A program made the translations under genes and the position numbers. A stretch of DNA of 64,000 bases from Escherichia phage EJP2. Shown here piece by piece: positions 1 through 64,000 of the stretch (positions are counted from its first letter, which is position 1; the number at the start of each line of letters is the position of its first letter). The notes below the pieces were generated by a model. The model worked only from the letters and a program-made list of their open reading frames with translations. It did not search any database and had not been told where the DNA came from. Where the stretch lies: sequence record OQ411014.1; one strand, given 5' to 3'.

Positions 1-1
1 C

Positions 2-538
2 TGCTTAGATGAGAATCAAACTCATCTTATTGAACTGGCAGAAGATGGTATCATTCTTGAAAAAGTACCTGATATTTTTTCTTATGATGAAGAGTACAGC
101 TTGAGTCTACTTGAAAAGATTCACCCTGATGCATCTAAAGAGTACGACCGCCGAGCGAAGATGGCACGTATCAACCATGAAGCAGACTCGGTTGTGTATA
201 CAACTCTAATGCAGATGCGGGAAGGGAGAGTTGAAGTTGCAGGTAAAGACAAGTACAATATGGTTTTCTCGAATGGATTATCAGTCTGGACTGAAAACCG
301 ATATTTTGCTTTCGGACACTTGACCAAGAACGACGACAATCCTCGGTTCAATACTGTTAGATTCAACTGGGAATATGAGCGTTACTCTAAATTCACATTC
401 ATGTGGCTGGTGGATGTTTATCTTGAACATTATGAGAATGAAGTATGGCGTGGTCGCCGTGCCATGTACTCACATGATGATATTCAAGATCAAGAACAAT
501 CTGAAAAACTAAGATTCAAGAATGCAATCACATGGTAA
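2..538 (+). CDS. hypothetical protein, 5' end probably outside window
   Basis: ORF-track start at 101 is a TTG; the frame stays open back to the window edge with no stop. No recognisable motifs. Confidence 0.45.
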   Translation, partial: CLDENQTHLIELAEDGIILEKVPDIFSYDEEYSLSLLEKIHPDASKEYDRRAKMARINHEADSVVYTTLMQMREGRVEVAGKDKYNMVFSNGLSVWTENRYFAFGHLTKNDDNPRFNTVRFNWEYERYSKFTFMWLVDVYLEHYENEVWRGRRAMYSHDDIQDQEQSEKLRFKNAITW

Positions 539-598
539 AAGAATATTATGATGCATGGATAACAGAGATTATGATATTCATGAATATTATAGACTCTG

Positions 599-784
599 GT
601 GTATTACAGTATGGTAATCCAAAAGCAACTCTTGAACTCTTACAGTACTGTCAAGAGGTTTGGTATCGCTGAGTTAGATGAAGAATATCATTACTTTCAA
701 GGTGAATTACTAAAATACTTCAATGATTACAATAACTCTAGGTACGTTCCTAGATTATTTTTCTTTCATTCTGAGGATATGTAA
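599..784 (+). CDS. hypothetical small protein
   Basis: 61-aa ORF with GTG start (alternative ATG at 611). Its stop overlaps the next start (TAATG). Confidence 0.3.
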   Translation: MYYSMVIQKQLLNSYSTVKRFGIAELDEEYHYFQGELLKYFNDYNNSRYVPRLFFFHSEDM

Positions 785-1233
785 TGACGTTAGAAGAATT
801 ACTAAGTACTCATAAGTACTACATTGATGATGATAATAAAAATATTTCGGCTATCATTTCTATGTTGAATACAAAGTACAACCTACATGGTAAGTCCCCT
901 AAAGCTGACGAAATTTTGGAATCACCGAAGAAATTTTTGATGTACAATCCAAAAACAAAGTGCATTCGACTTGTTGACAAAAGTTACTTAGCACCAGAAA
1001 CAACATTTACGGATATCGTCCGTGTGTACACTGGATTGCCATTCACTATCAATCATTTATTCGTTGAGGTGTACAGTACTGGAAGTCCTAATTACTGGAA
1101 TTATGCAGTACATAAAGGTGATGTAACACGTTACTTCAAACTGACCAAACTCAATGCTTGGCTTGAAGAAGAATACGTTGATACATCTGAAATGATCAAA
1201 ATTGAAGATTCGTACATACAAAATGTGAGATAA
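784..1233 (+). CDS. hypothetical protein
   Basis: 149-aa ORF, start overlaps upstream stop. No recognisable motifs. Confidence 0.55.
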   Translation: MTLEELLSTHKYYIDDDNKNISAIISMLNTKYNLHGKSPKADEILESPKKFLMYNPKTKCIRLVDKSYLAPETTFTDIVRVYTGLPFTINHLFVEVYSTGSPNYWNYAVHKGDVTRYFKLTKLNAWLEEEYVDTSEMIKIEDSYIQNVR

Positions 1234-1254
1234 CGTCACAAAATGTGATATAAT
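1225..1254 (+). promoter_or_regulatory. early sigma70-type promoter (GTGAGA -35, TGn extended -10 TATAAT)
   Basis: -35 1225-1230, TG 1246-1247, TATAAT 1249-1254. Member of the TTGAGA-N18-TATAAT family. Confidence 0.45.
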
Positions 1255-1282
1255 GGAATAACACACTAAAGAAGGAAACTAT

Positions 1283-1426
1283 ATGAAACTACTCCGTAAT
1301 AGCTTATTTGCGTTTTACATGGATTATCAAATCTCGCTAAAACTAAATCCAGTACTGACAGTACTAGGAACAGCCACTGTTGCAGCTTTCACTGCATGGT
1401 TAGTTACACTGTTTTGTGCTCTATAA
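1283..1426 (+). CDS. putative small membrane protein (47 aa)
   Basis: ATG at 1283 follows an AAGAAGGAAAC RBS and the early-promoter motif at 1225-1254. C-terminal hydrophobic stretch VLTVLGTATVAAFTAWLVTLFCAL. Absent from the ORF track because it is under 60 aa. Confidence 0.4.
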   Translation: MKLLRNSLFAFYMDYQISLKLNPVLTVLGTATVAAFTAWLVTLFCAL

Positions 1427-1441
1427 TCTTAGGATAACAAA

Positions 1442-2071
1442 ATGACAACTCACGTTAGGTATTATATTGCATATAATGGAAGACCAGTTCGTTCTATTGG
1501 ATTAGATCTTGAGCCAGTAATGTCTGTACAGACTAATCTATACTTCAGTACTGAAGAAGAAGCAGACTCTTTCATTATGACTAGGATTGCAACTGCGTCC
1601 ACTACACTTTATCATATTCATTTTGATTGTATTGATAAGTACTCAATCGTCAAAGAAATTGTTCAGTTGGAACCGTGCAGTACTAAAACTAATTATATGC
1701 GAAACTATACTCTAACTTGGTTGCGATTACTCGACCAGGATATCTGTACTGATTCTATGATTTCCACTACTATACGTGCGTTCGTCATGCGTGGGTTTAG
1801 TACATCAGGATTGGATTTAGAAGAAGTGAAAAACTTGATTTTGGGTAATCCAAAACTTCAAAAAACCATTGACAAACTTATTCCAAAGCATATAATCTCT
1901 AATATTGAAAATTACATGCAAGATGGTTTAGTCAATGCTCCGGTGGAAGAGCTTGAATTCTTGAATCTAACAATTTCAGATGAAATGAAATTTGATCTTG
2001 ACTTCGAAGAACTCTTCCCTTACAATAAGTTCAAACCAACAAAATGGGAAAATCATGGAACTAGTAACTGA
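1442..2071 (+). CDS. hypothetical protein
   Basis: 209-aa ORF. No recognisable motifs. Confidence 0.6.
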   Translation: MTTHVRYYIAYNGRPVRSIGLDLEPVMSVQTNLYFSTEEEADSFIMTRIATASTTLYHIHFDCIDKYSIVKEIVQLEPCSTKTNYMRNYTLTWLRLLDQDICTDSMISTTIRAFVMRGFSTSGLDLEEVKNLILGNPKLQKTIDKLIPKHIISNIENYMQDGLVNAPVEELEFLNLTISDEMKFDLDFEELFPYNKFKPTKWENHGTSN

Positions 2072-3308
2072 AGGTCGCAAACTCGTAACAATTCGTAAAA
2101 TCAATGCAATTGATGCAATTGAAGGTGCAGATCTGATTGTCAAAGCAACTGTTGACGGTTGGGATGTAGTTGTGAAGAAAGATGAATTCAACGTTGGGGA
2201 TTACTGTGTATTCTTCGAAATCGATTCATTCCTTCCAGTACAGACACCACAATTCGCATTCTTGGCGGGTTCAGGCTGTAAACTCGATGAACAGAATGTA
2301 GAACGTTTCCGTCTACGTACTCGTAAACTTCGCGGGGTAGTCTCTCAAGGCTTGGCTCTACCAGTATCTCTATTTGAGGCAGTACTGGAAGCTATTGACG
2401 AAGCTGGTGGTCATCACCCTGACTCGTACACTACAACGGCACGTGAAGAACTCCTAGTGAGTCTAGAGGCGAATCGTGAAGGCATTGAGCAATTCCTCAA
2501 TGTAACCAAATACGAGCGTCCTGATGAGCGTAATGGCGGTACTGGTGCATCTAAGTGCAAAGCTGCTGGTAACTTCCCTATCGTCATTCCTAAGACTGAT
2601 GAAGACCGTATTCAGAACGTAATGGGTAAGTACTCTCAGACTATGAAAGGTGTTGCATTCCGTAAATCACTGAAACTGGATGGTTCTAGCCAGACAATTG
2701 CATTCATTAGCAATCCTGATTTCTTTGTAGATAAAGTTGATGAAGAAGTCCGTGCATGGAATGAAGAGACTCAAGAACTTGAAGTTGTTGAAGTGAAGCC
2801 ATACCCGTTCCAATGGGAAGATGGTCAGGTAGCAGTATGTTCTCGCAATCTTGCGTTGAAATTTGATGCTGAATCTCACTTCTGGAAAGCAGCACTGAAA
2901 GATGATATTCCAGCACGTCTGAAAGAGTACTGTGTTCGTAATGACCGCCAACTAGCACTACAAGGCGAAGTAATGGGTCCTGGTATCCAAGGGAACCGTG
3001 AAGAACTGACCGAACATCAATTCTACGTATTCCGTATTTGGGATATTGATAATAAATGTTTCCTTGATGATGGTGATTTCTTGACACTATCTGCACTACT
3101 GGGATTGACTACAGTACCGCAAGGTGATATCGTGTACTTCTTCGATGAATACACTTCTATCAAAGAAGCATTGGCATCTGCTGACCACGCATCTATCAAG
3201 CATAAGATCGCGGAAGGCGATGTGTTCAAAAGTGTATCTAAAGTGAATGGTGTTACTGTACACTTCAAGGTAATCAACAACAAATTCTTGCTCAAATGTG
3301 AGGACTAA
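2055..3308 (+). CDS. putative ATP-dependent RNA ligase (N-terminal OB-like domain plus nucleotidyltransferase domain)
   Basis: Covalent nucleotidyltransferase motif I KxDG (SLKLDGSS) and a motif-IV-like QGEVMG. N-terminal GADLIVKATVDGWDVVV...VGDYCVFFEIDSFLP resembles a tRNA-binding OB fold. Start moved from 1992 to ATG 2055, which has an RBS. Confidence 0.5.
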   Translation: MELVTEGRKLVTIRKINAIDAIEGADLIVKATVDGWDVVVKKDEFNVGDYCVFFEIDSFLPVQTPQFAFLAGSGCKLDEQNVERFRLRTRKLRGVVSQGLALPVSLFEAVLEAIDEAGGHHPDSYTTTAREELLVSLEANREGIEQFLNVTKYERPDERNGGTGASKCKAAGNFPIVIPKTDEDRIQNVMGKYSQTMKGVAFRKSLKLDGSSQTIAFISNPDFFVDKVDEEVRAWNEETQELEVVEVKPYPFQWEDGQVAVCSRNLALKFDAESHFWKAALKDDIPARLKEYCVRNDRQLALQGEVMGPGIQGNREELTEHQFYVFRIWDIDNKCFLDDGDFLTLSALLGLTTVPQGDIVYFFDEYTSIKEALASADHASIKHKIAEGDVFKSVSKVNGVTVHFKVINNKFLLKCED

Positions 3309-3916
3309 TGAAGAAAAAATTCGGCGTGGCGATAAATGACGCCGACTATGCTGTAACATCATATGACGATGCTGGTAAACGCCAGCATTGTCCCTTTTAT
3401 CGAAGATGGGCGAGTATGATAAATCGATGTTATGGTGATGTTGGTGCAACATACACTGAATCCTATGTATGTGATGAATGGTTAACCTTCTCTAACTTTA
3501 AGAGATGGATGGAAACACAAAAATGGGAAGGTATGGAGTTGGACAAAGATTTACTTTATATCAACAATAAGGAATATGGCCCAAATACATGTTTATTTTT
3601 ACCAAAGGTTATTAATTCACTATTCGTTGATAGTAAATCGAGCCGTGGTACTAATCCGATTGGTGTATCTTTTGAAAAACGTCGATTGAAATATGAAGCA
3701 TATATATCAATTGATAATAAGAAAAAACATCTTGGATATTTTGATAACCCAATTGATGCACATGTAAAATGGCAACATGCAAAATTGAAAGTATTGGAAG
3801 ATTTCATGAAAACGTTATCTGACCCTATACATATACAAATTGTAGATTTGCGAATCAACAAGCTAAAGAATGATATACAATCAAATATCATAACCGAATC
3901 TTTACATCATTTCTAA
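3308..3916 (+). CDS. AP2-domain protein, homing-endonuclease-like
   Basis: N-terminal YRRWASMINRCY...YVCDEWLTFSNFKRWM motif typical of phage free-standing endonuclease-like genes. C-terminal GVSFEKRRLKYEAYISIDNKKKHLGYFDNPIDAHVKW fits an AP2 DNA-binding domain. TAATG overlap with the upstream gene. Confidence 0.45.
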   Translation: MKKKFGVAINDADYAVTSYDDAGKRQHCPFYRRWASMINRCYGDVGATYTESYVCDEWLTFSNFKRWMETQKWEGMELDKDLLYINNKEYGPNTCLFLPKVINSLFVDSKSSRGTNPIGVSFEKRRLKYEAYISIDNKKKHLGYFDNPIDAHVKWQHAKLKVLEDFMKTLSDPIHIQIVDLRINKLKNDIQSNIITESLHHF

Positions 3917-3928
3917 AAAGGAAATAAT

Positions 3929-4123
3929 ATGATCAAAAAACGTCTAACTGTATATTGCAGTGGTGCACCTAATTTCTTTATCTATGGTGTAACAAAAGAT
4001 AATGAAACGTACAGCCTTATTGATAACCAGTACTGGATTCGTGCATCAAATGATTTGACACCTGCTGAAATTTCAGTAATGACTGTAGTTGAATCTGACT
4101 GTATGTATAACGTTCAAGAGTAA
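3929..4123 (+). CDS. hypothetical protein
   Basis: 64-aa ORF with AGGAAATAA-type RBS. Confidence 0.4.
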   Translation: MIKKRLTVYCSGAPNFFIYGVTKDNETYSLIDNQYWIRASNDLTPAEISVMTVVESDCMYNVQE

Positions 4124-4143
4124 ATAAAGTTGTATTGTTAGTA

Positions 4144-4172
4144 TTGACAATCAAACAGTTTCGAGATAGACT
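4144..4172 (+). promoter_or_regulatory. sigma70-type promoter
   Basis: TTGACA 4144-4149, 17-bp spacer, TAGACT 4167-4172. Upstream of the LysM-lysozyme gene. Confidence 0.4.
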
Positions 4173-4279
4173 AGTGTTTCACTAGAGCTATGTAGAAAGT
4201 CCAAAAGAGGCTTTGTGCAAACGGAGCCTAATAACTCCTGTTGCTGAAGCTACACAATAATTAGCAAATAGGAGGAATT

Positions 4280-5200
4280 GTGCATAAAGCGATACAAGAA
4301 CTCAAAACTCGTACTAAGGTTGTTCTATTAGTAAGTTTTCTGTTGCTTGCCGCTGCTATTGGATTATATGGTTTATATCAAAATGATCGTACTACATCAT
4401 CGGGTTCAGAAGAATCAGTAGTACAAAATCAAATTCAAAAGCAACCAGTTACAACGTTACCAATGCAAAAGGCAACAGTACTGGAAAGCAGGAAGCAATA
4501 CGTAGTGCAAGCAGGTGATAGTTATTGGATCATCACTAATAAGATGAAACCTAATAACGTTGAACCACTTGAGTATATGGCAGTACTGAAGAAAGTGAAT
4601 AACAATGTTCAGTTACACACTGCTGTACCAATCTACGTGCCGAATGACAATGATTTGATGCATGTTACATTACCAGATGTGGTTGTCAAATTTGACGTAT
4701 ACGACGATATTGTCGTAAACCACATCAAGGAAGCAGAAGGTTCGAAGGAAGCACAGTCTAATAACAAGAGACGTCTTCTGGGTGGTAAAGTAGGTCCGTC
4801 ATTTAGTAAAAATCGTTTCTATCCTTACAAGGACACGAAAGGAAATTATACTATTGGGTACGGTCATTATATTGGTCCCAAAGAGTCCGAAGCGAGAAAG
4901 TATCGTTTTGGGTTGACCGAACGTGAAGCACACAAACTGTTGATTCAGGATATGAAAAAGACTCGTGAAGATTTCATATTGTTGCTGAAGCGTAAAAATG
5001 CAGTGAATCTAAGTGTTGAACAGCAACGTGTTTTATACGAAATGGCATTCAACATGGGCGTTGACAAACTGAGTACATTTGGTAAACTATGGAAAAGTGT
5101 AGAACGTCAAAATGAAAAGAAGTTCAAAAAAGAAATTGAGAACTCATTGTGGTACAGACAAGTAGGCAACCGTGCTGAAATGTTACTGAGTTCTCTATAA
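4280..5200 (+). CDS. membrane-anchored LysM plus T4-lysozyme-like (GH24) muramidase
   Basis: GTG start with AGGAGG RBS. N-terminal TM helix VVLLVSFLLLAAAIGLYGLY, LysM-like YVVQAGDSYWII, and C-terminal YKDTKGNYTIGYGH...SLWYRQVGNRAEML matching the T4 lysozyme core. Confidence 0.7.
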   Translation: MHKAIQELKTRTKVVLLVSFLLLAAAIGLYGLYQNDRTTSSGSEESVVQNQIQKQPVTTLPMQKATVLESRKQYVVQAGDSYWIITNKMKPNNVEPLEYMAVLKKVNNNVQLHTAVPIYVPNDNDLMHVTLPDVVVKFDVYDDIVVNHIKEAEGSKEAQSNNKRRLLGGKVGPSFSKNRFYPYKDTKGNYTIGYGHYIGPKESEARKYRFGLTEREAHKLLIQDMKKTREDFILLLKRKNAVNLSVEQQRVLYEMAFNMGVDKLSTFGKLWKSVERQNEKKFKKEIENSLWYRQVGNRAEMLLSSL

Positions 5201-5216
5201 CAGAGAGGTGTTATAT

Positions 5217-5549
5217 ATGCTAAATGTAAACGTTCAAGGTAATGTAGAAATCACTGACGCAATTCATGAACATATTCTGGCTGAAGCGGATCATCTAGAA
5301 AAGTACAGTACTGATAAAGTACTGGAACTTGATGTTCACGTGAAAAAAGAACACAAAACTCAATACACTGTAACAATCGTTGGTAACGGCAAATCCAGTA
5401 CTGCCAACGCTGCTGATTTATACAAAGCAATCACTGACTCCTTTGGTAAAATGGATAAAGTGCTTGGTAAAGATAAGAGTGTAAAAATCAGTCGCCGTAA
5501 CAATCCTGTTCATCCTGTTGAAATTGACTTGACAGAAGACGAAGAGTAA
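5217..5549 (+). CDS. hpf: ribosome hibernation promoting factor / RaiA (YfiA) homolog
   Basis: NVEITDAIHEHILAEADHLEKY...DLYKAITDSFGKMDKVLGKDK aligns along its length with the bacterial HPF/YfiA family. ATG at 5217 with AGAGAGGTG RBS. Confidence 0.75.
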   Translation: MLNVNVQGNVEITDAIHEHILAEADHLEKYSTDKVLELDVHVKKEHKTQYTVTIVGNGKSSTANAADLYKAITDSFGKMDKVLGKDKSVKISRRNNPVHPVEIDLTEDEE

Positions 5550-5561
5550 TACATAATACAA

Positions 5562-5586
5562 GGAAGCCATATGGCTTCCTTTTTTA
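5562..5586 (+). terminator. rho-independent terminator
   Basis: Hairpin GGAAGCCATATGGCTTCC followed by a T-run. Confidence 0.6.
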
Positions 5587-5590
5587 ATAT

Positions 5591-6139
5591 ATGGAGAACA
5601 CAATGAGTGAATTTACAAAGGTAATCAATAAGGTTCGTAGTTTCACTGCTGAAGATTGGCACAGAACCAAACATGGCTCGTGGGAATCTTTTGACAAATA
5701 TAGTTTTCGTTCAGCAGATTATGAAATTATGTCCGAAGATATGGAAGATTTTGTTCTAGGTGATAGTACTCCATATCGTGAAGTACTCCCACTAATCGGT
5801 CATGTTGTTTGGCACGCTGAAGAGATGTCATATAGTAAAGATCTGCACTCAATTCAAATTATTGTTGGGTCTTCTAAAAGGAAAGGTGATATCACACTAT
5901 ATGTGCGTAAAGATTTGGTGTATCTGGTAAATGACACATTACGATACACGGAAAATCCCGAAGACTGCCCTACAGAATCGCAGTACTTCCAAATCTTACT
6001 TGAACAACCTGAATTTCCTGACATGTCCTACGATGAGTTCAAATCTTTGTTCACACTGTATGATCATTTGAACGAGGTAATCACAAAAGGTAAAACAATG
6101 ACATTTGCTGGGAGTAGATATCATGATTACAATGCTTGA
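5591..6139 (+). CDS. hypothetical protein
   Basis: 182-aa ORF (alternative start at 5603). Follows the terminator at 5562-5586. Confidence 0.55.
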   Translation: MENTMSEFTKVINKVRSFTAEDWHRTKHGSWESFDKYSFRSADYEIMSEDMEDFVLGDSTPYREVLPLIGHVVWHAEEMSYSKDLHSIQIIVGSSKRKGDITLYVRKDLVYLVNDTLRYTENPEDCPTESQYFQILLEQPEFPDMSYDEFKSLFTLYDHLNEVITKGKTMTFAGSRYHDYNA

Positions 6140-6242
6140 AGAAGACTGGGGCGTAGGTGGGGATTACAATCCATTTGAACCTGAAGAAAAAGAAGAGTCC
6201 CCATCGTGGTGGGATTGGGTTCGTGGATTATTCGGGCGATAA

Positions 6243-6657
6243 TATGAAAATAGAACCTGAACGCATTGCTAAACTAAAACAACTCATGGAACATACGTTA
6301 GAACTTCCACGAGAAAATCTAACATCATTCACAACCAAACCTTGGTGTACAGGTTGGTGGGTTAGTGATTATGTTTATGCTGATTATGACCACAACGAGC
6401 TAATGATTTGTGTACTGAAAAGTGACGTGGTGTGGGGACAGACTGGTAAGTTATACATAAGTTCAAATCACGTTCAATTGATAAAAACTGCACCACCGTT
6501 TACACTTAGCGTTCCGAGAATCAGTACTGAAGAAGAGTATTTTCAACAGTCAACACTTCATGATTTGACAAATTTGGACTTGGATTTCTTTTTGACTTGT
6601 AATAAACTCTATTCACTATGTTGCAGTTTACACACGATTGGGGATACAGATGTATAG
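6243..6657 (+). CDS. paralog-family protein 1 (conserved STEEE-YFQ-LHDL-LDLDFF C-terminus)
   Basis: First of four tandem paralogs. C-terminal ISTEEEYFQQSTLHDLTNLDLDFFL. Start set at ATG 6243 by alignment with paralog N-termini. Confidence 0.55.
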
Positions 6658-7042
6658 TCGTATGCTAAAAGAACTGAATGAACTTCTGGTGAATGTATTG
6701 GGATGGCCTGCTGATAATTACAGATACATCAGAGAACGTGATTTAGGAACCATCAGAGATTGCTGGGTGAATAAATTCACATTCGCAGAAGATAATTGTG
6801 GTGATGTTTCGGTATCTTTGTCTAAATGTTCGGATATTGATTTTTGTTACATCAAGATATTGGAAGATGCAGTGGAGTTCCGAAAAGGATTGTCTACGAT
6901 TTGGAGTTACCCACGATTGAGTACTGAAGAAGAGTTTTTTCAATTATCAGTACTGCATGATACATCTGGCTTGGATTTGGACTTCTTTTTGAATTGCACT
7001 AAACTATACAACCTGGGCAAAATTGCACTAATAGAGGGATAA
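6650..7042 (+). CDS. paralog-family protein 2
   Basis: C-terminal LSTEEEFFQLSVLHDTSGLDLDFFL. ATG at 6650 with GGGGA RBS. Overlaps the upstream stop. Confidence 0.55.
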   Translation: MYSRMLKELNELLVNVLGWPADNYRYIRERDLGTIRDCWVNKFTFAEDNCGDVSVSLSKCSDIDFCYIKILEDAVEFRKGLSTIWSYPRLSTEEEFFQLSVLHDTSGLDLDFFLNCTKLYNLGKIALIEG

Positions 7043-7043
7043 C

Positions 7044-7454
7044 ATGGCTATGAATCCAAATAAAGTAGTACAGCTAAGAGATTTACTACCGTACATTTTA
7101 GAACTTCCTGAGAAAGCACATAAACGATTGTCCTTCCGATATGAAGTTGGTGGTGGGTGGATCAATGACTTTGTGAATGTATTTTTCATCAATGACAAGC
7201 TCACAGTTTCCGTGACTGCTGATGTGGAGTTTAAAACTGGTTACTTCACTATAAGCGAAAATACAGTTGAATATTACACTTCCAATAAAGGTGGTGCGAA
7301 ACCGGAAATAACGTACAAACTTGTCAGTACTGAAGAAGAGCATTTCCAGGAGTCACTAATTCATGATTTAACACTTTTAGATCTGGACTTCTTCCTGAAC
7401 TGTGCTAAAATATACGCACTATGTGATGATTTGATCACGATTGATTATTATTGA
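7044..7454 (+). CDS. paralog-family protein 3
   Basis: C-terminal VSTEEEHFQESLIHDLTLLDLDFFL. GAGGGA RBS. Confidence 0.6.
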   Translation: MAMNPNKVVQLRDLLPYILELPEKAHKRLSFRYEVGGGWINDFVNVFFINDKLTVSVTADVEFKTGYFTISENTVEYYTSNKGGAKPEITYKLVSTEEEHFQESLIHDLTLLDLDFFLNCAKIYALCDDLITIDYY

Positions 7455-7462
7455 GGATTATA

Positions 7463-7864
7463 ATGTACAATAGTGTAATGATGCAGCATTTCACTACAAT
7501 GATTGGTGCTGCCATGAATAGTCCTAAACTGAAAACGTTACGCATCATTGATGGTGCGTGCTGGATTACAGAAAATGCTTTTATCTGGATGCATGAGAGT
7601 CGTGATAAATTAACTATCACAATAAAGCCATCATTTAGTTTAGAAGAGATACTACAACATAGTAGTATTGATATCAAACATGATAGTATAGATATTCGTA
7701 ACTCCCATAACCCAAAAGGTATTAATATCCCACGTATTAGTACTGAAGAAGAGTACTTTCAACAAAGTACTATTCATGATTTATCAAATTTCAACCTTGA
7801 TTTTTTCAAACAATGTGCAGTACTGTTCGATAAAACATGGGATCAACTTACATGGTGTAAGTAG
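7463..7864 (+). CDS. paralog-family protein 4
   Basis: C-terminal ISTEEEYFQQSTIHDLSNFNLDFF. ATG at 7463 with GAGGA RBS. Confidence 0.55.
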   Translation: MYNSVMMQHFTTMIGAAMNSPKLKTLRIIDGACWITENAFIWMHESRDKLTITIKPSFSLEEILQHSSIDIKHDSIDIRNSHNPKGINIPRISTEEEYFQQSTIHDLSNFNLDFFKQCAVLFDKTWDQLTWCK

Positions 7865-7891
7865 TATTTTACATTATTATGAGGAACTAAA

Positions 7892-9001
7892 ATGAAAAAG
7901 TATTTGGTTGGTGGTTTTGTACGCGATAAGCTACTTGGCTTACGTCCTAAAGACAAAGATTATGTCTTGGTAGGAGCGACCCCGCGTGATATTCAGTACT
8001 TAAAAAGTATTGGATATGAGCAGGTTGGTGCAGACTTCCCTGTGTTCTTGGATAAGGACGGCAATGAGCACGCACTTGCCCGTACTGAACGCAAGGTGTC
8101 TGATGGCTATAATGGCTTTGAAGTGAATACACAAGGTGTAACGCTTCAGGAAGACTTGTATCGTCGTGATTTGACCATCAATGCGATTGCCTTTGACCCA
8201 CAGTTAAAGGTACACGTAGACCCATATGGTGGCAAAGAAGACCTAAAGAACAAAGTACTGCGACATGTATCTGAACATTTTGAAGAAGATCCAGTACGTA
8301 TTCTGCGTATCGCTCGTTTCAGTGCACGTTATTCGGACTTTACAGTACATGAAAGTACTGAATCGTTGATTCGCCGTATGATCAATCGTGGCGATATTTC
8401 TGAATTGACTAAAGAGCGAGTGTACGTAGAATTCGAGAAAGCATTCTCCGAAGAAGAGCCAGTTATCTTCCTGGAGAAGCTATCCAAATGGGGAGCCATG
8501 AGTAAGTTGATTCCTGGTAATCCTGAAAGTACTTACAAGACTATTGAATACATTAGTTCCAATTGTACTTTAGCGTATAAGGATTTTTACTTGTGGGCTG
8601 AACTAATTGGTTCTAATGAAGTACAAAAAGATGGAGTCTTTGGTCAGGTCAAGCTACCATCGCGTTACTCTAAGTTCAGTGCGTATGTATGCAAGCACGC
8701 GGATAGTATCAAGAATTTCCGTAAGAGCACCCCAGAAGAAATGGTAAATATTCTTACTGAGATGAGCGTAAAGAACAACGGTGGTGAAGAGTACTTGTAC
8801 AAAGTACTGGAATACTTTATCCTACGTAAAGAGATTGATTTGGACTTAGAAGATTTGATTATTCGAGTTTATGATCGCTTTGAGAATACGGTCATTGGTA
8901 ATATTGATCAGATGCTTAAAGATGGAACTATCACTTCACGTGAAATTCCTTCTTTTGTGAAAGAGAAGCGAATCGCTGAGGTGGAAAAAATCTTCAAATA
9001 A
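7892..9001 (+). CDS. cca: CCA-adding tRNA nucleotidyltransferase (class II head domain, no HD domain)
   Basis: N-terminal LVGGFVRDKLLG...DKDYVLVGATP...GADFPVFL...ALARTERK...RRDLTINAIA closely matches bacterial CCA-adding enzymes. At 369 aa it lacks the C-terminal HD domain. Confidence 0.9.
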   Translation: MKKYLVGGFVRDKLLGLRPKDKDYVLVGATPRDIQYLKSIGYEQVGADFPVFLDKDGNEHALARTERKVSDGYNGFEVNTQGVTLQEDLYRRDLTINAIAFDPQLKVHVDPYGGKEDLKNKVLRHVSEHFEEDPVRILRIARFSARYSDFTVHESTESLIRRMINRGDISELTKERVYVEFEKAFSEEEPVIFLEKLSKWGAMSKLIPGNPESTYKTIEYISSNCTLAYKDFYLWAELIGSNEVQKDGVFGQVKLPSRYSKFSAYVCKHADSIKNFRKSTPEEMVNILTEMSVKNNGGEEYLYKVLEYFILRKEIDLDLEDLIIRVYDRFENTVIGNIDQMLKDGTITSREIPSFVKEKRIAEVEKIFK

Positions 9002-9002
9002 A

Positions 9003-9032
9003 TTGAGATATTTTCGAAAAAAGTGATATATT
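9003..9032 (+). promoter_or_regulatory. early promoter (TTGAGA -35, TGn TATATT)
   Basis: TTGAGA 9003-9008, TG 9024-9025, TATATT 9027-9032. Confidence 0.45.
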
Positions 9033-9064
9033 ATAAGTATCTGAGATATGTAAGAGATAAAAAT

Positions 9065-9742
9065 ATGCGATATACATGCGGGATAATATTTTATCGAAAC
9101 GGTCAGATACTTGTAGGTCACACGACTGGTCAGAGTCATTGGGATTTACCGAAAGGTAAGACTGAAGGTTCTGAGACATTCAAGGAAGCGGCAGTTCGTG
9201 AATGCTATGAAGAAACTGGATACAGTATTGATGAACGAGATTTACTGTACTTAGGTGATGTATCATACAGAAAGGGAAAGCGTTTAGTACTGTTCTTTTA
9301 CACAGCCAAGACGAAACCAATTGCTGAAGAGTTGCAATGTATCAGTACTTACACGAATAAGTACGGTATTGTACGTCCAGAGTTGGACAAATTCAAGTAC
9401 ATAGACATTGAGGACTGTGAACTCTACTTGACTGAACGGATGTGTGATAGTATAATCAAAGCTATTACACAATTTGATAAAAAGACAAATAAAAAGGAAG
9501 ATAATATGAAAGTTGTAATTTATGGTCGTAAAGCTGGTTGTAAGTGGTGTACTACTGCTAAAGAAGTTTGTGAAACTAACTCAATTGATTTTGATTTCAT
9601 TGATTTAGATGAAGCTGGTATTGATGGTGCTAAACTCGCTGAAATTTGTGGCACTCCAGTACGTACTGTTCCACAAATTTTCGTTGACGATCAACACATT
9701 GGTGGTTGTACTGAGTTTATTTCGCACCTATCCAAAATGTAA
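9065..9742 (+). CDS. Nudix hydrolase joined in-frame to a glutaredoxin-like domain
   Basis: Complete Nudix box GKTEGSETFKEAAVRECYEETGY. C-terminal 78 aa is glutaredoxin/NrdH-like (CKWC, TVPQIFVDDQHIGG) and has its own internal ATG at 9506 with an AAGGAAG RBS, but no stop separates the two domains. Confidence 0.7.
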   Translation: MRYTCGIIFYRNGQILVGHTTGQSHWDLPKGKTEGSETFKEAAVRECYEETGYSIDERDLLYLGDVSYRKGKRLVLFFYTAKTKPIAEELQCISTYTNKYGIVRPELDKFKYIDIEDCELYLTERMCDSIIKAITQFDKKTNKKEDNMKVVIYGRKAGCKWCTTAKEVCETNSIDFDFIDLDEAGIDGAKLAEICGTPVRTVPQIFVDDQHIGGCTEFISHLSKM

Positions 9743-9750
9743 GGTTTCAA

Positions 9751-10002
9751 ATGTCAAGTCTTCAAGAATTCCATAACAAAAGTTCTGCACAAGCCCAGCG
9801 ACTTGCTAAACATTTTGGTGTAGAACTCAAGATGCCGGATTTAGCAGAAATAGAAGCGAAAGCAAAGCATCGCATCATGTTGATGGAGAAGTATCATGAG
9901 CAGAAAGATATGTACGATGCAGCGATTCATAAACTGCTTGACATTGTACCTGCTGATGTATTACAATCTATCATATCGAAACTGCTAAATTCTTCGAAAT
10001 AA
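9751..10002 (+). CDS. hypothetical protein
   Basis: 83-aa ORF. No recognisable motifs. Confidence 0.5.
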   Translation: MSSLQEFHNKSSAQAQRLAKHFGVELKMPDLAEIEAKAKHRIMLMEKYHEQKDMYDAAIHKLLDIVPADVLQSIISKLLNSSK

Positions 10003-10053
10003 ATAACAATGAAGGGTAACAAATCCTTCGTTATGAAATTTGGGAGAAATACT

Positions 10054-10299
10054 ATGACTAGTTTCCGTGAACAATTGGCTCAAGGTAAATTCGAGAGCAA
10101 AACATCCAGTACTAACATTCCTAAGAAAAGTGCTTTTCTGGGAACAATTACTGAAGATGGTTATTGTGATTACAACGTGCCAGAAGACTCTTGGTATGTT
10201 AGTAAGGACATGAAACGCAGTATTCGCTTACACCAAAGTACGGTTGCGAGAAAACAACGTAAGGAACTTCGTCGTTTATTGACGGGTTCTGAAGACTAA
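10054..10299 (+). CDS. hypothetical protein
   Basis: ATG at 10054 with GGGAGA RBS; the ORF track starts earlier at 10009. Followed by the terminator at 10307-10336. Confidence 0.45.
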   Translation: MTSFREQLAQGKFESKTSSTNIPKKSAFLGTITEDGYCDYNVPEDSWYVSKDMKRSIRLHQSTVARKQRKELRRLLTGSED

Positions 10300-10306
10300 T
10301 AATTTA

Positions 10307-10336
10307 AAAGGACTCCTAAATCAAGAGTCCTTTTTT
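10307..10336 (+). terminator. rho-independent terminator
   Basis: GGACTC ... GAGTCC stem followed by TTTTTT. Confidence 0.55.
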
Positions 10337-10350
10337 CATCGAGATAAAAT

Positions 10351-10851
10351 ATGAATAACATCACACATCACGTAGGAAATCTTTTCAACTTATATAAAGA
10401 AGTAGGTGAAGAGAATAACAGTACTGATAGTGAAGTAATGAACGTTATTATTCATGGTTGTAACGCACAAGGTCGTATGGGTTCTGGTTTTGCTAAAGAA
10501 TTACGTGCACGTTTTCCTGGTGCTTATAACGAATATAAAAAACAGTACGAAAGTACTGGACTTCAGTTAGGAAAGAACGTATACTACTTACCACATGATG
10601 AAAACACCCTTATCGTAAATGCTATCACTCAAGAGTATTACGGATATGATGGTAAGAAGTACGTTAGTTATGACGCAATTGATGATTGTATGATTGAACT
10701 AAATACTCTACTTTCTGGAATGGATGGAAATATCCAAATTCACTTCCCAAAAATCGGAGCCGATTTAGGTGGTGGTAATTGGGAAGTAATCAAAAGTATC
10801 ATTGAAACACGGGTAATCTTTGGTACTAAGCATCTATATACCCTAGTATAA
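10351..10851 (+). CDS. macro domain protein, TARG1/OARD1-like ADP-ribosyl hydrolase
   Basis: HGCNAQGRMGSGFAKELRARFPG and PKIGADLGGGNWEVIKSIIE match the RMGAGIA and RIGCGLDRLQWENV segments of TARG1-type macro domains. Confidence 0.7.
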   Translation: MNNITHHVGNLFNLYKEVGEENNSTDSEVMNVIIHGCNAQGRMGSGFAKELRARFPGAYNEYKKQYESTGLQLGKNVYYLPHDENTLIVNAITQEYYGYDGKKYVSYDAIDDCMIELNTLLSGMDGNIQIHFPKIGADLGGGNWEVIKSIIETRVIFGTKHLYTLV

Positions 10852-10882
10852 TTTTATCAATAACTTCAAAGGAATGAACAAC

Positions 10883-11215
10883 ATGGCTACTGAAAAAGCA
10901 CAAATCGTCGTAAAACTACTACACATTGCAGGTCAAGGTCCAGTACTAGCAGTACTACAAGGTGAAACCAACGATTCCCTAATCACCATGCATCCAGCAC
11001 AACTTGGTCAAGATGAGAATGGCGATATTCAAATCCTATCCTATCTTGGTGGTCTAGTTGCTGAAGATGCACCAGTAGTATTCATGAAGTCTAACATTGT
11101 TGCGGTATGTGAAGTTGAACCGACTCTAGGTAAAGAATACGTTTCTGCTGTAGAAGCATTGACAAAATCCTCTGTTGGTGTTATTATGCCTCCAGAAAAG
11201 AAAATCATTCTATAA
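10883..11215 (+). CDS. hypothetical protein
   Basis: ATG at 10883 with AAGGA RBS. No recognisable motifs. Confidence 0.5.
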   Translation: MATEKAQIVVKLLHIAGQGPVLAVLQGETNDSLITMHPAQLGQDENGDIQILSYLGGLVAEDAPVVFMKSNIVAVCEVEPTLGKEYVSAVEALTKSSVGVIMPPEKKIIL

Positions 11216-11234
11216 GACAAAATAAGGTACTAAT

Positions 11235-11621
11235 ATGATCCGTAAAGAAGACACCAAACCAGTTGTAACTTTCCAAGCAATCGTAGTACTGAAAGGTACT
11301 GCACCAGAAGTCATTGCAGCAGAGTTAGTAATGGCAGGGATGACTACTCTACATCAGTACAATCCAAAGTCCAATTCATTTGTAGGTAATTATGAAGCGG
11401 GTGAATTCACTAAACATTGGGATTCATGGGTAAAAGACAATGACTTGCGTCAAGCTGTGTACTTTGCGGATAATATTGACCAGCTAAACGAAGTATCGTA
11501 TTTGGCAGAACTAGAAAGCGTTCCAATGAACGCATTCGATGAAGATAGTAGTGTTCTAGTACTGGGACCGTTCAGTGGAGAACGTATTGACTATCTGACC
11601 ACGAACTTCACTAAAGCATAA
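11235..11621 (+). CDS. hypothetical protein
   Basis: 128-aa ORF. No recognisable motifs. Confidence 0.55.
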   Translation: MIRKEDTKPVVTFQAIVVLKGTAPEVIAAELVMAGMTTLHQYNPKSNSFVGNYEAGEFTKHWDSWVKDNDLRQAVYFADNIDQLNEVSYLAELESVPMNAFDEDSSVLVLGPFSGERIDYLTTNFTKA

Positions 11622-11682
11622 TAAAATAAAAAAGCATCTCTAAATACAGTAACAGTAAACGTTACTTATGAAGAGGTGCTTT

Positions 11683-12468
11683 ATGGCATATGATTATCAG
11701 GGCAACCCAGAAGCCCCAAATTACGACCACAGAGAAAAATTAAAAGATGTAATTACTACACGTCTAGGAGCTGGGGCAGTAGAAGTAGAAATTACTGATG
11801 ACCAGTTAGAGTTAGCTATTGACATGGCAGTAGAGAACTACAGAGCGTGGTCAGGCAATTCCAAAGAAGAATCATTCTTGCATATGAAACTATTCCCATC
11901 TGAATCAGTCTATGTGTTACCAACAGAAGTTGAAATCGTTCGCAGAATTTACCGCAGGGGTAATGGTGTAGTATCAGGAAACAGTAGTACTGTTGACCCA
12001 TTTAGTCTTGCTTATAGCAATACTTATCTATTATCGGCAGTTCGTGGTAGTACTGGTGGTGGTCTATTAACTTATGACTTGTATCACCAATTTGATGAAA
12101 CTGTAGCACGTCTATTCGGTCGTGAGATTATATTCCAATGGAACCCAGTTAACAAAAAACTAATTATTGATCGTGACATTCGTGGTGAAGAAGATGTACT
12201 ATTACATGTGTACCAAAACGTACCAGAGCCAATGCTATTCAAACAGCAAATGACTTATCCTTGGTTGCGTGATTGGGCTATGTCTGAAGCGATGCTAATG
12301 TTAGGTCGTAACCGTTCTAAATTTGCTACCCTTCCAGGGCCACAAGGTACATTCAGTATGGATGGTAATGAACTTCGCCAGGAAGCAATGGCAATGCAAG
12401 AGAAATTAGAGCAACAAATCCGTAATTACAGAGATGGTTCAATGCCATTATCTTTCATTATTGGATAA
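11683..12468 (+). CDS. hypothetical protein, possibly virion (neck/tail) associated
   Basis: ATG at 11683 with GAGGTG RBS. Sits just upstream of the dNMP kinase and tail sheath genes. Function not recognised. Confidence 0.5.
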   Translation: MAYDYQGNPEAPNYDHREKLKDVITTRLGAGAVEVEITDDQLELAIDMAVENYRAWSGNSKEESFLHMKLFPSESVYVLPTEVEIVRRIYRRGNGVVSGNSSTVDPFSLAYSNTYLLSAVRGSTGGGLLTYDLYHQFDETVARLFGREIIFQWNPVNKKLIIDRDIRGEEDVLLHVYQNVPEPMLFKQQMTYPWLRDWAMSEAMLMLGRNRSKFATLPGPQGTFSMDGNELRQEAMAMQEKLEQQIRNYRDGSMPLSFIIG

Positions 12469-12504
12469 AGTACTTTTACAGTACTGAAGTTTCAATACAA
12501 TACT

Positions 12505-12540
12505 AGAGATGCACTATAATGGTGTCATCTCTTTTCTTTT
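12505..12540 (+). terminator. rho-independent terminator
   Basis: AGAGATG ... CATCTCT stem followed by a T-rich run. Confidence 0.45.
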
Positions 12541-12557
12541 ATATAAAGGAGTTATAT

Positions 12558-13202
12558 ATGGCACGGAAGATTGTAGCTATCAATGGGACAATTGGTTCAG
12601 GTAAGGACACATTTAGTGAAGAGTTTATTCAAGCTGGGTGGCATCGAATGTCATTTGCTTCTACACTAAAGGATGCTGTAGCAGTTATCTTTGGTTGGGA
12701 TCGTGAAATGTTAGAAGGTAATACTAAGGAAGCCCGTGTAATTCGTGAAACACGCGATGAGTACTGGAGTGTAAAACTCGGTCGTGAAGTTACTCCACGC
12801 TGGGTACTTCAAAACTTCGGTACTGATGTTGTTCGTACTCATTTTCATGATAATACGTGGGTATTTTCATTAGAAAACCAGATGCGTAAAATTGAAGGTA
12901 ATATTATTATTACTGACTGTCGTTTCCCGAATGAAATTCAGATGCTTCAAGAGAACGATGCAGTACTAATTGAAGTTCAACGTAACACTCCAGAATGGTA
13001 TGGTAAAGCATATGCATACAATTCAATTATAGATTCTGGTGCTTCTGCTGAAATACCTTCAGTACTGCAAGATATTCATCGTTCTGAATGGGCGTGGATT
13101 GGTCGTAATAAGAACAGAATTTTAGTAGAGAATAGTGGTACAATTGAAGAGCTACATAAGCAAGCTAGTTGGATTCGTCACGGTATAGAGGACTCTAAGT
13201 AG
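12558..13202 (+). CDS. deoxynucleoside monophosphate kinase (T4 gp1-like)
   Basis: Walker A GTIGSGKDT and FGTDVVRTHFHDNTWV, IITDCRFPNE blocks colinear with T4 Dnmk. ATG at 12558 with AAGGAG RBS. Confidence 0.8.
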   Translation: MARKIVAINGTIGSGKDTFSEEFIQAGWHRMSFASTLKDAVAVIFGWDREMLEGNTKEARVIRETRDEYWSVKLGREVTPRWVLQNFGTDVVRTHFHDNTWVFSLENQMRKIEGNIIITDCRFPNEIQMLQENDAVLIEVQRNTPEWYGKAYAYNSIIDSGASAEIPSVLQDIHRSEWAWIGRNKNRILVENSGTIEELHKQASWIRHGIEDSK

Positions 13203-13285
13203 TCCCTTTCAGTACATTAGATTTAATCCTCCAATAAATAACATTATACGAATATTCTATAATACCAATTTTTTGGAGGATTAAA

Positions 13286-15931
13286 ATGGCTGATCTATTA
13301 TCACCAGGTGTAAGTGTAACAGTCACTGATGAGTCAATGAGCGGTGCTTCTGCTCCAGGGACTGTCCCACTTATCATCATTGCAACTGCACAAGACAAAT
13401 TGGTTCCAGGCAGCACATCTGTTGCACCAGGGACTCTCAAAGCGAACGCTGGTAAACTACAGCTACTAACTTCACAAAAAAATGCCCTTGACGTATTCGG
13501 GACACCTATTTTTCAGAAACATTTAGGTTCAGTAGTTCAAGGCGACGAATTAAACGAATACGGCTTACATGCTGCTTATTCATATTTGGGAATTGCAAAC
13601 CGTGCTTATGTAGTACGTGCTGACATCGACCTAGCACAGCTAGCACCAACTGGTACTGCACCAACTGGCCCTGTTACCAACGGTAAACTATGGTTAGATA
13701 CTACTGCAAGTCAAGTTGAAGCATATGTTGCTAAGAAAGATGACCCACAATCATTCTACGACTGGCAACTAAAACCAGTACGCATCGTTAGTGCGGCTGA
13801 TATTGCTGATGTTGATACTATTGGTCTAAACGTTGATGACCTAGTACTACGTTACAACCCAGCGAATGGTCAACTACTAATGTACAAATTTTCTGCTGCT
13901 GGTCTAGTTCAAGTTGAAACTTACCTATCACCAATCAACAAAGTACCATCAGGTATTGAATACAATGAAGGTGATATTTGGATTCGTGATGGTTTCACTA
14001 AATCTGGTTCTAACTACTTCGGTACTCGTTTTGTTATTAAACGTTATGCTTCTCTAACTCGCGTATGGCAGAATGTTGATACCTTTACTGGTACAAGTTT
14101 CTATGAAATTGAATCTAAAACTGGTGTAATGTCGTCTTCTTACATCACTGCACTATTCGATTATGATAGTAATAGTTTCTCCTTCTATATGCAACGTGCT
14201 TCATTACCTACCGTTACCGCTGGTGCAGTTCCAGTTGGTCAATCTTCGGTAAACACTGCTGCTGTTGATGGTTTCTTAACTGTTAATTATCTAAATAAAT
14301 CCGTTAAAGTACTAGCAGTACTACAAGGTCAACTAATTAATGCTGCTGTTATCATTGAAAATTTGAATAAGAGTTCAGTACTAATTAACGCAGGTTTCAC
14401 ATTCACTGGAACACAAGATGTTGTCATTACTAACCGTAATGGATATAGTTTTAAAGTGAGTCAATCAGACGAAGTGATTTTTAGCCAACAAGAACTCAAG
14501 AAACTAACTCAAGATAGCAGTAACTATGCACTAGTTAACGTTAACAACCTAGTAACTTCAGCAACCGAACCACGTGCTGTTGCACCAGAAGGTACTTACT
14601 GGTATGACTTTAGTAACTCTGACAATCTTGAAGTAACTCTTTATACTGCTAATACCAGTACTGAAGATTGGGATCTAGTAATTGCTAGTGACAAGTACAT
14701 CCAAGTTGATGAACCTGCTGCTGACCGTTCTTTCTGGGTTCTACCACTATCTCAAGGTATTGATGGTTATGAGTTCTATCGTAACGTAAATGGTGAGTGG
14801 ATTAAACTAGATCCAGCAGACCAAAGTACTCTAAACGGTATGATTTACGAAGACTTCAATGACGAAGTACCAAGTGCTAACCTATACCAAAACGGTATGC
14901 TTGCAATTGACCTAGGCAATACTGAAGGTGTTGTTAAACAAATGGTTAATGGTAAGTGGGTAGTAGTAAGTGGTGTTGCTATTGATGGTTCTGGTCTATT
15001 TGGTCGTCATGCACAACGTCAAATGATTGTTGAAGCTATGGCATCTGTTATCGTTAGCAACGAAGCGATTCGTTCTGAGACTGTCGATTTCAACCTAGCG
15101 GTTGCTCCTGGTTATGTTGAACTACTAGATGAACTAGTAACTCTAAACACTGACCGTAAAGAAACATCTTTCTTGATTACTGATGTTCCAGCACGTTTGA
15201 AACCTTCCAGTACTGACGTACAAGAATGGGCTACTAACGCTAACAACGCTCCAAGTAACGGTGATATCGGTCGTGTAACTGCATACGATTACGCTGCACA
15301 ATACATGGGTTGGTGCTTAGGTACTAACGTTGATGGTGAAGAAGTTGCTATTCCTGGTTCTTCTGTTGCACTACGTACCTATGCGTACAGTGACAGTGTT
15401 TCTTATGTATGGTATCCACCAGCAGGTACTGCACGTGGTGTTGTTTCCAACGCTGCTTCAGTAGGCTTCATCAATGATGAAGGCGAATATGAGCCAGTAG
15501 TTTACAACCAAGGCCAACGTGATATCATGTATATCAACAAGATTAACCCGATTGCAATGCGTCCAAACCGTGGTCTACTAGTTTATGGTGATAAGACACT
15601 AACTGCGAACGAAACTTCAGCACTAGCGAACGTAAACGTAGCACGTCTAATCGTATACATTCGTCGTCAACTAGACATTCTTGCTGAACCATTCCTATTC
15701 CGTCTAAACACCCCAAGTACTCGTCAGGAGTTCGCTGGTGTAGTGAACAGCTTCCTAGCAGAAATCGTTCAACTAAATGGCCTATACGACTTTACTGTTG
15801 TGTGTGATGAATCAAACAACACCCCAACTCGTATTGACCGTACTGAACTATGGATGGATATTGCGATTCAACCAACTCGTACAATTAACTACATTTATGT
15901 ACCAATTCGTATCGAGAAAACTCAAGCATAA
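13286..15931 (+). CDS. tail sheath protein (T4 gp18-like, 881 aa)
   Basis: N-terminus MADLLSPGVSV and C-terminus VVCDESNNTPTRIDRTELWMDIAIQPTRTINYIYVPI match contractile sheath termini. GGAGG RBS and downstream terminator. Confidence 0.92.
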   Translation: MADLLSPGVSVTVTDESMSGASAPGTVPLIIIATAQDKLVPGSTSVAPGTLKANAGKLQLLTSQKNALDVFGTPIFQKHLGSVVQGDELNEYGLHAAYSYLGIANRAYVVRADIDLAQLAPTGTAPTGPVTNGKLWLDTTASQVEAYVAKKDDPQSFYDWQLKPVRIVSAADIADVDTIGLNVDDLVLRYNPANGQLLMYKFSAAGLVQVETYLSPINKVPSGIEYNEGDIWIRDGFTKSGSNYFGTRFVIKRYASLTRVWQNVDTFTGTSFYEIESKTGVMSSSYITALFDYDSNSFSFYMQRASLPTVTAGAVPVGQSSVNTAAVDGFLTVNYLNKSVKVLAVLQGQLINAAVIIENLNKSSVLINAGFTFTGTQDVVITNRNGYSFKVSQSDEVIFSQQELKKLTQDSSNYALVNVNNLVTSATEPRAVAPEGTYWYDFSNSDNLEVTLYTANTSTEDWDLVIASDKYIQVDEPAADRSFWVLPLSQGIDGYEFYRNVNGEWIKLDPADQSTLNGMIYEDFNDEVPSANLYQNGMLAIDLGNTEGVVKQMVNGKWVVVSGVAIDGSGLFGRHAQRQMIVEAMASVIVSNEAIRSETVDFNLAVAPGYVELLDELVTLNTDRKETSFLITDVPARLKPSSTDVQEWATNANNAPSNGDIGRVTAYDYAAQYMGWCLGTNVDGEEVAIPGSSVALRTYAYSDSVSYVWYPPAGTARGVVSNAASVGFINDEGEYEPVVYNQGQRDIMYINKINPIAMRPNRGLLVYGDKTLTANETSALANVNVARLIVYIRRQLDILAEPFLFRLNTPSTRQEFAGVVNSFLAEIVQLNGLYDFTVVCDESNNTPTRIDRTELWMDIAIQPTRTINYIYVPIRIEKTQA

Positions 15932-15945
15932 TTTGTGAAATAATA

Positions 15946-15975
15946 AAGGGAACCTTATGGTTCCCTTTTTCTTTT
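15946..15975 (+). terminator. rho-independent terminator after tail sheath gene
   Basis: GGGAACC-TTAT-GGTTCCC followed by TTTTTCTTTT. Confidence 0.6.
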
Positions 15976-16051
15976 CTAGTAACTACATTATGTGATAATT
16001 TTCTGATAAATATATTAAAGATAATTTTCCTTGTGAATTGGAGATCAATAC

Positions 16052-16741
16052 ATGGCAAATATGATAGATAAATATGGAGTCCCACTTCCTGGTGGTGGTC
16101 GCATTTCCATGAAGCAACCTAAAGCGAAATATAAGTTTCGTGTTATCTTCTTTGGCTTTGGTGTCGGGGATGATGGCAACTACATTACTGTAGATACAAA
16201 TACTGTTGGTGCAGTTCATGTGGAACACGAAGATGTAACCGTACATAGCTATAACAGTTCTGCACACTATAAAGGTAAGTACACTTGGAGTCCAATCGAA
16301 GTTGCTTTTCGTGATAGCGTTGGTAACATGAGTGCGAAAGCAGTTTACAACCAAATGCGTAAAGAATTTAACTACTACACCCAAGAATCCCGTATGACTG
16401 ACTCACAGTTCAAGTTCGAAATGTGGATTCAAGAGCTAGACGGTTCTAACAGTGAATCCACTACCAACCTATTCGAAGGTACTCTAAGTACTTGGGTATG
16501 TCAGGGTTGCTTTATTTCTGACTCTAACTTCGGTGAATGGGATTACTCCAGCAGTGATGCACAAGTAATCACCATGACTGTACGACCAGATGGTTGTGCA
16601 AAACTAGGTCCAGAAGGTCAACCATTCGGTGATGAAGTTTCCGGTAACGGTACTCCAGAAAACGCTACTAGTATTAGTGGTGCACAAACTGCAATTTCAA
16701 GTACTTCTATTACTGATAGTAACTTCTACAACGAACAATAA
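16052..16741 (+). CDS. tail tube protein
   Basis: Immediately downstream of the sheath gene. Paralogous to the next gene (MANMIDKYGVPLP...KAKYKFRV). Confidence 0.65.
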   Translation: MANMIDKYGVPLPGGGRISMKQPKAKYKFRVIFFGFGVGDDGNYITVDTNTVGAVHVEHEDVTVHSYNSSAHYKGKYTWSPIEVAFRDSVGNMSAKAVYNQMRKEFNYYTQESRMTDSQFKFEMWIQELDGSNSESTTNLFEGTLSTWVCQGCFISDSNFGEWDYSSSDAQVITMTVRPDGCAKLGPEGQPFGDEVSGNGTPENATSISGAQTAISSTSITDSNFYNEQ

Positions 16742-16767
16742 TAATAAAAGTACTTTTCAGTACTACA

Positions 16768-16801
16768 AAAGCCTTGGAAAAACATTCCGAGGCTTTTTTT
16801 A
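16768..16801 (+). terminator. rho-independent terminator after tail tube gene
   Basis: GCCTTGG ... CCGAGGC stem followed by TTTTTTT. Confidence 0.55.
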
Positions 16802-16846
16802 TGCTAAATAAATGATAATATGTTTTTTACAGATAGAGGTTACTTT

Positions 16847-17620
16847 ATGGCAAATATGTTAGACAAATACGGTGTACCGCTACCTAGTGGAGCTAACCGT
16901 ACAATGCTCCAGCCAAAAGCAAAGTATAAATTCAGAGTAATTGTATACAATTTCGGTACTGAGATTGATGAACGTGATCACATCGCACTGGACGTTGATG
17001 CAGTAGATAGACCAAGCATTACATTCAAAACACATAAGGTGTTTCAGTTCACCACGAACTCATCCTATGTTGGTAGCCACGACTGGAACCCAATTAAATT
17101 AACAATTCGTGATTCTATTGGTAACAAAAGTACTAAAGCGATTTCACGTCAATTACAAAAACAACTTGACTTTCAACGTAGGATTACGGCAAAATCAGAA
17201 CAGGATTATTCAGGCTATAAGTTCGGCATGATTATCCAAATGCTAAATGGTAGAAATAGTGATGATTCTCTTGACAATCTAGGAAGAGACACTATAATTG
17301 ATGCTGCAACTGCTGCAACCAATAATGGTGGTTTAGTTAACGCTGTGGATCAATTCCTAGGTGGAAGCAACTACAACAGTGCTGGAGTTATGGAGTACTT
17401 TGTATGTACTGGTTGTATCATAACTGATACCGACTATGATTCACTGGACTACTCTTCAAGTGCACCATTGAAAATATCCCTTACTATTAAGCCGGATACT
17501 GTACATCAATTTGATTCAATTGAGGAAATGTATAAAACCCGCATATCTTCTTTACTACCAGATGGTGTGAATCAGGGTCTTGATATACTTGATCGCATAA
17601 TCGGTTCAGTAGGTTTATAA
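16847..17620 (+). CDS. tail tube protein paralog
   Basis: N-terminus MANMLDKYGVPLPSG...KAKYKFRV nearly identical to the upstream gene. ATG at 16847 with GAGG RBS. Confidence 0.65.
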   Translation: MANMLDKYGVPLPSGANRTMLQPKAKYKFRVIVYNFGTEIDERDHIALDVDAVDRPSITFKTHKVFQFTTNSSYVGSHDWNPIKLTIRDSIGNKSTKAISRQLQKQLDFQRRITAKSEQDYSGYKFGMIIQMLNGRNSDDSLDNLGRDTIIDAATAATNNGGLVNAVDQFLGGSNYNSAGVMEYFVCTGCIITDTDYDSLDYSSSAPLKISLTIKPDTVHQFDSIEEMYKTRISSLLPDGVNQGLDILDRIIGSVGL

Positions 17621-17630
17621 GGAGAATAAT

Positions 17631-19739
<2,109 letters not shown>

Positions 19740-19764
19740 ATGAAACTACTGTTATGGAGTTATT

Positions 19765-20304
19765 ATGAATAATCTACAGAAAATTTTAACAGACAGCTTA
19801 CCAGTACTGGAATACCGCATTAAATTTGCGGTAGAGCCGTCTAAAGAGGATTTGAGTAAAATCCACAATCGCTTGAACGACCGATATGATGCAATTGAGA
19901 TTTCCCCTCTAATGAAATCAATCTTCCAAACACGCCCACTTGAGTTTTATGAACTCGATTGTGGTGAAATTTGGTGGTTAGATTTCAAATGTAATCGTGG
20001 TGTTCAACCTGAAGTACTACTATATGAAATCGGCAATATGCTCAAATGGTCTGAAGCACTATTACGTGTTCGTGGTAAATATGAGCCTATTGAAATCGAA
20101 GATGTACTGGACGATTCTGAAGAATTGGATTTTGATGAAATCGAACCAGTGATTGGTCAGCCATTTGGTGAACCCTTTGAGCCTGAAGCACAGGACATTG
20201 CGGGTCAACAACGTGCTGATGACGCAGTAAAAAATGCAAAAGAACGTTTAGGTAGATCACAGTACAGTAATTATATGTCTGCTGGTTATGGGAAAAAAGG
20301 ATAA
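19765..20304 (+). CDS. hypothetical protein
   Basis: 179-aa ORF with acidic C-terminal half. Confidence 0.55.
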   Translation: MNNLQKILTDSLPVLEYRIKFAVEPSKEDLSKIHNRLNDRYDAIEISPLMKSIFQTRPLEFYELDCGEIWWLDFKCNRGVQPEVLLYEIGNMLKWSEALLRVRGKYEPIEIEDVLDDSEELDFDEIEPVIGQPFGEPFEPEAQDIAGQQRADDAVKNAKERLGRSQYSNYMSAGYGKKG

Positions 20305-20307
20305 TAT

Positions 20308-20865
20308 ATGAGTATGTTACACGAACTATTTGAAGATGCCGAACCACTGAATGAGCGTCCTTATTCACGCACTCAATCAGCAATTGACTCCGCTAAGGGT
20401 GGAGTCAAGGGTATGTTCGGCTCCGGTCAAGTTGAGCAAGGAGCACGTGAAGCTGGTGATGTTGCTAACCGTCTATGGGTTGATTTCAAACGTATGATTG
20501 GTCGCAAATACGGAAAAGCTCAATCATCAGTACCTTTTGCTGATGTAGAAGCATTTTTCAAAACTAACCAACTAGATACCAAAGGTCTAGGTTCTAATGC
20601 TAATCGTACATTCACCCCTAAAGATGTAGGTAATGCACTATTAGCAGCAGCACGTGAGCAAGTCACTGCTGAGTATCGTCAATCACCTCCAGAACAAGCC
20701 CCTAACGCACCACAGGCGGCTCCTGCACAGGCACAAAGCGATTCTGAATCAGCACCAGTACCACCACAATCTAACCCCGCAGGACAAGCTGTAGACGGCT
20801 TAGAAGCTAAGATTGCATCACTTTCTAAAGCAGAACGTGACCAATTACTAGCAATGCTAGGGTAA
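20308..20865 (+). CDS. hypothetical protein
   Basis: 185-aa ORF with Pro/Ala/Gln-rich C-terminal region. Confidence 0.55.
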   Translation: MSMLHELFEDAEPLNERPYSRTQSAIDSAKGGVKGMFGSGQVEQGAREAGDVANRLWVDFKRMIGRKYGKAQSSVPFADVEAFFKTNQLDTKGLGSNANRTFTPKDVGNALLAAAREQVTAEYRQSPPEQAPNAPQAAPAQAQSDSESAPVPPQSNPAGQAVDGLEAKIASLSKAERDQLLAMLG

Positions 20866-20879
20866 TAGGAGAATAAACC

Positions 20880-22358
20880 ATGATCAATATTTTCGGTACT
20901 AATAATGTAGTACCTAACGGCTACATTTATAAGACACACAAAGGTTCCGAATACATTTTTCTAGAAGGATTCTGGTTCAACCATTCTAATCTAAAGATGG
21001 TTGACCCAGCCAAAACTACTAAAATGAATGAGGCAGCATCCGCACAAATCTTGAAACATAATAGTACTGGGAAGCAAATGATTGGTGAATCTTTTTCCTT
21101 TACTGGTAATGATTATGTATACTTAGGTGAAGGTCGATTCACTGAAAACGGCGTTATAGTCGAATCTTCAGTACTGACTGAACTTATGGCAGATGATGAT
21201 CGCGTATATAAGGTATCCCGTGAAACCCTAAACAAAGAATGGGCTACATTGAACTTCTATATCCTTCCACCACACGCAGAAGATGTTTCTATCCCTGCTG
21301 GTCTTGAAGTTGAAGGGTTCAAATTCGTTCCTAAAGGACAACGTTTCATTGATATGCAAACTGGTCGGCCTGCATCCCCTGAAATGACCCGTAAATTACA
21401 TGCTGCTGGTATGCGTTTAGCGAGACAACAAGCAACATCCAACCAACTAGTTCCAATCAACTCAACTCTAAAGATGGGTAATGCTGTTGCTACTTGGAAT
21501 GGTAAAGATTTTTGTGATAATGATGGCAACGTTGTAGTACCAGCAGCACAAGCATCTAATATTTTCTCCAAATATAAGCAATTTGTACACGCAAACCCTA
21601 ATGATTTCCAGAGTTTAGTACAAGACACTAGCAAAGAACAACGTTTTGGTGTTGGTGAAAAGCCTGTTCAGAAACAACCTGTTACTGAAGCTGATGAAGA
21701 AGGTAAAGGTTTAGTTGTTCCTGACGGATATACTATTGTTTCTAAGTCACAAATCCCGTATTATAAAAAGAATGGTGAGTGGATTTCTACTAAAACTAAG
21801 AAACCAATCAACTCATCTGCTGCTAAGAGTGTTGAACGTGCTGCACAAGTCCGTATTGCTGAATACAACAAGTCCGCACCAGTGAAAATTGGTGAAGAAT
21901 GGACTTCAAGTAAAGGTAAAACTTATACTTATGTAGGTGATGACCGATTTATCAGTACTGATGGAAAGCTAATCCCTAAAGATTCTGCTAAAAAGATTCT
22001 TGCAAAACTCGAAGGTGAGCGTAAAGTAGATACTGATAGTCCTTTGGATACAAAAGACAAAGAGCCTAAAGTTCAAGATGCACCAAAACAAGATGCACCG
22101 AAGAGTGAACCAGAAGTTCAGAGTCAAGAAGAACCAAAACAAGATGCACCGAAGAGTGAACCAACACCTTCCAGTACTGAAAACAGTGAACTGTCATCTT
22201 TAGCTGATGCTATCAAACAACATCCTAAAGCGAGAAAGATCACAGTACTGATGACTCGCGGTGACAAGGTATCATTACTAGCAGCGGATTTGATTCTAGC
22301 TGGTAAGGAACAAGATGCTATCAAGATTTTGAAAGCATTAAATAGTAATGATGAATAA
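20880..22358 (+). CDS. hypothetical protein with repeated motifs
   Basis: Recurring Y-x-Y-x-G-(D/E)-x-(F/W) modules and a duplicated KQDAPKSEP segment encoded by a 28-bp exact direct repeat. Confidence 0.6.
   Translation: MINIFGTNNVVPNGYIYKTHKGSEYIFLEGFWFNHSNLKMVDPAKTTKMNEAASAQILKHNSTGKQMIGESFSFTGNDYVYLGEGRFTENGVIVESSVLTELMADDDRVYKVSRETLNKEWATLNFYILPPHAEDVSIPAGLEVEGFKFVPKGQRFIDMQTGRPASPEMTRKLHAAGMRLARQQATSNQLVPINSTLKMGNAVATWNGKDFCDNDGNVVVPAAQASNIFSKYKQFVHANPNDFQSLVQDTSKEQRFGVGEKPVQKQPVTEADEEGKGLVVPDGYTIVSKSQIPYYKKNGEWISTKTKKPINSSAAKSVERAAQVRIAEYNKSAPVKIGEEWTSSKGKTYTYVGDDRFISTDGKLIPKDSAKKILAKLEGERKVDTDSPLDTKDKEPKVQDAPKQDAPKSEPEVQSQEEPKQDAPKSEPTPSSTENSELSSLADAIKQHPKARKITVLMTRGDKVSLLAADLILAGKEQDAIKILKALNSNDE
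22085..22164 (+). repeat. 28-bp exact direct repeat pair within a CDS
   Basis: AAAACAAGATGCACCGAAGAGTGAACCA at 22085-22112 and 22137-22164. Confidence 0.6.
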
Positions 22359-22376
22359 TTTATAAGGATTTATGAA

Positions 22377-23351
22377 ATGAAAAACAAAATCAATGAAGCA
22401 TCTATCAAACTTGATGTGAACGGTCTTGAGTCATCTGACTTCGATACCTTATCCCGTATGCTTGCTCTAGCTGGTCAAGCTGAAACACAGGGTGGTAATA
22501 ACCCTGGTATGTCCGAACTACCAAAAATGAAAGCATTCGACTTTGATGCATTTGGTGGTGACGAAGCTGAAGTTGAACCAATTCCTTCTGCTGATCCATT
22601 TGGAGAGCCGGAGGCTGAACTTTCCGTCGAACCAATGGCAGAACCTGAAGTTGGTTCTGAAGAAGAACTTTCTCTTGACTTAGATGGTTCACCGTCACTA
22701 GAATCTGGTGATGAGTTCGAAGAAGATGATTTCGATTTCGGACGTATGTCTGAACTAGCTGGTCTAGGTGAAAGTGTTTCTCTAGCAACTTCAGAAGACG
22801 AAGCTGGTGAAGGTGAAGTAGAAGATGCTGATGAACTTGCCAAAGATGAAGAAGATGCAGCAGCAGAAGAACTTTCTGAAAAACTACTCCCTGACCTATC
22901 TCTAGATGAAGATGCTGAAGCACGATCTGACGATGGTGATCGTCACCACGTTGTGGATTCAAAAGAACATGGTCCATTCAGTACTGAACGTGAAGCTGTT
23001 CATGATGCAATGCGTGTAACCAATGGTACTGAATTCGAACATTTTGCTATCATCCCAGGAAAAGACGGTTATTACTGGAGACGTAACCTACAAGAAGGTT
23101 TCGATAACGAACCAGAACCAGAAGTTGTTGATATGGATGGTATTGAAAATAGTCGTCATGAATTCAAACGTGTTCCAGGAACTGCACTTGGTGATAACCC
23201 ACTAAAAGAATCTGAAGATGAAGACTCAGATAAGTGTGACAAATGCCACGAAGATCCATGTGAGTGTTCGGACGAGAAACTAGATGAAGATGTATCTGAC
23301 ATTCTAGAGAGCATCAATGCTCGCTACAATGAATACATCAAAGGTCTATAA
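22377..23351 (+). CDS. highly acidic protein with C-terminal Cys cluster
   Basis: Long Asp/Glu-rich low-complexity region. C-terminal DKCDKCHEDPCECSDEK. Confidence 0.6.
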   Translation: MKNKINEASIKLDVNGLESSDFDTLSRMLALAGQAETQGGNNPGMSELPKMKAFDFDAFGGDEAEVEPIPSADPFGEPEAELSVEPMAEPEVGSEEELSLDLDGSPSLESGDEFEEDDFDFGRMSELAGLGESVSLATSEDEAGEGEVEDADELAKDEEDAAAEELSEKLLPDLSLDEDAEARSDDGDRHHVVDSKEHGPFSTEREAVHDAMRVTNGTEFEHFAIIPGKDGYYWRRNLQEGFDNEPEPEVVDMDGIENSRHEFKRVPGTALGDNPLKESEDEDSDKCDKCHEDPCECSDEKLDEDVSDILESINARYNEYIKGL

Positions 23352-23352
23352 T

Positions 23353-23748
23353 ATGGATTATCGGTCATTAGTAGAATCTCTTGACAATATAATGCATGGT
23401 GAAGAGGGTTCGGATGAACTCTCTCCACAAGAATTACTAAAAGGGATTGTTCAATCACTACAGGGAATCACAAACTGTATCAGTGCTGAAGAAATCCAAG
23501 ATTATGATGCATTGATAGAAGTTTTGAAAGATGTGAAAAATATGCTTGACGAAGTTCAAGATACCCAATATAATGAACCCCATCAAGACGAGACAGTTGA
23601 AGAAGACCTTCTACCTCTTGATAGTATTGAAGGTAACGAGTTAGGTACTAAAGGTATGGGGCCAACAATCGACAGTGCTGGTAAACAGAACTACGCGAAG
23701 AAAGACGGCAAATCATACGCAGAGCGGAAAGGCTTCGTAGGTCCATAA
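23353..23748 (+). CDS. hypothetical protein
   Basis: ATG at 23353 directly after the upstream stop; the ORF track starts at 23317. Confidence 0.5.
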   Translation: MDYRSLVESLDNIMHGEEGSDELSPQELLKGIVQSLQGITNCISAEEIQDYDALIEVLKDVKNMLDEVQDTQYNEPHQDETVEEDLLPLDSIEGNELGTKGMGPTIDSAGKQNYAKKDGKSYAERKGFVGP

Positions 23749-23749
23749 T

Positions 23750-24130
23750 ATGATGATGATACCGCCAACTGATCGTACTGACTCCCAGATGGAAGTACTT
23801 TCTAAAATACGGTCAGTACAAGTGGAAAAATCTGACTTAACCGACCGTTTAGTACTGAAGTCTATCTTTGAAAATTACAGATCCGGTTCGGGTATGAGAT
23901 TGAGTAAATTTGGTAAAGAGATGTGCATTGAGCATGAACTCTATGAGTTTGCTAAGTTTAATATCCCTAAAGGAACTAAGAAATCAGTACTGTTTATAAC
24001 GCTTGACAGATTATGCAAAGAGCCGTATTATGTAGAAGGTTTCGATGTGTTTCTGTCGGATGCACAAGTAATAACAGAACTGACATTTTGTTGTGATGAT
24101 TTTGAAAAATTGATTAAACTTTATTTGTGA
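23750..24130 (+). CDS. hypothetical protein
   Basis: 126-aa ORF. No recognisable motifs. Confidence 0.5.
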   Translation: MMMIPPTDRTDSQMEVLSKIRSVQVEKSDLTDRLVLKSIFENYRSGSGMRLSKFGKEMCIEHELYEFAKFNIPKGTKKSVLFITLDRLCKEPYYVEGFDVFLSDAQVITELTFCCDDFEKLIKLYL

Positions 24131-24154
24131 CAAACCAATAAAGTGTGATATAAT
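24125..24154 (+). promoter_or_regulatory. early promoter (TTGTGA -35, TGn TATAAT)
   Basis: TTGTGA 24125-24130, TG 24146-24147, TATAAT 24149-24154. Confidence 0.45.
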
Positions 24155-24301
24155 AGTTTTACAGTTTACAAGGCACTCTGATTTAAAATAAAATAAAATC
24201 AAAAGTGCCTTCTCTTTTGCCAAAATTTATGATACACTATAAATTCTGACAAAAGCATCTCACTAAAACGAGATGAGTTAAAAAAAGATTTAAAAAAGTG
24301 G

Positions 24302-24330
24302 TTGACAAGGCATTAAGAAGTACGTATAAT
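24302..24330 (+). promoter_or_regulatory. perfect-consensus sigma70 promoter
   Basis: TTGACA 24302-24307, exactly 17 bp, TATAAT 24325-24330. Upstream of the MoxR/VWA operon. Confidence 0.6.
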
Positions 24331-24448
24331 TAATCACATCAAGACGAGAACGTGATTGAACAAATGAGAAAAAGGACTTGACTCTACCAACGGATTTTGG
24401 TAAACTAAACAAACTTTACTTATCATCAATAAATGAGGAATCAATACT

Positions 24449-25780
24449 ATGTCTACTAACAACGACCTGCTGAACATCAAACTGTCCCCAAAACAAGCTA
24501 AAGCTGCTATGGAAGCTGCTGACCTGTGCCGCGATAGTCTGATGATTTGGGGTGCACCTGGTATCGGTAAATCCGCAATTGCACGTCAATACGCTGATGA
24601 GAAATATCCACTGCGTAAAGACAACGTTGGTCGTATCGCATCTCTGAACAATCGTATTGCTCAAGAAACTGATGCTGATGAGAAGAAAGCACTAGAACGT
24701 GAACTGGCTTCACTAGAATCCAAACTGATTGATCAAGATACCAACTTCATTGACTTCCGTCTGTCTCAGATTGAACCAACTGACTTACGTGGTATCCCAG
24801 TTCCAGAAAAACTGTTCCGTTCTACTAACGGTAACCTGTTGAAAGAATCTGAACTGGCTGAAGCGAAAGAGTACGTAGCTGAAACCGCAGTAACTTGGGC
24901 TGCTCCTAAAGTACTGAAACTGGCTGACGATTGGAAAGGTGTGATTCTGTTTGATGAAATCAACTCCGCAATGCCGATTGTACAAGCAGCGTCCTACCAG
25001 CTAATTCTGGACCGTTGTGTTGGTGAAATGAAACTACCATCTACTGCACTGATTCTTGCAGCAGGTAACCGTGACGGTGACGGCGGTGTAACTTTCACCC
25101 TAGCTACTCCACTGCGTGACCGTATGACTCACATTGAAGTCACTCCGAATCACACTGACTGGATTGATGACTATGCAATCAACAAGCGTCTGAACGCAGC
25201 GACTGTAGCATTCATCAACAACACTGGTAGCAAGTACTTCAACACGCTAGACCCGAACAACCCAAGCCATGCTGGTGGTACTTCTCCACGCTCTTGGGAA
25301 AAAGTAGCCGAGTACGAAGATCTGAATCAAAAAGGTCTGTTGACTAAAGAAATCTACCGTGCTATGATTGCTGGACGTGTTACCGATGGTATCGCAGTTG
25401 AGTACATCGAGTTTGTTGAGAACGTTGCATCTCTACCAGATACCATGAAGATTCTGACTGGTGAGATCAAAGAGATTGATAAAGACTTGGATATTTCTTC
25501 CAACTACTTCATCACTCTGAACCTAGTGTACAAGATTATCGCACTCTTCGAAGAGAAGAATGAGAAACGTCTAAGTGCAGAAGAGTGGAACCAAATGGCG
25601 AATAACTTCGTAGTGTTCCTAGACCACAACTTCTCTGCAACACAAGGTGAGTTGGCAGTACTAGCAATTCGTAACATTACTATCGCAGGTGTTACTATGT
25701 CTTACAACGATGTTCCAGCGTTCCAGCCGTTCGTAAAACGCTACATGGGTCTAGTTCGTAAAGCACGTGCACTGAAGTAA
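24449..25780 (+). CDS. MoxR/CbbQ-like AAA+ ATPase (AAA_5 type)
   Basis: Walker A IWGAPGIGKS and Walker B ILFDEINSAMP. GAGGAA RBS. Preceded by a perfect-consensus promoter. Confidence 0.8.
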   Translation: MSTNNDLLNIKLSPKQAKAAMEAADLCRDSLMIWGAPGIGKSAIARQYADEKYPLRKDNVGRIASLNNRIAQETDADEKKALERELASLESKLIDQDTNFIDFRLSQIEPTDLRGIPVPEKLFRSTNGNLLKESELAEAKEYVAETAVTWAAPKVLKLADDWKGVILFDEINSAMPIVQAASYQLILDRCVGEMKLPSTALILAAGNRDGDGGVTFTLATPLRDRMTHIEVTPNHTDWIDDYAINKRLNAATVAFINNTGSKYFNTLDPNNPSHAGGTSPRSWEKVAEYEDLNQKGLLTKEIYRAMIAGRVTDGIAVEYIEFVENVASLPDTMKILTGEIKEIDKDLDISSNYFITLNLVYKIIALFEEKNEKRLSAEEWNQMANNFVVFLDHNFSATQGELAVLAIRNITIAGVTMSYNDVPAFQPFVKRYMGLVRKARALK

Positions 25781-25790
25781 TAACTCAAAA

Positions 25791-25817
25791 GGAGGCTGAA
25801 TAATCAGTCTCCTTTTT
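25791..25817 (+). terminator. rho-independent terminator
   Basis: GGAGGCTGA-ATAA-TCAGTCTCC followed by TTTTT. Confidence 0.55.
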
Positions 25818-25840
25818 AAACAAACCGAGGAAATCATATA

Positions 25841-27253
25841 ATGAGTAAATTCAATAATTTGTCTACTAAACTTCCCGATTCAGTTTTGCAAGAATGTAAT
25901 GAACGTATGGTACTAGCTCGTACTTCACTGATGCTCTCTAAACCATTCTTTGGTGTTTTGGCATCTCGTCTTCGCCCAGTACCGAATGATACTTGGTGTC
26001 GTACGATGGCAGTAGATGGCAAACACTTGTACTATAACGTAGAATTCGTTATGGGTTTACAAGACCAAACTAAACGTGCACAATACGAAGAAGCACTAAA
26101 AGAATCAATCGACGATATCAGTACTGAACAAATCAATGACGTACTGAACGGTCTATCTGACCAGAACCTGATTGCTGTACTGTGTCATGAAATTCTTCAC
26201 TGTGCTTATGACCACTTCTTGCGTCGTGGTATGCGTGACCCACAACTGTTCAACAAAGCTGCTGACTATGCAATCAACCAGATTCTAGTTCGTGAAAACA
26301 TTGGTAAGATTCAGTCTTCTTGGTTGTACGACAAGAAATATGACGGAATGACCGCTGAAGAAATCTATGTTCTTCTTGAAGAAGAGAAGAAGAAAGAAGA
26401 GCAAGAAAACGGTGGTGGTGATGGCGACGGTGATGGTTCCGATGACCAAGATGGCGATGGTGACGGAAACAGCAACGGTGGTGGTAAGAAGAAAGGTAAG
26501 AAAGGTAAAGGCGGCACAATTGACCAGCATGACGTACCACAAGAAGGTGATGGTGAAGTAAGTGATGCCAAGCGTCGTGAATATATGGAAGATTTCAAAA
26601 CTGCAATGATGAACGCAGCACGTGCTGGTGGTACTCCAGCAGAAATCGAACGTATGATTGACTCCTTCACTAAACCAAAAATCGACTGGCGTTCTAAACT
26701 ACAACGTACTATGCGTTCTTGCATGAAGTCCGATGTAATTTTCTCTAACCCAAGTCGTCGTTCTTGGAGTACGGGCTTCGGTCACAGTGGTTCTTTCTTT
26801 GGTTCTCCTATCTTCCCAGGACTGAAACCAGATGAAGATATTGATATTGCAATTGCACTTGATGCGTCAGGTTCTATCAGTAATGATATGTTGCGTGACT
26901 TCATCAGTGAAGTGATGGGAATCACCAAACAGTTCAAACAGTTCAAGATTCGTATTATGACTTTTGATACTAAGGTTTATACTGTTCGTGATTATAAAAC
27001 TGGTGAAGAGAAGAAGATTCTAGAATATCCAGTTCATGGAGGTGGTGGTACTGATTTCCAAGCAGTTTGGGATCATATGCGTGATGACAACTACCGTCCA
27101 AAACAACTCGTAATGTTCACTGATGGTGAGCCGTGGGATTCCTGGGGTGACGAAAACTATTGTAAGACTCTTTTCGTAATCCACTCCAACCCTGAAAAGA
27201 TTGCACCATTCGGTGAAACCGTACACTACGAGTACGAAGCGAAGCAACACTAA
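25841..27253 (+). CDS. VWA-domain protein with N-terminal HExxH metallopeptidase-like motif
   Basis: HEILHCAYDH motif; MIDAS LDASGSIS and MFTDGEP in the C-terminal VWA domain; Gly/Asp low-complexity linker. Partner of the upstream ATPase. Confidence 0.75.
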   Translation: MSKFNNLSTKLPDSVLQECNERMVLARTSLMLSKPFFGVLASRLRPVPNDTWCRTMAVDGKHLYYNVEFVMGLQDQTKRAQYEEALKESIDDISTEQINDVLNGLSDQNLIAVLCHEILHCAYDHFLRRGMRDPQLFNKAADYAINQILVRENIGKIQSSWLYDKKYDGMTAEEIYVLLEEEKKKEEQENGGGDGDGDGSDDQDGDGDGNSNGGGKKKGKKGKGGTIDQHDVPQEGDGEVSDAKRREYMEDFKTAMMNAARAGGTPAEIERMIDSFTKPKIDWRSKLQRTMRSCMKSDVIFSNPSRRSWSTGFGHSGSFFGSPIFPGLKPDEDIDIAIALDASGSISNDMLRDFISEVMGITKQFKQFKIRIMTFDTKVYTVRDYKTGEEKKILEYPVHGGGGTDFQAVWDHMRDDNYRPKQLVMFTDGEPWDSWGDENYCKTLFVIHSNPEKIAPFGETVHYEYEAKQH

Positions 27254-27261
27254 TATAAATA

Positions 27262-27298
27262 ATGCGTAAGTTCAGGATGTTCTTACGCATTTTATTTT
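27262..27298 (+). terminator. rho-independent terminator
   Basis: ATGCGTAAG ... CTTACGCAT stem followed by TTTTATTTT. Confidence 0.55.
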
Positions 27299-27326
27299 GA
27301 GATATCATAAGAAATTGTGATATAAT
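27297..27326 (+). promoter_or_regulatory. early promoter (TTGAGA -35, TGn TATAAT)
   Basis: TTGAGA 27297-27302, TG 27318-27319, TATAAT 27321-27326. Confidence 0.5.
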
Positions 27327-27358
27327 ATGAGTACAATAAACAATACATGGAGTGTATT

Positions 27359-27589
27359 ATGAGTGAACAAAACCAAGAACAACTAAGCATTGAAATTGAA
27401 GATATCATCAATGCAACCAAAATCATGGAAGCAGCAATCAAAGCGGGTGCTTTCGGTGTTGAAGACTTAGTAAAAGTTGCACCAATTGTTGACCGTTTCA
27501 TCAAGTTCAGTAATGCAATTATTGAACAACACAACAAAAATGTTGAAGCTCAAGAAGCGGCACAAAATGGAGGTACTGACCATGAGTAA
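27359..27589 (+). CDS. hypothetical protein
   Basis: ATG at 27359 with GGAG RBS, downstream of the early promoter at 27297-27326. Confidence 0.45.
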   Translation: MSEQNQEQLSIEIEDIINATKIMEAAIKAGAFGVEDLVKVAPIVDRFIKFSNAIIEQHNKNVEAQEAAQNGGTDHE

Positions 27590-28232
27590 GATTATCCGTC
27601 ACCAAGGTGTAGTTCGTAGTACTGGTTCCCGTGTGTTCGTTCTATGGCGACACATTCCTGATGATATCAACCACTGCCTAGTCATTTATCGTGACTCTAT
27701 TCCTGAAGTTTATATGCATACAGTGAATGAACTTGTAATGAATCAAGGTCAGAAAAGCGTTGAACTATGGGAAGTGATGGATAAAGTTGGTTATCTTGAT
27801 AATCGTAAAATGCTTGATGTTCTACACAATCTAGGTTATATTCGTAAGCAACGTACATGTGACATTGACATGCACGTGGGTGGTGGTGCGAAAGTTGCAC
27901 TCGACGAACTAAATGCTAGTATTCTTGAAGAGCGTATCCATCAAGATGGTAAAGTCAAAGACTTCAACCCATTTGATGCAAATGCACAAGACAGTACTGC
28001 TGAACGTGGTACAATCGTTGATAAACTAATTGCAGATGCAGAACAGTATCTACGTCTTCATGAAGAAAATCTTGAACGTGCTTATAACATCGACCCATCT
28101 CGTCGTCCAGTAGTTGAAGCGGCTGGTGAAGAAGATGATACCACATTCTCTATCGTTCTTGAGAAAGGCGTTTCCCAAGCGAAAGCAATTGAAATCGTCA
28201 AAAAAGCACTAGCAGCACAAAAGGCAAAATAA
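27582..28232 (+). CDS. hypothetical protein
   Basis: ATG at 27582 with GGAGG RBS. Overlaps the upstream stop. Confidence 0.5.
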   Translation: MSKIIRHQGVVRSTGSRVFVLWRHIPDDINHCLVIYRDSIPEVYMHTVNELVMNQGQKSVELWEVMDKVGYLDNRKMLDVLHNLGYIRKQRTCDIDMHVGGGAKVALDELNASILEERIHQDGKVKDFNPFDANAQDSTAERGTIVDKLIADAEQYLRLHEENLERAYNIDPSRRPVVEAAGEEDDTTFSIVLEKGVSQAKAIEIVKKALAAQKAK

Positions 28233-28233
28233 T

Positions 28234-28530
28234 ATGACTCGTGATGAAATCATTCAAATGATTCTCACTGAGCGTAATCGTCAAACAGAGAATCCAAACA
28301 CTGTTTCTGACTTACACAAAACCAAAAATGATTGGGCTGCTTTGGCAGCCTATTATTTGTTTGAAGGTGCAAGTCGTTCCGATAAACATGTATCTTTCGA
28401 AGAGTTTCGTAGTTCTCTAGTTCAAACTGCTGCCGTCATTATTGCAGCACTAGAAACCAGCTATGCTCATGAGAATGAAACGGTTCGAGATTTACTATCT
28501 CAACTGGAAAATAAAGATGACAAGCAATGA
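28234..28530 (+). CDS. hypothetical protein
   Basis: 98-aa ORF. No recognisable motifs. Confidence 0.45.
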   Translation: MTRDEIIQMILTERNRQTENPNTVSDLHKTKNDWAALAAYYLFEGASRSDKHVSFEEFRSSLVQTAAVIIAALETSYAHENETVRDLLSQLENKDDKQ

Positions 28531-29107
28531 GTTACAACTTGCTCTTAGTGATCTAGATAATGTATGTTATAGTGGCGGTGCTAAAGGGGCAGACCGCCTC
28601 TTTGGTATCTGGGCTACTGAAAATGGTTTTCAAGAAGTACATTTCTCTTTCAAGAAACATAATTATGTTGTAGATGAAAGTACTATCATTGAAATTCCAG
28701 ATTCGATTCTACAGGATAGTACTGTAATCGATAAACTCAAGAAAGCGAACTACTCTTTAGGAAGAAGTATTCCAAAGAAAGGTTCTTATGTTTATAATCT
28801 ACTTGCACGTAATACGTTTCAAGTTCTTCTTACTGAACGTGTGTATTGCATCAGTCCTTTAGCATCACCAACAACCGTTTCAGGTGGTACAGCATGGGCT
28901 GTTCAAATGTACATTGACCAGTACGAGAATCCTGTAATTTACGGTTATGACCCACTTCGGAAAGAAGCATATCAGTACTGTAATACTAAGAAAGAATTCA
29001 TTACAGTTGATTCTGTTCCAGCACCTACTGGTAAATGGACAGGTATTGGTTCACGTGAAACTACAGAGAATCACATGCAAGCATTCGTTAGTTACTTCAG
29101 GAGTTGA
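28517..29107 (+). CDS. hypothetical protein with SLOG/DprA-like Rossmann motif
   Basis: YSGGAKGADRLFG resembles the GxARGID-type signature of Smf/DprA-LOG superfamily enzymes. Weak assignment. Confidence 0.4.
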   Translation: MTSNELQLALSDLDNVCYSGGAKGADRLFGIWATENGFQEVHFSFKKHNYVVDESTIIEIPDSILQDSTVIDKLKKANYSLGRSIPKKGSYVYNLLARNTFQVLLTERVYCISPLASPTTVSGGTAWAVQMYIDQYENPVIYGYDPLRKEAYQYCNTKKEFITVDSVPAPTGKWTGIGSRETTENHMQAFVSYFRS

Positions 29108-29373
29108 TGATGAGTGATGAGTGTGATAATTGCGATTACCGTTATGAATCAGGCCACAGAGACGGATATGAGCAAGGTTGTAAAGACTCCAGTTCGGAAA
29201 ATTACGAACAAGGTTATAAAGATGCAAAAGACGAAGGTGCTAGAGAATTAGATGATCAATTAGCGAACATGAGTTCGAACTTCTCTAGTGTAATACGAGA
29301 TTTAGTTGCAAGGAATAAGCAACTACAGCAAGAAATTTATGAGATAAGGAAATCCAATGCAACAGCTTCATGA
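29104..29373 (+). CDS. hypothetical protein
   Basis: ATGA overlap with the upstream gene. Internal YEQGxKD repeats. Confidence 0.45.
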   Translation: MMMSDECDNCDYRYESGHRDGYEQGCKDSSSENYEQGYKDAKDEGARELDDQLANMSSNFSSVIRDLVARNKQLQQEIYEIRKSNATAS

Positions 29374-30289
29374 TTTATATTCAAAAGTACTAAACGAAGG
29401 TGTCACATCAGAAGACCGTACTGGTACTGGTACTATCAAACTGATTGGTCAACAAATGCGTTTCGATTTGAAAGAAGGCTTCCCAGCGACAACAACGAAA
29501 CGTCTAGCATGGAAAGCAATGACTTCTGAACTGTTGTGGTTCCTCGAAGGTTCACAAAACGAACGTCGTTTATGTGAAATTCTACATGGTACTACTGACC
29601 CAGAGAAACGTACAATCTGGACTGGTAACTATGAGAATCAAGGACAGAAACTTGGATACGTCAATGGCAATCTCGGCCCTGTTTATGGTAAACAATGGCG
29701 TGAGTGGGAAGATGTAGTTATCCTTCCTGGTGTGTACACTGAAGTAGTAAAACATACTGAAATGGGTTACAATCTAGTTGAACGTACTACTAGTGGTATG
29801 TATGTAATGCAACGTACTATTGACCAGATTGCAGTACTGGTTGATGGTTTGAAGAATGATCCAAACGGTCGCCGCCACATCCTATCTGCATGGAACGTTG
29901 GTGATTTAGATAAGATGGCACTACCACCTTGTCATAGTTTTGTTCAGTTCTTTGTGGTTGATGGTAAGCTAAGTTGCTCACTATATCAACGCAGTGCAGA
30001 TCTCTTTTTAGGTGTACCATTCAATATTTCAAGTTATTCTCTACTAACTCATATGCTTGCACAAGTGTGTGGTTTGGATGTTGGTGAGTTCATTTGGAAT
30101 GGTGGTGACTGTCACATTTATCTAAACCACATCGACCAAGTTCGTGAACAATTGTCACGTGAACCAAAAGAATTACCACAATTGTGGTTGGATGAAAATA
30201 TTACTGATATTGATACATTTACAATGGATTCGTTCAAACTTCTGAACTACAATCCTGATTCAGTAATCAAAGCACCAATGGCAGTTTAA
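29357..30289 (+). CDS. thyA: thymidylate synthase
   Basis: RTGTGT...QMRFDL, ELLWFL and active-site PPCHSF ... LGVPFNISSYSLLTHM motifs. Confidence 0.9.
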   Translation: MQQLHDLYSKVLNEGVTSEDRTGTGTIKLIGQQMRFDLKEGFPATTTKRLAWKAMTSELLWFLEGSQNERRLCEILHGTTDPEKRTIWTGNYENQGQKLGYVNGNLGPVYGKQWREWEDVVILPGVYTEVVKHTEMGYNLVERTTSGMYVMQRTIDQIAVLVDGLKNDPNGRRHILSAWNVGDLDKMALPPCHSFVQFFVVDGKLSCSLYQRSADLFLGVPFNISSYSLLTHMLAQVCGLDVGEFIWNGGDCHIYLNHIDQVREQLSREPKELPQLWLDENITDIDTFTMDSFKLLNYNPDSVIKAPMAV

Positions 30290-30294
30290 TGCCA

Positions 30295-30326
30295 AAATAA
30301 AAGGAGCCTAATGGCTCCTTTTTTAT
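30295..30326. terminator. bidirectional terminator between convergent thyA and fiber operon
   Basis: A-run, GGAGCC-TAAT-GGCTCC, T-run. Confidence 0.6.
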
Positions 30327-32245
30327 TATCTGTATGTTATGATGACACGACCATTAAAGCGAACATCTGGTGTTGCCGGAATGGACAGTACTGCATTAGT
30401 AGGGGAGATAGATACACTATCAACTTCTACTAGGTTGTAATTAGAACCAACTAGTTCTTGAACTACGATTGACTGAATGTTAGTACCTGTGATAGTATAA
30501 GTGTAATATGAACCACTTAATACCCAAGAACTTGTAGTAAATGATTGTTCAACACCACCACCACTTACAGTAGTCCATTGACCATTTGACTTCTGCATTA
30601 CAGTGTTACGTTGAGTACTGTAAGCAATCATACCATCTTCACCCACAGCGTTGTCTATTGGATTAAGTTTAGGAAGACCAATACCATAACGGTTGAACTT
30701 AGTTCTTACTGCTGCTCCATCATTAATTGTCATATCACCAAAAGCTGTCATGTCTAATTTTAGATTACCAGTAATTTGTGATATTGCTGTTGCAGTTGTT
30801 GCATGTTCAAATGTCAAAATTCCTGCTGGCATCATGTTAAGATTTTTGAATCTATTACTTGAACCATTGAAAGTTGTAGTTGTTTGAAAAGCACTATTCG
30901 CATTAACAACGAGAGTATCAGTATTTGTGTCACCGAGAATTGTATTCCCCTTAACTGTCATATTAGCATCAGTAATAACTGCTCCGTGGAATTCAGTACT
31001 GGCATCTTTGAACTCAACTTGGTTCTTATTTGCAATACTAACGGTCATGATATTATTGATTGCACTTAGACCAACGTTCGCTGTATTACCAGTACCTTGG
31101 AATTGTAATGCAGGAGCAGTTGTTGGGTTAACGTTAGCTGCTTGAATTACAATAATACCAGTTGGGTTGATTCTAAATTTCTCAACTCCTGAAGTACTGA
31201 AACCCATTGTTCCGGTTGCTTGGTGGAATATACCAGTTTTAGTATCAGTCCATTGTGTTGGGTCAATACCAGTATTAGTTACTGGGTCATATAATGCATC
31301 GTTAAATGCAATTGCTGGTTCAGTAGCAGAGCCATATACAACACCTAAACGTCCTTTACCTGCACCACCCTTGTTCATAGAGTCACCTGTGCGACGTAGA
31401 GCACCTAGAGCGGACGCATCGATAATAGACTGTACGGTACTATCATCACCTTCAAAACCGCGTCCTGAGCTATCTAGGAGCGTACTATCATACATTACAG
31501 TACTTGCAAGAATACTTACACGGCTGTTACGTAGGCGTTGTGCACGAGTACCGTTAAGGATTACCCAGTCACCATCGGTTAATGCTCTTTCTGTTGCTGG
31601 AGTTGCAGTGCTGACAAATGCATCAGTTAATTCGGTATCTTCAGCAAGGGAAGTTAAACCACCATGACCTGCTGGAACTGGAGTGATAATACGTCCGAAT
31701 GCGGATGTTACTTGACGAGAACCAGGAACGGTTGGGTTCGAATCTAGGTAGTACTTTATTTGTAACCAGTTACCTTGTCCACTAGGGTTTGTTGGTGTGA
31801 AAATAACCGAAGCTGCTGCTGTTGGGTTTGCATTGAAGTGAGTTTGTGCAGCATTCATAATACCACGAACGATATAGTACTCACCTGAGTTTGCCGTTGT
31901 TGGTGTGGGGAGTGGGGTATACACACCTGGGGTTAATGGTGGATCAATATCATCAGATAATGGGGAATATGTACCCACATAATGTAGCCCTGCTAATATC
32001 GAGTCCGGTAGTTGTGAAGTAAGTAAACGTCCATTATCGTCGAGCATTGCAAAACGGCGATACGCTACAGAACCGTCATCAAAAGTAATTGCCCCTTCAA
32101 ATGCTTCCCATCCTTTGTTATATCTAAACATACCAGCACGTTGAGTGTCATTAGTAGCTTTGCTTGGTGCTTTAGGCACTTCAAGGAATGTAGCACTATC
32201 AATGACTACACCACCTTCACCTTTAATTCTATATACACTAGCCAT
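30326..32245 (-). CDS. tail fiber / receptor-binding-like structural protein
   Basis: 639 aa, Thr/Ser/Gly/Asn-rich beta-type sequence. AAGGA RBS. Sits in the fiber module. Confidence 0.55.
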   Translation of the reverse strand: MASVYRIKGEGGVVIDSATFLEVPKAPSKATNDTQRAGMFRYNKGWEAFEGAITFDDGSVAYRRFAMLDDNGRLLTSQLPDSILAGLHYVGTYSPLSDDIDPPLTPGVYTPLPTPTTANSGEYYIVRGIMNAAQTHFNANPTAAASVIFTPTNPSGQGNWLQIKYYLDSNPTVPGSRQVTSAFGRIITPVPAGHGGLTSLAEDTELTDAFVSTATPATERALTDGDWVILNGTRAQRLRNSRVSILASTVMYDSTLLDSSGRGFEGDDSTVQSIIDASALGALRRTGDSMNKGGAGKGRLGVVYGSATEPAIAFNDALYDPVTNTGIDPTQWTDTKTGIFHQATGTMGFSTSGVEKFRINPTGIIVIQAANVNPTTAPALQFQGTGNTANVGLSAINNIMTVSIANKNQVEFKDASTEFHGAVITDANMTVKGNTILGDTNTDTLVVNANSAFQTTTTFNGSSNRFKNLNMMPAGILTFEHATTATAISQITGNLKLDMTAFGDMTINDGAAVRTKFNRYGIGLPKLNPIDNAVGEDGMIAYSTQRNTVMQKSNGQWTTVSGGGVEQSFTTSSWVLSGSYYTYTITGTNIQSIVVQELVGSNYNLVEVDSVSISPTNAVLSIPATPDVRFNGRVIITYR

Positions 32246-32295
32246 TTAATTGTCCTTAGAATAGATTTATATTAAGTATTTATTTGATGACCCCA

Positions 32296-32327
32296 AAAGA
32301 AAAGGCCAACCGAAGTTGACCTTTTTT
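32296..32327 (-). terminator. terminator hairpin with UUCG loop
   Basis: Minus-strand reading GGTCAAC-TTCG-GTTGGCC followed by a T-rich run. Confidence 0.45.
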
Positions 32328-32338
32328 CTAATTTCAAA

Positions 32339-32971
32339 TTATAGGATTACATCTCCCCATTTAGCTGCTAGACGAACTGCTTCATAATCTTGTGCTGCAT
32401 CAATTGCAGAACAGATTTCTTGTTCAGTGTCAAACAAGCCGTCACGATACAAGGAAATTTCCAAGTATAGTGCTTTGATTTCAGCAGCAGACATTACTAC
32501 ATCATTTCCTGATTTATCACGAATAGAAAGACTTTCAATGCTTGGGTCTACTAGTAATTCAATTAGCAAACCTTGAAGTTCAAGTCTACCTTCACTAGAT
32601 AGGTCAAATACATTCAAATCTTTTTCGTATTCAGATGTTGCGAGATAAGAACGATGTGCTTCAACACGTTGTTTCATCTCTGCACGAACGATTGCCAAAT
32701 CCATTGGCTTGTAGGTATAGGTATTAATGATTTTACCTTCTACATCATCCATCACAACTTCTTTTTTCTCAAATTCGCAGAACTCACCAGTACCGACATA
32801 ATTATCTTCTTGAATCCAAAAACCGTGAGTTAGACGCCCTTCGGCGTCTAACTTGGTAATGTCTCCAATAGTATAACCAGATACTAATGAACGTTGTCCT
32901 ACGGTGGAACTTGTATATTTCACGAATTCCCATTGGTCGAGTTCGTTCTTGTTAACTACTACATAAACCAT
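32339..32971 (-). CDS. hypothetical protein (possible fiber assembly factor)
   Basis: AAAGGAGA RBS. Immediately downstream of the giant fiber gene. Function inferred from position only. Confidence 0.5.
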   Translation of the reverse strand: MVYVVVNKNELDQWEFVKYTSSTVGQRSLVSGYTIGDITKLDAEGRLTHGFWIQEDNYVGTGEFCEFEKKEVVMDDVEGKIINTYTYKPMDLAIVRAEMKQRVEAHRSYLATSEYEKDLNVFDLSSEGRLELQGLLIELLVDPSIESLSIRDKSGNDVVMSAAEIKALYLEISLYRDGLFDTEQEICSAIDAAQDYEAVRLAAKWGDVIL

Positions 32972-32995
32972 TTGATTTATCTCCTTTAATTGATA

Positions 32996-35900
32996 TTATA
33001 CGTTACGTTGTGCAATAAACACGTCAATGGTAGAACCTACACCGCTGTATACTAACTGACAGATAGATACAGAGTTTGGAGTGGTGTTAATCGCAGTATC
33101 AGCACCAATCACACTATATGGAGGTGGTAGAGTTAGCGAGTGGTTACCAGTTGCGTCTTGTGTTACATATACGAACCAAGAACCTGCATATCCTGGGGTG
33201 ATTGGTAGGTTACCAACGGTAGTATCACCTGTTAGGGTAATGTTATACACGTTAGAAGTACCATCAGGAGTCCAAGTACCAGTTGCAGAAGCAGCCGGAG
33301 CAGCTTTAACTAGGTATTTGCTAGTACTTACCGATTCAGTTACTAGGTCGCCGATATCAGCAGTTAGTGTACCAGTTACTGTTAGGTTGTTAGCATTAAT
33401 TGTACCAGTACTATCAATATCAACAGCAGTTACTTTACCAGTGAAATCGGAGGTTCCAGATACAGTAAGGCTTGTAGCAGTGATTGCACCTGTGGTTACA
33501 GCAGCTAAGGTAGAAGTACCAGTTACTGTTAGAGTATCAGTTTCTAGACCGCCAGTAATTGCAGCACCATCAGCACTAACAGTTAGTTTACCACCAGTAG
33601 TTAGTGTAGTACCTACGCTCGCCGCAGCAGAGAAAGTAGCAGTACCAGTGCTGGATAGAGTACCAGTTACTGTGGTTGCACCAGTAATTGCAGCACCATC
33701 AGCACTAACAGTTAGTTTACCACCAGTAGTTAGTGTAGTACCAACTGTTGCAGCACCAGTAACTTCAAGAGTTACACCTTTCAAGAAGGAAGTGGAAGTA
33801 ACAGATTGTGCAACTAGATCAGAAGTACTTTGGTCTAGTGTACCAATGATACGACCATTAACAGTAAAGTCACCAGTACAAACTGCGTTACCGTTAAGCT
33901 GTAGGTTGTTGTTTACAGAACCACTTGCACCGATAACAGCAGAGTCAATTGTTGCTTGACCTTTAACTTCGAGTGTAGTACCAACAGATACCGCTTGGGA
34001 AGTTGTTACAGACCGTGGAGAAATATCACGACCAGTTAAGTCGATTTGAGCAGTGATAGTACCATCAACATCCAAGTTACCTGTGATGTGGGTGTTACCA
34101 GAAATCTCAGCAATATATTCTTCTTCGTCCCATACTAGAGTACCTACGTGTAGGTTTGTGGTAGAGGTCTTCTTGAAAGAAGCGGTTGCAGTTGCAGCAC
34201 CGTTCTGTGCGATATTACCAGCAGTTACTGTTAGGTCACCAGTAGTAATTGTTGCACCGTTATCAGAAGTTACAGAACCAAATTTACCTGCACCTGAAGC
34301 AGTGATTGCACCACCTAGGGTTGTTGCACCAGTAGTTACGGTTAGACCGTTATCAGAGGTTACAGAACCAAATTTACCTGCACCAGTACTGGTTAGAGTA
34401 CCACCAACAGTTGTGTTGCCAGTTACACCTAGTGTAGTACCAACAGTTGCACCAGCAGCAGTAGAAACACTATTAACAGATAGGTCAGCACCCGCGAGGT
34501 TTAGACCACCAGCAGGAGTGAATGTACCATTAACGGTCATGTCACCAGTTGCTACCGTGTTACCTGTGATATCTAGTGATGCTAGAGTTGCTTTACCTGA
34601 AGTACTTAGAGTACTAACAGATGTTGCATCAGCAGTTACATCAGCTAGGGTAGATGCACCAGTTACATTTAGTGTAGTACCGATATTTGCACTGTTTAGA
34701 GTTGCTAGACCAGAAGTACTTACAGTACTTAGGGAAGTATTACCAGATACACCTAGGGTTGTAGTAACGCTTGCAGCGTTCGCATTGACAGTTCCTAGAG
34801 TAGATACGCCAGTTACTTCTAGAGTAGTGTTAACTTTAGCACCGTTTAGTGTTGCCAAACCAGTAGTCGTTAGTGCATCAGTAGTTACATCAGCTAGGGT
34901 AGATGCACCAGTTACATTTAGAGAACCACCAACAGTTGTGTCGTTAGTACTGGATAGTGTTAGTGCACTTAGGTTAGTTGCACTTAGGTCGAATTGACCA
35001 TCAACAGTCAAATCACCAGTTACATGAGCGTTACCGAGAGAGTTAAGAGACTTAACAGTTACATCAGTTGTGCTTAGGTCGATTGCTCCAGCAGTTAGTG
35101 TACCAGTTGCATGGAAATCACCAGTTACGTTGGTAGATTTAGCAAGTTGTACAGTAGTTCCAGCAGTTGTAAAGGAAGCAGCAGATACAGCACCAGTTGC
35201 GGATACAGATGAAGCACCAATTGCACCAGCAGTTACACCAGCAAGAGTAGTTTCACCAGTTACTGCTAGAGTACCAGAAGCAGTTACATCAGCCAGGGTT
35301 GAAGCGGCAGATACAGTTACAGCACCTAGAGTTGCTTCGTCGCTTGCTAATTTAGGGAATGTATTTGTTTTAGCAGCATCAGTAGATACAAAACTTAAAG
35401 CAGTTACATCAGCACCAGATAAGTCAACAGTACCAGATACAGCTAGGTTGCCACCGATTGTTGCACCTTCAGTAGTCGTAATAGACTTGGAAGCAATATC
35501 AACAGAAGATAGGTCAAAACCACCAACTGGGGTAAATGTCCCATTAACTGTTAGGTTTTTATCAGCAACAACATCACTTGCTAGAGTTACTGTGCCAGCA
35601 CCAAGTGGAGCAGCTTGAACAGTTGCGGATTCTACCGAAGCACCTTTAACAATACCAGTTGCAGTAATGTTTGTTGCAGAGATATCACCAATGGATTCAA
35701 TACCGCCATTAGGCTTGAAAGAACCAGTTACAGTTAAGTCTTTTGCAGCGACTGCATTACTTGCCAATGTTACTGTACCAGCACCAGCAGCAGCACCTTG
35801 AATAGATGGAACAGTTGCAGTTGCAGCACTTACATCACCAGTTGCAGCGAAAGATACAGCACTGATATCACCAGTTGCATCAATATCACCAGCATTTACA

Positions 35901-38605
35901 GTACCAGCAGTGATGGTAGTACTAGATAGAGTTGGGATGGTGCTTTGTGCAACAGTTGCAGTAATAGATTTAACATTAATATCCGCAGCACTTAGGTCGA
36001 ATGTACCGTCAACAACAAGGTTTCCACCAACGTTTACGTTACCTGTAGTGGTTACAGATGCAGCATCAACAGCAGTAGTACTTAGGTCAATTGAAGCTGG
36101 GGTTAGAACACCAGAAATAGTTACGTCATTTGCAAAAGTGGTATTACCAGTAATGCTTGGAACAACTAATGAATCAGCAGTTACTGAAGCTAATGTTGAA
36201 GCACCAGTTACGCTTAGAGATGCAGCAGATGCAGCACCGATTGCAGAAGCACCAGTTACATTTAGAGAACCACCATTAACTTCACCAGTTGCAGTGACAG
36301 AAGCAGCAGTTACAGCACCAGTTGCCGCGACAGATTCAGCAGAAACGCCAGCAGTTGCTACAACAGAGTTCGGTGCGATATCAAGACCGTCAACGTTTGC
36401 AGCAGCAGTTACACCAGTAGTAGTACCAGTTACAACTAGGTCTTTAACAGTTACAGTTTGACCATTAACAGTTACGTTACCACCAATTGTTGCACCAGCA
36501 GTTGCAGTGATTTCACCTGTTACGCCTAGAGTACCACCAACAGTTGCGTTGCCAGTTACAGCAGCGTTACCACCTACAGATAGATCAGTACCAACAGTAG
36601 TGGTGGTTACAGATTCTAGAGTATTACCATTAAGGGCAGCAGTTGCTACAACAGAGTTAGGTGTTAGGTCTTGACCACTAACATCAACAGTTAGACCAGT
36701 TACAACACCAGTAAATTCAACATCAGCAAGAATTGATTTACCATCAACTTTTAGTTGTGGTTGTGCAGTACCGATAGTACTGTTACCTTGGATGTGAACA
36801 TAATCCATAGTGGATTTGCCTAGTGCAGTTAGACCAGCAGTACCACCAACGTTACCAACAGATGCGTTCTGTAGTAGTGCTTTATCAGCTACAAGGTCAG
36901 AAGTTGCGATTTTGTATGGTTCGATGCTGGATTTGGTGTCGCTTGGGCGAGCCGGATCGTTATATGCAAATTGTAAAATACCGTGGTTACCAGATTCGCC
37001 ATCAATAACGTTTAGAGTACTAAAGTTAGCGATTGAAGTTCTTGCACCAGTTAAGTTACCAGATAGAGTTAGGTTTTGTAGAGTACTTGGACCAGAAACA
37101 TTTAGAGATGTTGCATTAATATCAGTAAATGAAAGACCAGATACTGCACCAGTAATAATCAAATCACCAACTGTGGTTTTTTGTAGTACTGTATCACCAG
37201 TTACTTCTAGTTTTGGTGTTGCTTCACCAATAGTACTGTTACCAGTAATGCTTAGGTAATCAATAGTTGCTTTACCTAGTGCTTTTAGACCAGCAGTACC
37301 TGCTACATCACCAACTTCAGCAGCTTTAAGAACAGCTTTGTCAGCTACTAGATCAGAAGTTGCCATTTTGTATGGTTCGATACTTGATTTTGTGTCATTT
37401 GGACGAAGTGTGTCATTATAAGCGAATTGTACAATGCCGTGGTTTCCAGCAGTACCGTCATCAACAGTAAAAGTACTGAAGCGTGCTACTGAAGAGTTAC
37501 CACCAGTTAGGTTGCCACTCATGTTAACGCCAGCTAGAGTTGATGCACCAGATACGTTTAGAGTTGCTACGTTTAGGTCAGTGAATGAAAGACCAGATAC
37601 TGCACCAGTAATTGTTAGGTTACGAACTGTAGTATCTTGTAGTACTGATTTACCAGTTACTTCTAGGAAGTTATCAGCAGTACCAATAGTACTGTTACCA
37701 GCAATTTTTAGGTAATCGATTTTTGCATTACCGAGAGCGTGTAGACCGTGGTCATCGCCACCACCAACAACACCAACGGTTGCTACGTCAGTTTGGATAT
37801 CGTTGGTATCAATTTCTTGAGTACTAACTTTGTACGGCTCAAGGCTAGTTTTGATATCAGAAGGACGTAGTGGGTCGTTATATGTGAACTGAACACTACC
37901 AGTTTGACCGGAAACACGATATTGGTTTACGGATACAGTACTGTTTGCACCAGTTACGTTACCTTGGATAGTAGTTGCACCTTTAATGTTTACGTTGTTA
38001 AGATCACTTAGTGTTTTAACTTCGATGTTATTGAAAGTACCAGCATCCATAGTGTAAGTGCCACTTAGAGTACCATTGATTTCCACATCACCTAGTGTTG
38101 TTTTGCCAGTTACGTCTAGAGTACTGTCAAGTACTGCTGCACCTTTAGCATGTAGGGCTTCAGTAGTTGTACTACCTAGAGCTACAGTACTAGTTGGTTC
38201 AGTAGAAAGATTGCCATTAACTTTTGCATTACCAGATACGGTTAGGCTATCAGCAGAAGTTTCTTTAAATGAAGCACTACCAGTAGTTTGAGTAATATTT
38301 GAATTAAAAGTTGCTTCGGCATCAACAGCCAAAGTACCTTTAACACTTACTGTATCAGTTAGAGCGTCACCAAGAACGGTATTACCAGATACGTTAAGAT
38401 TTCCGAGATTAGAAGTACCAGTACTTGTAATGTCAGCGAATTGAGCAGAACCCGTCACTGTGATAGCAGTGAATGTGGCATCTGCGAAAGAAACAGTGCC
38501 TTCTACAGAAAGATTTTGCTTGAATACAGCATTACCCTTCAATAGTAGGTCTTTGTCAATCGTTGCTCCACCGAGAACGCCTAGATCAGTTTTAATTGAA
38601 TACAT
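32996..38605 (-). CDS. giant repetitive tail fiber protein (1869 aa)
   Basis: GGAGGG RBS. Long runs of VTG/SGN/ATG beta-helix-like repeats and three ~150-aa tandem repeat units. Confidence 0.7.
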   Translation of the reverse strand: MYSIKTDLGVLGGATIDKDLLLKGNAVFKQNLSVEGTVSFADATFTAITVTGSAQFADITSTGTSNLGNLNVSGNTVLGDALTDTVSVKGTLAVDAEATFNSNITQTTGSASFKETSADSLTVSGNAKVNGNLSTEPTSTVALGSTTTEALHAKGAAVLDSTLDVTGKTTLGDVEINGTLSGTYTMDAGTFNNIEVKTLSDLNNVNIKGATTIQGNVTGANSTVSVNQYRVSGQTGSVQFTYNDPLRPSDIKTSLEPYKVSTQEIDTNDIQTDVATVGVVGGGDDHGLHALGNAKIDYLKIAGNSTIGTADNFLEVTGKSVLQDTTVRNLTITGAVSGLSFTDLNVATLNVSGASTLAGVNMSGNLTGGNSSVARFSTFTVDDGTAGNHGIVQFAYNDTLRPNDTKSSIEPYKMATSDLVADKAVLKAAEVGDVAGTAGLKALGKATIDYLSITGNSTIGEATPKLEVTGDTVLQKTTVGDLIITGAVSGLSFTDINATSLNVSGPSTLQNLTLSGNLTGARTSIANFSTLNVIDGESGNHGILQFAYNDPARPSDTKSSIEPYKIATSDLVADKALLQNASVGNVGGTAGLTALGKSTMDYVHIQGNSTIGTAQPQLKVDGKSILADVEFTGVVTGLTVDVSGQDLTPNSVVATAALNGNTLESVTTTTVGTDLSVGGNAAVTGNATVGGTLGVTGEITATAGATIGGNVTVNGQTVTVKDLVVTGTTTGVTAAANVDGLDIAPNSVVATAGVSAESVAATGAVTAASVTATGEVNGGSLNVTGASAIGAASAASLSVTGASTLASVTADSLVVPSITGNTTFANDVTISGVLTPASIDLSTTAVDAASVTTTGNVNVGGNLVVDGTFDLSAADINVKSITATVAQSTIPTLSSTTITAGTVNAGDIDATGDISAVSFAATGDVSAATATVPSIQGAAAGAGTVTLASNAVAAKDLTVTGSFKPNGGIESIGDISATNITATGIVKGASVESATVQAAPLGAGTVTLASDVVADKNLTVNGTFTPVGGFDLSSVDIASKSITTTEGATIGGNLAVSGTVDLSGADVTALSFVSTDAAKTNTFPKLASDEATLGAVTVSAASTLADVTASGTLAVTGETTLAGVTAGAIGASSVSATGAVSAASFTTAGTTVQLAKSTNVTGDFHATGTLTAGAIDLSTTDVTVKSLNSLGNAHVTGDLTVDGQFDLSATNLSALTLSSTNDTTVGGSLNVTGASTLADVTTDALTTTGLATLNGAKVNTTLEVTGVSTLGTVNANAASVTTTLGVSGNTSLSTVSTSGLATLNSANIGTTLNVTGASTLADVTADATSVSTLSTSGKATLASLDITGNTVATGDMTVNGTFTPAGGLNLAGADLSVNSVSTAAGATVGTTLGVTGNTTVGGTLTSTGAGKFGSVTSDNGLTVTTGATTLGGAITASGAGKFGSVTSDNGATITTGDLTVTAGNIAQNGAATATASFKKTSTTNLHVGTLVWDEEEYIAEISGNTHITGNLDVDGTITAQIDLTGRDISPRSVTTSQAVSVGTTLEVKGQATIDSAVIGASGSVNNNLQLNGNAVCTGDFTVNGRIIGTLDQSTSDLVAQSVTSTSFLKGVTLEVTGAATVGTTLTTGGKLTVSADGAAITGATTVTGTLSSTGTATFSAAASVGTTLTTGGKLTVSADGAAITGGLETDTLTVTGTSTLAAVTTGAITATSLTVSGTSDFTGKVTAVDIDSTGTINANNLTVTGTLTADIGDLVTESVSTSKYLVKAAPAASATGTWTPDGTSNVYNITLTGDTTVGNLPITPGYAGSWFVYVTQDATGNHSLTLPPPYSVIGADTAINTTPNSVSICQLVYSGVGSTIDVFIAQRNV
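33552..33742. repeat. 62-bp exact direct repeat pair within the fiber gene
   Basis: Identical 62-mers at 33552-33613 and 33681-33742, encoding duplicated SVGTTLTTGGKLTVSADGAAITG. Confidence 0.65.
34257..34383. repeat. near-exact direct repeat of about 37 bp within the fiber gene
   Basis: CGTTATCAGARGTTACAGAACCAAATTTACCTGCACC occurs at about 34257 and 34347, encoding GAGKFGSVTSDNG twice. Confidence 0.55.
36560..37950. repeat. three tandem ~450-bp repeat units inside the giant fiber gene
   Basis: Encoded segments (I/S)VQF(T/A)YND..RP(S/N)D.K(T/S)S(L/I)EPYK ... IDYL.I.GNSTIG recur three times. The nucleotide similarity is visible but diverged. Confidence 0.6.
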
Positions 38606-38664
38606 GTAATCCCTCCATTGGATTGTTAATAAGGAACACTTTTCCTGAGCTATGTTATTTCTTA

Positions 38665-38672
38665 TATTTATA
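38665..38672 (-). promoter_or_regulatory. T4-type late promoter box TATAAATA
   Basis: Exact TATAAATA on the minus strand upstream of the giant fiber gene start (38605). Confidence 0.4.
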
Positions 38673-38688
38673 CATCTTCATAATAATA

Positions 38689-38733
38689 AAACCGGATTAG
38701 GTCGATCCTTTCCGGTTTTATTTTTTATTTTTT
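38689..38733. terminator. terminator hairpin flanked by A-run and T-runs
   Basis: AACCGGA ... TCCGGTT followed by TTTTATTTTTTATTTTT. Confidence 0.45.
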
Positions 38734-39614
38734 TATTTCCCACTAATTACAACTTTCCCACTAAATGGTAGATAAGATGAGAACGTTACATTACCAGCTA
38801 CGTCGATAGTACTGTCAACAGTTACAACGTTATATGGGGAACTTGATGTTGCAGAATCAACCTCATTTTCCATAATAGCCAAATACAACGGACCAATTTC
38901 TTGACCATGTGTTGATTGCGGAATTGTTAGTGAATATTTCCCAGCAGAAGAACTCCATTGAGCCTTATTGACTGGTGAACTATATGGTGCTGTCATAGTT
39001 GTTGCTCCTATAAGTTTTACTATTACATATTCTGTCGGTACTGCGTCTGTACTGATTGTCACATTACCTACTGCATCAAGTGTTACGTTCATACCAATTG
39101 TATTCCCGCCTGGATCTTGCACTTGTACAAGCAGATCTGAACCGCGTTTGTGTACGGATTCAGGTAGACTAAACACATATTGTGAACCTTGCAAAACGAA
39201 ATCACCAGGCATCGAGGTGTGTGCAGTAACATAGTCGGAATCTGTTGTTGGGGCGGGTTTCTTAAAAGGTTTCCAGATGTCCTGGTCTTTAAAGAATATT
39301 TGTACAATACTAGTACCGTCAACTTGGAAATAAGTATCTCCATTAATCCCTAATGAAACGTCAGGCTCATCAGTTCCTGATAAAGCACCACCGGAACCGC
39401 CAGCGTTGTGCTCATTAAAGTAATTCAATGTTACTAAGTGTGATGGATTTATCGGTGCACCTGCACTGACGGGAACAAGTTCAGTTCCTTGATAGTTTTG
39501 GACTTGCATTTCTGTTTTGCCAGGAGCATAATCTACTGAACTAAAACGAACTCCACCCTTACCAAGAAAGAACGTCTTCTTCATGGTTCCTTCTAAGTTA
39601 GAAAAAACTGCCAT
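38733..39614 (-). CDS. tail fiber-associated protein
   Basis: AAGGAGAA RBS. 293 aa. Position in the fiber module. Confidence 0.5.
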   Translation of the reverse strand: MAVFSNLEGTMKKTFFLGKGGVRFSSVDYAPGKTEMQVQNYQGTELVPVSAGAPINPSHLVTLNYFNEHNAGGSGGALSGTDEPDVSLGINGDTYFQVDGTSIVQIFFKDQDIWKPFKKPAPTTDSDYVTAHTSMPGDFVLQGSQYVFSLPESVHKRGSDLLVQVQDPGGNTIGMNVTLDAVGNVTISTDAVPTEYVIVKLIGATTMTAPYSSPVNKAQWSSSAGKYSLTIPQSTHGQEIGPLYLAIMENEVDSATSSSPYNVVTVDSTIDVAGNVTFSSYLPFSGKVVISGK

Positions 39615-39629
39615 TGTGAGTTCTCCTTA

Positions 39630-40748
39630 TTATATGTTATTTGAAATTGGCACATCTGGTAGTTGATATGCCATTTGGATAGTGACATTCATTTTACCAG
39701 TTGGACTGTTGTTAACTGATGAATCAAAAACACAAGAAAGAATTTCATCTTTATCACTTGGTTCGTGATTAACTTCGTTTACTATGTATTTACGTGCTTC
39801 TGCAATATCAAAATAATCTTTAGGTGCAATTACAGTACCGTCAATTTTTGATTGTGCTGTACCACCAAAACGAACGAACATACCATCTTCAATCATTGAG
39901 TAACCTTGAGTAACATCAATTTGAATATCAGTTACTACATAACCTTTAGGACATGTTCCAACCACTAGTACTGCGTTAGTGAATGAGTTATCAATTACGT
40001 TATGAACGATGTAAACACTATCACCATTTTTACCTGGGTCGCCTTGAATACCTTTATCACCCTGAATACCCTGCTTACCACGGAAAGGAATTGGATTACT
40101 CCATTCTTTTTGACCCGGAACACTAGCACTTTCTTTTACATAGTATAACATACCATCATCAGTGTCATATACAGTGTAATTGTATGGAAGGTTAGTAATA
40201 TCTGGAAGTTCAGTTGCTTCTAAATCGATTTTAAAAACACCCTGTTCACCTTTAGGGCCAGTCCACTGATAAGGACCACGCCAATCAGTTGTAGGTTCAT
40301 CATACATCCAAATAGAGCCAGTACTGGTATCGAAGAAAGTATACTCATCGAATAAGTTAGTTGTAGGCTTTGTAGTACCACTGGAATCAATTGTGAATGG
40401 GCGGCCTGGGTCACCTTTTTCACCTTTACCGATTTCAGTACTGTTCCATGTTACTGGTGTTACATCTACATCAGAGGTTTTAAAATAGAGGATACTCTTA
40501 TTGTTTGCTAGACTTAGATATGACCAACCCAATGGTTTTTCGGGTCTAAAAGTCATGTCTGGAATTTCAAATCCAACTTCATCTGGGTAGAAGTCTGTAC
40601 CGTTCTTACCATTCATACCAACAACGTGGCCTAAGTTTTCGATGGTGTTATCGGGGTAGGTACAAATCAAATCACCAGAGGCGTTTATCTTGAATTTTAG
40701 TCCAGCGTTATTACAGGAAGATGAAGATCCATTAAATGAAATTGTCAT
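39630..40748 (-). CDS. tail fiber protein with short collagen-like Gly-x-x repeats
   Basis: GKQGIQGDKGIQGDPGKNGD and GEKGDPG segments. AAGGAAA RBS. Confidence 0.55.
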   Translation of the reverse strand: MTISFNGSSSSCNNAGLKFKINASGDLICTYPDNTIENLGHVVGMNGKNGTDFYPDEVGFEIPDMTFRPEKPLGWSYLSLANNKSILYFKTSDVDVTPVTWNSTEIGKGEKGDPGRPFTIDSSGTTKPTTNLFDEYTFFDTSTGSIWMYDEPTTDWRGPYQWTGPKGEQGVFKIDLEATELPDITNLPYNYTVYDTDDGMLYYVKESASVPGQKEWSNPIPFRGKQGIQGDKGIQGDPGKNGDSVYIVHNVIDNSFTNAVLVVGTCPKGYVVTDIQIDVTQGYSMIEDGMFVRFGGTAQSKIDGTVIAPKDYFDIAEARKYIVNEVNHEPSDKDEILSCVFDSSVNNSPTGKMNVTIQMAYQLPDVPISNNI

Positions 40749-40814
40749 ATTTATTTCCTTTTTTAAATTGCTTTATTATGAATATTTATCACTCTCTGAT
40801 TACATTCGCTGCCG

Positions 40815-40822
40815 TATAAATA
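40815..40822 (+). promoter_or_regulatory. T4-type late promoter box TATAAATA
   Basis: Exact TATAAATA 33 nt upstream of the ATG at 40855. Confidence 0.45.
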
Positions 40823-40854
40823 AGTAAAAGTTCATAAAAGAGGGGCTTATTAAA

Positions 40855-41352
40855 ATGGCTTTAAGATCAAAGAATTTTCTATTCAAAAGAAAGGGTAAAG
40901 ATGGCGAGTGGTATGATTTCCAAGATTCAGACTCGTGGTACGATACCAATAACGATTATCATTGGAATGAAGTTTCGTTACCACTGGCTGCTGGGGGATA
41001 CTATGGCAGTACTACAGGATTACATACAATTGCATTCACACTACGTCAATTCGTTGGTCGTATATATGTTGAAGCAACTCTGTCAAGCAACCCTGAAGAA
41101 GCGGATTGGTTCCCAATTAAGTTTACTGAATCTTGTCGGTACTATATGGAATTCACGGATACCAGAATTTACGATGAAAATCGTGACAATTTTATTGAAG
41201 AATCAGGGGCAACCGGAACATTTGCCGAAACTCTAGTTGGTAACTTCACATACCTTAGAGTCGGTATTGAACGTAATTACATTAGTATTGACCCAACCGA
41301 GTATCAGAAACGCAAAGGTGGGAAATTAGAAGAAGTTCAAATTAATTTCTAA
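40855..41352 (+). CDS. hypothetical virion protein
   Basis: GAGGGG RBS. Preceded by TATAAATA at 40815-40822. Confidence 0.5.
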   Translation: MALRSKNFLFKRKGKDGEWYDFQDSDSWYDTNNDYHWNEVSLPLAAGGYYGSTTGLHTIAFTLRQFVGRIYVEATLSSNPEEADWFPIKFTESCRYYMEFTDTRIYDENRDNFIEESGATGTFAETLVGNFTYLRVGIERNYISIDPTEYQKRKGGKLEEVQINF

Positions 41353-41363
41353 GGAAAAATAAA

Positions 41364-41972
41364 ATGGAAAACAAAATCGAACAACCAAGATTGTTTGTTA
41401 AAGGTCATGTGCTGATTACTGATGTTACTGACCCAGAAAACACAAAAGTAGTTTTGGATAAATCAAACGCAATCCATCCAGAAAACATGAGTCGTGCTAT
41501 TGCAAACGCTCTGGCAGCAAACGTAGATAGTGCTGGAGTAAGTTTAGGGGCTGTTTCTGAAATGCGTTTTGGTAATGGTGGTACTGTAGTGTTGAGTACT
41601 GGGCGTGTTACCTATAAATCCCCACGCGTCACTTCGTATGGTGGTTTGTATTCTGAAACTTATTCTAAAAAGATTAACCCACGTATTAATACTGGTGTTG
41701 ATGAACAATATAATAACATCACGACCGTTCACATTCCCGGACAGGCATATACTGACTTGGTATGCTTATGTACATTAGGTTTAAGTGAGCCGTCAGACCA
41801 AGCTGTTAGTTCCAGTACTTCAATGGATGGAACTTATGTATTTGATGAACTCGGTCTATATACTGACGGTACTAGTGGTTTACCACTATCACATATTATT
41901 TTCCATCCAGTTGAGAAAAGTGCAAACCGTATTCTACAAGTAAAATATACTGTGCGTGTTCAACTTCAATAA
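41364..41972 (+). CDS. hypothetical virion protein
   Basis: AAGGAAAAA RBS. 202 aa. Confidence 0.5.
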   Translation: MENKIEQPRLFVKGHVLITDVTDPENTKVVLDKSNAIHPENMSRAIANALAANVDSAGVSLGAVSEMRFGNGGTVVLSTGRVTYKSPRVTSYGGLYSETYSKKINPRINTGVDEQYNNITTVHIPGQAYTDLVCLCTLGLSEPSDQAVSSSTSMDGTYVFDELGLYTDGTSGLPLSHIIFHPVEKSANRILQVKYTVRVQLQ

Positions 41973-41981
41973 GGATAAGAT

Positions 41982-43079
41982 ATGATTAACTATGAAATTA
42001 AACGTGCCAATGGTAAAATATATGCATCAATCCCCAATAACGCAATATTGGGTCCGAACTCACCAAACCAAAACCCAGTACCGATCAACTTGGTCGGTCG
42101 TAATAAGGTAGGTTATGGTCAAGCATACAATGAAAACGCATTGTGGTTAGCAGAAAACTTTGCTGGTCAATATGCACCAAAGGGTAACGTAACAGGCCAA
42201 CTATGGTATAAGTATACATCTGGTACAGGGGAATTACTAGTAGCTCTTAAAGATGATGCTGCTCAACCAGTAGATTCACAAACCGAATTAGAATGGGGTG
42301 CTATCCCTGCTATTACAGTGTTTAATACTGTCCCTGATGGTACTAACTCAATTATGGGGCGTATGGTACTAACAAATAATGGCGACCGTCTGATGGTTCT
42401 CATGAAGGATAAAGAGTGGCGTGAAATTCAAACTACTCGTCCTTCTAACAAACAGTATGAACGTCTACTAGATATTAACTATGACACAGGTGAGAAATTC
42501 ATTTCTTATACACAAACTAACAGTACTAAACCAGTTGCATACTTTAACGTTGGTGGTGCTCCTATTGTTGATTCGAACGGTTATACTACCTTCCAAGATG
42601 GCGATGGTGTATTCAACTTCGGTGCGAACTATTTCTTTGAAATGAATATTATCGCCCGTCAAGTCACTAATACTGGCACTACTGTAGTTCCCCAACCTGC
42701 AAACTATAAGACTTGGCAGATTAAAGGTCAGTTTTATGTTGATAACGCTGGTAATTTCACACCTGGCGTTACTGTGGCTTCGGCTCTACCAGATCCACGT
42801 AAGGTTGCTAACCTAACACAGATTAAAGATGAAATCACTAGTACTCAAGGTACATGGGATGTTAACGTAGTAATCAACGGGGTTGATACATCAGTCCCTG
42901 GTGCAAACGGAAATACTGGGGCTGATTATGAAAACTACGTCCTAGGTTCACTAAACTCTACAAAACACTTAGGTATTCGTATTGACGGTACTGTTTCTGG
43001 TCTTGGTGCTGGTCAATCTACTCTAACACAGTGGAGTGTACTACTAAAAATCACGGGTGTTCCTCCGGTTGGTGTTTAA
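41982..43079 (+). CDS. putative tail fiber / baseplate protein
   Basis: 365 aa, Gly/Asn/Thr-rich. Followed by terminator hairpins. Confidence 0.5.
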   Translation: MINYEIKRANGKIYASIPNNAILGPNSPNQNPVPINLVGRNKVGYGQAYNENALWLAENFAGQYAPKGNVTGQLWYKYTSGTGELLVALKDDAAQPVDSQTELEWGAIPAITVFNTVPDGTNSIMGRMVLTNNGDRLMVLMKDKEWREIQTTRPSNKQYERLLDINYDTGEKFISYTQTNSTKPVAYFNVGGAPIVDSNGYTTFQDGDGVFNFGANYFFEMNIIARQVTNTGTTVVPQPANYKTWQIKGQFYVDNAGNFTPGVTVASALPDPRKVANLTQIKDEITSTQGTWDVNVVINGVDTSVPGANGNTGADYENYVLGSLNSTKHLGIRIDGTVSGLGAGQSTLTQWSVLLKITGVPPVGV

Positions 43080-43083
43080 TACA

Positions 43084-43111
43084 AATGAAAAAAGGAACCC
43101 GAAGGTTCCTT
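43084..43111 (-). terminator. terminator with UUCG tetraloop
   Basis: Minus-strand reading AAGGAACC-TTCG-GGTTCCTT followed by TTTTCATTT. Confidence 0.5.
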
Positions 43112-43587
43112 TAGAATATATATGGCAAGCTGTTGAAAAATGGCTTGCCATTTTTTATTGATTGCCATAGTGAGTTAAAGTCTGTTATAATATTGGTATT
43201 ATACAAAGTGCTTTTAGCTCCAGGGTGTAGTGGTTTAGGCCAGTTTCCTATCTTGACCCACGAATATCCTGCACTTTCATGGTTAAGTTCTGGTATAAAT
43301 TCACCCTGTACCACAACTATAAATGAATAATATTTAAACTTTCCATTTTTAGTACAGAATACATCGAAAGGGATTATATCTTCAATGTCCGGTACTGAAT
43401 CACCCAACTCTTCTGAGATTTCTCTATGAAGTGCTTGAATAGGAGTTTCAGTACTTTCAATCTTCCCACCAACGAAACCCCAGTTGTTTGCATATGTAGA
43501 AGTGTCTGAACGCAAGTTCAGCATCATCCTTCCAGTATTCTTCGATAAAAATATTGCTCCTACTGCTTCGTTAGTCATCTTTGTCAT
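43111..43587 (-). CDS. Nudix hydrolase
   Basis: Nudix box GKIESTETPIQALHREISEELG (G-x5-E-x7-R-E-U-x-E-E-x-G). Confidence 0.7.
   Translation of the reverse strand: MTKMTNEAVGAIFLSKNTGRMMLNLRSDTSTYANNWGFVGGKIESTETPIQALHREISEELGDSVPDIEDIIPFDVFCTKNGKFKYYSFIVVVQGEFIPELNHESAGYSWVKIGNWPKPLHPGAKSTLYNTNIITDFNSLWQSIKNGKPFFNSLPYIF
43123..43156 (+). terminator. rho-independent terminator
   Basis: TGGCAAGC ... GCTTGCCA stem followed by TTTTTT. Confidence 0.5.
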
Positions 43588-43589
43588 CC

Positions 43590-44930
43590 TTATGTGTTTC
43601 TAAAGCCAATCCTCCAATACCCTTGTCTATATTTGTTCATAATGGCCTTGTGCCAGCCAAACTTTGTGGTATACTTATACATTCCACTATCACTTGAGTT
43701 ATAAACATAATCAGTAATACTTGCTGGAGGGATAAGTTCAATACCTTGAGAAGTTATTCGAACAATATATTCAGGTGGGATACGATTATCCTTGTAGAAA
43801 ATATCACGTTCTGATATATTTACATAATATTGCTCCGGTATAGCTCCATTTAACTCTTGACTTTCAGTGACGAAAGCAACAATTGCCAATTGACGCTTCA
43901 TTAGTGAGTTATCAACTTCAACAATAATCTTATTCGCGGTATCATCAGAACCAATACTCAGTACTGTACCTTTGATTGCGGATGTGTCTTCAATTCCTCG
44001 TTGGAATTTGATGAACATTTCCTTCTTATCGAAGCTCGGTTCCAAATATTTGAGGTATATAGGCCATGAGAAGATTTTGTTATTGGCACTCAGCTTGTTA
44101 AGAGATGAATTCACAAGTGTTAGCTCATATTTTGACGTGGATGCACCTGGCTGTGTGATTTCATCCACCAATATACACATGTTTTTCGGTGTGAAGACAT
44201 CAACAATCGGTTCAGACCAGTTAGTTAGTTCAATATCGAGTTCGTCTTTCGCGTTATGCACGTTAGTAACGATTTGACTAATGAGTTTTGGTTTTTCAAC
44301 TGTTCCTGGAAGAGAAAACCACACAGTACTTTTGAATGATAAGGTCATTATGTCCATATCAGTGTCTGTGCCTTGTGGCATAGCACGAGAACTGAACTGA
44401 CAATCAATCAATTCAACATCAGTTGCTGAAGTCCAGTCTAATGGGTTCTCCGAAAGCTGTAAAGTTATCGATGGACTGAATAAAGTTGTGATTTGTTCGA
44501 ACAATTCCATTTTATTAGTTAATGTAGTTGTCCAAATGTTCAAATCAAACACAAATGTCCACGGAACAGGGTTGTATCTGGTAATCAAGTACTGTTCATC
44601 CAGTTCTTTTGTGTACTCGTTCTGTGCAGGGGACTTATTAGTCCCCATAATCACCTGTTCAGCCACTGGTGAGCGAATAGAATTGCGTTCCATCTTCAAT
44701 GACTGTACACTTATAGTCATCATTGGAGCAGTTGGTACTGTGTTTTCTGAACCTCCACTGATAATATACGCAGCTAAACGTGAAATATCAGCGTATCTGC
44801 AAGGTACACCACGATAAACTGGTAGACCTGCATCGTCAATTGAGTGTAGTACTTTGAAATCACCAAAAACTCTTATTAAGTGTTTCAGTACTCGTCTGAA
44901 TTGACCGTCATAATAATATTCTACTTTCAT
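43590..44930 (-). CDS. virion structural protein (baseplate or tail associated)
   Basis: 446-aa ORF with AAGGAA RBS in the structural operon. Function not recognised. Confidence 0.5.
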   Translation of the reverse strand: MKVEYYYDGQFRRVLKHLIRVFGDFKVLHSIDDAGLPVYRGVPCRYADISRLAAYIISGGSENTVPTAPMMTISVQSLKMERNSIRSPVAEQVIMGTNKSPAQNEYTKELDEQYLITRYNPVPWTFVFDLNIWTTTLTNKMELFEQITTLFSPSITLQLSENPLDWTSATDVELIDCQFSSRAMPQGTDTDMDIMTLSFKSTVWFSLPGTVEKPKLISQIVTNVHNAKDELDIELTNWSEPIVDVFTPKNMCILVDEITQPGASTSKYELTLVNSSLNKLSANNKIFSWPIYLKYLEPSFDKKEMFIKFQRGIEDTSAIKGTVLSIGSDDTANKIIVEVDNSLMKRQLAIVAFVTESQELNGAIPEQYYVNISERDIFYKDNRIPPEYIVRITSQGIELIPPASITDYVYNSSDSGMYKYTTKFGWHKAIMNKYRQGYWRIGFRNT

Positions 44931-44938
44931 GTTGTTCC

Positions 44939-46435
44939 TTATTTCTTATGAACACGGTAAACAATGTTCGGTTTAACTGCATCTTCCAACGGTACTCTGT
45001 TTGGACTATTAACAAAATCAGTTTTAGCTTTATCTGCACCAACCCACGGCTGACGACCGCCATAATCAAATATAGCCCATGATTTCTTATCGTCTGAGTA
45101 CTCCCAAAGCGTAACTGGGGTGTAATCAGTACGGTAAAAGTACTCACCATCAACTGGATTGCTTGGGAATTCAGTACCTTCACCTACAGTTCCTCTAGCT
45201 GGTGGAATCTTAGGTCTAGAGTCCGCAGAAAGAGTGATGTCGGCAGCAATACTACCTGAAGTGAATGGTACGTTGCTATGTTCATCAGGTGGAATCACCC
45301 ATGTAACACCATCATCCAGTACTTGATATAATTGTGGTTCAGCGTATAATACATAGAAGTCACCAGCGTCATTAGGTACACTTTCACCGGACTTAACGTA
45401 CGGTAAATCACAGTTCAACCATTTCTTGACATCTTTATCGTACTGATATAAAGTATATCCACTGACATCTGCTTCTTGCTCTTTAAAAAAGAAATCTCCG
45501 TCACTCGGTCTGCGAGGGAATGTGGTTCCGTACTTAACTTGGACTTCATCCCAGCTAGAATTCTCGAACTCCATCAGTACTGGATATGTTTTCTTAATGT
45601 AGAACATATTTGCTGAAGGTTTTTCAGGGAAATCATATCCACTTAAGATAACTCTTGACAGTTCCCATATATCTGATCTATCATTATATATGTGCTCATT
45701 AGTCCAGTGCATGTATGGCACTTCATCATCGGCTTGGATAATGATTTTGTTCATAATATCCATTTCGTTGTTGTAGTTACTGTTTTCACTACCACCATTA
45801 TTACCACTTGAGTTACCATTTCCGTTATTCGGATCATCTGGGTCATCTGGGAAGTTGTTATTGTCTAGGATTCCAGAATATTCAGGACTATCGGTTAGTG
45901 GTTTAACACGAAGTTTGAAAATATGGTGTTGCCATGTGACGGAGTAACCTTCGGATGTTCTAAACGCATCTTGAACGACATAGAAACGGTTCAAACCTGA
46001 ATCTTTTCCTATAACGTCAAAATCGCGTAAGTTAGGAAGTTCGATGACATCGCCTGGAATAATTTTTCTTCCCACGCGTTGCATCATTGTGTTATAATGG
46101 ATTGTAATGTCCATAGTGTTAAAGTTGAAGAAAATCCCTGGCATTTTTAAGTCAGGAGTTGCTTCTTGAATTTGGTACACTGCACTAAGTGTTATAGCTT
46201 CTAAGTTATATTCACGTTGTGCTGATTCACCGAAGATAATGTCACCGATACTAGAAATATCTAGTTGACCATCTCCGGTTTGTAGTGTACCATCATCATT
46301 AGTTGCTAATTGTTTTGGACCAACATAAGCGTACAGCCACATATCAACACCACCGATATTGTACTGTTCGGCAATGTTGCGGTCGATGAAACTATAATCA
46401 TTAGTTCGACCTTTTTTCCACATTTTGTATGCCAT
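44939..46435 (-). CDS. virion structural protein
   Basis: ATG at 46435 with TGGAGA RBS; the ORF track starts at 46492. First gene of the leftward operon. Confidence 0.5.
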   Translation of the reverse strand: MAYKMWKKGRTNDYSFIDRNIAEQYNIGGVDMWLYAYVGPKQLATNDDGTLQTGDGQLDISSIGDIIFGESAQREYNLEAITLSAVYQIQEATPDLKMPGIFFNFNTMDITIHYNTMMQRVGRKIIPGDVIELPNLRDFDVIGKDSGLNRFYVVQDAFRTSEGYSVTWQHHIFKLRVKPLTDSPEYSGILDNNNFPDDPDDPNNGNGNSSGNNGGSENSNYNNEMDIMNKIIIQADDEVPYMHWTNEHIYNDRSDIWELSRVILSGYDFPEKPSANMFYIKKTYPVLMEFENSSWDEVQVKYGTTFPRRPSDGDFFFKEQEADVSGYTLYQYDKDVKKWLNCDLPYVKSGESVPNDAGDFYVLYAEPQLYQVLDDGVTWVIPPDEHSNVPFTSGSIAADITLSADSRPKIPPARGTVGEGTEFPSNPVDGEYFYRTDYTPVTLWEYSDDKKSWAIFDYGGRQPWVGADKAKTDFVNSPNRVPLEDAVKPNIVYRVHKK

Positions 46436-46477
46436 TTTGAATCTCCAAAAAGAAATCGTATAAATGTATTTATTTTT

Positions 46478-46507
46478 TTGAGACAAATGCAAAAGATGTG
46501 ATATAAT
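46478..46507 (+). promoter_or_regulatory. early promoter (TTGAGA -35, TGn TATAAT)
   Basis: TTGAGA 46478-46483, TG 46499-46500, TATAAT 46502-46507. Upstream of the ClpA-like gene. Confidence 0.5.
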
Positions 46508-46554
46508 AGATTATGAAGCACATAAAACTACTTTTTTTTTAGGAGAGAATTATA

Positions 46555-48840
46555 ATGAGTCAAACTTTCATTCAAATCTTCACCGATACTGAAAACTTTG
46601 CACAGAGTCTTGGTCATCGTTATATGTCTATCGACCATCTTTCAGTAACCGTGCTACAAATTCCTAGCATCATTGAAGCGTTGAATGCAATGTCTCTCGA
46701 TGCGGAACAAATCCAAGAACGTGTTCACCAGTACTTGAAAAGTGCTAACATTCCAGAGATTCCACAGAGTACGATGGAAGCTATTGGTGAAGATCGTGCG
46801 GCTATGAGCATTCAAATGTCTCGTATCATGGCTGAACTAAGCAAGAAAGCTGTACTGGAACAATTGAAGACTGATGATTATACTATTGCTCCGTACTTTG
46901 TACTTTTTGAATGTTTGTCCTTCCCTAATACTGCAATTGAAGCAGTACTGGAAGAATTAGGAACAACTCGTACTGAAGTGGCTCGTTCTCTTCAGAAACA
47001 TGTTGAACAAGTTGAACCATCAGTAGAACTAACTAAAACTTTCCAAGAACCGACTAAAGAGGGTAAACGAGTGGCACAACAACCACAGTCCAAGTCTAAG
47101 GGTATTGAAGATTACACCACTAACCTGACAGAAAAAGCTCGTAATGGCAATCTTGACCCGATGATTGGTCGTACCAAGGAACTCCAGAACCTAATCGAGA
47201 TTGTTTCTCGTAAGAATAAAAAGAATGCGTGTCTGACTGGTGAACCTGGTGTTGGTAAAACTCAAATCATTGATGGTTTGGCTCAAGCAATCGCTGATGG
47301 GAATGTTCCAGAGCATTTACAAGGTATTGAGATTCTTTCTCTGAACATGGGTGCGTTTACTGCGGGTACTAAGTATCGTGGTGAGTTCGAAGAACGTGTT
47401 GATGATTTCTTGAAAGAATTGAAAACTCGTGATAACGTAATCGTATTCATTGACGAACTACATACTATCATGGGTGCAGGTTCCAACAGTTCTGGTTCTA
47501 TGGATATGAGTAATCTTATCAAACCAGCACTATCAAGTGGTGAAATCCGTGTTATCGGTGCAACTACTTACGAAGAATATCGTAAACACATTGAGAAAGA
47601 TGGTGCACTAGCACGTCGCTTCATGAAAGTTGATATTGTTGAACCTTCTTTCAGTGAAACTCGTGAAATTGTACTCGGCGTTACCAGTACTTATGAGAAG
47701 TTCCATGAAGTTTCTTTCAGTGAAGCAGCAATTGAAGCAGTACTGAACCTGTCTAACAAGTTCATGAAAAACAAGCGTTTCCCTGACAAAGCACTAGATC
47801 TTCTTGATGCAGCAGCGGCAATGAAACGTACTCGTGGTGAAGACGATAATATCGTTCAAGAATCACACATCCAAGAAGTTGTGGCACGCATTGCTAACCT
47901 GGATATTTCTGTGGTAGCATGTAACGAAAGCGAACGCATGTCTAACCTACCAAATGCACTACGTTCTCGTGTATTCGGTCAAGATGATGCAGTTGAAAAA
48001 CTGGTTGATAACGTAATGGTTGCTCGTGCAGGTCTACGTGATAGTGCGTCAGTACAGGGTGCGTTCATTTTCCAAGGGCCGTCCGGTACTGGTAAAACTG
48101 AAATCGCTAAAGCACTTGCTGATGCAATGGGTTCTGAACTAATTCGTTTCGATATGTCAGAGTTTGCTCAAGAGCATACTGTATCCAAACTAATCGGTTC
48201 CCCTCCAGGTTATGTTGGTCACGAATCCGGCAACGGTCTACTGTTAGACAAAGTAGAACAATTCCCGAACTGTGTCCTGCTTCTGGATGAAATTGAAAAG
48301 GCTCACCCTAACATTCTACTAACCTTTCTACAGGTTCTAGATGAAGGTCGTCTAACTGGCTCTCAAGGTAAAACAGTATTCTTCAATAACGTAACTGTTA
48401 TCATGACTACTAACCTAGGTGCTAAACAAGCAGAAGTTCGTGCAATCGGTGGTTCCGGTGGCGACGATGGTATGGACAAAGCACTAAAAGCGTTCCTCCG
48501 TCCAGAGTTTCTAAACCGTATCGACAGTGTTGTGAAATTCAAAGAACTATCTGCTGAGGCAATTGATTCTGTAATCACCAAGTTCATGGCTTCTCTGGAA
48601 GAAACCGTTGCACCTAAAGGTGTTACCGTGAAACTAACTACCGAAGCACGTGCATGGTTGGCTAAGAATGGTGTTCAGGTTGGTATGGGTGCACGTCCAA
48701 TGAAACGTACCATCGAAAAACACATTCGTGTCCCACTAGCTAAAGAAATGCTTTGTGGTTCTCTACAAAATGGTGGTTCAATTACGTTTGACGTGATTGA
48801 TGGAACTCTAGGTGTAAAATCCAAACGTTCTAAAAAATAA
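46555..48840 (+). CDS. clpA: ClpA-like two-ring AAA+ unfoldase
   Basis: Duplicated Clp N-domain. D1 GEPGVGKT ... FIDELHTIMGAG and D2 GPSGTGKTE ... LLLDEIEKAHP. No ClpB middle domain. Colinear with ClpA over about 760 aa. Confidence 0.85.
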   Translation: MSQTFIQIFTDTENFAQSLGHRYMSIDHLSVTVLQIPSIIEALNAMSLDAEQIQERVHQYLKSANIPEIPQSTMEAIGEDRAAMSIQMSRIMAELSKKAVLEQLKTDDYTIAPYFVLFECLSFPNTAIEAVLEELGTTRTEVARSLQKHVEQVEPSVELTKTFQEPTKEGKRVAQQPQSKSKGIEDYTTNLTEKARNGNLDPMIGRTKELQNLIEIVSRKNKKNACLTGEPGVGKTQIIDGLAQAIADGNVPEHLQGIEILSLNMGAFTAGTKYRGEFEERVDDFLKELKTRDNVIVFIDELHTIMGAGSNSSGSMDMSNLIKPALSSGEIRVIGATTYEEYRKHIEKDGALARRFMKVDIVEPSFSETREIVLGVTSTYEKFHEVSFSEAAIEAVLNLSNKFMKNKRFPDKALDLLDAAAAMKRTRGEDDNIVQESHIQEVVARIANLDISVVACNESERMSNLPNALRSRVFGQDDAVEKLVDNVMVARAGLRDSASVQGAFIFQGPSGTGKTEIAKALADAMGSELIRFDMSEFAQEHTVSKLIGSPPGYVGHESGNGLLLDKVEQFPNCVLLLDEIEKAHPNILLTFLQVLDEGRLTGSQGKTVFFNNVTVIMTTNLGAKQAEVRAIGGSGGDDGMDKALKAFLRPEFLNRIDSVVKFKELSAEAIDSVITKFMASLEETVAPKGVTVKLTTEARAWLAKNGVQVGMGARPMKRTIEKHIRVPLAKEMLCGSLQNGGSITFDVIDGTLGVKSKRSKK

Positions 48841-48844
48841 GAAA

Positions 48845-48878
48845 ATAAAAAGGAGCCTTTCGGCTCCTTTTTTTTATT
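48845..48878. terminator. bidirectional terminator between ClpA-like gene and giant gene
   Basis: A-run, GGAGCC-TTTC-GGCTCC, T8 run. Confidence 0.6.
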
Positions 48879-51800
48879 TGATTAATCCAATAAGAATTAC
48901 AGGTGCAATATCCAAACTATCAGAATAAGTACTCAATGGGATTGGTTCATAACCATCACCGTATACTGCAATTTCATTAGTGTTACCTAAATTCAATCCA
49001 GTACTGGTATACGTTACATCCTTTTCGTAATAATTCTGAACAGTACCGTTATAAGCTCGAACAACGAAGTTGTTTTTGCGAACAAGCATTTGTTCTGCAT
49101 TAGATAGGATAATATCGTCAGGTACAACACCAGGCATTGTAGCGATACCATTTTCATAGGTCATGGTGCTTGCCATCTTCGGCTGACTTACGTGAGTGAA
49201 GCTGTCAAACATTGACTTATAAACAACAGTAACAGTACTGTTAGTGTTAATATACACACCATCAACTAGTGGTTTACTATAGATCCAAGAACCATTGTTA
49301 GCAGTAGGGTTAATTTCAGCTACATCGTATTCAAATACTGAAATTTCCAACGCGTCGGTCATTTTAGTACGAACCAATTCACTTAGTACACCTTTACCGT
49401 ACACTGGTAGGTAATATCCATTATCAACCACAGTTCCATCTTCTAGTGTTTGTGTCTCATTAGTACTGTACCATACATCATAGTCATTGGTAGTTAGTTC
49501 TGGTTCATAATTACCACCAATTAAGGAAGTGTCATAGAACACATCATAATCTAGAGCATCGACTCTGTAAGAACGGTTATTAGTATAACGAGTAATTCCA
49601 CCAGCACTAAACTCTGGGTCATTGAAAGATGTAACTCTAACAATGTTGATACTAGTTGGTTTGTTCTGGTTGTAAAGTGATTCATCAGTACTGTTATAAG
49701 TACTAGTGAAAGTTAATCCACCAATAGTTACAGTATTACCAGATACCGAAGTTACTTTAAACAACTTAGGACGATTAGCATCTTTAATTGTTGCTACACT
49801 CAATACAGTTTTCCAAGAACCATCGTTAATAGCGACTGCGTAATCTGAATTGTCTGGGACAAATACAGCTACCGTTTCGCCAACAACGAAATCATTATCA
49901 CCGTCAAGTTCAACAACACCACTTACTGAAGTTACGTTCTTAATACGATATGAATATTGAATTTCATTCTTTTCCAAAATGCTTCTATTCATGTATTCAA
50001 GAGCAACATCATAACGTGGAATACTTACAAGGGCTTCTGAGCGATTATATGGGTTTTGTACGATATAACCTTCAATATTAAAGTTACCTTGATCACGTAA
50101 TTGTGTCTGTACTGAAGTATCAAATCCATATCCATCAACTGTGAATCTTAGCTGTGCCATATCACGTTTAGATGGGTTAAGTTCTGAAATGTCTACAAAT
50201 ACAGGATCGTTAGTACTGTTAGCGACACCAACAACGGAGTTAATAATAGTTTTAGTTTGTGATTCTAGAGCTAAGTTATCGAATGCGTTTTTATCATCAA
50301 AGAATACTTCTTTATTCAAGCCTGACATGATTTGTAAGAAATCACTATATAGTGGGTTCTTATCATCTTCTGGAACGTCATCAAGTGATGGTTGGCTTAG
50401 GCGAACCATATCCCCATCAGTGATATACACTTCTTCCATATATTCTTCTATGCCAACATTCGAAGGAATGCTATAATCTTTTCCTGGAGTAGTTTCACTC
50501 ATTAGGAAAACATATTTCCTAGGCATCAACACTACTGCATAAGCATCAACATCAAGATTCTCTAATACTTTCTCTGCTGCACTATACGGGTCAGTTTCAT
50601 CAGGATTATAAGTCCCTCTAAGTGCTGATAGAACGTGTACTGCATCAGTATAGAAACGATTAGATTCTGGATTATCATCAGTTTCAGGGATTACATATTT
50701 CCATGTATATAAACCGTATTCATATTCCATGTACTCTAGAATCTCAATGTGAGAGAATCCAGGGTTTGCTTCCTTAACTTGATCATAAATCAAATCATAC
50801 ATTGGTTTGCTGTAAGAGATATAACCATAGTTTTCACCATTGCTTGCACTAAATCCAAACGGCAACCTTGTGCTTGGGTTATCACTCAGTACTAGACCTT
50901 TAAATGGACAACCTACTTCAGAACCAATAGTTTCATCAGATTTGGAAGTTGTTAGCTTCAAACGGTTTGAAAGCGTGTTGTACTGAACATAGTTGCGTAC
51001 TTCACTAACCGATTCAGATTTCTCTTCTGCTTCTGCAATTACACGATTAAGTGTAGCTGTAAATTCATCAGATGCTTCAACATCATTAATTAGTGTTGCA
51101 TACATTTGGTCTAAACCATATTTCAAACCACTACTAATATTCATGTTCGGATAGTACTGCGTAATACCGTTCATGATTAATGTTTCCAACTCAGCATTAT
51201 TAATTTCAGGGAAAGTATATGCATAACGCTGGAGCATGTAGTGGGAGCCTTTTACAAGGAAGTCACCAGTATTAGATTGGTATTTCTTGTTCACGTTTTC
51301 TAGTGTTGTTATATCTGCCATATCGGAAGATGGTTTGCACTGGAAGTTGTCAAAGTCAAGAATAACATCAATCTCTTGGAAACGGCGGTTTGGTAGTACG
51401 AAGTTATTTGGTAGTGAGCCTACGATTTCCCACTTCTGACTTACATCGTTGAATTGAGCATATTCGTAATCCCAAATATCTTTTTGTGTTTTAACCCAAG
51501 CACCATCAACATAGATATAACCGTTAGGATCTAAATCGTTTAATAGACCGTTGATTTCATCTTCATCAGATGTCTTCTGCTCTATTTGTGAACGGATTTT
51601 AGTTCTGTATGGTTTCACTTCTTCAAAGTACTGTACGATTTCATTTATTAAATTACCATCAGTAGTTGATCTTTGTTGTAGTGATTGGTCTAGACCAATA
51701 ATATAAATGTAAGAGGTTTTGAATACCCAGTCCACGACTTTCTGCTCAGTGTGTACGTACTTAACCATGTCAAATACTACAGTACTTTGTACAGAGTTGA

Positions 51801-54800
51801 ATGAACCTTTGAGTAGTGCTAATGCTGCACGAACGTTTTTCTCATTATTCGTTAATGCACCATCGCTGTTGTATTGTGAGTAGTTGTTATAAAGAACATT
51901 GTTCAATTGTACAGTGCTCTTCTCACGACCAACTGCTACCCATTGAACTTGACCACGTGATTCAGTTTTTTCATATAATGTCCAGACACCATCGGCATCG
52001 GTAATACGAATCAAATCACCAATCTGGTAGTTTTTAGTGTTAGCAATTTGAATGCTTGTTTCTTCGGTATATTCTGATTCTTCATCAAAACCAACACTAT
52101 ACCAATCAGCATAATCCCAGTAGGTTGTCATATCTAATGAAGTACCAAGCTGATCAATATAGTCAGTTTGCTTAATCATAGTATGTTGACCTTCACCACG
52201 ACTCTCTAGAGTGATAGTTACCGCAGTACCAGAAGTACTTGGGCTATTCATCAAGTGAATGTAACCGTTGTCGTCGTAATGCACAAAGTACACACTAGTA
52301 CGGTTTAGTGGTGCTGGTAATGTACCATTAGTATTAACCAGTACTGCGTCATTCTCTACAAATTTGTTTTCATTTGTGGTGATAACCAATTCGTTGTTAT
52401 AAGTTAGTACTTTAAATCCAACTTCGTTCGGGTTCACAGCGTCAGTCTTCTTAAAGAAGATATCATCCATTACTACAGTGTCAGTTGTCATGTTAATATG
52501 CTTGTACACATTGTTTGCTGAATCAACAAACGTCCTACGAGCTTCTATAACGTCCATAAACCATGTTTTGTTTGCACCTAGACCCAAGTCAGTACTTGGA
52601 TAAGATAACTCAACCACGTTGCCGTTTAGGAGGGTTTCTTGAGACTCCAAAGAGTTCCATAGAGAATTCCAAATAGCTGGGTTGAAGTTGTATTCTTCAC
52701 CTTCTTTACAAAGTTGATACTGTTCATGTTTAATAACATCATCATTATTTTCTTTGTAAGAAACAGTCAATATACTCTTATCATCGTTAATGTCGTGCTG
52801 CATATTAGATAGAATAAAAGAATTCTCATCTACTGGGGAGAACCAAGGAACTCCGAGTACTGAAGGATCAGCAATAATGCGAGCAATCTCATTACAAGAT
52901 TTGGTACGATGCTTAACATGTGGAGTATAGATTGTATCTTTAACCCAGAAGTAATACATTGGCACATAAGTGTTAGTACTAGCATCATATTCAACAAAAT
53001 AAGAATAGTTTTCAGTAACTGCTGTACCGGATGGTAGGTAAGTGGTCTGGCCTTTATTTTGTTTTTGTTGTTCAGTGCAATACTGATCCCAGTTATATGG
53101 TTCTACTGGCGATTTAACCCATTCGTACACATCAATACTACCATGTGGAAGGATTTTACCCCAATTATAACGCTTATATTCTAGAGTCTTATTTACATCG
53201 ACGTTCCCATTAGCATCAAGGATTGGACGAGTATAATCCATGAAGAATGCAGAAGAAGTATCCCACCAAACTTCACCAACTTTATCAGAACCCCAAGCTA
53301 GTAATGTTTCACCATCACTATTGTAGGTTGCTGGGTCACGAGTAGAGGTATATGAAACGTTTGACATTGCCACACCAGGGATAATACCATTGATTGGGTC
53401 ATATGTGTTAATATACATCTCAACAACGTTAGTCATGGAGTTGTAGGTACTTGGGCGGTCGAACAACGAACTGTTAGGTGCTAAGTACTCATATTTTTTC
53501 TGAACGTATGCATCTTTCGCTGCTTTAGTACTGAAACGTGGAACGTATTTGTACATTACAGGTTCTGCACCACTGAAATCAAAATCTACAGTACTGTCGA
53601 ATGCAACAACTATAGTATTTGCAGTAACACCATAGAATTGTGTTTCTTCACGTAGGAAATCAGGCATATAACCGGACTCATCAACGAAGAAGTAAGTATC
53701 ACCATTACTTAGTGTAGATGAAGAACTTAATTCTAGTGTTACTTTCTGTGCTGCGTATTGGTCATCAGTAATAATTGGAGTAATTTTCTTCAAAGTGATA
53801 TTGGTTTTAACAATATCATAGATATTCCAGTTATCATTAGAATCCTGAAGAACCCATACAGACGATGGTAGTGTATTGTAATCGGAAGTATACTTAGAAC
53901 GGTCTTCATAAGCAGTTTGTAGGTCTAGAGTAGTGAATGACACTTCATCTAGAGTTACAGGGCCGATATTTGGCAACTGAATGTTGTCAGATGCACCTTT
54001 ACGCATTGGGAAAGAGAACAAACCATGTGGACGAGTAATCCAACGTGGGTCTACACCTGTTTTACCAAAATAAACGATGTTATTTGCAGTACTGTCCACA
54101 GTTGCATTCTGGTCGAATGTAACCAATTGTGGTTGTTGAGCAAATTCGTTGTTAATTAGTTGGAACTGTAGGTTCTTTTTGCCATATACGTTGCCATATT
54201 CACCGATTTTGAAAGCCCACTCTTGTAGTGCTTTGTAACCTTCGGTATTATAGGTTTTTGATACACGTAGAACACGTTCGAGTACTTGATTAGTACCTTT
54301 GTCACGGATGAAGCCTTTATAGAAATCAACGCGGGCTGGTTCTGATGTGATCATTTCGTTTAAGTAACTTCTGGACTGGTATCCAATTAAATGATTCGCT
54401 AGGGAACGCAATTGAACATCAGATACTGGATTTTCAGTGTCATAATAGTGTCTAAAGTCATCTACTAGTTTTTCAAAGTCAGGTAGTGTGCCAGTTTCGA
54501 GGATAATAAAGCCAGGTGCTTCCAAACGACCATTCCATGAGCCAGTTACATAACCGTACATACGAATCAATTCTTGAATTGAACCATAAGTTGGAATATA
54601 GATGTTATCACCAAAAATAGTTTTATCATCAAACACGATAGCATGTTCATAAGCGATTAAGCTCAAACGAATAAGAGCAATACGCTTGTTGTATTCTTCT
54701 AAACTACGAACAGTGATGATGTTACCGATACGTGCAGTTTCAATTTCATACGGACGAATACCTGTATTATTATCATCTAGTAGAGTCCATAGACCACCAC

Positions 54801-57800
54801 TATATTGTGCAACTGATTCAACAGAACCAAAAGACGCACCGAATTTAACACTTTTAGTACTTGGAGAACAAGAAATATATTCACCACGAGCTAGAGCAGT
54901 CTGACTCCAGTTCAAATAATCCTTCGCAATTTGATTCCAGTTTAGAGTGTTGCCGTTCTCGTCAGTTTCTTCGAAAATAAACCCAACACGTTCCAAATAT
55001 TCACCATAAGCACACAAGAAAGTGTAAACTTCTTGGAAAGAATTCAGTACTGTACCGTATTCAATACTTTGAACTTTATCAGTGTACTCATTGTAATGAA
55101 CTACTGTACGATTACCTTCACGAATAGTAACACGCTTACCATTACGGTTAGGAGTTAAGTATTTGAAGGATGCACCAACTAGATCATAACCAGTAATCTG
55201 ATATCCAGTGCCGTTCCATGTGATATCAACAGCACTCATTGATTCTTCACGGATGGAAGAGCTACGAACTAGACCGATATGTTGGTTTTCTTGAGAAATT
55301 AGACCGAATGTATCAGAATAAAAACTCAATTGGTCTTCTTTACTGAATCCACCAAGTTTATGACCCACATTAATATGTGAACTACGTAAAACGTCACCGT
55401 ACTTAGTAGTAATATCCATTTGTTTGTACTGTAGGTGATCAGTTATGAACATTTGGTATCCTAGGATACGGCTATTGTTCTCATTGTTCACTAGTGTAGT
55501 ACTGTTTAGGTTCAAACGTTGGTTGGTTTCACCAAATAGGAACTGTTCTTTACCACGATAAACTGTTTTAAGAGTACTACCACGAGTATCATAGAAATAG
55601 TTTGCAAACTGTGCTGGTTTAGCACGATATAGTAGTAGAGCTTCATCATATGGGAACATTGCAGTGTTGCGGTAAGTGAATTCAATATCACCCATGTCAC
55701 CATAAGACCACGGTTCTGCACGATGATCAAGGGAACCAGCCACTAAACCTAGAACTTCTGGAGCAATCAGTTCAAATGTGCGAATTTCTTCACCATCTGC
55801 TGTGAAATTACCAGTACCTTTAATAACGAATGGCTGTTTACCAAAACGTTTGTATTTTGCATAAGTTCCTTTGTTCTTACCATATAGAATTGTACCAGTA
55901 CTAGCGTCACCTTTAATACTACCAACATCCCATAGACCACTTGGTACTAATTGGTTGTTTTCATCAATAACTTCAGCTTCATACACGTATACAACTTCAG
56001 TTGGGTCTTCACCAATACGAATTTTGGTTGGTTCATATTCTTGGTTCCACCAAGATGGGCGTTGAGCAAAACCTAACATTTCCCACGGGTGGGTTGCTGG
56101 GCGATATGTACCGAACATGTCACTATAAATTGCTCTCCATGAGCCACGTGCTGGAATATCGGTAACAACGCCATCAACAACATAAGTTGTTCCTTTGTAG
56201 TTCCAAGTTAACCAGTTATTTGCATCATAATCATGTGTACTGTTATCAATACCGTTAGTTGCGATGAAGTTAGTGTAACCACGTAGTAGAAGTGTTTGCT
56301 TCTCGTCACGAGTATAGTCAGTTTCAGTAAAATAAGGAGTCGGGAATAGATCACTCTGAACAAGTTCAGGTACATAATCAATATCTTTGAAATCATTATC
56401 AATACTGTTGAAAATACGGTTTTCTAGTTCGTAAATCACATCATCCATACGACCTACACCATTCAGTACTTTATACGCCTTGGTAATTGTACCAGTATGG
56501 CTTACGTTATAACAACCTAGGTCACGACCAGCATACATATAAGTCGCTTTCTGTGGAGCGTACGCTTTTAGAATACCAATAAACTGTGGAGTCGGTGGAA
56601 TGAAGGCACGAATGTTAGAACTGGAACTACCCATCGCATCAATGAAGAATGGGAAAGTATTATTCTTACCAACGTTAATATTATTAAGAATTGCGTCAAC
56701 AATATTAGATGCACTGTTGGAAGTGAATGCAGATGGATCTTCATTGTACATATTAACCATTTGAGTATTGAATTTGTTCATGAAACGGAAGTATTCAGAT
56801 TGCATAAATTCAATTGCAGCAAATAGGTCAATATTTTCATTCGCTGTGTTAATCATTAGTGGAAGCATAGATGCTTCGTTCTGGATAATCTTAGTACCGA
56901 CAGAGTTATCAACTAGACCTTTAGCAAGACGTTCTTCGTAGTCGTTAAAATCATTTACTGTACCAGTAGTGATGTTACGTTGAATAATTTCTTGGAAATG
57001 TGGTGTATATAGACTTTGATCAATATAAGTGATAAAATCATTATACGGGTTGTTCTGTAGGTTGATTGGAATTTCATAAGAACCCAAGTTAGTATCTGGT
57101 GTTTGTACAGGACTGTAAGTTCTGATTTCAACAATGCTATCATCGGTTAGTTTGATAGAACTATCTAGAGTTATAGATTCAACAAGACCATTTTTATCCA
57201 ATTTAGTACTGAACTTTGTGGTTTCTTCTGTACCAACACGCACATAAAGTACATCTGTGCTTGATGATAGGTTGACACGTTGAGCTAGTTCAAATGTGTG
57301 GTTAAAAAGTTCAGATGGAACGTAGTCATTACCAGCTTCACGATGCCAGTCCATAAAAGTACTGTTATCTGCTTTGTAATATTTGAATGTTGCATCAATA
57401 TCCATTACATAAGCGTACATATTTTCAATTGGATTTTGGAAATTATTCATCTCTTGTACAGTACTGAATACATTGTACATAGAGGTTTTGGTCATAGCAG
57501 GAACTTGACGAACATACTGTTTGGTAAATTCATCGCTACGATCCCAGTCTGATTTTAGATTTACTGAACCGTCAGAACCAATTACGTTATAGTAATACAA
57601 ACCAGAAATTTCAGTAGTTGCTCCAACTTTATCATAATCATAACGAGTACTCTGAATGAAGTTCTCGAAAACATAATAGTTGTAAGAGTTCAATTCAACG
57701 TTAGTGTTATAGATTTTATTGTAGTTGTAGTCAAAGTTAACTTTAAGGCCAAATAGTGGGGAACCTTTAAAAGAACTACTTGGGTAAATTTGAGGATCGT

Positions 57801-58887
57801 TTAGTTTAGTCCCGTTGCGATCATACAATTGGAACAATGGGGTACTGTTAATACCTGATTTAACTTGTGTACGAATCCATGCTGAACCATTCCAGTACAT
57901 AGAAGTGTTTTCATAAACTTGACCAGATTTAATTAGAACAACGTCACCACGCAAAGGTTCACCCGTTGGGCGTAGCTCAGATTCTTCATCTTCATCAAGA
58001 GCAAGACCATATACACGAGTGCCAGCTTCGGTTTGTTTAATGTAAACTTTATAGATTCTGTTATTTTCACCGCTGTTACCGATACTAGTGAATAGAATAC
58101 GGTCACCAGCTTTAAGAATAAAACCATCAACACGAATTTCATCAGAAACTGATTTCTGTACAATATCTTCTGGTTTGATGGAGTCTGATAGGTACGTGAC
58201 TACACCACGGAAAGTAGTTCCGTAATTCATTAGTTCGATGTTTTTGTTATATTCAATGATTGGTGCTTGAGCATGAGTGAAGCGTTCATCTTGAGTCATG
58301 TCATCAGTTAGTACTGTGCCGTCTGGTAATTCTTGACCTACAGTAAACCAATAGTTTTGTAGTGACCATGTGTTACCGTTATCAGCACCACGTTCCATAA
58401 CGATATAATCCGGTGCAATACCAAATTCGTTATTATTGTCCCAAACATAAGAACTGTAGTTCATCATTTTATTTGGGTTGATTGGTGGAGTCCATGAATA
58501 AAACTTACCATCAAATAGGCGTGACTGGTTATCAGTTAAGGAACCATAATGGGACATATATCCTACTAGGTCTTCATAGAACTGCATAGAGCGAACGCTT
58601 GTGTCGGTATTACGAGACACATAAACTGGTGATAGTTGGTAGTCTTGGCGTTGTTGAGAACTTTCTTTGATGAAAATCTTTCCAGCCGCTGACGGAGTAC
58701 CACGGTCACCTATATACCCGTCAACAATTTCTTGTTCGGCAGGGTTGAACCATTGCTGGATTACATCATCACAAAAAGTTTGGATCTGTTCTAGACCTTG
58801 CATCCACTCAGGCAATCTTTTAATGAATAGCTTTTTTTGTACAGCATCTGCCGCTAGGGTTGGCTGGAACTTAAATTCATTCGACAT
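48874..58887 (-). CDS. giant virion protein (about 3337 aa), probable baseplate/fiber network component
   Basis: Single uninterrupted ORF. ATG at 58887 with GGAGAA RBS. TATAAATA late-type box upstream. Adjacent to baseplate genes. Confidence 0.65.
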   Translation of the reverse strand: MSNEFKFQPTLAADAVQKKLFIKRLPEWMQGLEQIQTFCDDVIQQWFNPAEQEIVDGYIGDRGTPSAAGKIFIKESSQQRQDYQLSPVYVSRNTDTSVRSMQFYEDLVGYMSHYGSLTDNQSRLFDGKFYSWTPPINPNKMMNYSSYVWDNNNEFGIAPDYIVMERGADNGNTWSLQNYWFTVGQELPDGTVLTDDMTQDERFTHAQAPIIEYNKNIELMNYGTTFRGVVTYLSDSIKPEDIVQKSVSDEIRVDGFILKAGDRILFTSIGNSGENNRIYKVYIKQTEAGTRVYGLALDEDEESELRPTGEPLRGDVVLIKSGQVYENTSMYWNGSAWIRTQVKSGINSTPLFQLYDRNGTKLNDPQIYPSSSFKGSPLFGLKVNFDYNYNKIYNTNVELNSYNYYVFENFIQSTRYDYDKVGATTEISGLYYYNVIGSDGSVNLKSDWDRSDEFTKQYVRQVPAMTKTSMYNVFSTVQEMNNFQNPIENMYAYVMDIDATFKYYKADNSTFMDWHREAGNDYVPSELFNHTFELAQRVNLSSSTDVLYVRVGTEETTKFSTKLDKNGLVESITLDSSIKLTDDSIVEIRTYSPVQTPDTNLGSYEIPINLQNNPYNDFITYIDQSLYTPHFQEIIQRNITTGTVNDFNDYEERLAKGLVDNSVGTKIIQNEASMLPLMINTANENIDLFAAIEFMQSEYFRFMNKFNTQMVNMYNEDPSAFTSNSASNIVDAILNNINVGKNNTFPFFIDAMGSSSSNIRAFIPPTPQFIGILKAYAPQKATYMYAGRDLGCYNVSHTGTITKAYKVLNGVGRMDDVIYELENRIFNSIDNDFKDIDYVPELVQSDLFPTPYFTETDYTRDEKQTLLLRGYTNFIATNGIDNSTHDYDANNWLTWNYKGTTYVVDGVVTDIPARGSWRAIYSDMFGTYRPATHPWEMLGFAQRPSWWNQEYEPTKIRIGEDPTEVVYVYEAEVIDENNQLVPSGLWDVGSIKGDASTGTILYGKNKGTYAKYKRFGKQPFVIKGTGNFTADGEEIRTFELIAPEVLGLVAGSLDHRAEPWSYGDMGDIEFTYRNTAMFPYDEALLLYRAKPAQFANYFYDTRGSTLKTVYRGKEQFLFGETNQRLNLNSTTLVNNENNSRILGYQMFITDHLQYKQMDITTKYGDVLRSSHINVGHKLGGFSKEDQLSFYSDTFGLISQENQHIGLVRSSSIREESMSAVDITWNGTGYQITGYDLVGASFKYLTPNRNGKRVTIREGNRTVVHYNEYTDKVQSIEYGTVLNSFQEVYTFLCAYGEYLERVGFIFEETDENGNTLNWNQIAKDYLNWSQTALARGEYISCSPSTKSVKFGASFGSVESVAQYSGGLWTLLDDNNTGIRPYEIETARIGNIITVRSLEEYNKRIALIRLSLIAYEHAIVFDDKTIFGDNIYIPTYGSIQELIRMYGYVTGSWNGRLEAPGFIILETGTLPDFEKLVDDFRHYYDTENPVSDVQLRSLANHLIGYQSRSYLNEMITSEPARVDFYKGFIRDKGTNQVLERVLRVSKTYNTEGYKALQEWAFKIGEYGNVYGKKNLQFQLINNEFAQQPQLVTFDQNATVDSTANNIVYFGKTGVDPRWITRPHGLFSFPMRKGASDNIQLPNIGPVTLDEVSFTTLDLQTAYEDRSKYTSDYNTLPSSVWVLQDSNDNWNIYDIVKTNITLKKITPIITDDQYAAQKVTLELSSSSTLSNGDTYFFVDESGYMPDFLREETQFYGVTANTIVVAFDSTVDFDFSGAEPVMYKYVPRFSTKAAKDAYVQKKYEYLAPNSSLFDRPSTYNSMTNVVEMYINTYDPINGIIPGVAMSNVSYTSTRDPATYNSDGETLLAWGSDKVGEVWWDTSSAFFMDYTRPILDANGNVDVNKTLEYKRYNWGKILPHGSIDVYEWVKSPVEPYNWDQYCTEQQKQNKGQTTYLPSGTAVTENYSYFVEYDASTNTYVPMYYFWVKDTIYTPHVKHRTKSCNEIARIIADPSVLGVPWFSPVDENSFILSNMQHDINDDKSILTVSYKENNDDVIKHEQYQLCKEGEEYNFNPAIWNSLWNSLESQETLLNGNVVELSYPSTDLGLGANKTWFMDVIEARRTFVDSANNVYKHINMTTDTVVMDDIFFKKTDAVNPNEVGFKVLTYNNELVITTNENKFVENDAVLVNTNGTLPAPLNRTSVYFVHYDDNGYIHLMNSPSTSGTAVTITLESRGEGQHTMIKQTDYIDQLGTSLDMTTYWDYADWYSVGFDEESEYTEETSIQIANTKNYQIGDLIRITDADGVWTLYEKTESRGQVQWVAVGREKSTVQLNNVLYNNYSQYNSDGALTNNEKNVRAALALLKGSFNSVQSTVVFDMVKYVHTEQKVVDWVFKTSYIYIIGLDQSLQQRSTTDGNLINEIVQYFEEVKPYRTKIRSQIEQKTSDEDEINGLLNDLDPNGYIYVDGAWVKTQKDIWDYEYAQFNDVSQKWEIVGSLPNNFVLPNRRFQEIDVILDFDNFQCKPSSDMADITTLENVNKKYQSNTGDFLVKGSHYMLQRYAYTFPEINNAELETLIMNGITQYYPNMNISSGLKYGLDQMYATLINDVEASDEFTATLNRVIAEAEEKSESVSEVRNYVQYNTLSNRLKLTTSKSDETIGSEVGCPFKGLVLSDNPSTRLPFGFSASNGENYGYISYSKPMYDLIYDQVKEANPGFSHIEILEYMEYEYGLYTWKYVIPETDDNPESNRFYTDAVHVLSALRGTYNPDETDPYSAAEKVLENLDVDAYAVVLMPRKYVFLMSETTPGKDYSIPSNVGIEEYMEEVYITDGDMVRLSQPSLDDVPEDDKNPLYSDFLQIMSGLNKEVFFDDKNAFDNLALESQTKTIINSVVGVANSTNDPVFVDISELNPSKRDMAQLRFTVDGYGFDTSVQTQLRDQGNFNIEGYIVQNPYNRSEALVSIPRYDVALEYMNRSILEKNEIQYSYRIKNVTSVSGVVELDGDNDFVVGETVAVFVPDNSDYAVAINDGSWKTVLSVATIKDANRPKLFKVTSVSGNTVTIGGLTFTSTYNSTDESLYNQNKPTSINIVRVTSFNDPEFSAGGITRYTNNRSYRVDALDYDVFYDTSLIGGNYEPELTTNDYDVWYSTNETQTLEDGTVVDNGYYLPVYGKGVLSELVRTKMTDALEISVFEYDVAEINPTANNGSWIYSKPLVDGVYINTNSTVTVVYKSMFDSFTHVSQPKMASTMTYENGIATMPGVVPDDIILSNAEQMLVRKNNFVVRAYNGTVQNYYEKDVTYTSTGLNLGNTNEIAVYGDGYEPIPLSTYSDSLDIAPVILIGLIK

Positions 58888-58922
58888 TTTATTCTCCATA
58901 AAATTCATTTCTTCATTTGTTT

Positions 58923-58930
58923 TATTTATA
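58923..58930 (-). promoter_or_regulatory. T4-type late promoter box TATAAATA
   Basis: Exact TATAAATA on the minus strand about 36 nt upstream of the giant gene ATG (58887). Confidence 0.4.
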
Positions 58931-58937
58931 AAAGAAA

Positions 58938-58961
58938 TAAAGGCGACCGAAGTCGCCTTTA
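58938..58961 (-). terminator. terminator hairpin with UUCG tetraloop
   Basis: Minus-strand reading AAGGCGAC-TTCG-GTCGCCTT followed by a T-rich run. Confidence 0.5.
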
Positions 58962-58964
58962 ATG

Positions 58965-61900
58965 TTAGTTACCAATATTAATGTTACTCTTAGCCAAAGA
59001 ACTGACTATCTGAACGTTATCTACCGTTGCAGTACTGATAAACAACTGGTCAGGTCTACAAGGTATTTCAAACAATTCACCGAACTTACTATTGGGGTCT
59101 TGTGGAACGATCACAACTGCTGCCACATCAGTAGCCATACTTACTTGAATGTAAGTACTCAATTCTGTGAAGTAGAATGTCTCACCAAAGTCCCAGTTCT
59201 GAACATCGAAGTAATTACGAGTCAACTCGACAACTTTCTGACGAATTTCATCATTACTCAATGTGGTAGTAGGTAGTTTAACGATTTTTAAATCTGCACG
59301 ATAATCTTCATCTGCACTTGCACCAAATAGTTTTAAGAACTCAGCACTATGCCAAATGGAACTATCACTAATTACCATTTTACCCTCAACTTCAGTAAAC
59401 ATGTCTTGTAATTCAACTGATGTTGGTGGTTTAGGGAATTCACCAACTGCACCATTCTTAATCCAGATATTAACTGAATCATAATAGTTAGTAGTTAGAA
59501 CATACATATCAATTAAGTTTGTACGGCTTGGGTCGATACGGTTATCATCTGGAGCATAATGTTTCCATTGGAAATTTATACCGGTACGTGCACCAGTCCT
59601 GACAGTGTATTCATTACTCACATCAACATAACCATAATAAGACAATTTTAGCTTCTCGTCTTTATCATCTTGACCTTCATTCTGTGTTGCACGATAGAAT
59701 GCGAGTTCAGGACTGATAGTACTAGTGTCAGTTGGTAGCATCAGGTTGGAAATGAAATTATCAAGACGTTCGTTGTTGTTACCAACTGTTTGTTGAATGA
59801 AATGATATTCACCATCGTACTGATATGCAATCAAATACCCTGAACCATGATTATACAAATCACTAAAAGAATTGCTTCTTATTTGAACATTTCGCAAGAA
59901 CTCTTTTCTACGATACGCATTCACTTCTGCGTTTGCTTGTGCAGTGGTGTAAGTCCATGATGTATCAAGAATAGTATATGAATCATCATCTTCCAACATA
60001 TCAATAGTAAAATCATCGTTCTCATGGAATATCAACACACCACCATATTTTTGAAGGTCAGTACCGGACAATGTTGGAACTAAGCTACTGTACAAATCTG
60101 GTTCAAGAGGAATACCGTTGCTATCAGTGTTTTTACTAGTTATGATAACACGAGAACCATCAAGATATCCATTCTCTTGTTGAATAGTATCGTAGATTTG
60201 GAAATCAATATTCTGACTGTAACCCAAGTTACTTGTGTAAGATGCGTTATTGTTTAGGATTGCAATCTTGTCAGACTGAACAGTACCAGTACTGATATCA
60301 CTAATCTTCTTGGATGAAACAAAGTAGAATTTAACTTTAGAACCACCAACAAAAATGTACTCAACACCATTACTAACAAATTCCCATGATTCCGCAGTGT
60401 ATTGAACGTTCACTAGAATTGGATATGTAATACCATTATATAGAATTGTTGAACCACTGTATGTTCCTTCAATTGGAATCCATGTATGGGATGATGTGTC
60501 ATAGATGATAACGAAATCAGTCTTCTTATCAATGGCTGCTGCAATTTGTTGAACTTCAGAAGTATTGAACTTAACACGATATGGTTCAATATAAGAATCA
60601 ATAGTCATTGCTGCATCTACTGGTGTAGACAATACATAATAACCATCATCCAGTACTGATACGATAGAAGTCCAAACGGAGTTACCAGTAGTACCTTCCA
60701 TCTTAATCAACGTACCAACTTCATAGGTTTCAATCGGTACACCACTCTGTAGGAATTGACCATAAGTATTGTTCGTATAAGATGAGTTGTGCTCTGGAGT
60801 CCATATTTGGTTAAACGTAACAACGATTGTGTTGCTGTCCCATTGTTGATAATATTGAATAACAGAGTTCTCCCCAAGCAATGGTTGAATATTATCTATC
60901 ACAATACTTTCATTGCTTTTTGGTGATGGTAGAAGAAGAGTGTTACTCTTATTCACGTTCTCTTTATACATTGCACCATCATCACTAAACACATCAGTGT
61001 TTTGATATTTCCCAGTAGGGTCATTGATATCAATGAATCTGGACATACCGCTATAGATACGGTTTAGTGCTTTTCCTTTAATTACTGCGTTACCTAGCAT
61101 TAGTGGTGCGATATTATAATCTTCACCAGTAACGAAACGGTCTTGGGTGTAATACATTTGTGGAGCACGGTCTTTAATCTGTTCGATGGTTTCAGCACTC
61201 TGTGCTAGTCTGGATTCACGTTGTAGTGTGAATTTGACATCCAATGAACTATTTTCATAATCAGTTTGTGACTTAGTACGGTAAACATACTTAACACTTT
61301 TATTCTGAATTGAACTGGTCTTGATAGTGTATGATTTACCATTACTAACACGATACCATACACGGTATGTACCACGAGGAACAGTACCTGAACGTGCATC
61401 TGGATACTTAATTGTGATTTGGTCACGGTCACGAGTAGTTACAGAATAAATTGTTTTCTTTTGACGATCAACTGAGTTATATGCAATACTTTCCATTGAT
61501 GGAACTTGTGTCCATTTGGTTCTTACTATACCATCTTCGTTGATTTCTTGAACCCATACATCAGTTTGGTTTATATTGTCAACGTTCACATCCTGTAAAC
61601 GGTTTTCAATTCGAGTATCATACTGATAATCACTATAAGACAATGAACCTTGTTTAAAGTAAACAAAGAAGCCTGTATCTGGTGAACTAAAACCATTACC
61701 ATCATTTGAATAGATAATGTACTTCTGGTCTTGTGGTTCTGGCATACGTTCAGAAACACCAACAGTACTGATATCTGGGTTAACAACTTCGAACGTTACT
61801 GTTTCGCCGTTGATGTTTGCACTAAATGGCATATTAGGAGCACTCATAGGTAGAGTGTTCATGCGATACAATTGAGTGTTAATACCATTAATCATAATCT

Positions 61901-62426
61901 TCTTAACTGGATTACCAAATTGGTTAGTACTGATGAATGAACTATTCATAACTAGAATAAAGTTCTCGTACCAGTTAGGATCTGCTGGGTCATTCCATTG
62001 AATCGTACGGCCTTTAAGAGATTGGTTGTAGCTGTTTAGTACGTCTTGGTTTGTTTTAATTTCAGTAATTTTGGCTACTGCACGACCTGGATAAGCACGC
62101 TTAGGTGAATACGAAATCATCTTAGCAAGTTTCAGTACTGAAGCTCTGCGTTCTGCGGTATCTAGGAAGTTTTCACGAGTGTTCATGTCCATACGGAATG
62201 CCAAGTTCTGCCCTAGCATACTAATGGTGTCGAGAATGAAGATGAATTCGTCGTTTTCAATCCAGTCGTTGAACTGATCTGGATAAGTGATTCGTAGATA
62301 CTCTACCATACTTTCACGAATCGTATCAAAGTCAAAAGCGGTAAGGTTGATCTTATAAAAACTCTCATACACCTGCTTCCAGTCCTCGGCAGTGTATAAG
62401 TTGGACTGTCTTTTTTGTTGTGCCAT
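58965..62426 (-). CDS. large baseplate wedge-like protein (about 1153 aa)
   Basis: ATG at 62426 with AAGGA RBS. Immediately downstream of the gp25-like gene, as gp6/J-type wedge genes are. Confidence 0.55.
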   Translation of the reverse strand: MAQQKRQSNLYTAEDWKQVYESFYKINLTAFDFDTIRESMVEYLRITYPDQFNDWIENDEFIFILDTISMLGQNLAFRMDMNTRENFLDTAERRASVLKLAKMISYSPKRAYPGRAVAKITEIKTNQDVLNSYNQSLKGRTIQWNDPADPNWYENFILVMNSSFISTNQFGNPVKKIMINGINTQLYRMNTLPMSAPNMPFSANINGETVTFEVVNPDISTVGVSERMPEPQDQKYIIYSNDGNGFSSPDTGFFVYFKQGSLSYSDYQYDTRIENRLQDVNVDNINQTDVWVQEINEDGIVRTKWTQVPSMESIAYNSVDRQKKTIYSVTTRDRDQITIKYPDARSGTVPRGTYRVWYRVSNGKSYTIKTSSIQNKSVKYVYRTKSQTDYENSSLDVKFTLQRESRLAQSAETIEQIKDRAPQMYYTQDRFVTGEDYNIAPLMLGNAVIKGKALNRIYSGMSRFIDINDPTGKYQNTDVFSDDGAMYKENVNKSNTLLLPSPKSNESIVIDNIQPLLGENSVIQYYQQWDSNTIVVTFNQIWTPEHNSSYTNNTYGQFLQSGVPIETYEVGTLIKMEGTTGNSVWTSIVSVLDDGYYVLSTPVDAAMTIDSYIEPYRVKFNTSEVQQIAAAIDKKTDFVIIYDTSSHTWIPIEGTYSGSTILYNGITYPILVNVQYTAESWEFVSNGVEYIFVGGSKVKFYFVSSKKISDISTGTVQSDKIAILNNNASYTSNLGYSQNIDFQIYDTIQQENGYLDGSRVIITSKNTDSNGIPLEPDLYSSLVPTLSGTDLQKYGGVLIFHENDDFTIDMLEDDDSYTILDTSWTYTTAQANAEVNAYRRKEFLRNVQIRSNSFSDLYNHGSGYLIAYQYDGEYHFIQQTVGNNNERLDNFISNLMLPTDTSTISPELAFYRATQNEGQDDKDEKLKLSYYGYVDVSNEYTVRTGARTGINFQWKHYAPDDNRIDPSRTNLIDMYVLTTNYYDSVNIWIKNGAVGEFPKPPTSVELQDMFTEVEGKMVISDSSIWHSAEFLKLFGASADEDYRADLKIVKLPTTTLSNDEIRQKVVELTRNYFDVQNWDFGETFYFTELSTYIQVSMATDVAAVVIVPQDPNSKFGELFEIPCRPDQLFISTATVDNVQIVSSLAKSNINIGN

Positions 62427-62496
62427 AATTAATCCTTGCGTTCTAATATGAGTTATATATCTTACGTTTTCTATGCACACGTATTATGAATTTATT

Positions 62497-62527
62497 TATC
62501 CAAAAAGAAAGACACCCGAAGGTGTCT
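62497..62527 (-). terminator. terminator hairpin with UUCG tetraloop
   Basis: Minus-strand reading AGACACC-TTCG-GGTGTCT followed by TTCTTTTT. Confidence 0.5.
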
Positions 62528-62533
62528 TAGAAA

Positions 62534-62926
62534 TTATGCGGCATTTGAAACAATTGCCATCTTTTCGTTCGCTTCTCTGTCGAACTGTATGAATAGAGTT
62601 TCTTCGGTGTCGAGTTCCACATAGTAAAGGAACAAGTTAACACGAAAACCTCTATCAGTACTTAGGACTTCAACATATTGGAGTGAAACTCTAGGGTCAC
62701 CAGCAACAATGCGACGAGCATCCGCTTCTAATAGATTTTTATTACTATAAATGTCCAATTCAAATAATAAATCCCACCCTACAAATCCATATTGTGCATC
62801 CATAGCACGTTCACCTTTTCTGGTGTTGAAGTGGTTTAATAGATCGCGTTTGACTAGCTCCACATCATAAAGAACTTCAGTTCTTCCCACCTGTGGGGAT
62901 GCAAACCCCTTGTATATCACTGCCAT
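62534..62926 (-). CDS. baseplate wedge protein, gp25/GpW-like
   Basis: NTRKGERAMDAQYGFVGWDLLFE ... RVSLQYVEV pattern as in T4 gp25-family proteins. Confidence 0.7.
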   Translation of the reverse strand: MAVIYKGFASPQVGRTEVLYDVELVKRDLLNHFNTRKGERAMDAQYGFVGWDLLFELDIYSNKNLLEADARRIVAGDPRVSLQYVEVLSTDRGFRVNLFLYYVELDTEETLFIQFDREANEKMAIVSNAA

Positions 62927-62941
62927 ATTATTTTATCCTTA

Positions 62942-63430
62942 TTATTGGGATTCTACAATACGAGCTAATTTCTCTGCACGTGAAGTAGTTTGCTTATACC
63001 AAGTACTATCACGCATTTGACGTCCAGCTTCTTTATAATCACCCGCACCCATAGCAGCTAATGCTTTTTTGAAACCTAGAACACGACGTTTACCCATTTG
63101 AAAACACATTTGCCACAATACACGCTGGAGATCAATACCACCTTTCATACCGAATTGCTCATAAATCTCTTTTGCGTCATTAAATGCAACAGTTGCGTCT
63201 TTAATTAGTAGTGCATCGCCTTCTGACTCAGTTAAACCATTAGGAAATGTTTCGCCATTTACTAGCAAGTGACCATAACCAATAGTTGGTAAACCTAGAC
63301 TGTCTTTATATACATGAAACCGCCCGTTTTTAAAATATCCCTTCTTAGTTTGATAAGCGATAGTACCTTCATGCTCACGTACTTCTTTGTGGAAGATACT
63401 ATCGTCATTTTTTAAAACCCAATTGCTCAT
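62942..63430 (-). CDS. T4-lysozyme-like muramidase (GH24)
   Basis: HEG ... YKDSLGLPTIGYGHLL (Glu, Asp and Thr equivalents present) and CFQMG ... DSTWYKQTTSRAEKL colinear with T4 lysozyme. Confidence 0.8.
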   Translation of the reverse strand: MSNWVLKNDDSIFHKEVREHEGTIAYQTKKGYFKNGRFHVYKDSLGLPTIGYGHLLVNGETFPNGLTESEGDALLIKDATVAFNDAKEIYEQFGMKGGIDLQRVLWQMCFQMGKRRVLGFKKALAAMGAGDYKEAGRQMRDSTWYKQTTSRAEKLARIVESQ

Positions 63431-63463
63431 AATTTACCCTCTGTTATGTTAGTGGTAAATTAT

Positions 63464-64000
63464 TTATGCACATGCCTCGATTCTGCGTGCTAATTCCTCA
63501 ACACGTCTACGAGTTTGTCTATACCAAGTACTGTCACGCATTTCATGGGCTGCTAATTTGTAATTGCCTGCTGCTAGTGCTTTTAAGAAATTGGTAAACC
63601 CACGAACGCCACCACCACGTGTTTTACTACCAGCACCAAGCTGGAATACCATCTCTGTCAGTACTATCTGTGCCATATAAGGTGTTTGCATCTTATATTC
63701 AGCATAAATTTGACATGCAGAGTTTACGGATGAAACCAAATCTTTTTTAAGAATAGTTTCAGCTTCAGCTTCTGTAATACCATTAGGGAAACCACCATCT
63801 GCTCTAGTTAGGAAGTGACCATAACCAATTGTCAGACCATGAGCATCAACATAAGGCCAGAATCTACCATTACGGAAGGTTCCAACTGATGTTTGGTATC
63901 CAATGTTACCTTCAAACTCTTTAATATCCGAAACAAGCTGGTTATCACTCGGTTGTACCTTCCAACCAATCTTGGATTTGTCAATAGAACTCAAATCAAC
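63464..64000 (-). CDS. T4-lysozyme-like muramidase paralog, start at or beyond window edge
   Basis: FEGNIGYQ ... HGLTIGYGHFL ... DSTWYRQTRRRVEEL. The only in-window start is a TTG at 63994 and the frame is open to nt 64000. Confidence 0.7.
   Translation of the reverse strand, partial: VDLSSIDKSKIGWKVQPSDNQLVSDIKEFEGNIGYQTSVGTFRNGRFWPYVDAHGLTIGYGHFLTRADGGFPNGITEAEAETILKKDLVSSVNSACQIYAEYKMQTPYMAQIVLTEMVFQLGAGSKTRGGGVRGFTNFLKALAAGNYKLAAHEMRDSTWYRQTRRRVEELARRIEACA

Follow-up and report, generated by a model that had tools for sequence, protein, structure and literature searches.

The MoxR ATPase and VWA/putative-protease locus of Escherichia phage EJP2 is the counterpart, in a Rak2-like jumbo phage, of the N4 gp24/gp25 module

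Two neighbouring genes of Escherichia phage EJP2 (OQ411014.1), one for an AAA+ ATPase and one for a protein that joins a VWA domain to a peptidase motif, raise the question of what such a pair does for a phage, when it is expressed and on which protein it acts. They lie in a 64,000-nt window (the whole stretch of DNA that we analysed), whose source is a Rak2-like jumbo phage, a jumbo myovirus with Erwinia phage Hallingskeid as its nearest nucleotide match (79%). Both ORFs were confirmed on the plus strand at 24449-25780 and 25841-27253, and the locus represents the N4 gp24/gp25 module as it occurs in Rak2-like jumbo phages. The best explanation, to which we give a probability of about 0.55, is a module of this type in which a target-remodelling ATPase works with a peptidase partner and is expressed before the late phase. 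EJP2 is a new relative; the architecture of the gene pair itself was already described by Iyer et al. 2021.

The first gene (24449-25780, plus strand) encodes a MoxR-class AAA+ ATPase of 443 aa (49.4 kDa), an ortholog of N4 gp24, RaK2 gp053 and phAPEC6 gp265c. The Walker motifs proposed in a sequence-only reading of this DNA are borne out (Walker A, GAPGIGKS, residues 35-42; Walker B, ILFDE, residues 166-170). Nine residues, G35, G38, K41, S42, D169, E170, N207, R225 (within LRDRM) and R281 (within TSPRS), are invariant across 82 homologs, and every one of 120 homologs has [ST]PR. By analogy with MoxR motifs, N207 would be sensor 1, R225 the arginine finger ('DRF'-type) and R281 sensor 2 ('SPR'); judged by these residues, every catalytic motif is intact. 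The same reading had also named the family AAA_5, which is no formal Pfam match because its score falls under the gathering cut-off (17.2 bits against 22); AAA (19.2 against 21.2) and Mg_chelatase are likewise under theirs. Close homologs have no precomputed Pfam domain, and since it is homologs at ~30% identity that carry PF07728 or PF07726, membership in AAA_5/AAA_3 is reached only via these intermediates. The MoxR class itself stands on the motifs, the distant homologs and a CbbQ/NorQ-like fold: in fold it most resembles known modules of the MoxR, dynein or midasin type, with NorQ and CbbQ among the best structural matches.

The second gene (25841-27253, plus strand) encodes a protein of 470 aa (53.3 kDa), an ortholog of N4 gp25, in which a predicted zincin peptidase (DUF2201_N) is fused to a VWA/MIDAS domain (DUF2201). 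Both parts, a DUF2201-type metallopeptidase and a VWA domain, had been suggested earlier and were recovered by profile search (DUF2201_N, PF13203, 2e-38; the VWA-like DUF2201, 5e-20). The HExxH motif is HEILH at residues 116-120 and the DxSxS motif DASGS at 341-345. H116, E117, H120, D341, S343, S345, T404 and D428 are invariant across 85 homologs, and of 240 homologs taken from the jumbo-phage and N4-like sets, 239 keep HExxHx4H and 239 keep DxSxS. The HExxH motif is thus kept in homologs, and the objection that it might not be conserved falls away. Going by its residues, the MIDAS site is complete (DxSxS...T...D), and the fold search of the partner returned VWA domains with the Rossmann-like fold, NorD VWA and BchD among them; for the predicted zincin half no solved relative was found. 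Weak cross-matches in the Pfam scans were to Peptidase_M48, PhageMetallopep, DUF5700, M56 and SprT-like families. The partner also has a disordered insert, acidic and rich in Gly and Lys, at about residues 182-240.

By tblastn against 50,697 phage records, the ATPase was detected in 801 and the partner in 433, with 52 records each at 60% identity or more. Widely differing phages, podoviruses and myoviruses alike, with hosts from Roseobacter to Bacillus, have both genes, keep them linked and keep their order. The two genes are adjacent in N4, RaK2 and phAPEC6; in 30 distant loci the sequence reaches far enough upstream to show the gene order, and in 29 of these the ATPase gene precedes the partner on the same strand; and the pair has been counted in the 14 core genes of N4-like phages (PMC4193335). 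Co-transcription is not universal, because the genes are ~4 kb apart in rV5-like phages and on opposite strands in RudolfGeigy and KB57.

N4 gp24 and gp25 share gene order, strand and the HExxHx4H and DxSxS motifs with the EJP2 pair and are homologous to it over most of their length (BLASTP 9e-27 and 8e-24), although at only 24-26% identity. Each EJP2 protein is longer by ~90 residues, which in the ATPase form a longer beta insert and a helical hairpin that follows Walker A, and in the partner include the disordered insert. The phages differ too: N4 (Schitoviridae) is a podovirus whose middle genes depend on N4 RNAPII, whereas the pair in the jumbo myovirus EJP2 has sigma-70-type promoters. 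[quoted passage not shown] 2021 (Viruses 13:63, PMC7824862), in which a vWA co-chaperone bearing a metallopeptidase at its N terminus accompanies a MoxR ATPase, is the same entity as the EJP2 pair.

The leader had been read as a stack of a perfect-consensus promoter, a second promoter and hairpins, and the second promoter and the hairpins were confirmed. Promoter P1 (24127-24154, plus strand; GTGACA-16-TATAAT, 11/12 with TG) has the extended -10 element TGTGATATAAT, and its -35 hexamer shares bases with the stop codon of the ORF before it. In an alignment of six Rak2-like leaders TGTGATATAAT is invariant, which marks P1 as a predicted promoter conserved in all six phages. Downstream of it lies the terminator-like leader hairpin T0 (24170-24221, plus strand), in which AAGGCACT...AGTGCCTT is followed by CTCTTTTGCC. 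The hairpin itself (24170-24212) has a folding energy of -14.2 kcal/mol (z -3.3 against shuffled sequence). It shows compensatory stem changes in relatives (GGCACU/AGUGCC versus GGAACUG/CAGUUCC), and its CCTT..CTTTTGC is invariant in the six-leader alignment. As a separate possibility, P1 and T0 could yield a short (~60 nt) phage RNA or a regulated attenuator. A small hairpin, CATCTC-N8-GAGATG (24256-24275, plus strand; -7.4 kcal/mol, z -4.7 against shuffled sequence), was also rated terminator-like when read on the minus strand.

The perfect promoter P3 (TTGACA-17-TATAAT, 12/12) is present at 24302-24330 on the plus strand. The window holds three such perfect sequences against 0.11 expected, a number reached in 0 of 100 shuffles. 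P3 is the last consensus-grade promoter upstream of the ATPase gene but, like the small hairpin, lies in a leader stretch of ~190 nt that does not align with the five relatives; JNE01, PBECO4 and RaK2 have TTGACA-16-TATAAT promoters of their own in their leaders. Between P3 and the gene there is only a weak P2-like site (24378-24406, plus strand; TTGACT-17-TAAACT with TG, 9/12), which by eye resembles the proximal 'GGATTGGTATAAT' element of the relatives. The leader 3' of the perfect promoter (24337-24448) has no unusual structure (z +0.14), and a Shine-Dalgarno sequence, GAGG, can be read at 24435-24438 on the plus strand, 10 nt 5' of the ATG.

The two genes, earlier proposed to be an operon, are co-directional and 60 nt apart, but the gap holds an intrinsic terminator, T1 (25787-25817, plus strand; AAAAGGAGGCTGA-ATAA-TCAGTCTCCTTTTT), at -18 kcal/mol (z -4.7; 0 of 200 shuffles were as stable). 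This hairpin was absent from the sequence-only reading. Five relatives have a hairpin and U-run at the same position with unrelated stem sequences, so that T1 is conserved in structure, not in sequence, and the record of phage Munch annotates terminators at the positions of both T1 and T2. The latter, supported by its fold and the Munch annotation, follows the partner gene at 27261-27298 on the plus strand (AATGCGTAAG...CTTACGCATT and then a T-run; region 27250-27350, -21.8 kcal/mol, z -3.5). The promoter of the next unit (27297-27326, plus strand; TTGAGA-18-TATAAT with an exact TGTGATATAAT, 11/12 with TG) marks the 3' limit of the module. Because a conserved terminator parts the genes, the description as a simple two-gene operon needs qualification. 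T1 would let only part of the transcripts through and the ATPase would therefore be made in excess over the partner, an excess that would suit a many-to-one complex.

The sigma-70-type promoters before the pair point to transcription by host RNA polymerase, which argues for pre-late expression: the host enzyme would transcribe the pair before the late phase. Strong early expression had been claimed from these promoters; they do precede the pair, but such a promoter alone is no proof of early timing, and the late promoters of N4 are themselves weakly sigma-70-like (PMC9163698). The T4-type late motif TATAAATA is absent from the leader. The DNA- and nucleotide-metabolism neighbourhoods of other lineages fit pre-late expression. 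In N4 the pair is on the early/middle strand beside dCTP deaminase, and roseophages have it flanked by the RNAPII genes on one side and those for dCMP deaminase and thymidylate synthase on the other (PMC2784036). LUZ7, an N4-like phage, uses its middle genes mainly for replication and carries its structural and lysis genes on the other strand, where they are transcribed only late (PMC9163698). Among the genes near the pair in 24 distant loci are those for thymidylate synthase, DNA ligase, exonuclease, sliding clamp and DHFR, and none of the 25 most frequent neighbour PHROG families in these loci is described as structural. In the window, a thymidylate synthase gene lies 2 kb downstream of the pair. 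Genes for dTMP and DNA synthesis were seen to travel with the pair in podoviruses, myoviruses and prophages.

As for how the pair might work, the best mechanistic analogues would be CbbQ-CbbO (Rubisco activase) and NorQ-NorD (nitric-oxide reductase maturation), in which the partner likewise has a MIDAS-containing VWA domain. Identity to these is 14-17%. CbbO and NorD are without a zincin peptidase domain, the clients of both systems are cellular enzymes already known, and the helical region at the C terminus of the EJP2 ATPase (residues 235-443) is much larger than in CbbQ or NorQ. RavA-ViaA of E. coli and the p618 MoxR/vWA pair of Acidianus two-tailed virus (ATV) also combine a MoxR ATPase with a VWA protein (PMC3893208, PMC7159879). 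RavA has a LARA domain, ViaA is without a peptidase, and PDB sequence searches with the EJP2 pair gave no significant match to either. ATV offers a viral precedent with virion-associated proteins, although it is an archaeal virus and its vWA protein is without a peptidase (PMC7824862). By analogy with CbbQ-CbbO, NorQ-NorD and midasin, a hexamer of the EJP2 ATPase would dock the VWA partner, the MIDAS metal would latch onto an acidic residue of the target protein, and ATP-driven remodelling would hand the target to the built-in zinc peptidase for cleavage (the MoxR-vWA pairing is reviewed in PMC7159879). We found no experimental report in the literature on the function of a gp24/gp25-type pair. 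Action on a host complex, as first suggested, is plausible. Among possible targets we lean, tentatively, towards a host protein or complex, then a virion protein, and with still less conviction a phage replication or nucleotide-metabolism protein; something else would be rather surprising.

The alternative that deserves most attention is a chaperone for virion assembly or maturation that processes structural proteins, which we consider possible though doubtful. This is the sole published proposal for the jumbo-phage pair (Iyer et al. 2021, PMC7824862, section 3.4.5), made for 'group 2.2' phages by analogy with MoxR-vWA tail development in ATV. It would agree with the setting in EJP2, where the window is mostly a structural region and the pair, as in Hallingskeid, comes directly after same-strand genes that carry virion-structural annotations. 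Packaging in the virion had been named as a finding that would count against a host target, and here the evidence divides. The confirmed ATPase ortholog gp265c is among the 62 virion-associated proteins identified by ESI-MS/MS in purified phAPEC6 virions (6 peptides, 19% coverage), so the assembly proposal is still viable. The partner ortholog gp264c, however, is missing from that table while thymidylate synthase, gp259c, is in it (3 peptides), and abundant soluble proteins may therefore be carry-over. The pair also has its own sigma-70-type promoters and terminators with no T4-like late motif; N4-like phages place it within the early/middle replication block and have their structural genes on the other strand; DNA- and nucleotide-metabolism genes surround it in the 24 distant loci; and it is common to podoviruses and myoviruses despite their very different virions. 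The promoters, the internal terminator and these neighbourhoods point away from a purely virion-assembly role, and on balance an intracellular function before the late phase seems to us likelier than a structural role. A narrower version, which we put forward only tentatively, is that the pair is a pre-late targeted protease machine for a conserved cellular or replication-phase protein, coupled to dTMP and DNA-synthesis genes, and not an assembly chaperone.

NorQ-NorD inserts iron into nitric-oxide reductase, and the EJP2 pair could similarly insert a metal or cofactor into a phage or host metalloenzyme, in the manner of the chelatases CobS-CobT or BchI-BchD, with the HExxH domain as a metal-binding or regulatory module and not a protease. 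The structural matches to NorQ, CbbQ, NorD VWA and BchD and the position among nucleotide-metabolism genes would suit this, as would a related prophage ATPase that cross-matches PHROG 249 'porphyrin biosynthesis', which we take to be a CobS-like group. We nevertheless regard it as improbable: the catalytic Glu and both His of HExxH are invariant, as would be expected of an active peptidase, no chelatase or NorD-type family was significant in Pfam or NCBIfam, and no candidate client metalloenzyme is consistently adjacent. Slighter still is the chance that the pair belongs to an NTP-dependent conflict system, as phage-carried defence or a dedicated anti-defence device, a link drawn in the sequence-only reading that found no support. 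Several such systems do have MoxR-vWA modules as their core (PMC7159879), and strong promoter-driven expression would suit counter-defence. Yet neither protein has a PADLOC match at E up to 0.01 and the flanking ORFs (23750-24130 and 27347-28232) have no match in a Pfam scan, so no third component (such as VMAP) or effector is recognisable, and a core gene pair of N4-like phages with hosts from Roseobacter to Bacillus is unlike patchy defence or anti-defence genes. Many GenBank records and PHROG 1314 label the partner an HNH endonuclease, an identity that we consider extremely improbable. No HNH family was found in Pfam scans of the partner or its 85 homologs, DUF2201_N and the VWA-like domain cover its whole length, and its fold search gives VWA domains; the label looks like an annotation error that has been propagated. 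In GenBank, gp24-like, gp25-like and MoxR labels are already in use for RaK2 and phAPEC6.

If the preferred reading of a target-remodelling ATPase with a peptidase partner is true, a MoxR motor, a MIDAS adaptor and a built-in protease would together be an unusual viral route to select and cut one specific protein, and identifying the target (host factor, replication or nucleotide-metabolism enzyme, or virion part) would show what a very common phage gene pair does. The EJP2 instance is not a further kind of system; what it offers is a corrected annotation for a widely mislabelled partner, a clear map of the transcription unit (promoters, leader hairpin, internal and final terminators) and context evidence that questions the sole published functional proposal.

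Two conserved neighbours of unassigned function may belong to the module. Upstream, a 126-aa protein (23750-24130, plus strand; PHROG match, phrog_15638) has homologs that precede the ATPase gene in five distant MAG loci. Downstream, a 209-aa protein (27603-28232, plus strand; phrog_15894, 3e-89) has homologs in eight distant loci, immediately 3' of the partner gene, and near that gene in the PA5oct-like phage Cassandra.

The window belongs to the genome of a Rak2-like jumbo phage, and three public sequencing runs gave contigs that encode proteins identical to those of the window. The ATPase gene (24449-25780, 443 aa) and the partner gene (25841-27253, 470 aa) are co-directional ORFs, as the sequence-only reading had described them. 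For the region 24100-27300, the closest nucleotide match comes from Erwinia phage Hallingskeid (79% identity); next are the Asteriusvirus members PBECO4, 121Q, and phAPEC6, Salmonella phage Munch, and Klebsiella phage RaK2. Using tblastn, we matched 801 phage records with the ATPase and 433 with the partner, and these span Rak2-like, PA5oct-like, rV5-like, Campylobacter, and N4-like phages; phage G is among the partner matches. The two proteins are homologs of N4 gp24 and gp25 (BLASTP 9e-27 and 8e-24, respectively), which belong to the 14 core genes of N4-like phages (PMC4193335), and exactly the same architecture has been described in the "group 2.2" jumbo phages (Iyer et al. 2021, PMC7824862). 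The pair is therefore a further member of a module already known in the literature. Its genes are labelled "gp24-like" and "gp25-like" in the RaK2 record and "MoxR ATPase" and "N4 gp25-like" in that of phAPEC6; the text of the RaK2 paper and the main text of the PA5oct omics paper do not mention them. Our literature search found no experimental study on the function of the pair. The two genes are very common in phages.

The ATPase carries the Walker A motif GAPGIGKS and the Walker B motif ILFDE. Across 82 aligned homologs with identities as low as about 30%, the residues G35, G38, K41, S42, D169, E170, N207, R225, and R281 are invariant and can be read as Walker A, Walker B, sensor 1, arginine finger, and sensor 2. 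This reading follows the MoxR "DRF" and "SPR" motifs. None of the Pfam families AAA, AAA_5, AAA_16, and Mg_chelatase reaches its own cut-off on the ATPase, and its close homologs lack a precomputed Pfam domain, while homologs at about 30% identity carry PF07728 or PF07726. Compared with N4 gp24, a helical hairpin is added behind Walker A and the beta insert is longer, and such inserts are probably responsible for the sub-threshold scores. Assignment to the MoxR-class AAA+ ATPases is thus well supported by motifs, distant homologs, and fold rather than by a direct family score. The AAA_5 label given from sequence falls below the Pfam cut-off.

The partner matches DUF2201_N (putative metallopeptidase, 2e-38) and DUF2201 (VWA-like, 5e-20). 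Its HEILH motif (residues 116-120) shows no variation among 85 homologs, nor does the full MIDAS set (D341-x-S343-x-S345...T404...D428). Across the jumbo-phage and N4-like sets, HExxHx4H is found in 239 of 240 homologs, and DxSxS likewise in 239 of 240; the HExxH motif is therefore conserved, so the objection foreseen with the sequence-only reading, a motif that varies among homologs, does not hold. The candidate third zinc ligands are H125, D142, and E173, and residues of approximately 182-240 form a disordered, acidic insert rich in Gly and Lys. The peptidase half shows weak cross-matches to the zincin families M48, PhageMetallopep, DUF5700, M56, and SprT-like, and structure and PDB searches found no solved relative for it. 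Single-sequence and profile searches of PDB with both proteins likewise detected no solved relative, only P-loop-level matches and weak similarity to integrin VWA domains. Many GenBank records, as well as PHROG 1314, name the partner an "HNH endonuclease", which none of our searches supports. Labels of "HNH endonuclease" or "homing endonuclease" are widespread in this VWA-metallopeptidase family (for example N4 gp25, Hallingskeid CDS0447, and phage G gp576), and some rV5-like records call the matching region a "putative anti-sigma factor", again with no support from the searches.

By analogy with CbbQ-CbbO, NorQ-NorD, and midasin, the ATPase hexamer would dock the VWA partner, the MIDAS metal would bind an acidic residue of a client, and ATP-driven remodelling would deliver this client to the zincin site. 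Every catalytic residue required by such a mechanism is conserved, which argues against a degenerate or purely structural protein.

The leader contains several transcription signals. The perfect promoter TTGACA-17-TATAAT noted from sequence is present at 24302-24330 on the + strand, but it lies inside a stretch of about 190 nt that does not align to five relatives, and the invariant element in the leader alignment with these relatives is instead the promoter P1 (24127-24154, + strand), with an extended -10 TGTGATATAAT. Three perfect promoter matches are observed in the window against 0.11 expected by chance. The other two, TTGACA-N16-TATAAT, are also on the + strand (1869-1896 and 17271-17298), the latter within the structural-gene region. 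Separate TTGACA-16-TATAAT promoters occur in the corresponding leaders of JNE01, PBECO4, and RaK2. Given this and the invariance of P1, the clade as a whole has strong sigma-70-type promoters in front of the two genes, with an exact layout that varies. With 4 occurrences against 5.9 expected, the window shows no enrichment of the T4-type late motif TATAAATA, and the leader contains no copy of it.

Also conserved in the leader alignment is a hairpin with a CTCTTTTGCC tail (T0, 24170-24221, + strand), whose stem is kept by compensatory changes, being GGCACU/AGUGCC in some phages and GGAACUG/CAGUUCC in others. P1 and this terminator-like element, which together span 24127-24221, lie within about 15 nt of each other. 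Since P1 lies upstream of T0, the two could produce an RNA of about 60 nt or T0 could act as an attenuator; as a third alternative, T0 would be the plain end of the upstream operon. An Rfam search of the leader gave no match. In PA5oct, ncRNA003 (genome 103065-103368; PMC7318152, Table 1) is located about 2 kb upstream of the position of the gp24-like ATPase in PA5oct-like phages, which in Paride is 105366-106454.

The two genes had been taken as a two-gene operon. They are co-directional, but a classical intrinsic terminator (T1, 25787-25817, -18 kcal/mol, z -4.7) separates them. A hairpin with a U-run occurs at this position in all five relatives, with unrelated stem sequences, and a terminator is annotated there in the Munch record. 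A second terminator, T2, lies 3' of the partner gene, and a separate TGTGATATAAT promoter serves the gene after it. The order of the unit is thus promoters, T0, promoter, ATPase, T1, partner, and T2. The conservation of T1 in position and structure suggests that the two proteins are made in fixed, unequal amounts, and partial read-through would yield the ATPase in excess of the partner.

Of the 30 distant loci whose upstream sequence is long enough, 29 have the ATPase gene upstream of the partner gene on the same strand. A distance of about 4 kb separates the two genes in rV5-like phages, and RudolfGeigy and KB57 carry them on opposite strands. In rV5, KB57, and phage G, the gene that precedes the partner gene is not a hidden ATPase (hhalign probability <1%). 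When cellular homologs were sought with N4 gp25, the best 120 matches were N4-like phage proteins only. Matches of the genome scan were chiefly MAG contigs and Rhizobiales loci, and at the one locus whose neighbours were scanned individually, in Brucella pecoris (L033), the pair is encoded within a phage-type replication block; these searches therefore yielded no clear case of a truly cellular version of the subfamily.

The only published functional proposal is a role in virion assembly and structural-protein processing, by analogy with the MoxR-vWA of ATV (Iyer et al. 2021, PMC7824862). Consistent with this, in Rak2-like phages the pair comes immediately after genes that carry a virion structural annotation, and the ATPase ortholog of phAPEC6 was listed among virion-associated proteins (6 peptides, 19% coverage). 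However, the same mass-spectrometry table includes thymidylate synthase and lacks the partner, so the ATPase may possibly be carry-over of an abundant soluble protein. The gene neighbourhoods point elsewhere. Among the genes near the pair in 24 distant loci are those for thymidylate synthase (several PHROG families), DNA ligase, exonuclease, sliding clamp, DHFR, Ku, and methyltransferases, and none of the 25 most frequent neighbour PHROG families in these loci is described as structural. Thymidylate synthase is encoded 2 kb downstream of the pair in the window, and dCTP deaminase comes next after the pair in N4. In roseophages the pair is located between the RNAPII genes and those for dCMP deaminase and thymidylate synthase (PMC2784036). 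The N4-like LUZ7 has its structural and lysis genes on the opposite strand and transcribes them only late (PMC9163698).

On account of the sigma-70-type promoters, a leader free of the T4-like late motif, the DNA-metabolism neighbourhoods across lineages, and the position in N4-like genomes, we modestly favour a pre-late, intracellular function over a virion role, and this context evidence calls the published proposal into question. A host complex, as suggested earlier, is compatible with the data as a candidate target of such a pre-late function. The observation of a MoxR ATPase/HExxH-VWA pair is thus confirmed, and its interpretation is partly supported. The suggested link to conflict systems has no support: a PADLOC scan matched neither protein, and the flanking ORFs have no Pfam matches. 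NCBIfam models likewise matched neither protein.

Two proteins with no assigned function, 23750-24130 (phrog_15638, 126 aa) and 27603-28232 (phrog_15894, 209 aa), are also conserved beside the pair in distant jumbo-phage-like contigs, in which partner identity is only 36-39%. In virion mass spectrometry, a single peptide came from gp262c, which is the ortholog of the 209-aa protein in phAPEC6. An ORF of 214 aa (28463-29107), located between the pair and thymidylate synthase, matches PHROG 768 (DprA-like DNA recombination-mediator protein) and has a weak match to the Pfam family YAcAr SLOG. The thymidylate synthase of the window is intact (29357-30289, 310 aa). At L047 6517-7413, on a contig from SRR27143232 that encodes an identical partner protein, the thymidylate synthase gene is called at just 212 aa and is followed by a gene for a GIY-YIG I-TevI-like homing endonuclease, which looks like a mobile insertion in the style of T4 td that is variable among isolates.

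Follow-up and report, generated by a model that had tools for sequence, protein, structure and literature searches.

An internally duplicated giant gene of Escherichia phage EJP2, probably encoding a long tail fibre

The gene at positions 32996-38605 (minus strand) of the 64,000-nucleotide stretch of Escherichia phage EJP2 DNA analysed here (OQ411014.1; the whole stretch is referred to as the window) is probably the long tail-fibre gene of a Rak2-related jumbo myophage, grown by in-frame segmental duplication, and we put the probability of this reading at about 0.7. Its product is identical to EJP2 protein WEM33283.1, and Thr, Ala, Gly, Val and Ser together account for 62% of its residues. The gene, its ends and its immediate surroundings are as follows.

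32996..38605, minus strand: putative long tail-fibre coding sequence, ATG start, 1,869 aa plus stop
38665-38672, minus strand: TATAAATA, T4 late promoter-like, putative signal
38611-38616, minus strand: GGAGGG, five nt before the ATG, putative signal
38162..38605, minus strand: conserved N-terminal region, aa 1-148 (MYSIKTDLGV...), presumed attachment end
32999..33334, minus strand: C-terminal domain, aa 1758-1869, PF26209 (Phage_phiTE_241_C), placed by Pfam, phmmer, profile search and AlphaFold2
32339..32971, minus strand: 210-aa DUF4376 protein, phrog_17968 'virion structural protein', 24 nt downstream of the fibre gene

Scans for sigma-70 promoters and intrinsic terminators gave results at or below shuffle expectation.

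Modules and repeats of the fibre

The N-terminal region is followed by three tandem modules with a period of 456 bp (152 aa), covering aa 149-604, and by the beginning of a fourth.

37706..38161, minus strand: module 1, aa 149-300, orthologue of the first module in all relatives
37250..37705, minus strand: module 2, aa 301-452, sister of module 3
36794..37249, minus strand: module 3, aa 453-604; either 2 or 3 is the extra copy relative to two-module orthologues
36566..36793, minus strand: beginning of a fourth module, aa 605-680, which resembles the initial part of a module at about 40% identity and runs on into the shaft

The initial annotation had described three tandem units of about 450 bp (about 150 aa) between 36.5 and 38.0 kb; the units are real, and their location is 36794-38161. 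Modules 2 and 3 share 72.5% nucleotide and 69% amino acid identity, and module 1 is about 62% identical to each of them in DNA and 40-42% in protein. Across the three, DNA identity is 61-73% and the longest exact run in common is 29 nt; the 456-bp units are old copies. Each carries the near-invariant motif QF.Y.D..RP.D.K.S.EPY ... G..G....DY..I.GN, and a module HMM finds three full-length matches, at aa 149-604. The module profile matches only 47 clusters in 1.84 billion representatives, mostly at about aa 140-300. An AlphaFold2 monomer of two modules (aa 286-620, 21-row alignment) had a pLDDT of 54 and a pTM of 0.28 and was unusable.

Further in-frame duplications, recurring at about 93, 61, 83, 30 and 43 aa, make up the shaft. 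These internal repeats were located by segment-wise searches, as blastp of the protein against itself gives only the diagonal.

36251..36748, minus strand: pair with a period of about 93 aa, aa 620-697 and 713-785, 50% aa identity
35456..35785, minus strand: pair with a 61-aa period, aa 941-991 and 1002-1050, 58% aa identity, coinciding with the +61-aa indel relative to orthologues
34508..34984, minus strand: pair with an 83-aa period, aa 1208-1285 and 1291-1366, holding the 39-bp repeat and coinciding with the +38 to +65 aa indels
34184..34384, minus strand: 30-aa tandem pair (GAGKFGSVTSDNG...), aa 1408-1437 and 1438-1474
33681..33742, minus strand: 62-bp exact core, first copy in gene order, aa 1622-1642, GTTLTTGGKLTVSADGAAITG
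33614..33680, minus strand: 67-nt spacer between the cores, unrelated to the sequence following the second core
33552..33613, minus strand: 62-bp exact core, second copy in gene order, aa 1665-1685

Exact repeats of 62 bp and of about 37 bp had been noted before. For the former the coordinates hold to the letter (62/62 positions, spacing 129 nt or 43 codons), but it is not a tandem unit: the core occurs twice with a spacer in between, and beyond the core the two 129-nt periods agree at only 19 of 67 in-register positions. The latter is present with a length of 39 bp, 34634-34672 being identical to 34883-34921 at a spacing of 249 nt (83 codons). Tandem Repeats Finder places the 30-aa tandem pair at 34237-34405, with a period of 90, 1.9 copies and 81% matches. 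The in-frame repeats of 30, 61 and about 93 aa are additional to those of the initial annotation.

The longest exact repeat, 62 nt, compares with a maximum of 38 nt in 300 synonymous-codon shuffles that kept the protein and of 22 nt when codon order was shuffled 300 times, and the chance of identical codons across the 21 residues common to both cores is 2.7e-6. The 39-bp repeat lies only just above the protein-preserving null. The fibre gene occupies 8.8% of the window and holds nine of the 12 exact direct repeats of at least 18 nt found in all 64 kb. At the DNA level, exact repeats of at least 20 nt are all in frame, both in the EJP2 gene and in five orthologous or near-identical fibre genes (those of Munch, Hallingskeid, L004, L005 and L008).

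Length change in the family and among close relatives

The fibres of Munch (CPT_Munch_252), 7t3, SE_PL and fENko-Kae01 and of Erwinia phage Hallingskeid (CDS0438) are orthologues of the EJP2 fibre, which they match in gene neighbourhood, N-terminus, kind of module, shaft motifs and C-terminal domain; protein identity in the Munch group is 52% across 82% of the query. They measure 1,495-1,560 aa, carry two modules whereas EJP2 has three, and lack the extra 61-aa copy and parts of the 83-aa and 30-aa repeats; the second GGKLTVSAGG core is missing from the Munch fibre. The first 100 aa of the EJP2 protein are 49-69% identical to those of ten orthologues. When nine shorter orthologues (about 1,400-1,640 aa) are compared with EJP2, the large indels all fall on internal repeats, with sizes of +152, +61, +38 to +65, +14 to +26 and +12 aa.

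Counted with the HMM, the number of modules is one in phiTE-like and some other fibres, two in most Rak2-like phages, and three in EJP2 and two other lineages. EJP2 modules 2 and 3 are sisters in the module tree, and a different origin is seen for the third module of both P0002 and P0020, so module gains appear to have been independent between lineages. The GGKLTVSAGG motif is duplicated in seven lineages, with periods of 30, 35, 43 and 47 aa, and the two copies show no difference from each other in EJP2 (21 aa) or in P0004 (22 aa), a pattern suggestive of concerted evolution.

The principal alternative, which we consider rather unlikely, is that the repeats are a fixed structural periodicity, that is, old duplications needed by the fibre fold with no appreciable recombination today. 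Among the closest relatives the modules behave as that explanation predicts. In the four assemblies of the close set (98.6-100% DNA identity) three modules are present throughout and 456-nt indels are absent; as this invariance comes with a DNA identity of 61-73% and a longest run of 29 nt, the modules are poor recombination substrates today. The family at large does not fit it as well, since module number has changed at least three times.

The 62-bp site behaves differently from the modules, with two of the four close relatives differing in length at this motif, by 43 aa and 6 aa only. EJP2 and L007, a MEGAHIT k119 contig, keep both cores, which is again compatible with fixed periodicity. L004, a contig of 16x coverage, has an 18-nt in-frame tandem duplication inside core 1, and its core identity has decayed to 27 + 25 nt. 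L003 lacks exactly 33614-33742 (core 1 plus spacer, 129 nt), but it is a SPAdes-style-named contig of 3.7x coverage, its fibre gene also has a frameshifting substitution of 32 for 12 nt, and the neighbouring gene is split. The deletion may be an assembly collapse; no other repeat exceeds 55 nt, and at this one a de Bruijn graph could have collapsed. Under fixed periodicity, L003 would be such a collapse and the L004 insertion an ordinary rare indel. The core pair itself speaks against that explanation: 62 nt of perfect identity between unrelated flanks need a recent duplication or conversion, and the same motif has been homogenised independently within P0004. Further close relatives were not found in the viral contigs or genome contigs scanned, and a scan of metagenome contigs gave one distant locus only, at 38% identity.

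The initial annotation had proposed that the repeats allow the fibre to expand and contract, and that an absence of length polymorphism among related isolates would count against this. On the evolutionary scale the proposal stands, with indels placed on repeats and between one and three modules per fibre; among the close relatives (n = 4) the 456-bp units are constant and only the 62-bp site differs, one of its two variants being possibly collapsed. Recombinational length change is thus supported over evolutionary time and weakly supported at present.

Probable identity as a tail fibre

The description of the locus as a giant fibre gene is borne out by several lines of evidence. The protein matches PHROG 4549, 'tail fiber protein' (E = 3e-204), and in 393 phage records tblastn with the EJP2 fibre hit genes annotated as long tail fibres. 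The gene belongs to a tail/baseplate block, with neighbours assigned by PHROG as 'tail protein' and 'virion structural protein' together with sheath-stabiliser-like and baseplate wedge genes. The common order is tail protein, virion protein, fibre, DUF4376 protein, 639-aa protein and thymidylate synthase; the order around the fibre is kept in Munch and Hallingskeid, where the gene is a 'long tail fiber', and in four metagenomic contigs. The DUF4376 gene adjoins the fibre gene in all relatives, and its product is likely a fibre partner or assembly factor.

The C-terminal end links EJP2 to Pectobacterium phage phiTE. PF26209 is a precomputed Pfam hit on identical or near-identical products, and the C-terminal region matches phiTE gp241, a 'putative tail fiber protein' (PDB 9CUY/9MJN chain g), with a profile E-value of 9.6e-74 and, by phmmer against 9cuy_g, with 3e-32 across aa 1758-1866. 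The EJP2 module profile finds one copy in gp241 (E = 7.5e-28). The shaft motif VTGTTTGV..DVDGLDI.P.SV is shared by EJP2, gp241 and the Vequintavirinae fibres of CR3, rV5/FV3 and phAPEC8, although gp241 and the latter reach only 793-1,090 aa, each having one module and a far shorter shaft. Judged from its sequence, the EJP2 protein would fit the gp241 type, having PF26209, at least one module preceded by some 140 aa of N-terminal sequence, and a position in a tail/baseplate block. The phiTE fibres are reported to be trimers that attach to the wedge of the baseplate (PMC11972413). The published phiTE model covers only N-terminal fibre residues, and the module and the C-terminal domain are therefore without a solved structure. 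In an AlphaFold2 model of the C-terminal 270 aa, only the last ~100-110 aa formed a confident beta-sandwich (pLDDT above 90), for which Foldseek against the PDB returned no convincing match (TM at most 0.25). A protein search with the C-terminal 310 aa came back empty, and low-complexity candidates are suspected to have saturated its list.

Other names have been attached to this protein and its orthologues. GenBank calls it a flagellar hook-length control protein (FliK); searched against the NCBIfam library and a local Pfam copy that did not contain the PF26209 model, the full-length protein matched no family, and the FliK identity was rejected. A YadA-like or trimeric autotransporter identity, given to some orthologues, was rejected as well, since head, stalk and anchor domains are absent from the Pfam matches. 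Bactofilin (PF04519) reached at best 23.2 bits on the N-terminal 150 aa, below the gathering cut-off of 27.9, and we take this sub-threshold score as a likeness between beta-helix-like repeats and not as membership. PF04519 is also listed among the precomputed Pfam hits of some homologues. Orthology with RaK2 gp098, a baseplate secondary receptor-binding protein (PMC10253068), was considered and is not claimed, RaK2 records being absent among the matches listed by tblastn with either the whole protein or the C-terminal domain. The Klebsiella phages among the matches listed for the C-terminal domain have genomes of about 140 kb.

These names raise a second alternative, namely that the protein belongs to a different kind of surface filament (tail 'hairs', whiskers or an adhesin-like decoration, for instance) and is not a baseplate-attached tail fibre. 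The labels 'autotransporter', 'YadA domain protein' and 'flagellar hook-length control protein' in some records would agree with it, and the related phage CBB bears whisker-like structures along the tail (PMC5259590). We find it improbable, because the FliK, YadA and autotransporter families of Pfam and NCBIfam are unmatched, tail, baseplate and sheath genes surround the gene, and the deposited model of the phiTE baseplate includes a homologue as one of its chains. With the protein taken as a tail fibre, 'fibre' would be the correct name for the deposited 'flagellar hook-length control protein'.

Many orthologues bear the name of T4 gp34, which is a long, trimeric, beta-structured protein with repeated domains. 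The EJP2 protein resembles it as a very long myophage fibre protein with repeated segments, but sequence or profile similarity to gp34 structures and families was not detected, and distal partners like gp35, gp36 or gp37 are not evident beside the gene. The label is an annotation habit and not a demonstrated relationship.

Proposed mechanism and implications

Duplication of in-frame segments is a known route to length change in phage fibres. Tetart et al. reportedly found, in 1996, duplications in T4 gene 37 between 'His-box' motifs. The long tail-fibre gene of Enterococcus phage EfV12-phi1 repeatedly acquired in-frame tandem duplications of 1.8 kb during coevolution with the host (PMC6365445). 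Both systems are like EJP2 in that the duplicated segments are in frame, lie within a myophage long tail-fibre gene and have a lineage-dependent copy number; they differ in that their duplications arose in real time and were tied to infectivity, whereas those of EJP2 are mostly old and diverged. The EJP2 locus does not reveal a new mechanism; other phages already provide documented cases of segmental duplication in tail-fibre genes and of its use in adapting to hosts.

We propose that duplications and losses would come from unequal or illegitimate recombination, or replication slippage, between short identical stretches, and that selection would keep only the in-frame products, resulting in a longer or shorter trimeric beta-structured fibre. 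The 62-bp core pair may be the youngest event or may have been homogenised by gene conversion; it would be the only site likely to recombine appreciably now, with a loss or gain of 43 aa of shaft. The variable parts of the fibre are in the shaft and not at the tip, and any effect on adsorption or host range would act through fibre length, reach or flexibility and not through a new receptor-binding surface. The initial annotation had linked the repeats to host-range variation, which, by analogy with other phages, may apply here. The receptor of EJP2 has been reported only as LPS, and its host range as broad (PMC10213699).

Two bolder readings share between them only an outside chance: either the 152-aa module is more than shaft, a fibre 'node' whose near-invariant motif makes a site where another virion protein docks or branches off, in which case having one, two or three modules would determine how many arms a branched adsorption apparatus has or how they are arranged (its valency or geometry), or the 62-bp pair is a high-frequency in-frame length switch, and every lysate would then be heterogeneous in fibre length. 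In its programmed form, with long and short fibres mixed in each lysate as bet-hedging, the switch is highly improbable: although the 62-bp pair is perfect, in frame and polymorphic in two of four relatives, and EfV12-phi1 populations are documented as heterogeneous in tail-fibre duplication number, the identity is reduced in L004, the lone deletion allele is possibly an artefact, and neither a site-specific recombinase nor any other machinery dedicated to switching was noticed beside the gene.

Returning to a tail fibre grown by in-frame segmental duplication, it is the tail fibres that determine the bacteria within a phage's reach, and EJP2 is under consideration as a biocontrol agent against resistant E. 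coli. If production lots were unstable, the 129-bp period would be the place to look. Since fibre length in this family has changed by whole modules, the 152-aa module and the 61-, 43- and 30-aa segments would offer natural in-frame cut points for engineering.

Identity and surroundings of the fibre gene

The fibre product matches WEM33283.1 of Escherichia phage EJP2, a Rak2-related jumbo myophage of 349 kb with LPS as its receptor (PMC10213699), at 100% of residues. Its initial annotation as a giant fibre gene is borne out by the PHROGs match to phrog_4549, "tail fiber protein" (E = 3e-204), by homologues annotated as long tail fibres, the majority of the 393 phage records with fibre homologues by tblastn, and by a common gene order. 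By tblastn the Salmonella phage Munch group scores best (52% identity, 82% query coverage), and the EJP2 order is kept in Munch, Erwinia phage Hallingskeid and four metagenomic contigs: NUDIX, three small genes, a 372-aa "tail protein", a 293-aa "virion structural protein", the fibre, a 210-aa DUF4376 protein, a 639-aa protein and thymidylate synthase. The GenBank name of WEM33283.1, "flagellar hook-length control protein", has no support from Pfam or NCBIfam; orthologue records carry this and other unsupported names ("autotransporter", "YadA domain protein", "colanic acid-degrading protein", "long tail fiber proximal subunit").

Fibre gene and upstream signals
32996-38605, minus strand, fibre open reading frame, 1,869 codons
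38611-38616, minus strand, ribosome-binding site GGAGGG, 5' of the fibre ATG
38665-38672, minus strand, TATAAATA motif, 5' of the fibre ATG

TATAAATA is the T4 late-promoter consensus and would be a putative late promoter of the fibre gene. The motif is found at four sites in the window, 27254-27261 (+), 38665-38672 (-), 40815-40822 (+) and 58923-58930 (-), a count not above chance (5.9 expected), each time in a short intergenic gap and facing the gene downstream (the contexts being the fibre gene, ORF 40855-41352, the 3,344-aa ORF and the gap after ORF 25841-27253). Directly past the stop of the 293-aa gene and ahead of the motif at 38665-38672, a hairpin (AACCGGA...TCCGGTT) followed by TTTTATTATTAT at 38692-38716 (-) looks like a terminator; it was not among the predictions of a consensus terminator scan.

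In every relative examined, the DUF4376 protein (32339-32971, -) lies 24 nt 3' of the fibre gene; it also matches phrog_17968 "virion structural protein" and, weakly, phrog_10508 "tail fiber protein". No relative of it was found in the PDB, and it could be a partner of the fibre or a factor in its assembly. Plus-strand antisense ORFs of 149-314 aa over the fibre gene (33081-33959, 34053-34997, 35070-35618, 35910-36461 and 36810-37259) are most likely a by-product of its repetitive Thr/Ala/Gly/Val codon composition and not genes. Elsewhere in the window, an uncharacterised giant protein of 3,344 aa (48874-58908, -), nearly double the fibre in length, is covered in full by a match to phrog_10938 "virion structural protein", has no Pfam family, and adjoins a 1,171-aa baseplate wedge homologue (58965-62480, -).

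Repeats in the fibre

The fibre protein comprises, from N- to C-terminus, a conserved N-terminal region, three 152-aa modules, a shaft and a C-terminal domain of ~110 aa. Thr makes up 18% of its residues and Thr, Ala, Gly, Val and Ser together 62%. The tandem units initially put at ~450 bp are these modules, with a period of 456 bp (36794-38161, aa 149-604, then a partial fourth start), and 152 aa is the sole global periodicity of the protein; residues F, Y, G, G, D and Y are invariant and an RP..D.K.S.EPY motif nearly so. The module is rare, matching 47 clusters among 1.84 billion representatives (E <= 1e-3), in most of them at ~residues 140-300. AlphaFold2 gave no usable model of two modules (pLDDT 54). 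Pfam assigns the C-terminal domain to PF26209 (Phage_phiTE_241_C), and its profile finds the "putative tail fiber protein" of Pectobacterium phage phiTE (E = 9.6e-74), chain g of baseplate model 9CUY, which is also matched by the module profile (7.5e-28) and aligns with the EJP2 fibre by BLASTP across module, shaft and tip. For phiTE, trimeric fibres are described, with N-termini bound to the baseplate wedge and an extended beta-helix predicted past the modelled part (PMC11972413).

Modules 2 and 3 share 72.5% DNA and 69% protein identity, whereas module 1 shares 62% and 40-42% with them; the three are old copies. The shaft holds additional in-frame repeat pairs with periods of ~93, 61, 83, 30 and 43 aa. 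The 62-bp exact repeat lies at 33552-33613 and 33681-33742, precisely as first annotated, at a spacing of 129 nt (43 codons); the repeat put at about 37 bp is present but measures 39 bp (34634-34672 and 34883-34921, spacing 249 nt). An unrelated 67-nt spacer separates the 62-bp copies and, outside them, the periods agree at 19 of 67 in-register positions; the repeat is a duplicated core and no tandem unit of 129 nt. Shuffles preserving protein and codon usage gave longest exact repeats of 20 nt on average and 38 nt at most, and codon-order shuffles 22 nt at most, against 62 observed. Nine of the 12 exact repeats of at least 18 nt in the window fall inside the fibre gene; the longest outside it is a 31-bp direct pair (22082-22112 and 22133-22163, +), spaced 51 nt in frame within ORF 20880-22358. 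At the DNA level, all exact repeats of at least 20 nt are in frame in EJP2 and in five further fibre genes checked, all orthologous or near-identical to it (Munch, Hallingskeid and contigs L004, L005 and L008).

Length change in the family and among close relatives

Global alignments of the EJP2 fibre with nine shorter orthologues (1,537-1,641 aa) placed every large gap on internal repeats.

Segments in which the EJP2 fibre is longer
Module array: +152 to +155 aa against eight of nine orthologues, +146 aa against the homologue P0011
~aa 970-1030: +61 aa, in some orthologues split indels at ~aa 900-980 instead
aa 1227-1300: +38 to +65 aa
aa 1403-1449: +14 to +26 aa against most, +8 aa against one
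~aa 1655-1670: +12 aa against some

Of these gaps, only the last sets EJP2 apart from the homologue P0002 (1,861 aa, 67% identical, three modules). By HMM count, EJP2, its three near-identical relatives, P0002 and the divergent P0020 have three full modules, most Rak2-like phages have two, and P0022, P0025 and the CR3/phiTE-like fibres have a single one. All first modules cluster in a neighbour-joining module tree, and EJP2 modules 2 and 3 pair as sisters, pointing to a duplication specific to this lineage; the third module of P0002 groups with the second of P0003, and the P0020 copies group among themselves. The tree suggests at least three separate module gains, provisionally, since it is without bootstrap support. 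The 62-bp core corresponds to the GGKLTVSAGG motif, a duplicate of which is present in seven lineages at periods of 30, 35, 43 and 47 aa; in EJP2 (21 aa) and in P0004 (22 aa) the two copies agree exactly, yet they differ from one lineage to another, as would be expected of recurrent duplication or gene conversion.

Close relatives were the four members of the 90%-identity cluster of the fibre protein, and scans of viral, genome and metagenome contig collections gave no additional ones.

Fibre genes of the close relatives (nucleotide identity to the window)
EJP2: 100%, three modules, both cores intact
Contig L007 (MEGAHIT, k119): 99.5%, three modules, both cores intact
Contig L004 (16x coverage): 98.6%, three modules, 18-nt in-frame tandem duplication within core 1 (33681-33742)
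Contig L003 (metagenomic, ERZ794976 NODE_382, 3.7x coverage): 98.8%, three modules, without exactly 129 nt (33614-33742)

Comparison of module number, a repeat-copy check that the initial annotation proposed for related isolates, revealed no variation in these four assemblies. In L004, TLTTGG became TLTTGG-TLTAGG with two further substitutions, reducing the exact repeat to 27 + 25 nt. The 129 nt absent from L003 are one core plus spacer, and their deletion is the expected product of core-core recombination or slippage. It may instead be an assembly collapse: the deletion falls at the sole repeat exceeding the k-mer usual for such assemblers (the assembler being judged from the contig name), and in the same contig 12 nt at fibre aa 222-226 (contig ~5560-5600) are replaced by a frameshifting 32-nt AT-rich stretch with stop codons and the neighbouring 372-aa tail gene is split, which points to a defective phage or else to poor assembly at low coverage.

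Origin and meaning of the repeats

The ordinary account, and the most likely one, is that the EJP2 locus is a long tail-fibre gene which nested, in-frame duplications of its segments have enlarged. Its repeats would be traces of past duplications and, where still identical, possible substrates for further ones. The initial observation is thus confirmed and its interpretation partly supported: that the repeats allow expansion or contraction is supported for family history, with gaps on repeats and one to three modules, while recombination today is plausible, though unproven, at the 62-bp pair. The 456-bp modules are too diverged for ready recombination, their longest common exact run being 29 nt. 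As for host range, the variable parts form the shaft; fibres of phages infecting many genera keep a conserved C-terminal domain, which argues against that domain as the sole determinant of specificity.

The proposed length-change mechanism has clear precedents in T4 gene 37 and Enterococcus phage EfV12-phi1. Duplications in the former reportedly widened host range (Tetart and colleagues, 1996, cited in PMC6365445). The long tail-fibre gene of EfV12-phi1 repeatedly acquired in-frame duplications of 1.8 kb during coevolution, and long reads show copy-number heterogeneity (PMC6365445). In practical terms, the annotation is corrected, natural module boundaries are marked in the EJP2 fibre, and one potentially unstable site is marked in a phage proposed for biocontrol.

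Follow-up and report, generated by a model that had tools for sequence, protein, structure and literature searches.

In the ClpAP protease of E. coli, residues I617, G618, L619 and I620 of ClpA are all inserted in the ClpP pocket, and in ClpX the substitutions F270L or I268L lead to a severe ClpP-binding defect. Kim et al. are said to have described in 2001 a consensus for the ClpP-docking tripeptide, [LIV]-G-[FL], located at the tip of a D2 helix-loop-helix. The docking-loop region comprises about 29 residues in both E. coli ClpA and ClpB; loop length was consequently rejected as a discriminator between the two, and only the tip residues are informative. Among phages, conservation of ClpA in the Rak2-like group has already been published (PMC6102473, PMC7824862), and in the literature searched no experiment on members of this phage family was found.

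The 64-kb window studied here (the whole stretch of DNA analysed) derives from a Rak2-like jumbo phage, with Erwinia phage Hallingskeid as the nearest relative (79% at the amino acid level) and a best nucleotide match of 76.8% in the GenBank phage set. It contains a clpA-like gene whose product has counterparts at 60-80% identity in 70 phage records. The gene call in itself is unremarkable: Rak2-like jumbo phages all carry a ClpA-like gene, about 70 of their genomes have it annotated and several papers mention it, and this one is a member of the known family PHROG 4871. Given its conserved location and the published conservation across the group, the gene is not a novel discovery. The order NUDIX, gp15-like protein, structural protein, clpA and a structural protein of about 3300 aa is identical in Hallingskeid, CBB, 121Q and XaC1. 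In the window clpA diverges from the gp15-like/structural operon and converges on the ~3300-aa structural gene, an orientation also seen in the same four phages. The features of the locus are as follows.

46478..46507, + strand: promoter-like element, TTGAGA-18-TATAAT with TG extension (consensus scan, 11/12)
46541..46545, + strand: ribosome-binding site (AGGAG) 9 nt ahead of the ATG (read directly)
46555..48840, + strand: clpA-like gene, 761 aa, ATG start (ORF listing)
46555..47013, + strand: N-domain, aa 1-153 (Pfam Clp_N, AF2 model, entropy)
47110..47844, + strand: D1 AAA+ module, aa ~186-430 (Pfam AAA, AAA_lid_9)
47926..48537, + strand: D2 AAA+ module, aa ~458-661 (Pfam AAA_2, 165.6 bits)
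48445..48456, + strand: tip of the ClpP-docking loop, I631-G632-G633-S634 (alignment to 1ksf; codons atc ggt ggt tcc)
48547..48786, + strand: D2-small C-terminal domain, aa 665-744 (Pfam ClpB_D2-small, 71.5 bits)
48847..48872, both strands: bidirectional intrinsic terminator, 11-bp stem, 4-nt loop, T-runs on both strands

In regard to the identity of the product, the proposal in the earlier note of a full-length, 761-aa ClpA-like protein with D1 and D2 modules, colinear with bacterial ClpA, is borne out by several comparisons. E. coli ClpA (PDB 1ksf) aligns in a single stretch (residues 18-745 vs 19-733, E=1.1e-171), the TIGR02639 ClpA profile covers residues 2-745 over profile positions 2-732 of 734 with 749.6 bits, and the PHROG 4871 family profile scores 960.8 bits (residues 2-759 vs profile positions 9-759 of 764). 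The equivalog cut-offs for ClpA are missed, with 749.6 bits vs 993.15 for TIGR02639 and 622.2 vs 1350 for NF008263. The AF2 model (mean pLDDT 81) matches ClpA, ClpC and ClpB chains in Foldseek. Motif search located Walker A (GEPGVGKT, 229), the pore loop (KYRG, 273) and Walker B (IVFIDELH, 296) in D1, and Walker A (GPSGTGKT, 508), the pore loop (GYVG, 552) and Walker B (LLLDEIEKA, 575) in D2; sensor-2 GARPM lies at 712 within D2-small, and the ARRF motif is also conserved. A ClpB/Hsp104 disaggregase was considered and rejected, as the coiled-coil M-domain is absent: TIGR03346 leaves the M-domain region unmatched and aligns in two separate stretches, and this splitting of the ClpB alignment, like that of the ClpC alignment, shows that the phage protein has no middle domain. 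The product is thus a full-length ClpA-type unfoldase with AAA+ modules and pore loops intact, for which activity is predicted.

No region of the protein varies more than the N-domain, whose mean column entropy is 1.82 bits vs 0.61 for D2. In the AF2 model it is all-helical, with nine helices spanning residues 5-153 followed by a disordered linker (161-180), and Pfam Clp_N recognizes only its first repeat (residues 14-61, 23.4 bits). In ClpA proteins this domain consists of two Clp_N repeats and serves as the platform for ClpS binding. Between the gene and its counterparts in metagenomic strains, 29 differences are synonymous and 3 non-synonymous (dN/dS ~0.03), a pattern of strong purifying selection.

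Judged by its flanking signals, the clpA-like gene is a separate transcription unit. The promoter-like element can alternatively be written TGAGACA-N11-TGTGATATAAT, spanning 46479..46507, a sigma-70-like form with extended -10; four exact copies of TGTGATATAAT are present in the 64-kb window, all with TGAGAyA/TGTGACA upstream, and the -10 block ahead of clpA is kept in the alignment with Hallingskeid, 121Q, CBB and XaC1. Position 46478, given as the start of the feature in the earlier note, is the -35 end of this promoter-like site and not a start codon. The AGGAG is invariant across all five aligned genera, and the terminator is common to the clpA-like gene and the convergent 3344-aa structural gene. 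The expectation of an own promoter and an own terminator was therefore correct, but the label "early-type" does not hold, the class being phage-specific, sigma-70-like, with extended -10. The CBB counterpart, Porf_235, is one of the 18 "divergent RpoD-like" promoters of that phage, and since in CBB this class stands mainly ahead of DNA-synthesis genes, early or middle expression of clpA is plausible. A PA5oct transcriptome preprint reports stronger late expression of the gp284-376 cluster, with a timing too coarse for use here.

The docking loop is the part of the protein that bears most directly on its possible partners. The helix-loop-helix carrying it is present both in the 1ksf alignment and in the AF2 model, where residues 628-635 are disordered (pLDDT <50). 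The earlier note had suggested looking for an IGF/L loop at this place; the supporting structure was found, but the tripeptide was not, because I631-G632-G633-S634, the equivalent of E. coli I617-G618-L619-I620, reads IGG-S instead of IGL-I and fails the [LIV]-G-[FL] consensus. In the sub-clade of the studied phage the tip is IGG, IGA or LGG in 11/11 sequences, each keeping one hydrophobic side chain, and all 13 cellular homologues retrieved carry IGF. Across the phage clade the loop can be summarized as [ILMV]-[GNSA]-[MGAVFLIH]-S/T/G, with lineage-specific tips: IGM in 121Q, LGL in the fEgEco12 type, MNM or MSM in 7t3 and Munch, IGV in RaK2, LGM in CBB and GAP32, VGF in XaC1 and, in the more distant PA5oct, IGF. 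The third position is highly variable: in the phage clade position 633 has an entropy of 2.47 bits, which places it in the 98th percentile of D2, and near-identical strains show a G/A polymorphism there. The first position is hydrophobic in 60/60 sequences and the second is Gly in 50/60, which points to residual constraint on the loop. As IGG-S replaces the IGL-I contacts, and a change as small as F270L impairs binding in ClpX, efficient docking on unmodified host ClpP is unlikely. The variability of the third position could equally reflect relaxed constraint, that is, docking that has been lost.

Candidate partners are encoded by the relatives. ClpP of the 121Q gp464 type is present at ≥60% identity in 69 phage records and a ClpS-domain protein in 71, and the counts of ClpA, ClpP and ClpS-domain records per host genus are nearly equal. 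Hallingskeid carries all three, with the ClpP and ClpS-domain genes located 80-95 kb from clpA. Within the 64-kb window, phage queries for ClpP, ClpS and HslV-like genes returned nothing at E≤1, and E. coli ClpP, ClpS and HslV queries gave only chance-level matches (E≥0.6). The search for ClpP and ClpS homologues recommended in the earlier note was thus negative for the window and positive for about 70 Rak2-like genomes including that of Hallingskeid. A scan of viral contigs for an exact 53-mer was negative. Near-identical contigs occur in the samples SRR10875135, SRR30782167, SRR7532897, ERZ27235397 and ERZ27235398. Metagenome contigs with near-identical ClpA (P0001), all ≤40 kb, end before ClpP, and the samples with ClpP proteins 88-90% identical to that of Hallingskeid show no overlap with those bearing the studied clpA. 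From the gene content of the relatives, ClpP and ClpS genes are presumably present elsewhere in the genome of the studied phage.

The phage ClpP retains the Ser-His-Asp triad in 81/81 sequences, and R192, which in E. coli ClpP is required for loop binding, is Arg in 66/81. Likewise, an alignment of nine phage and E. coli sequences shows the motif of the axial N-terminal loop to be conserved. The pocket, in turn, has changed: L114, which is Leu in 37/38 cellular ClpPs, is replaced by Gly in 60/81 and by Thr in 18/81 phage sequences, F82 is mostly polar or small (N, S, Q, C, G), and a C-terminal extension of about 25 aa starts directly after pocket residue 189, itself Tyr in 12/12 sequences of the IGG/IGA sub-clade. 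In eight paired genomes, loop and pocket gave no clean residue-by-residue pattern of covariation, and Tyr 189 in the IGG/IGA-related clade was the sole hint. The ClpS-like proteins exceed the Pfam ClpS cut-off of 23 with 24.7 and 41.8 bits. A second ClpP-like protein of the relatives (121Q gp473, Hallingskeid CDS0568) was set aside as an unlikely partner: its N-terminus is signal-like, no catalytic Asp aligns, and it reaches only 22 bits against the Pfam model.

Taken together, the reading we prefer, and to which we give about an even chance, is that the product is the ATPase of a ClpA/ClpP/ClpS-like protease encoded by the Rak2-like jumbo phages themselves; in it, the physical docking of ClpA on ClpP and the identity of the substrates are inferred. 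The phage ClpA is more likely to serve the phage ClpP and the ClpS-like adaptor than host ClpP. According to this model, clpA would be transcribed from a sigma-70-like, non-late class of promoter inside the late structural module, and its product would act in the infected cell, not in the particle. Substrates, possibly delivered via the divergent N-domain and the ClpS-like protein, would be threaded by the hexamer through its pore loops (KYR and GYVG) and then handed to the phage ClpP across a docking interface in which both partners have departed from the cellular form.

A stronger form of the same model, which we hold only tentatively and consider rather less probable than the model itself, would be a Clp protease that is orthogonal to the Clp network of the host and insulated from it. 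There, a ClpA loop of the form [ILM]-G-[M/G/A]-S would pair only with the phage ClpP, whose pocket is de-hydrophobised (L114G/T, F82 to N/S/Q) and capped by the conserved C-terminal extension. Substrates, plausibly proteins of host defence or housekeeping, would be selected by a ClpS-domain adaptor whose N-degron pocket is changed, and the IGG/IGA sub-clade would represent the extreme form.

The alternative that survives best, although we regard it as unlikely, is that ClpA docks to no ClpP in the studied lineage and instead acts as a chaperone in the remodelling or assembly of other proteins, the adjoining very large tail and baseplate proteins being one example. The IGG-S tip lacks the hydrophobic residues that enter the ClpP pocket, and conservative changes in ClpX already abolish docking; the third position of the tripeptide ranks with the most variable D2 sites, differing as G or A even between near-identical strains. 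The location of the gene could be read in the same way, as clpA always lies between structural genes and adjoins the ~3300-aa virion protein, and in PA5oct and Atu_ph07 it adjoins a DnaJ-like gene. Translocase or assembly roles have also been suggested for ClpA (PMC7824862). However, the retained hydrophobic residue and Gly at the first two positions of the loop speak against a complete loss of docking, and the same genomes, including that of IGG-bearing Hallingskeid, keep a ClpP with an intact triad and a ClpS-domain protein. Furthermore, clpA is encoded on the opposite strand from its structural neighbours and under a different class of promoter. An extension of the linkage between clpA and the giant protein to PA5oct was rejected, and the linkage is not deep, because the giant neighbour in PA5oct has no detectable homology to the giant protein here (E=0.37).

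Less probable still is the possibility raised in the earlier note, in which host ClpP is bound by the phage ATPase and thereby retargeted to host or defence proteins. It would fit the overall ClpA architecture with its helix-loop-helix, the L or F that ends the tripeptide in some relatives (LGL in the fEgEco12 type, IGF in PA5oct, VGF in XaC1), and a promoter that is probably non-late and of the type used by host RNAP. Nevertheless, the IGG-S tip in place of the E. coli IGL-I contacts, together with the severe defects of ClpX F270L or I268L, weakens it considerably, as does the presence of phage-encoded ClpP and ClpS-domain protein in about 70 relatives: with a ClpP of their own, Rak2-like phages have no need to borrow that of the host.

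That ClpA is a packaged virion protein, injected or performing quality control inside the particle, is highly improbable: although clpA is embedded in a structural module, and a trace (1 peptide) of ClpP, not ClpA, was detected in CBB virions and ClpP bears an ESI-MS/MS flag in PA5oct, proteomics gives no support for a virion component, since CBB_235 (ClpA) is missing among 55 identified CBB virion proteins, which include its neighbours CBB_234 and CBB_236 (12 and 21 peptides), PA5oct ClpA is unflagged next to flagged neighbours, and the promoter belongs to a non-late class.

Returning to the preferred model of a phage-encoded protease, what is worth keeping is the ClpA/ClpP/ClpS-like set as a whole, in which both the ATPase and the peptidase faces have drifted from a cellular consensus that is otherwise strongly conserved. 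A pair that proved functional and insulated from the host would provide a natural orthogonal AAA+ protease, with uses in engineered protein degradation, and would also offer a route to the host proteins destroyed by a jumbo phage. If the loop is merely decaying, the family would represent a ClpA becoming a ClpP-independent chaperone.

Compared with known systems, the closest proteins are the other members of PHROG 4871 (121Q gp581, CBB_235, RaK2_00069 and the GAP32 and Hallingskeid homologues), which are full-length, 61-79% identical to the phage ClpA, and alike in neighbours, strand arrangement, promoter block and length. PA5oct and Atu_ph07 encode ClpA, ClpP and ClpS together, as the Rak2-like phages do, yet their ClpA proteins are only ~38-39% identical to the one studied and both genes stand beside a DnaJ-like gene; PA5oct, moreover, has the canonical IGF tripeptide and a ClpP without the C-terminal extension. 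E. coli ClpA (PDB 1ksf, 1r6b, 6w1z; TIGR02639) has the same order of N-domain, D1, D2 and D2-small with no middle domain, and in Foldseek its identity with the phage protein is 38% for the full chain and 45-46% within D1-D2. Its Walker A/B motifs, both pore loops (KYR, GYVG), ARRF and sensor-2 recur in the phage protein either unchanged or with conservative substitutions, whereas the tip differs (IGL-I vs IGG-S) and the phage N-domain is strongly diverged. ClpB/Hsp104 and ClpC share the class-I Hsp100 fold, and the individual D1 and D2 modules score comparably against them, but both possess the coiled-coil middle domain that is absent from the phage ClpA.

The best-supported reading of clpA, to which we give about an even chance, is that its product serves as the ATPase in a ClpA/ClpP/ClpS-like protease that the phage itself encodes and that is active in the infected cell. 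This reading rests on the intact motor, purifying selection on the gene, co-occurrence of the three genes across the clade, the intact ClpP triad, non-detection of the homologue in the CBB virion proteome and a promoter of a non-late class. The gene and its surroundings are as follows:

46478..46507, plus strand: promoter-like site, TTGAGA-18-TATAAT with TG extension, 11/12 consensus matches
46555..48840, plus strand: clpA ORF, 761 aa, ATG start, AGGAG 9 bases upstream
48847..48872: 11-bp terminator hairpin separating clpA from the convergent 3344-aa gene; both strands carry T-runs
48874-58908, minus strand: virion structural protein, 3344 aa (phrog_10938, 4810 bits), convergent with clpA

The earlier description of a protein colinear with bacterial ClpA through both AAA+ modules, D1 and D2, was confirmed. 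Pfam recognizes AAA (D1), AAA_lid_9, AAA_2 (D2) and ClpB_D2-small, and the top NCBIfam model is ClpA (TIGR02639), with residues 2-745 aligned to profile positions 2-732 of 734 at 749.6 bits, a score below the equivalog cut-off of 993. Among solved structures, E. coli ClpA (1ksf) matches best, at E=1.1e-171 and in one colinear stretch, while alignments to solved structures of ClpB, ClpC and Hsp104 split into two pieces, indicating that the middle domain is missing. Walker A and B of both rings, pore loops KYR and GYVG, ARRF and sensor-2 GARPM are all intact. An AlphaFold2 model (52 homologues, mean pLDDT 81) builds the N-domain from nine helices (residues 5-153), followed by a linker without order (161-180) and a pair of Rossmann-type modules; the loop at residues 628-635, between flanking helices, is disordered as well. 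Foldseek matched it to ClpA, ClpC and ClpB chains, ClpA being closest by sequence (45-46% over D1-D2). The N-domain is the most variable region of the family, and Pfam detects only the first Clp_N repeat.

By its sequence, the window comes from a Rak2-like jumbo phage, its nearest DNA match being Erwinia phage Hallingskeid (76.8% nt; ClpA 79% aa). ClpA of the 121Q/PBECO4-type, RaK2/K64-1, Munch/7t3, GAP32/CBB and XaC1 phages follows at 52-69% aa, and the more distant PA5oct and Atu_ph07 proteins at 38-39%; the clpA product also matches PHROG 4871 end to end. Gene order is that of Hallingskeid, CBB, 121Q and XaC1, namely NUDIX, gp15-like tail completion and structural genes (minus), clpA (plus) and a ~3300-aa structural gene (minus), and the G+C of clpA (~39%) is in line with that of the flanking DNA. 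The ClpA family of these phages is known and widely annotated, its conservation in most of them having been noted already (PMC6102473), and the EJP2 copy is a new member. Translocase or assembly roles have been a matter of speculation (PMC7824862), and no experimental work on the family was found in the literature searched. A variant with three substitutions (G633A, E668Q, A700E), present on six metagenomic contigs, differs from clpA by 29 synonymous and 3 non-synonymous changes; the resulting dN/dS of ~0.03 indicates, at the sequence level, that clpA is functional and under strong constraint.

The promoter block upstream of clpA is kept in five genera (alignment A1 of the upstream regions), and its exact 11-mer, TGTGATATAAT, occurs in 4 copies on the plus strand of the window, with <0.1 expected by chance (an estimate for an 11-mer of like composition). 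TGAGAyA or TGTGACA lies upstream of each copy at equal spacing:

1226-1254, 24126-24154, 27298-27326 and 46479-46507, plus strand: promoter-like class TGAGAyA/TGTGACA-N11-TGTGATATAAT, extended -10 identical in all 4
25841-27253, plus strand: 470-aa ORF, PHROG annotated as HNH endonuclease (phrog_1314)

Block conservation, these repeated copies and the hairpin bear out the earlier claim that clpA has its own promoter and terminator. The promoter had been called early-type; it is sigma-70-like, and the class is better described as a putative phage-specific one other than the late class, without the early label. The equivalent CBB site, Porf_235, is among 18 published 'divergent RpoD-like' promoters (TGAAACG...TGnTATAAT), which mostly precede DNA-synthesis genes and in one case a gp55-like late sigma factor. 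The four copies are followed by a 209-aa ORF, an ATPase gene (phrog_1297), an ORF with a phrog_15894 match, and clpA. These genes are non-structural and dispersed across the structural region, which also holds the 470-aa ORF, located past the ATPase gene and ahead of the next promoter copy. On the minus strand, ~46466-46474 reads AATAAATAC, a T4-late-promoter-like ATAAATA motif facing the divergent structural gene; the matching GTATTTA block is invariant in the five aligned genera, and ATAAATA is the late-promoter consensus proposed for CBB. The divergent gene probably starts near 46435, not at the TTG at 46492.

Neither ClpP nor ClpS was found in the 64-kb window, and both are present in relatives including Hallingskeid, whose map places the ClpS-like gene at 142 kb, the ClpA gene at 222-224 kb and the ClpP gene at 318 kb. 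From this map, the EJP2 partners would lie well outside the window, in the rest of the genome. ClpA-like genes occur in 70 phage records (60-80% identity), ClpP homologues of the 121Q gp464 type, ~36% identical to E. coli ClpP, in 69 (at least 60% identity) and a 177-aa ClpS-domain protein in 71, and counts per host genus are nearly equal. The ClpS-like proteins exceed the Pfam ClpS threshold; residues that we take to form the E. coli ClpS N-degron pocket (D35/D36, H66) are changed in them. Across the clade the N-terminus is ~70 residues longer than that of E. coli ClpS and the gene adjoins an IF3-like gene, as in these examples:

L032 1501-2037: Hallingskeid CDS0342, ClpS-domain protein
L031 1321-1854: GAP32_314, ClpS-domain protein

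The triad Ser97-His122-Asp171 is kept in 81/81 phage-clade ClpPs, and the axial-loop motif is conserved among those aligned. This ClpP is not the head protease; in RaK2, a prohead protease of the T4 gp21 type is encoded separately. Relatives also carry a second, highly divergent 'ClpP-like' protein (121Q gp473, L002 10000-10608; Hallingskeid CDS0568, L007 5348-5968) whose hydrophobic N-terminus resembles a signal peptide; it has Ser and His, lacks an aligned Asp and scores only 22 bits against Pfam CLP_protease. Instead of forming part of a ClpP ring, this protein may be a serine protease that is exported. Near the 121Q ClpP genes, gp475 (L002 10936-11532), annotated 'ClpYQ-like protease', has no Pfam match at E<=0.01 and no homologue found in the window.

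In E. coli ClpAP, I617, G618, L619 and I620 enter a hydrophobic ClpP pocket formed by L23, L48, F49, A52, Y60, Y62, F82, I90, M92, F112, L114 and L189, with polar contacts from R192 and E26 (bioRxiv 10.1101/820209). The phage loop is present, with I631-G632-G633-S634 at these four positions, one hydrophobic side chain being left; its tripeptide, IGG, departs from the expected [LIV]-G-[FL], so that in the EJP2 lineage the loop does not fit this definition. Residue counts in 60 non-redundant phage-clade ClpA sequences were:

Loop position 1: I30, L15, M13, V2; hydrophobic throughout
Loop position 2: G50, N5, S4, A1; mainly Gly
Loop position 3: M26, G8, A7, V6, F6, L3, I3, H1; 2.47 bits, 98th percentile of D2 (D2 mean 0.61)

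Cellular homologues retrieved have IGF in 13/13. The sub-clade of the window sequence and its homologues P0001-P0010 (70-100% identity) has either Gly or Ala at position 3 in every member, and this codon (633, 48451-48453) is polymorphic G/A between near-identical strains, G633A falling exactly there. On the ClpP side, L114 is G in 60/81 and T in 18/81 (L in 37/38 cellular ClpPs), F82 is mostly polar or small (N, S, Q, C, G), F49 is W or Y, residue 189 is Tyr in 12/12 of the Hallingskeid clade, and position 192 is R in 66/81 and K in 11/81. Judged from these alignments, the docking pocket of the phage ClpP is remodelled.

The weak and variable loop tip, together with the structural-gene neighbourhood, could also suit a chaperone or unfoldase working independently of ClpP, but position 1 is still hydrophobic, position 2 is Gly, and ClpP and ClpS are co-retained, leaving this reading rather unlikely. 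We regard as less probable still the earlier proposal that phage ClpA hijacks host ClpP: ClpX I268L, F270L and V274A and ClpP R192K cause severe loss of binding (PMC7112951), from which efficient docking of the phage loop on canonical host ClpP appears unlikely. Packaging of ClpA in the virion is very improbable, and the suggested role in virion protein quality control found no support, as the homologue CBB_235 is absent from the CBB virion proteome, in which flanking CBB_234 (12 peptides) and CBB_236 (21 peptides; homologue of the 3344-aa protein) were detected, along with one peptide of the ClpP, CBB_104, and in PA5oct an ESI-MS/MS flag is on ClpP and on the neighbours of ClpA, not on the ClpA entry.

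In such a phage-encoded protease, the ClpA loop, though divergent, would still dock to phage ClpP with its remodelled pocket. Divergence on both sides of the ClpA-ClpP docking interface, as suggested by our comparisons, seems undescribed as far as literature searches show. Rak2-like ClpPs (L007 10067-10762 in Hallingskeid, and homologues) further carry a conserved C-terminal extension of ~25 aa (consensus ...NE.G..LVKRR.G.EEWV), which begins directly after pocket residue 189, past the C-terminal strand forming part of the ATPase-docking pocket, whereas the ClpPs of PA5oct and E. coli do not have it.
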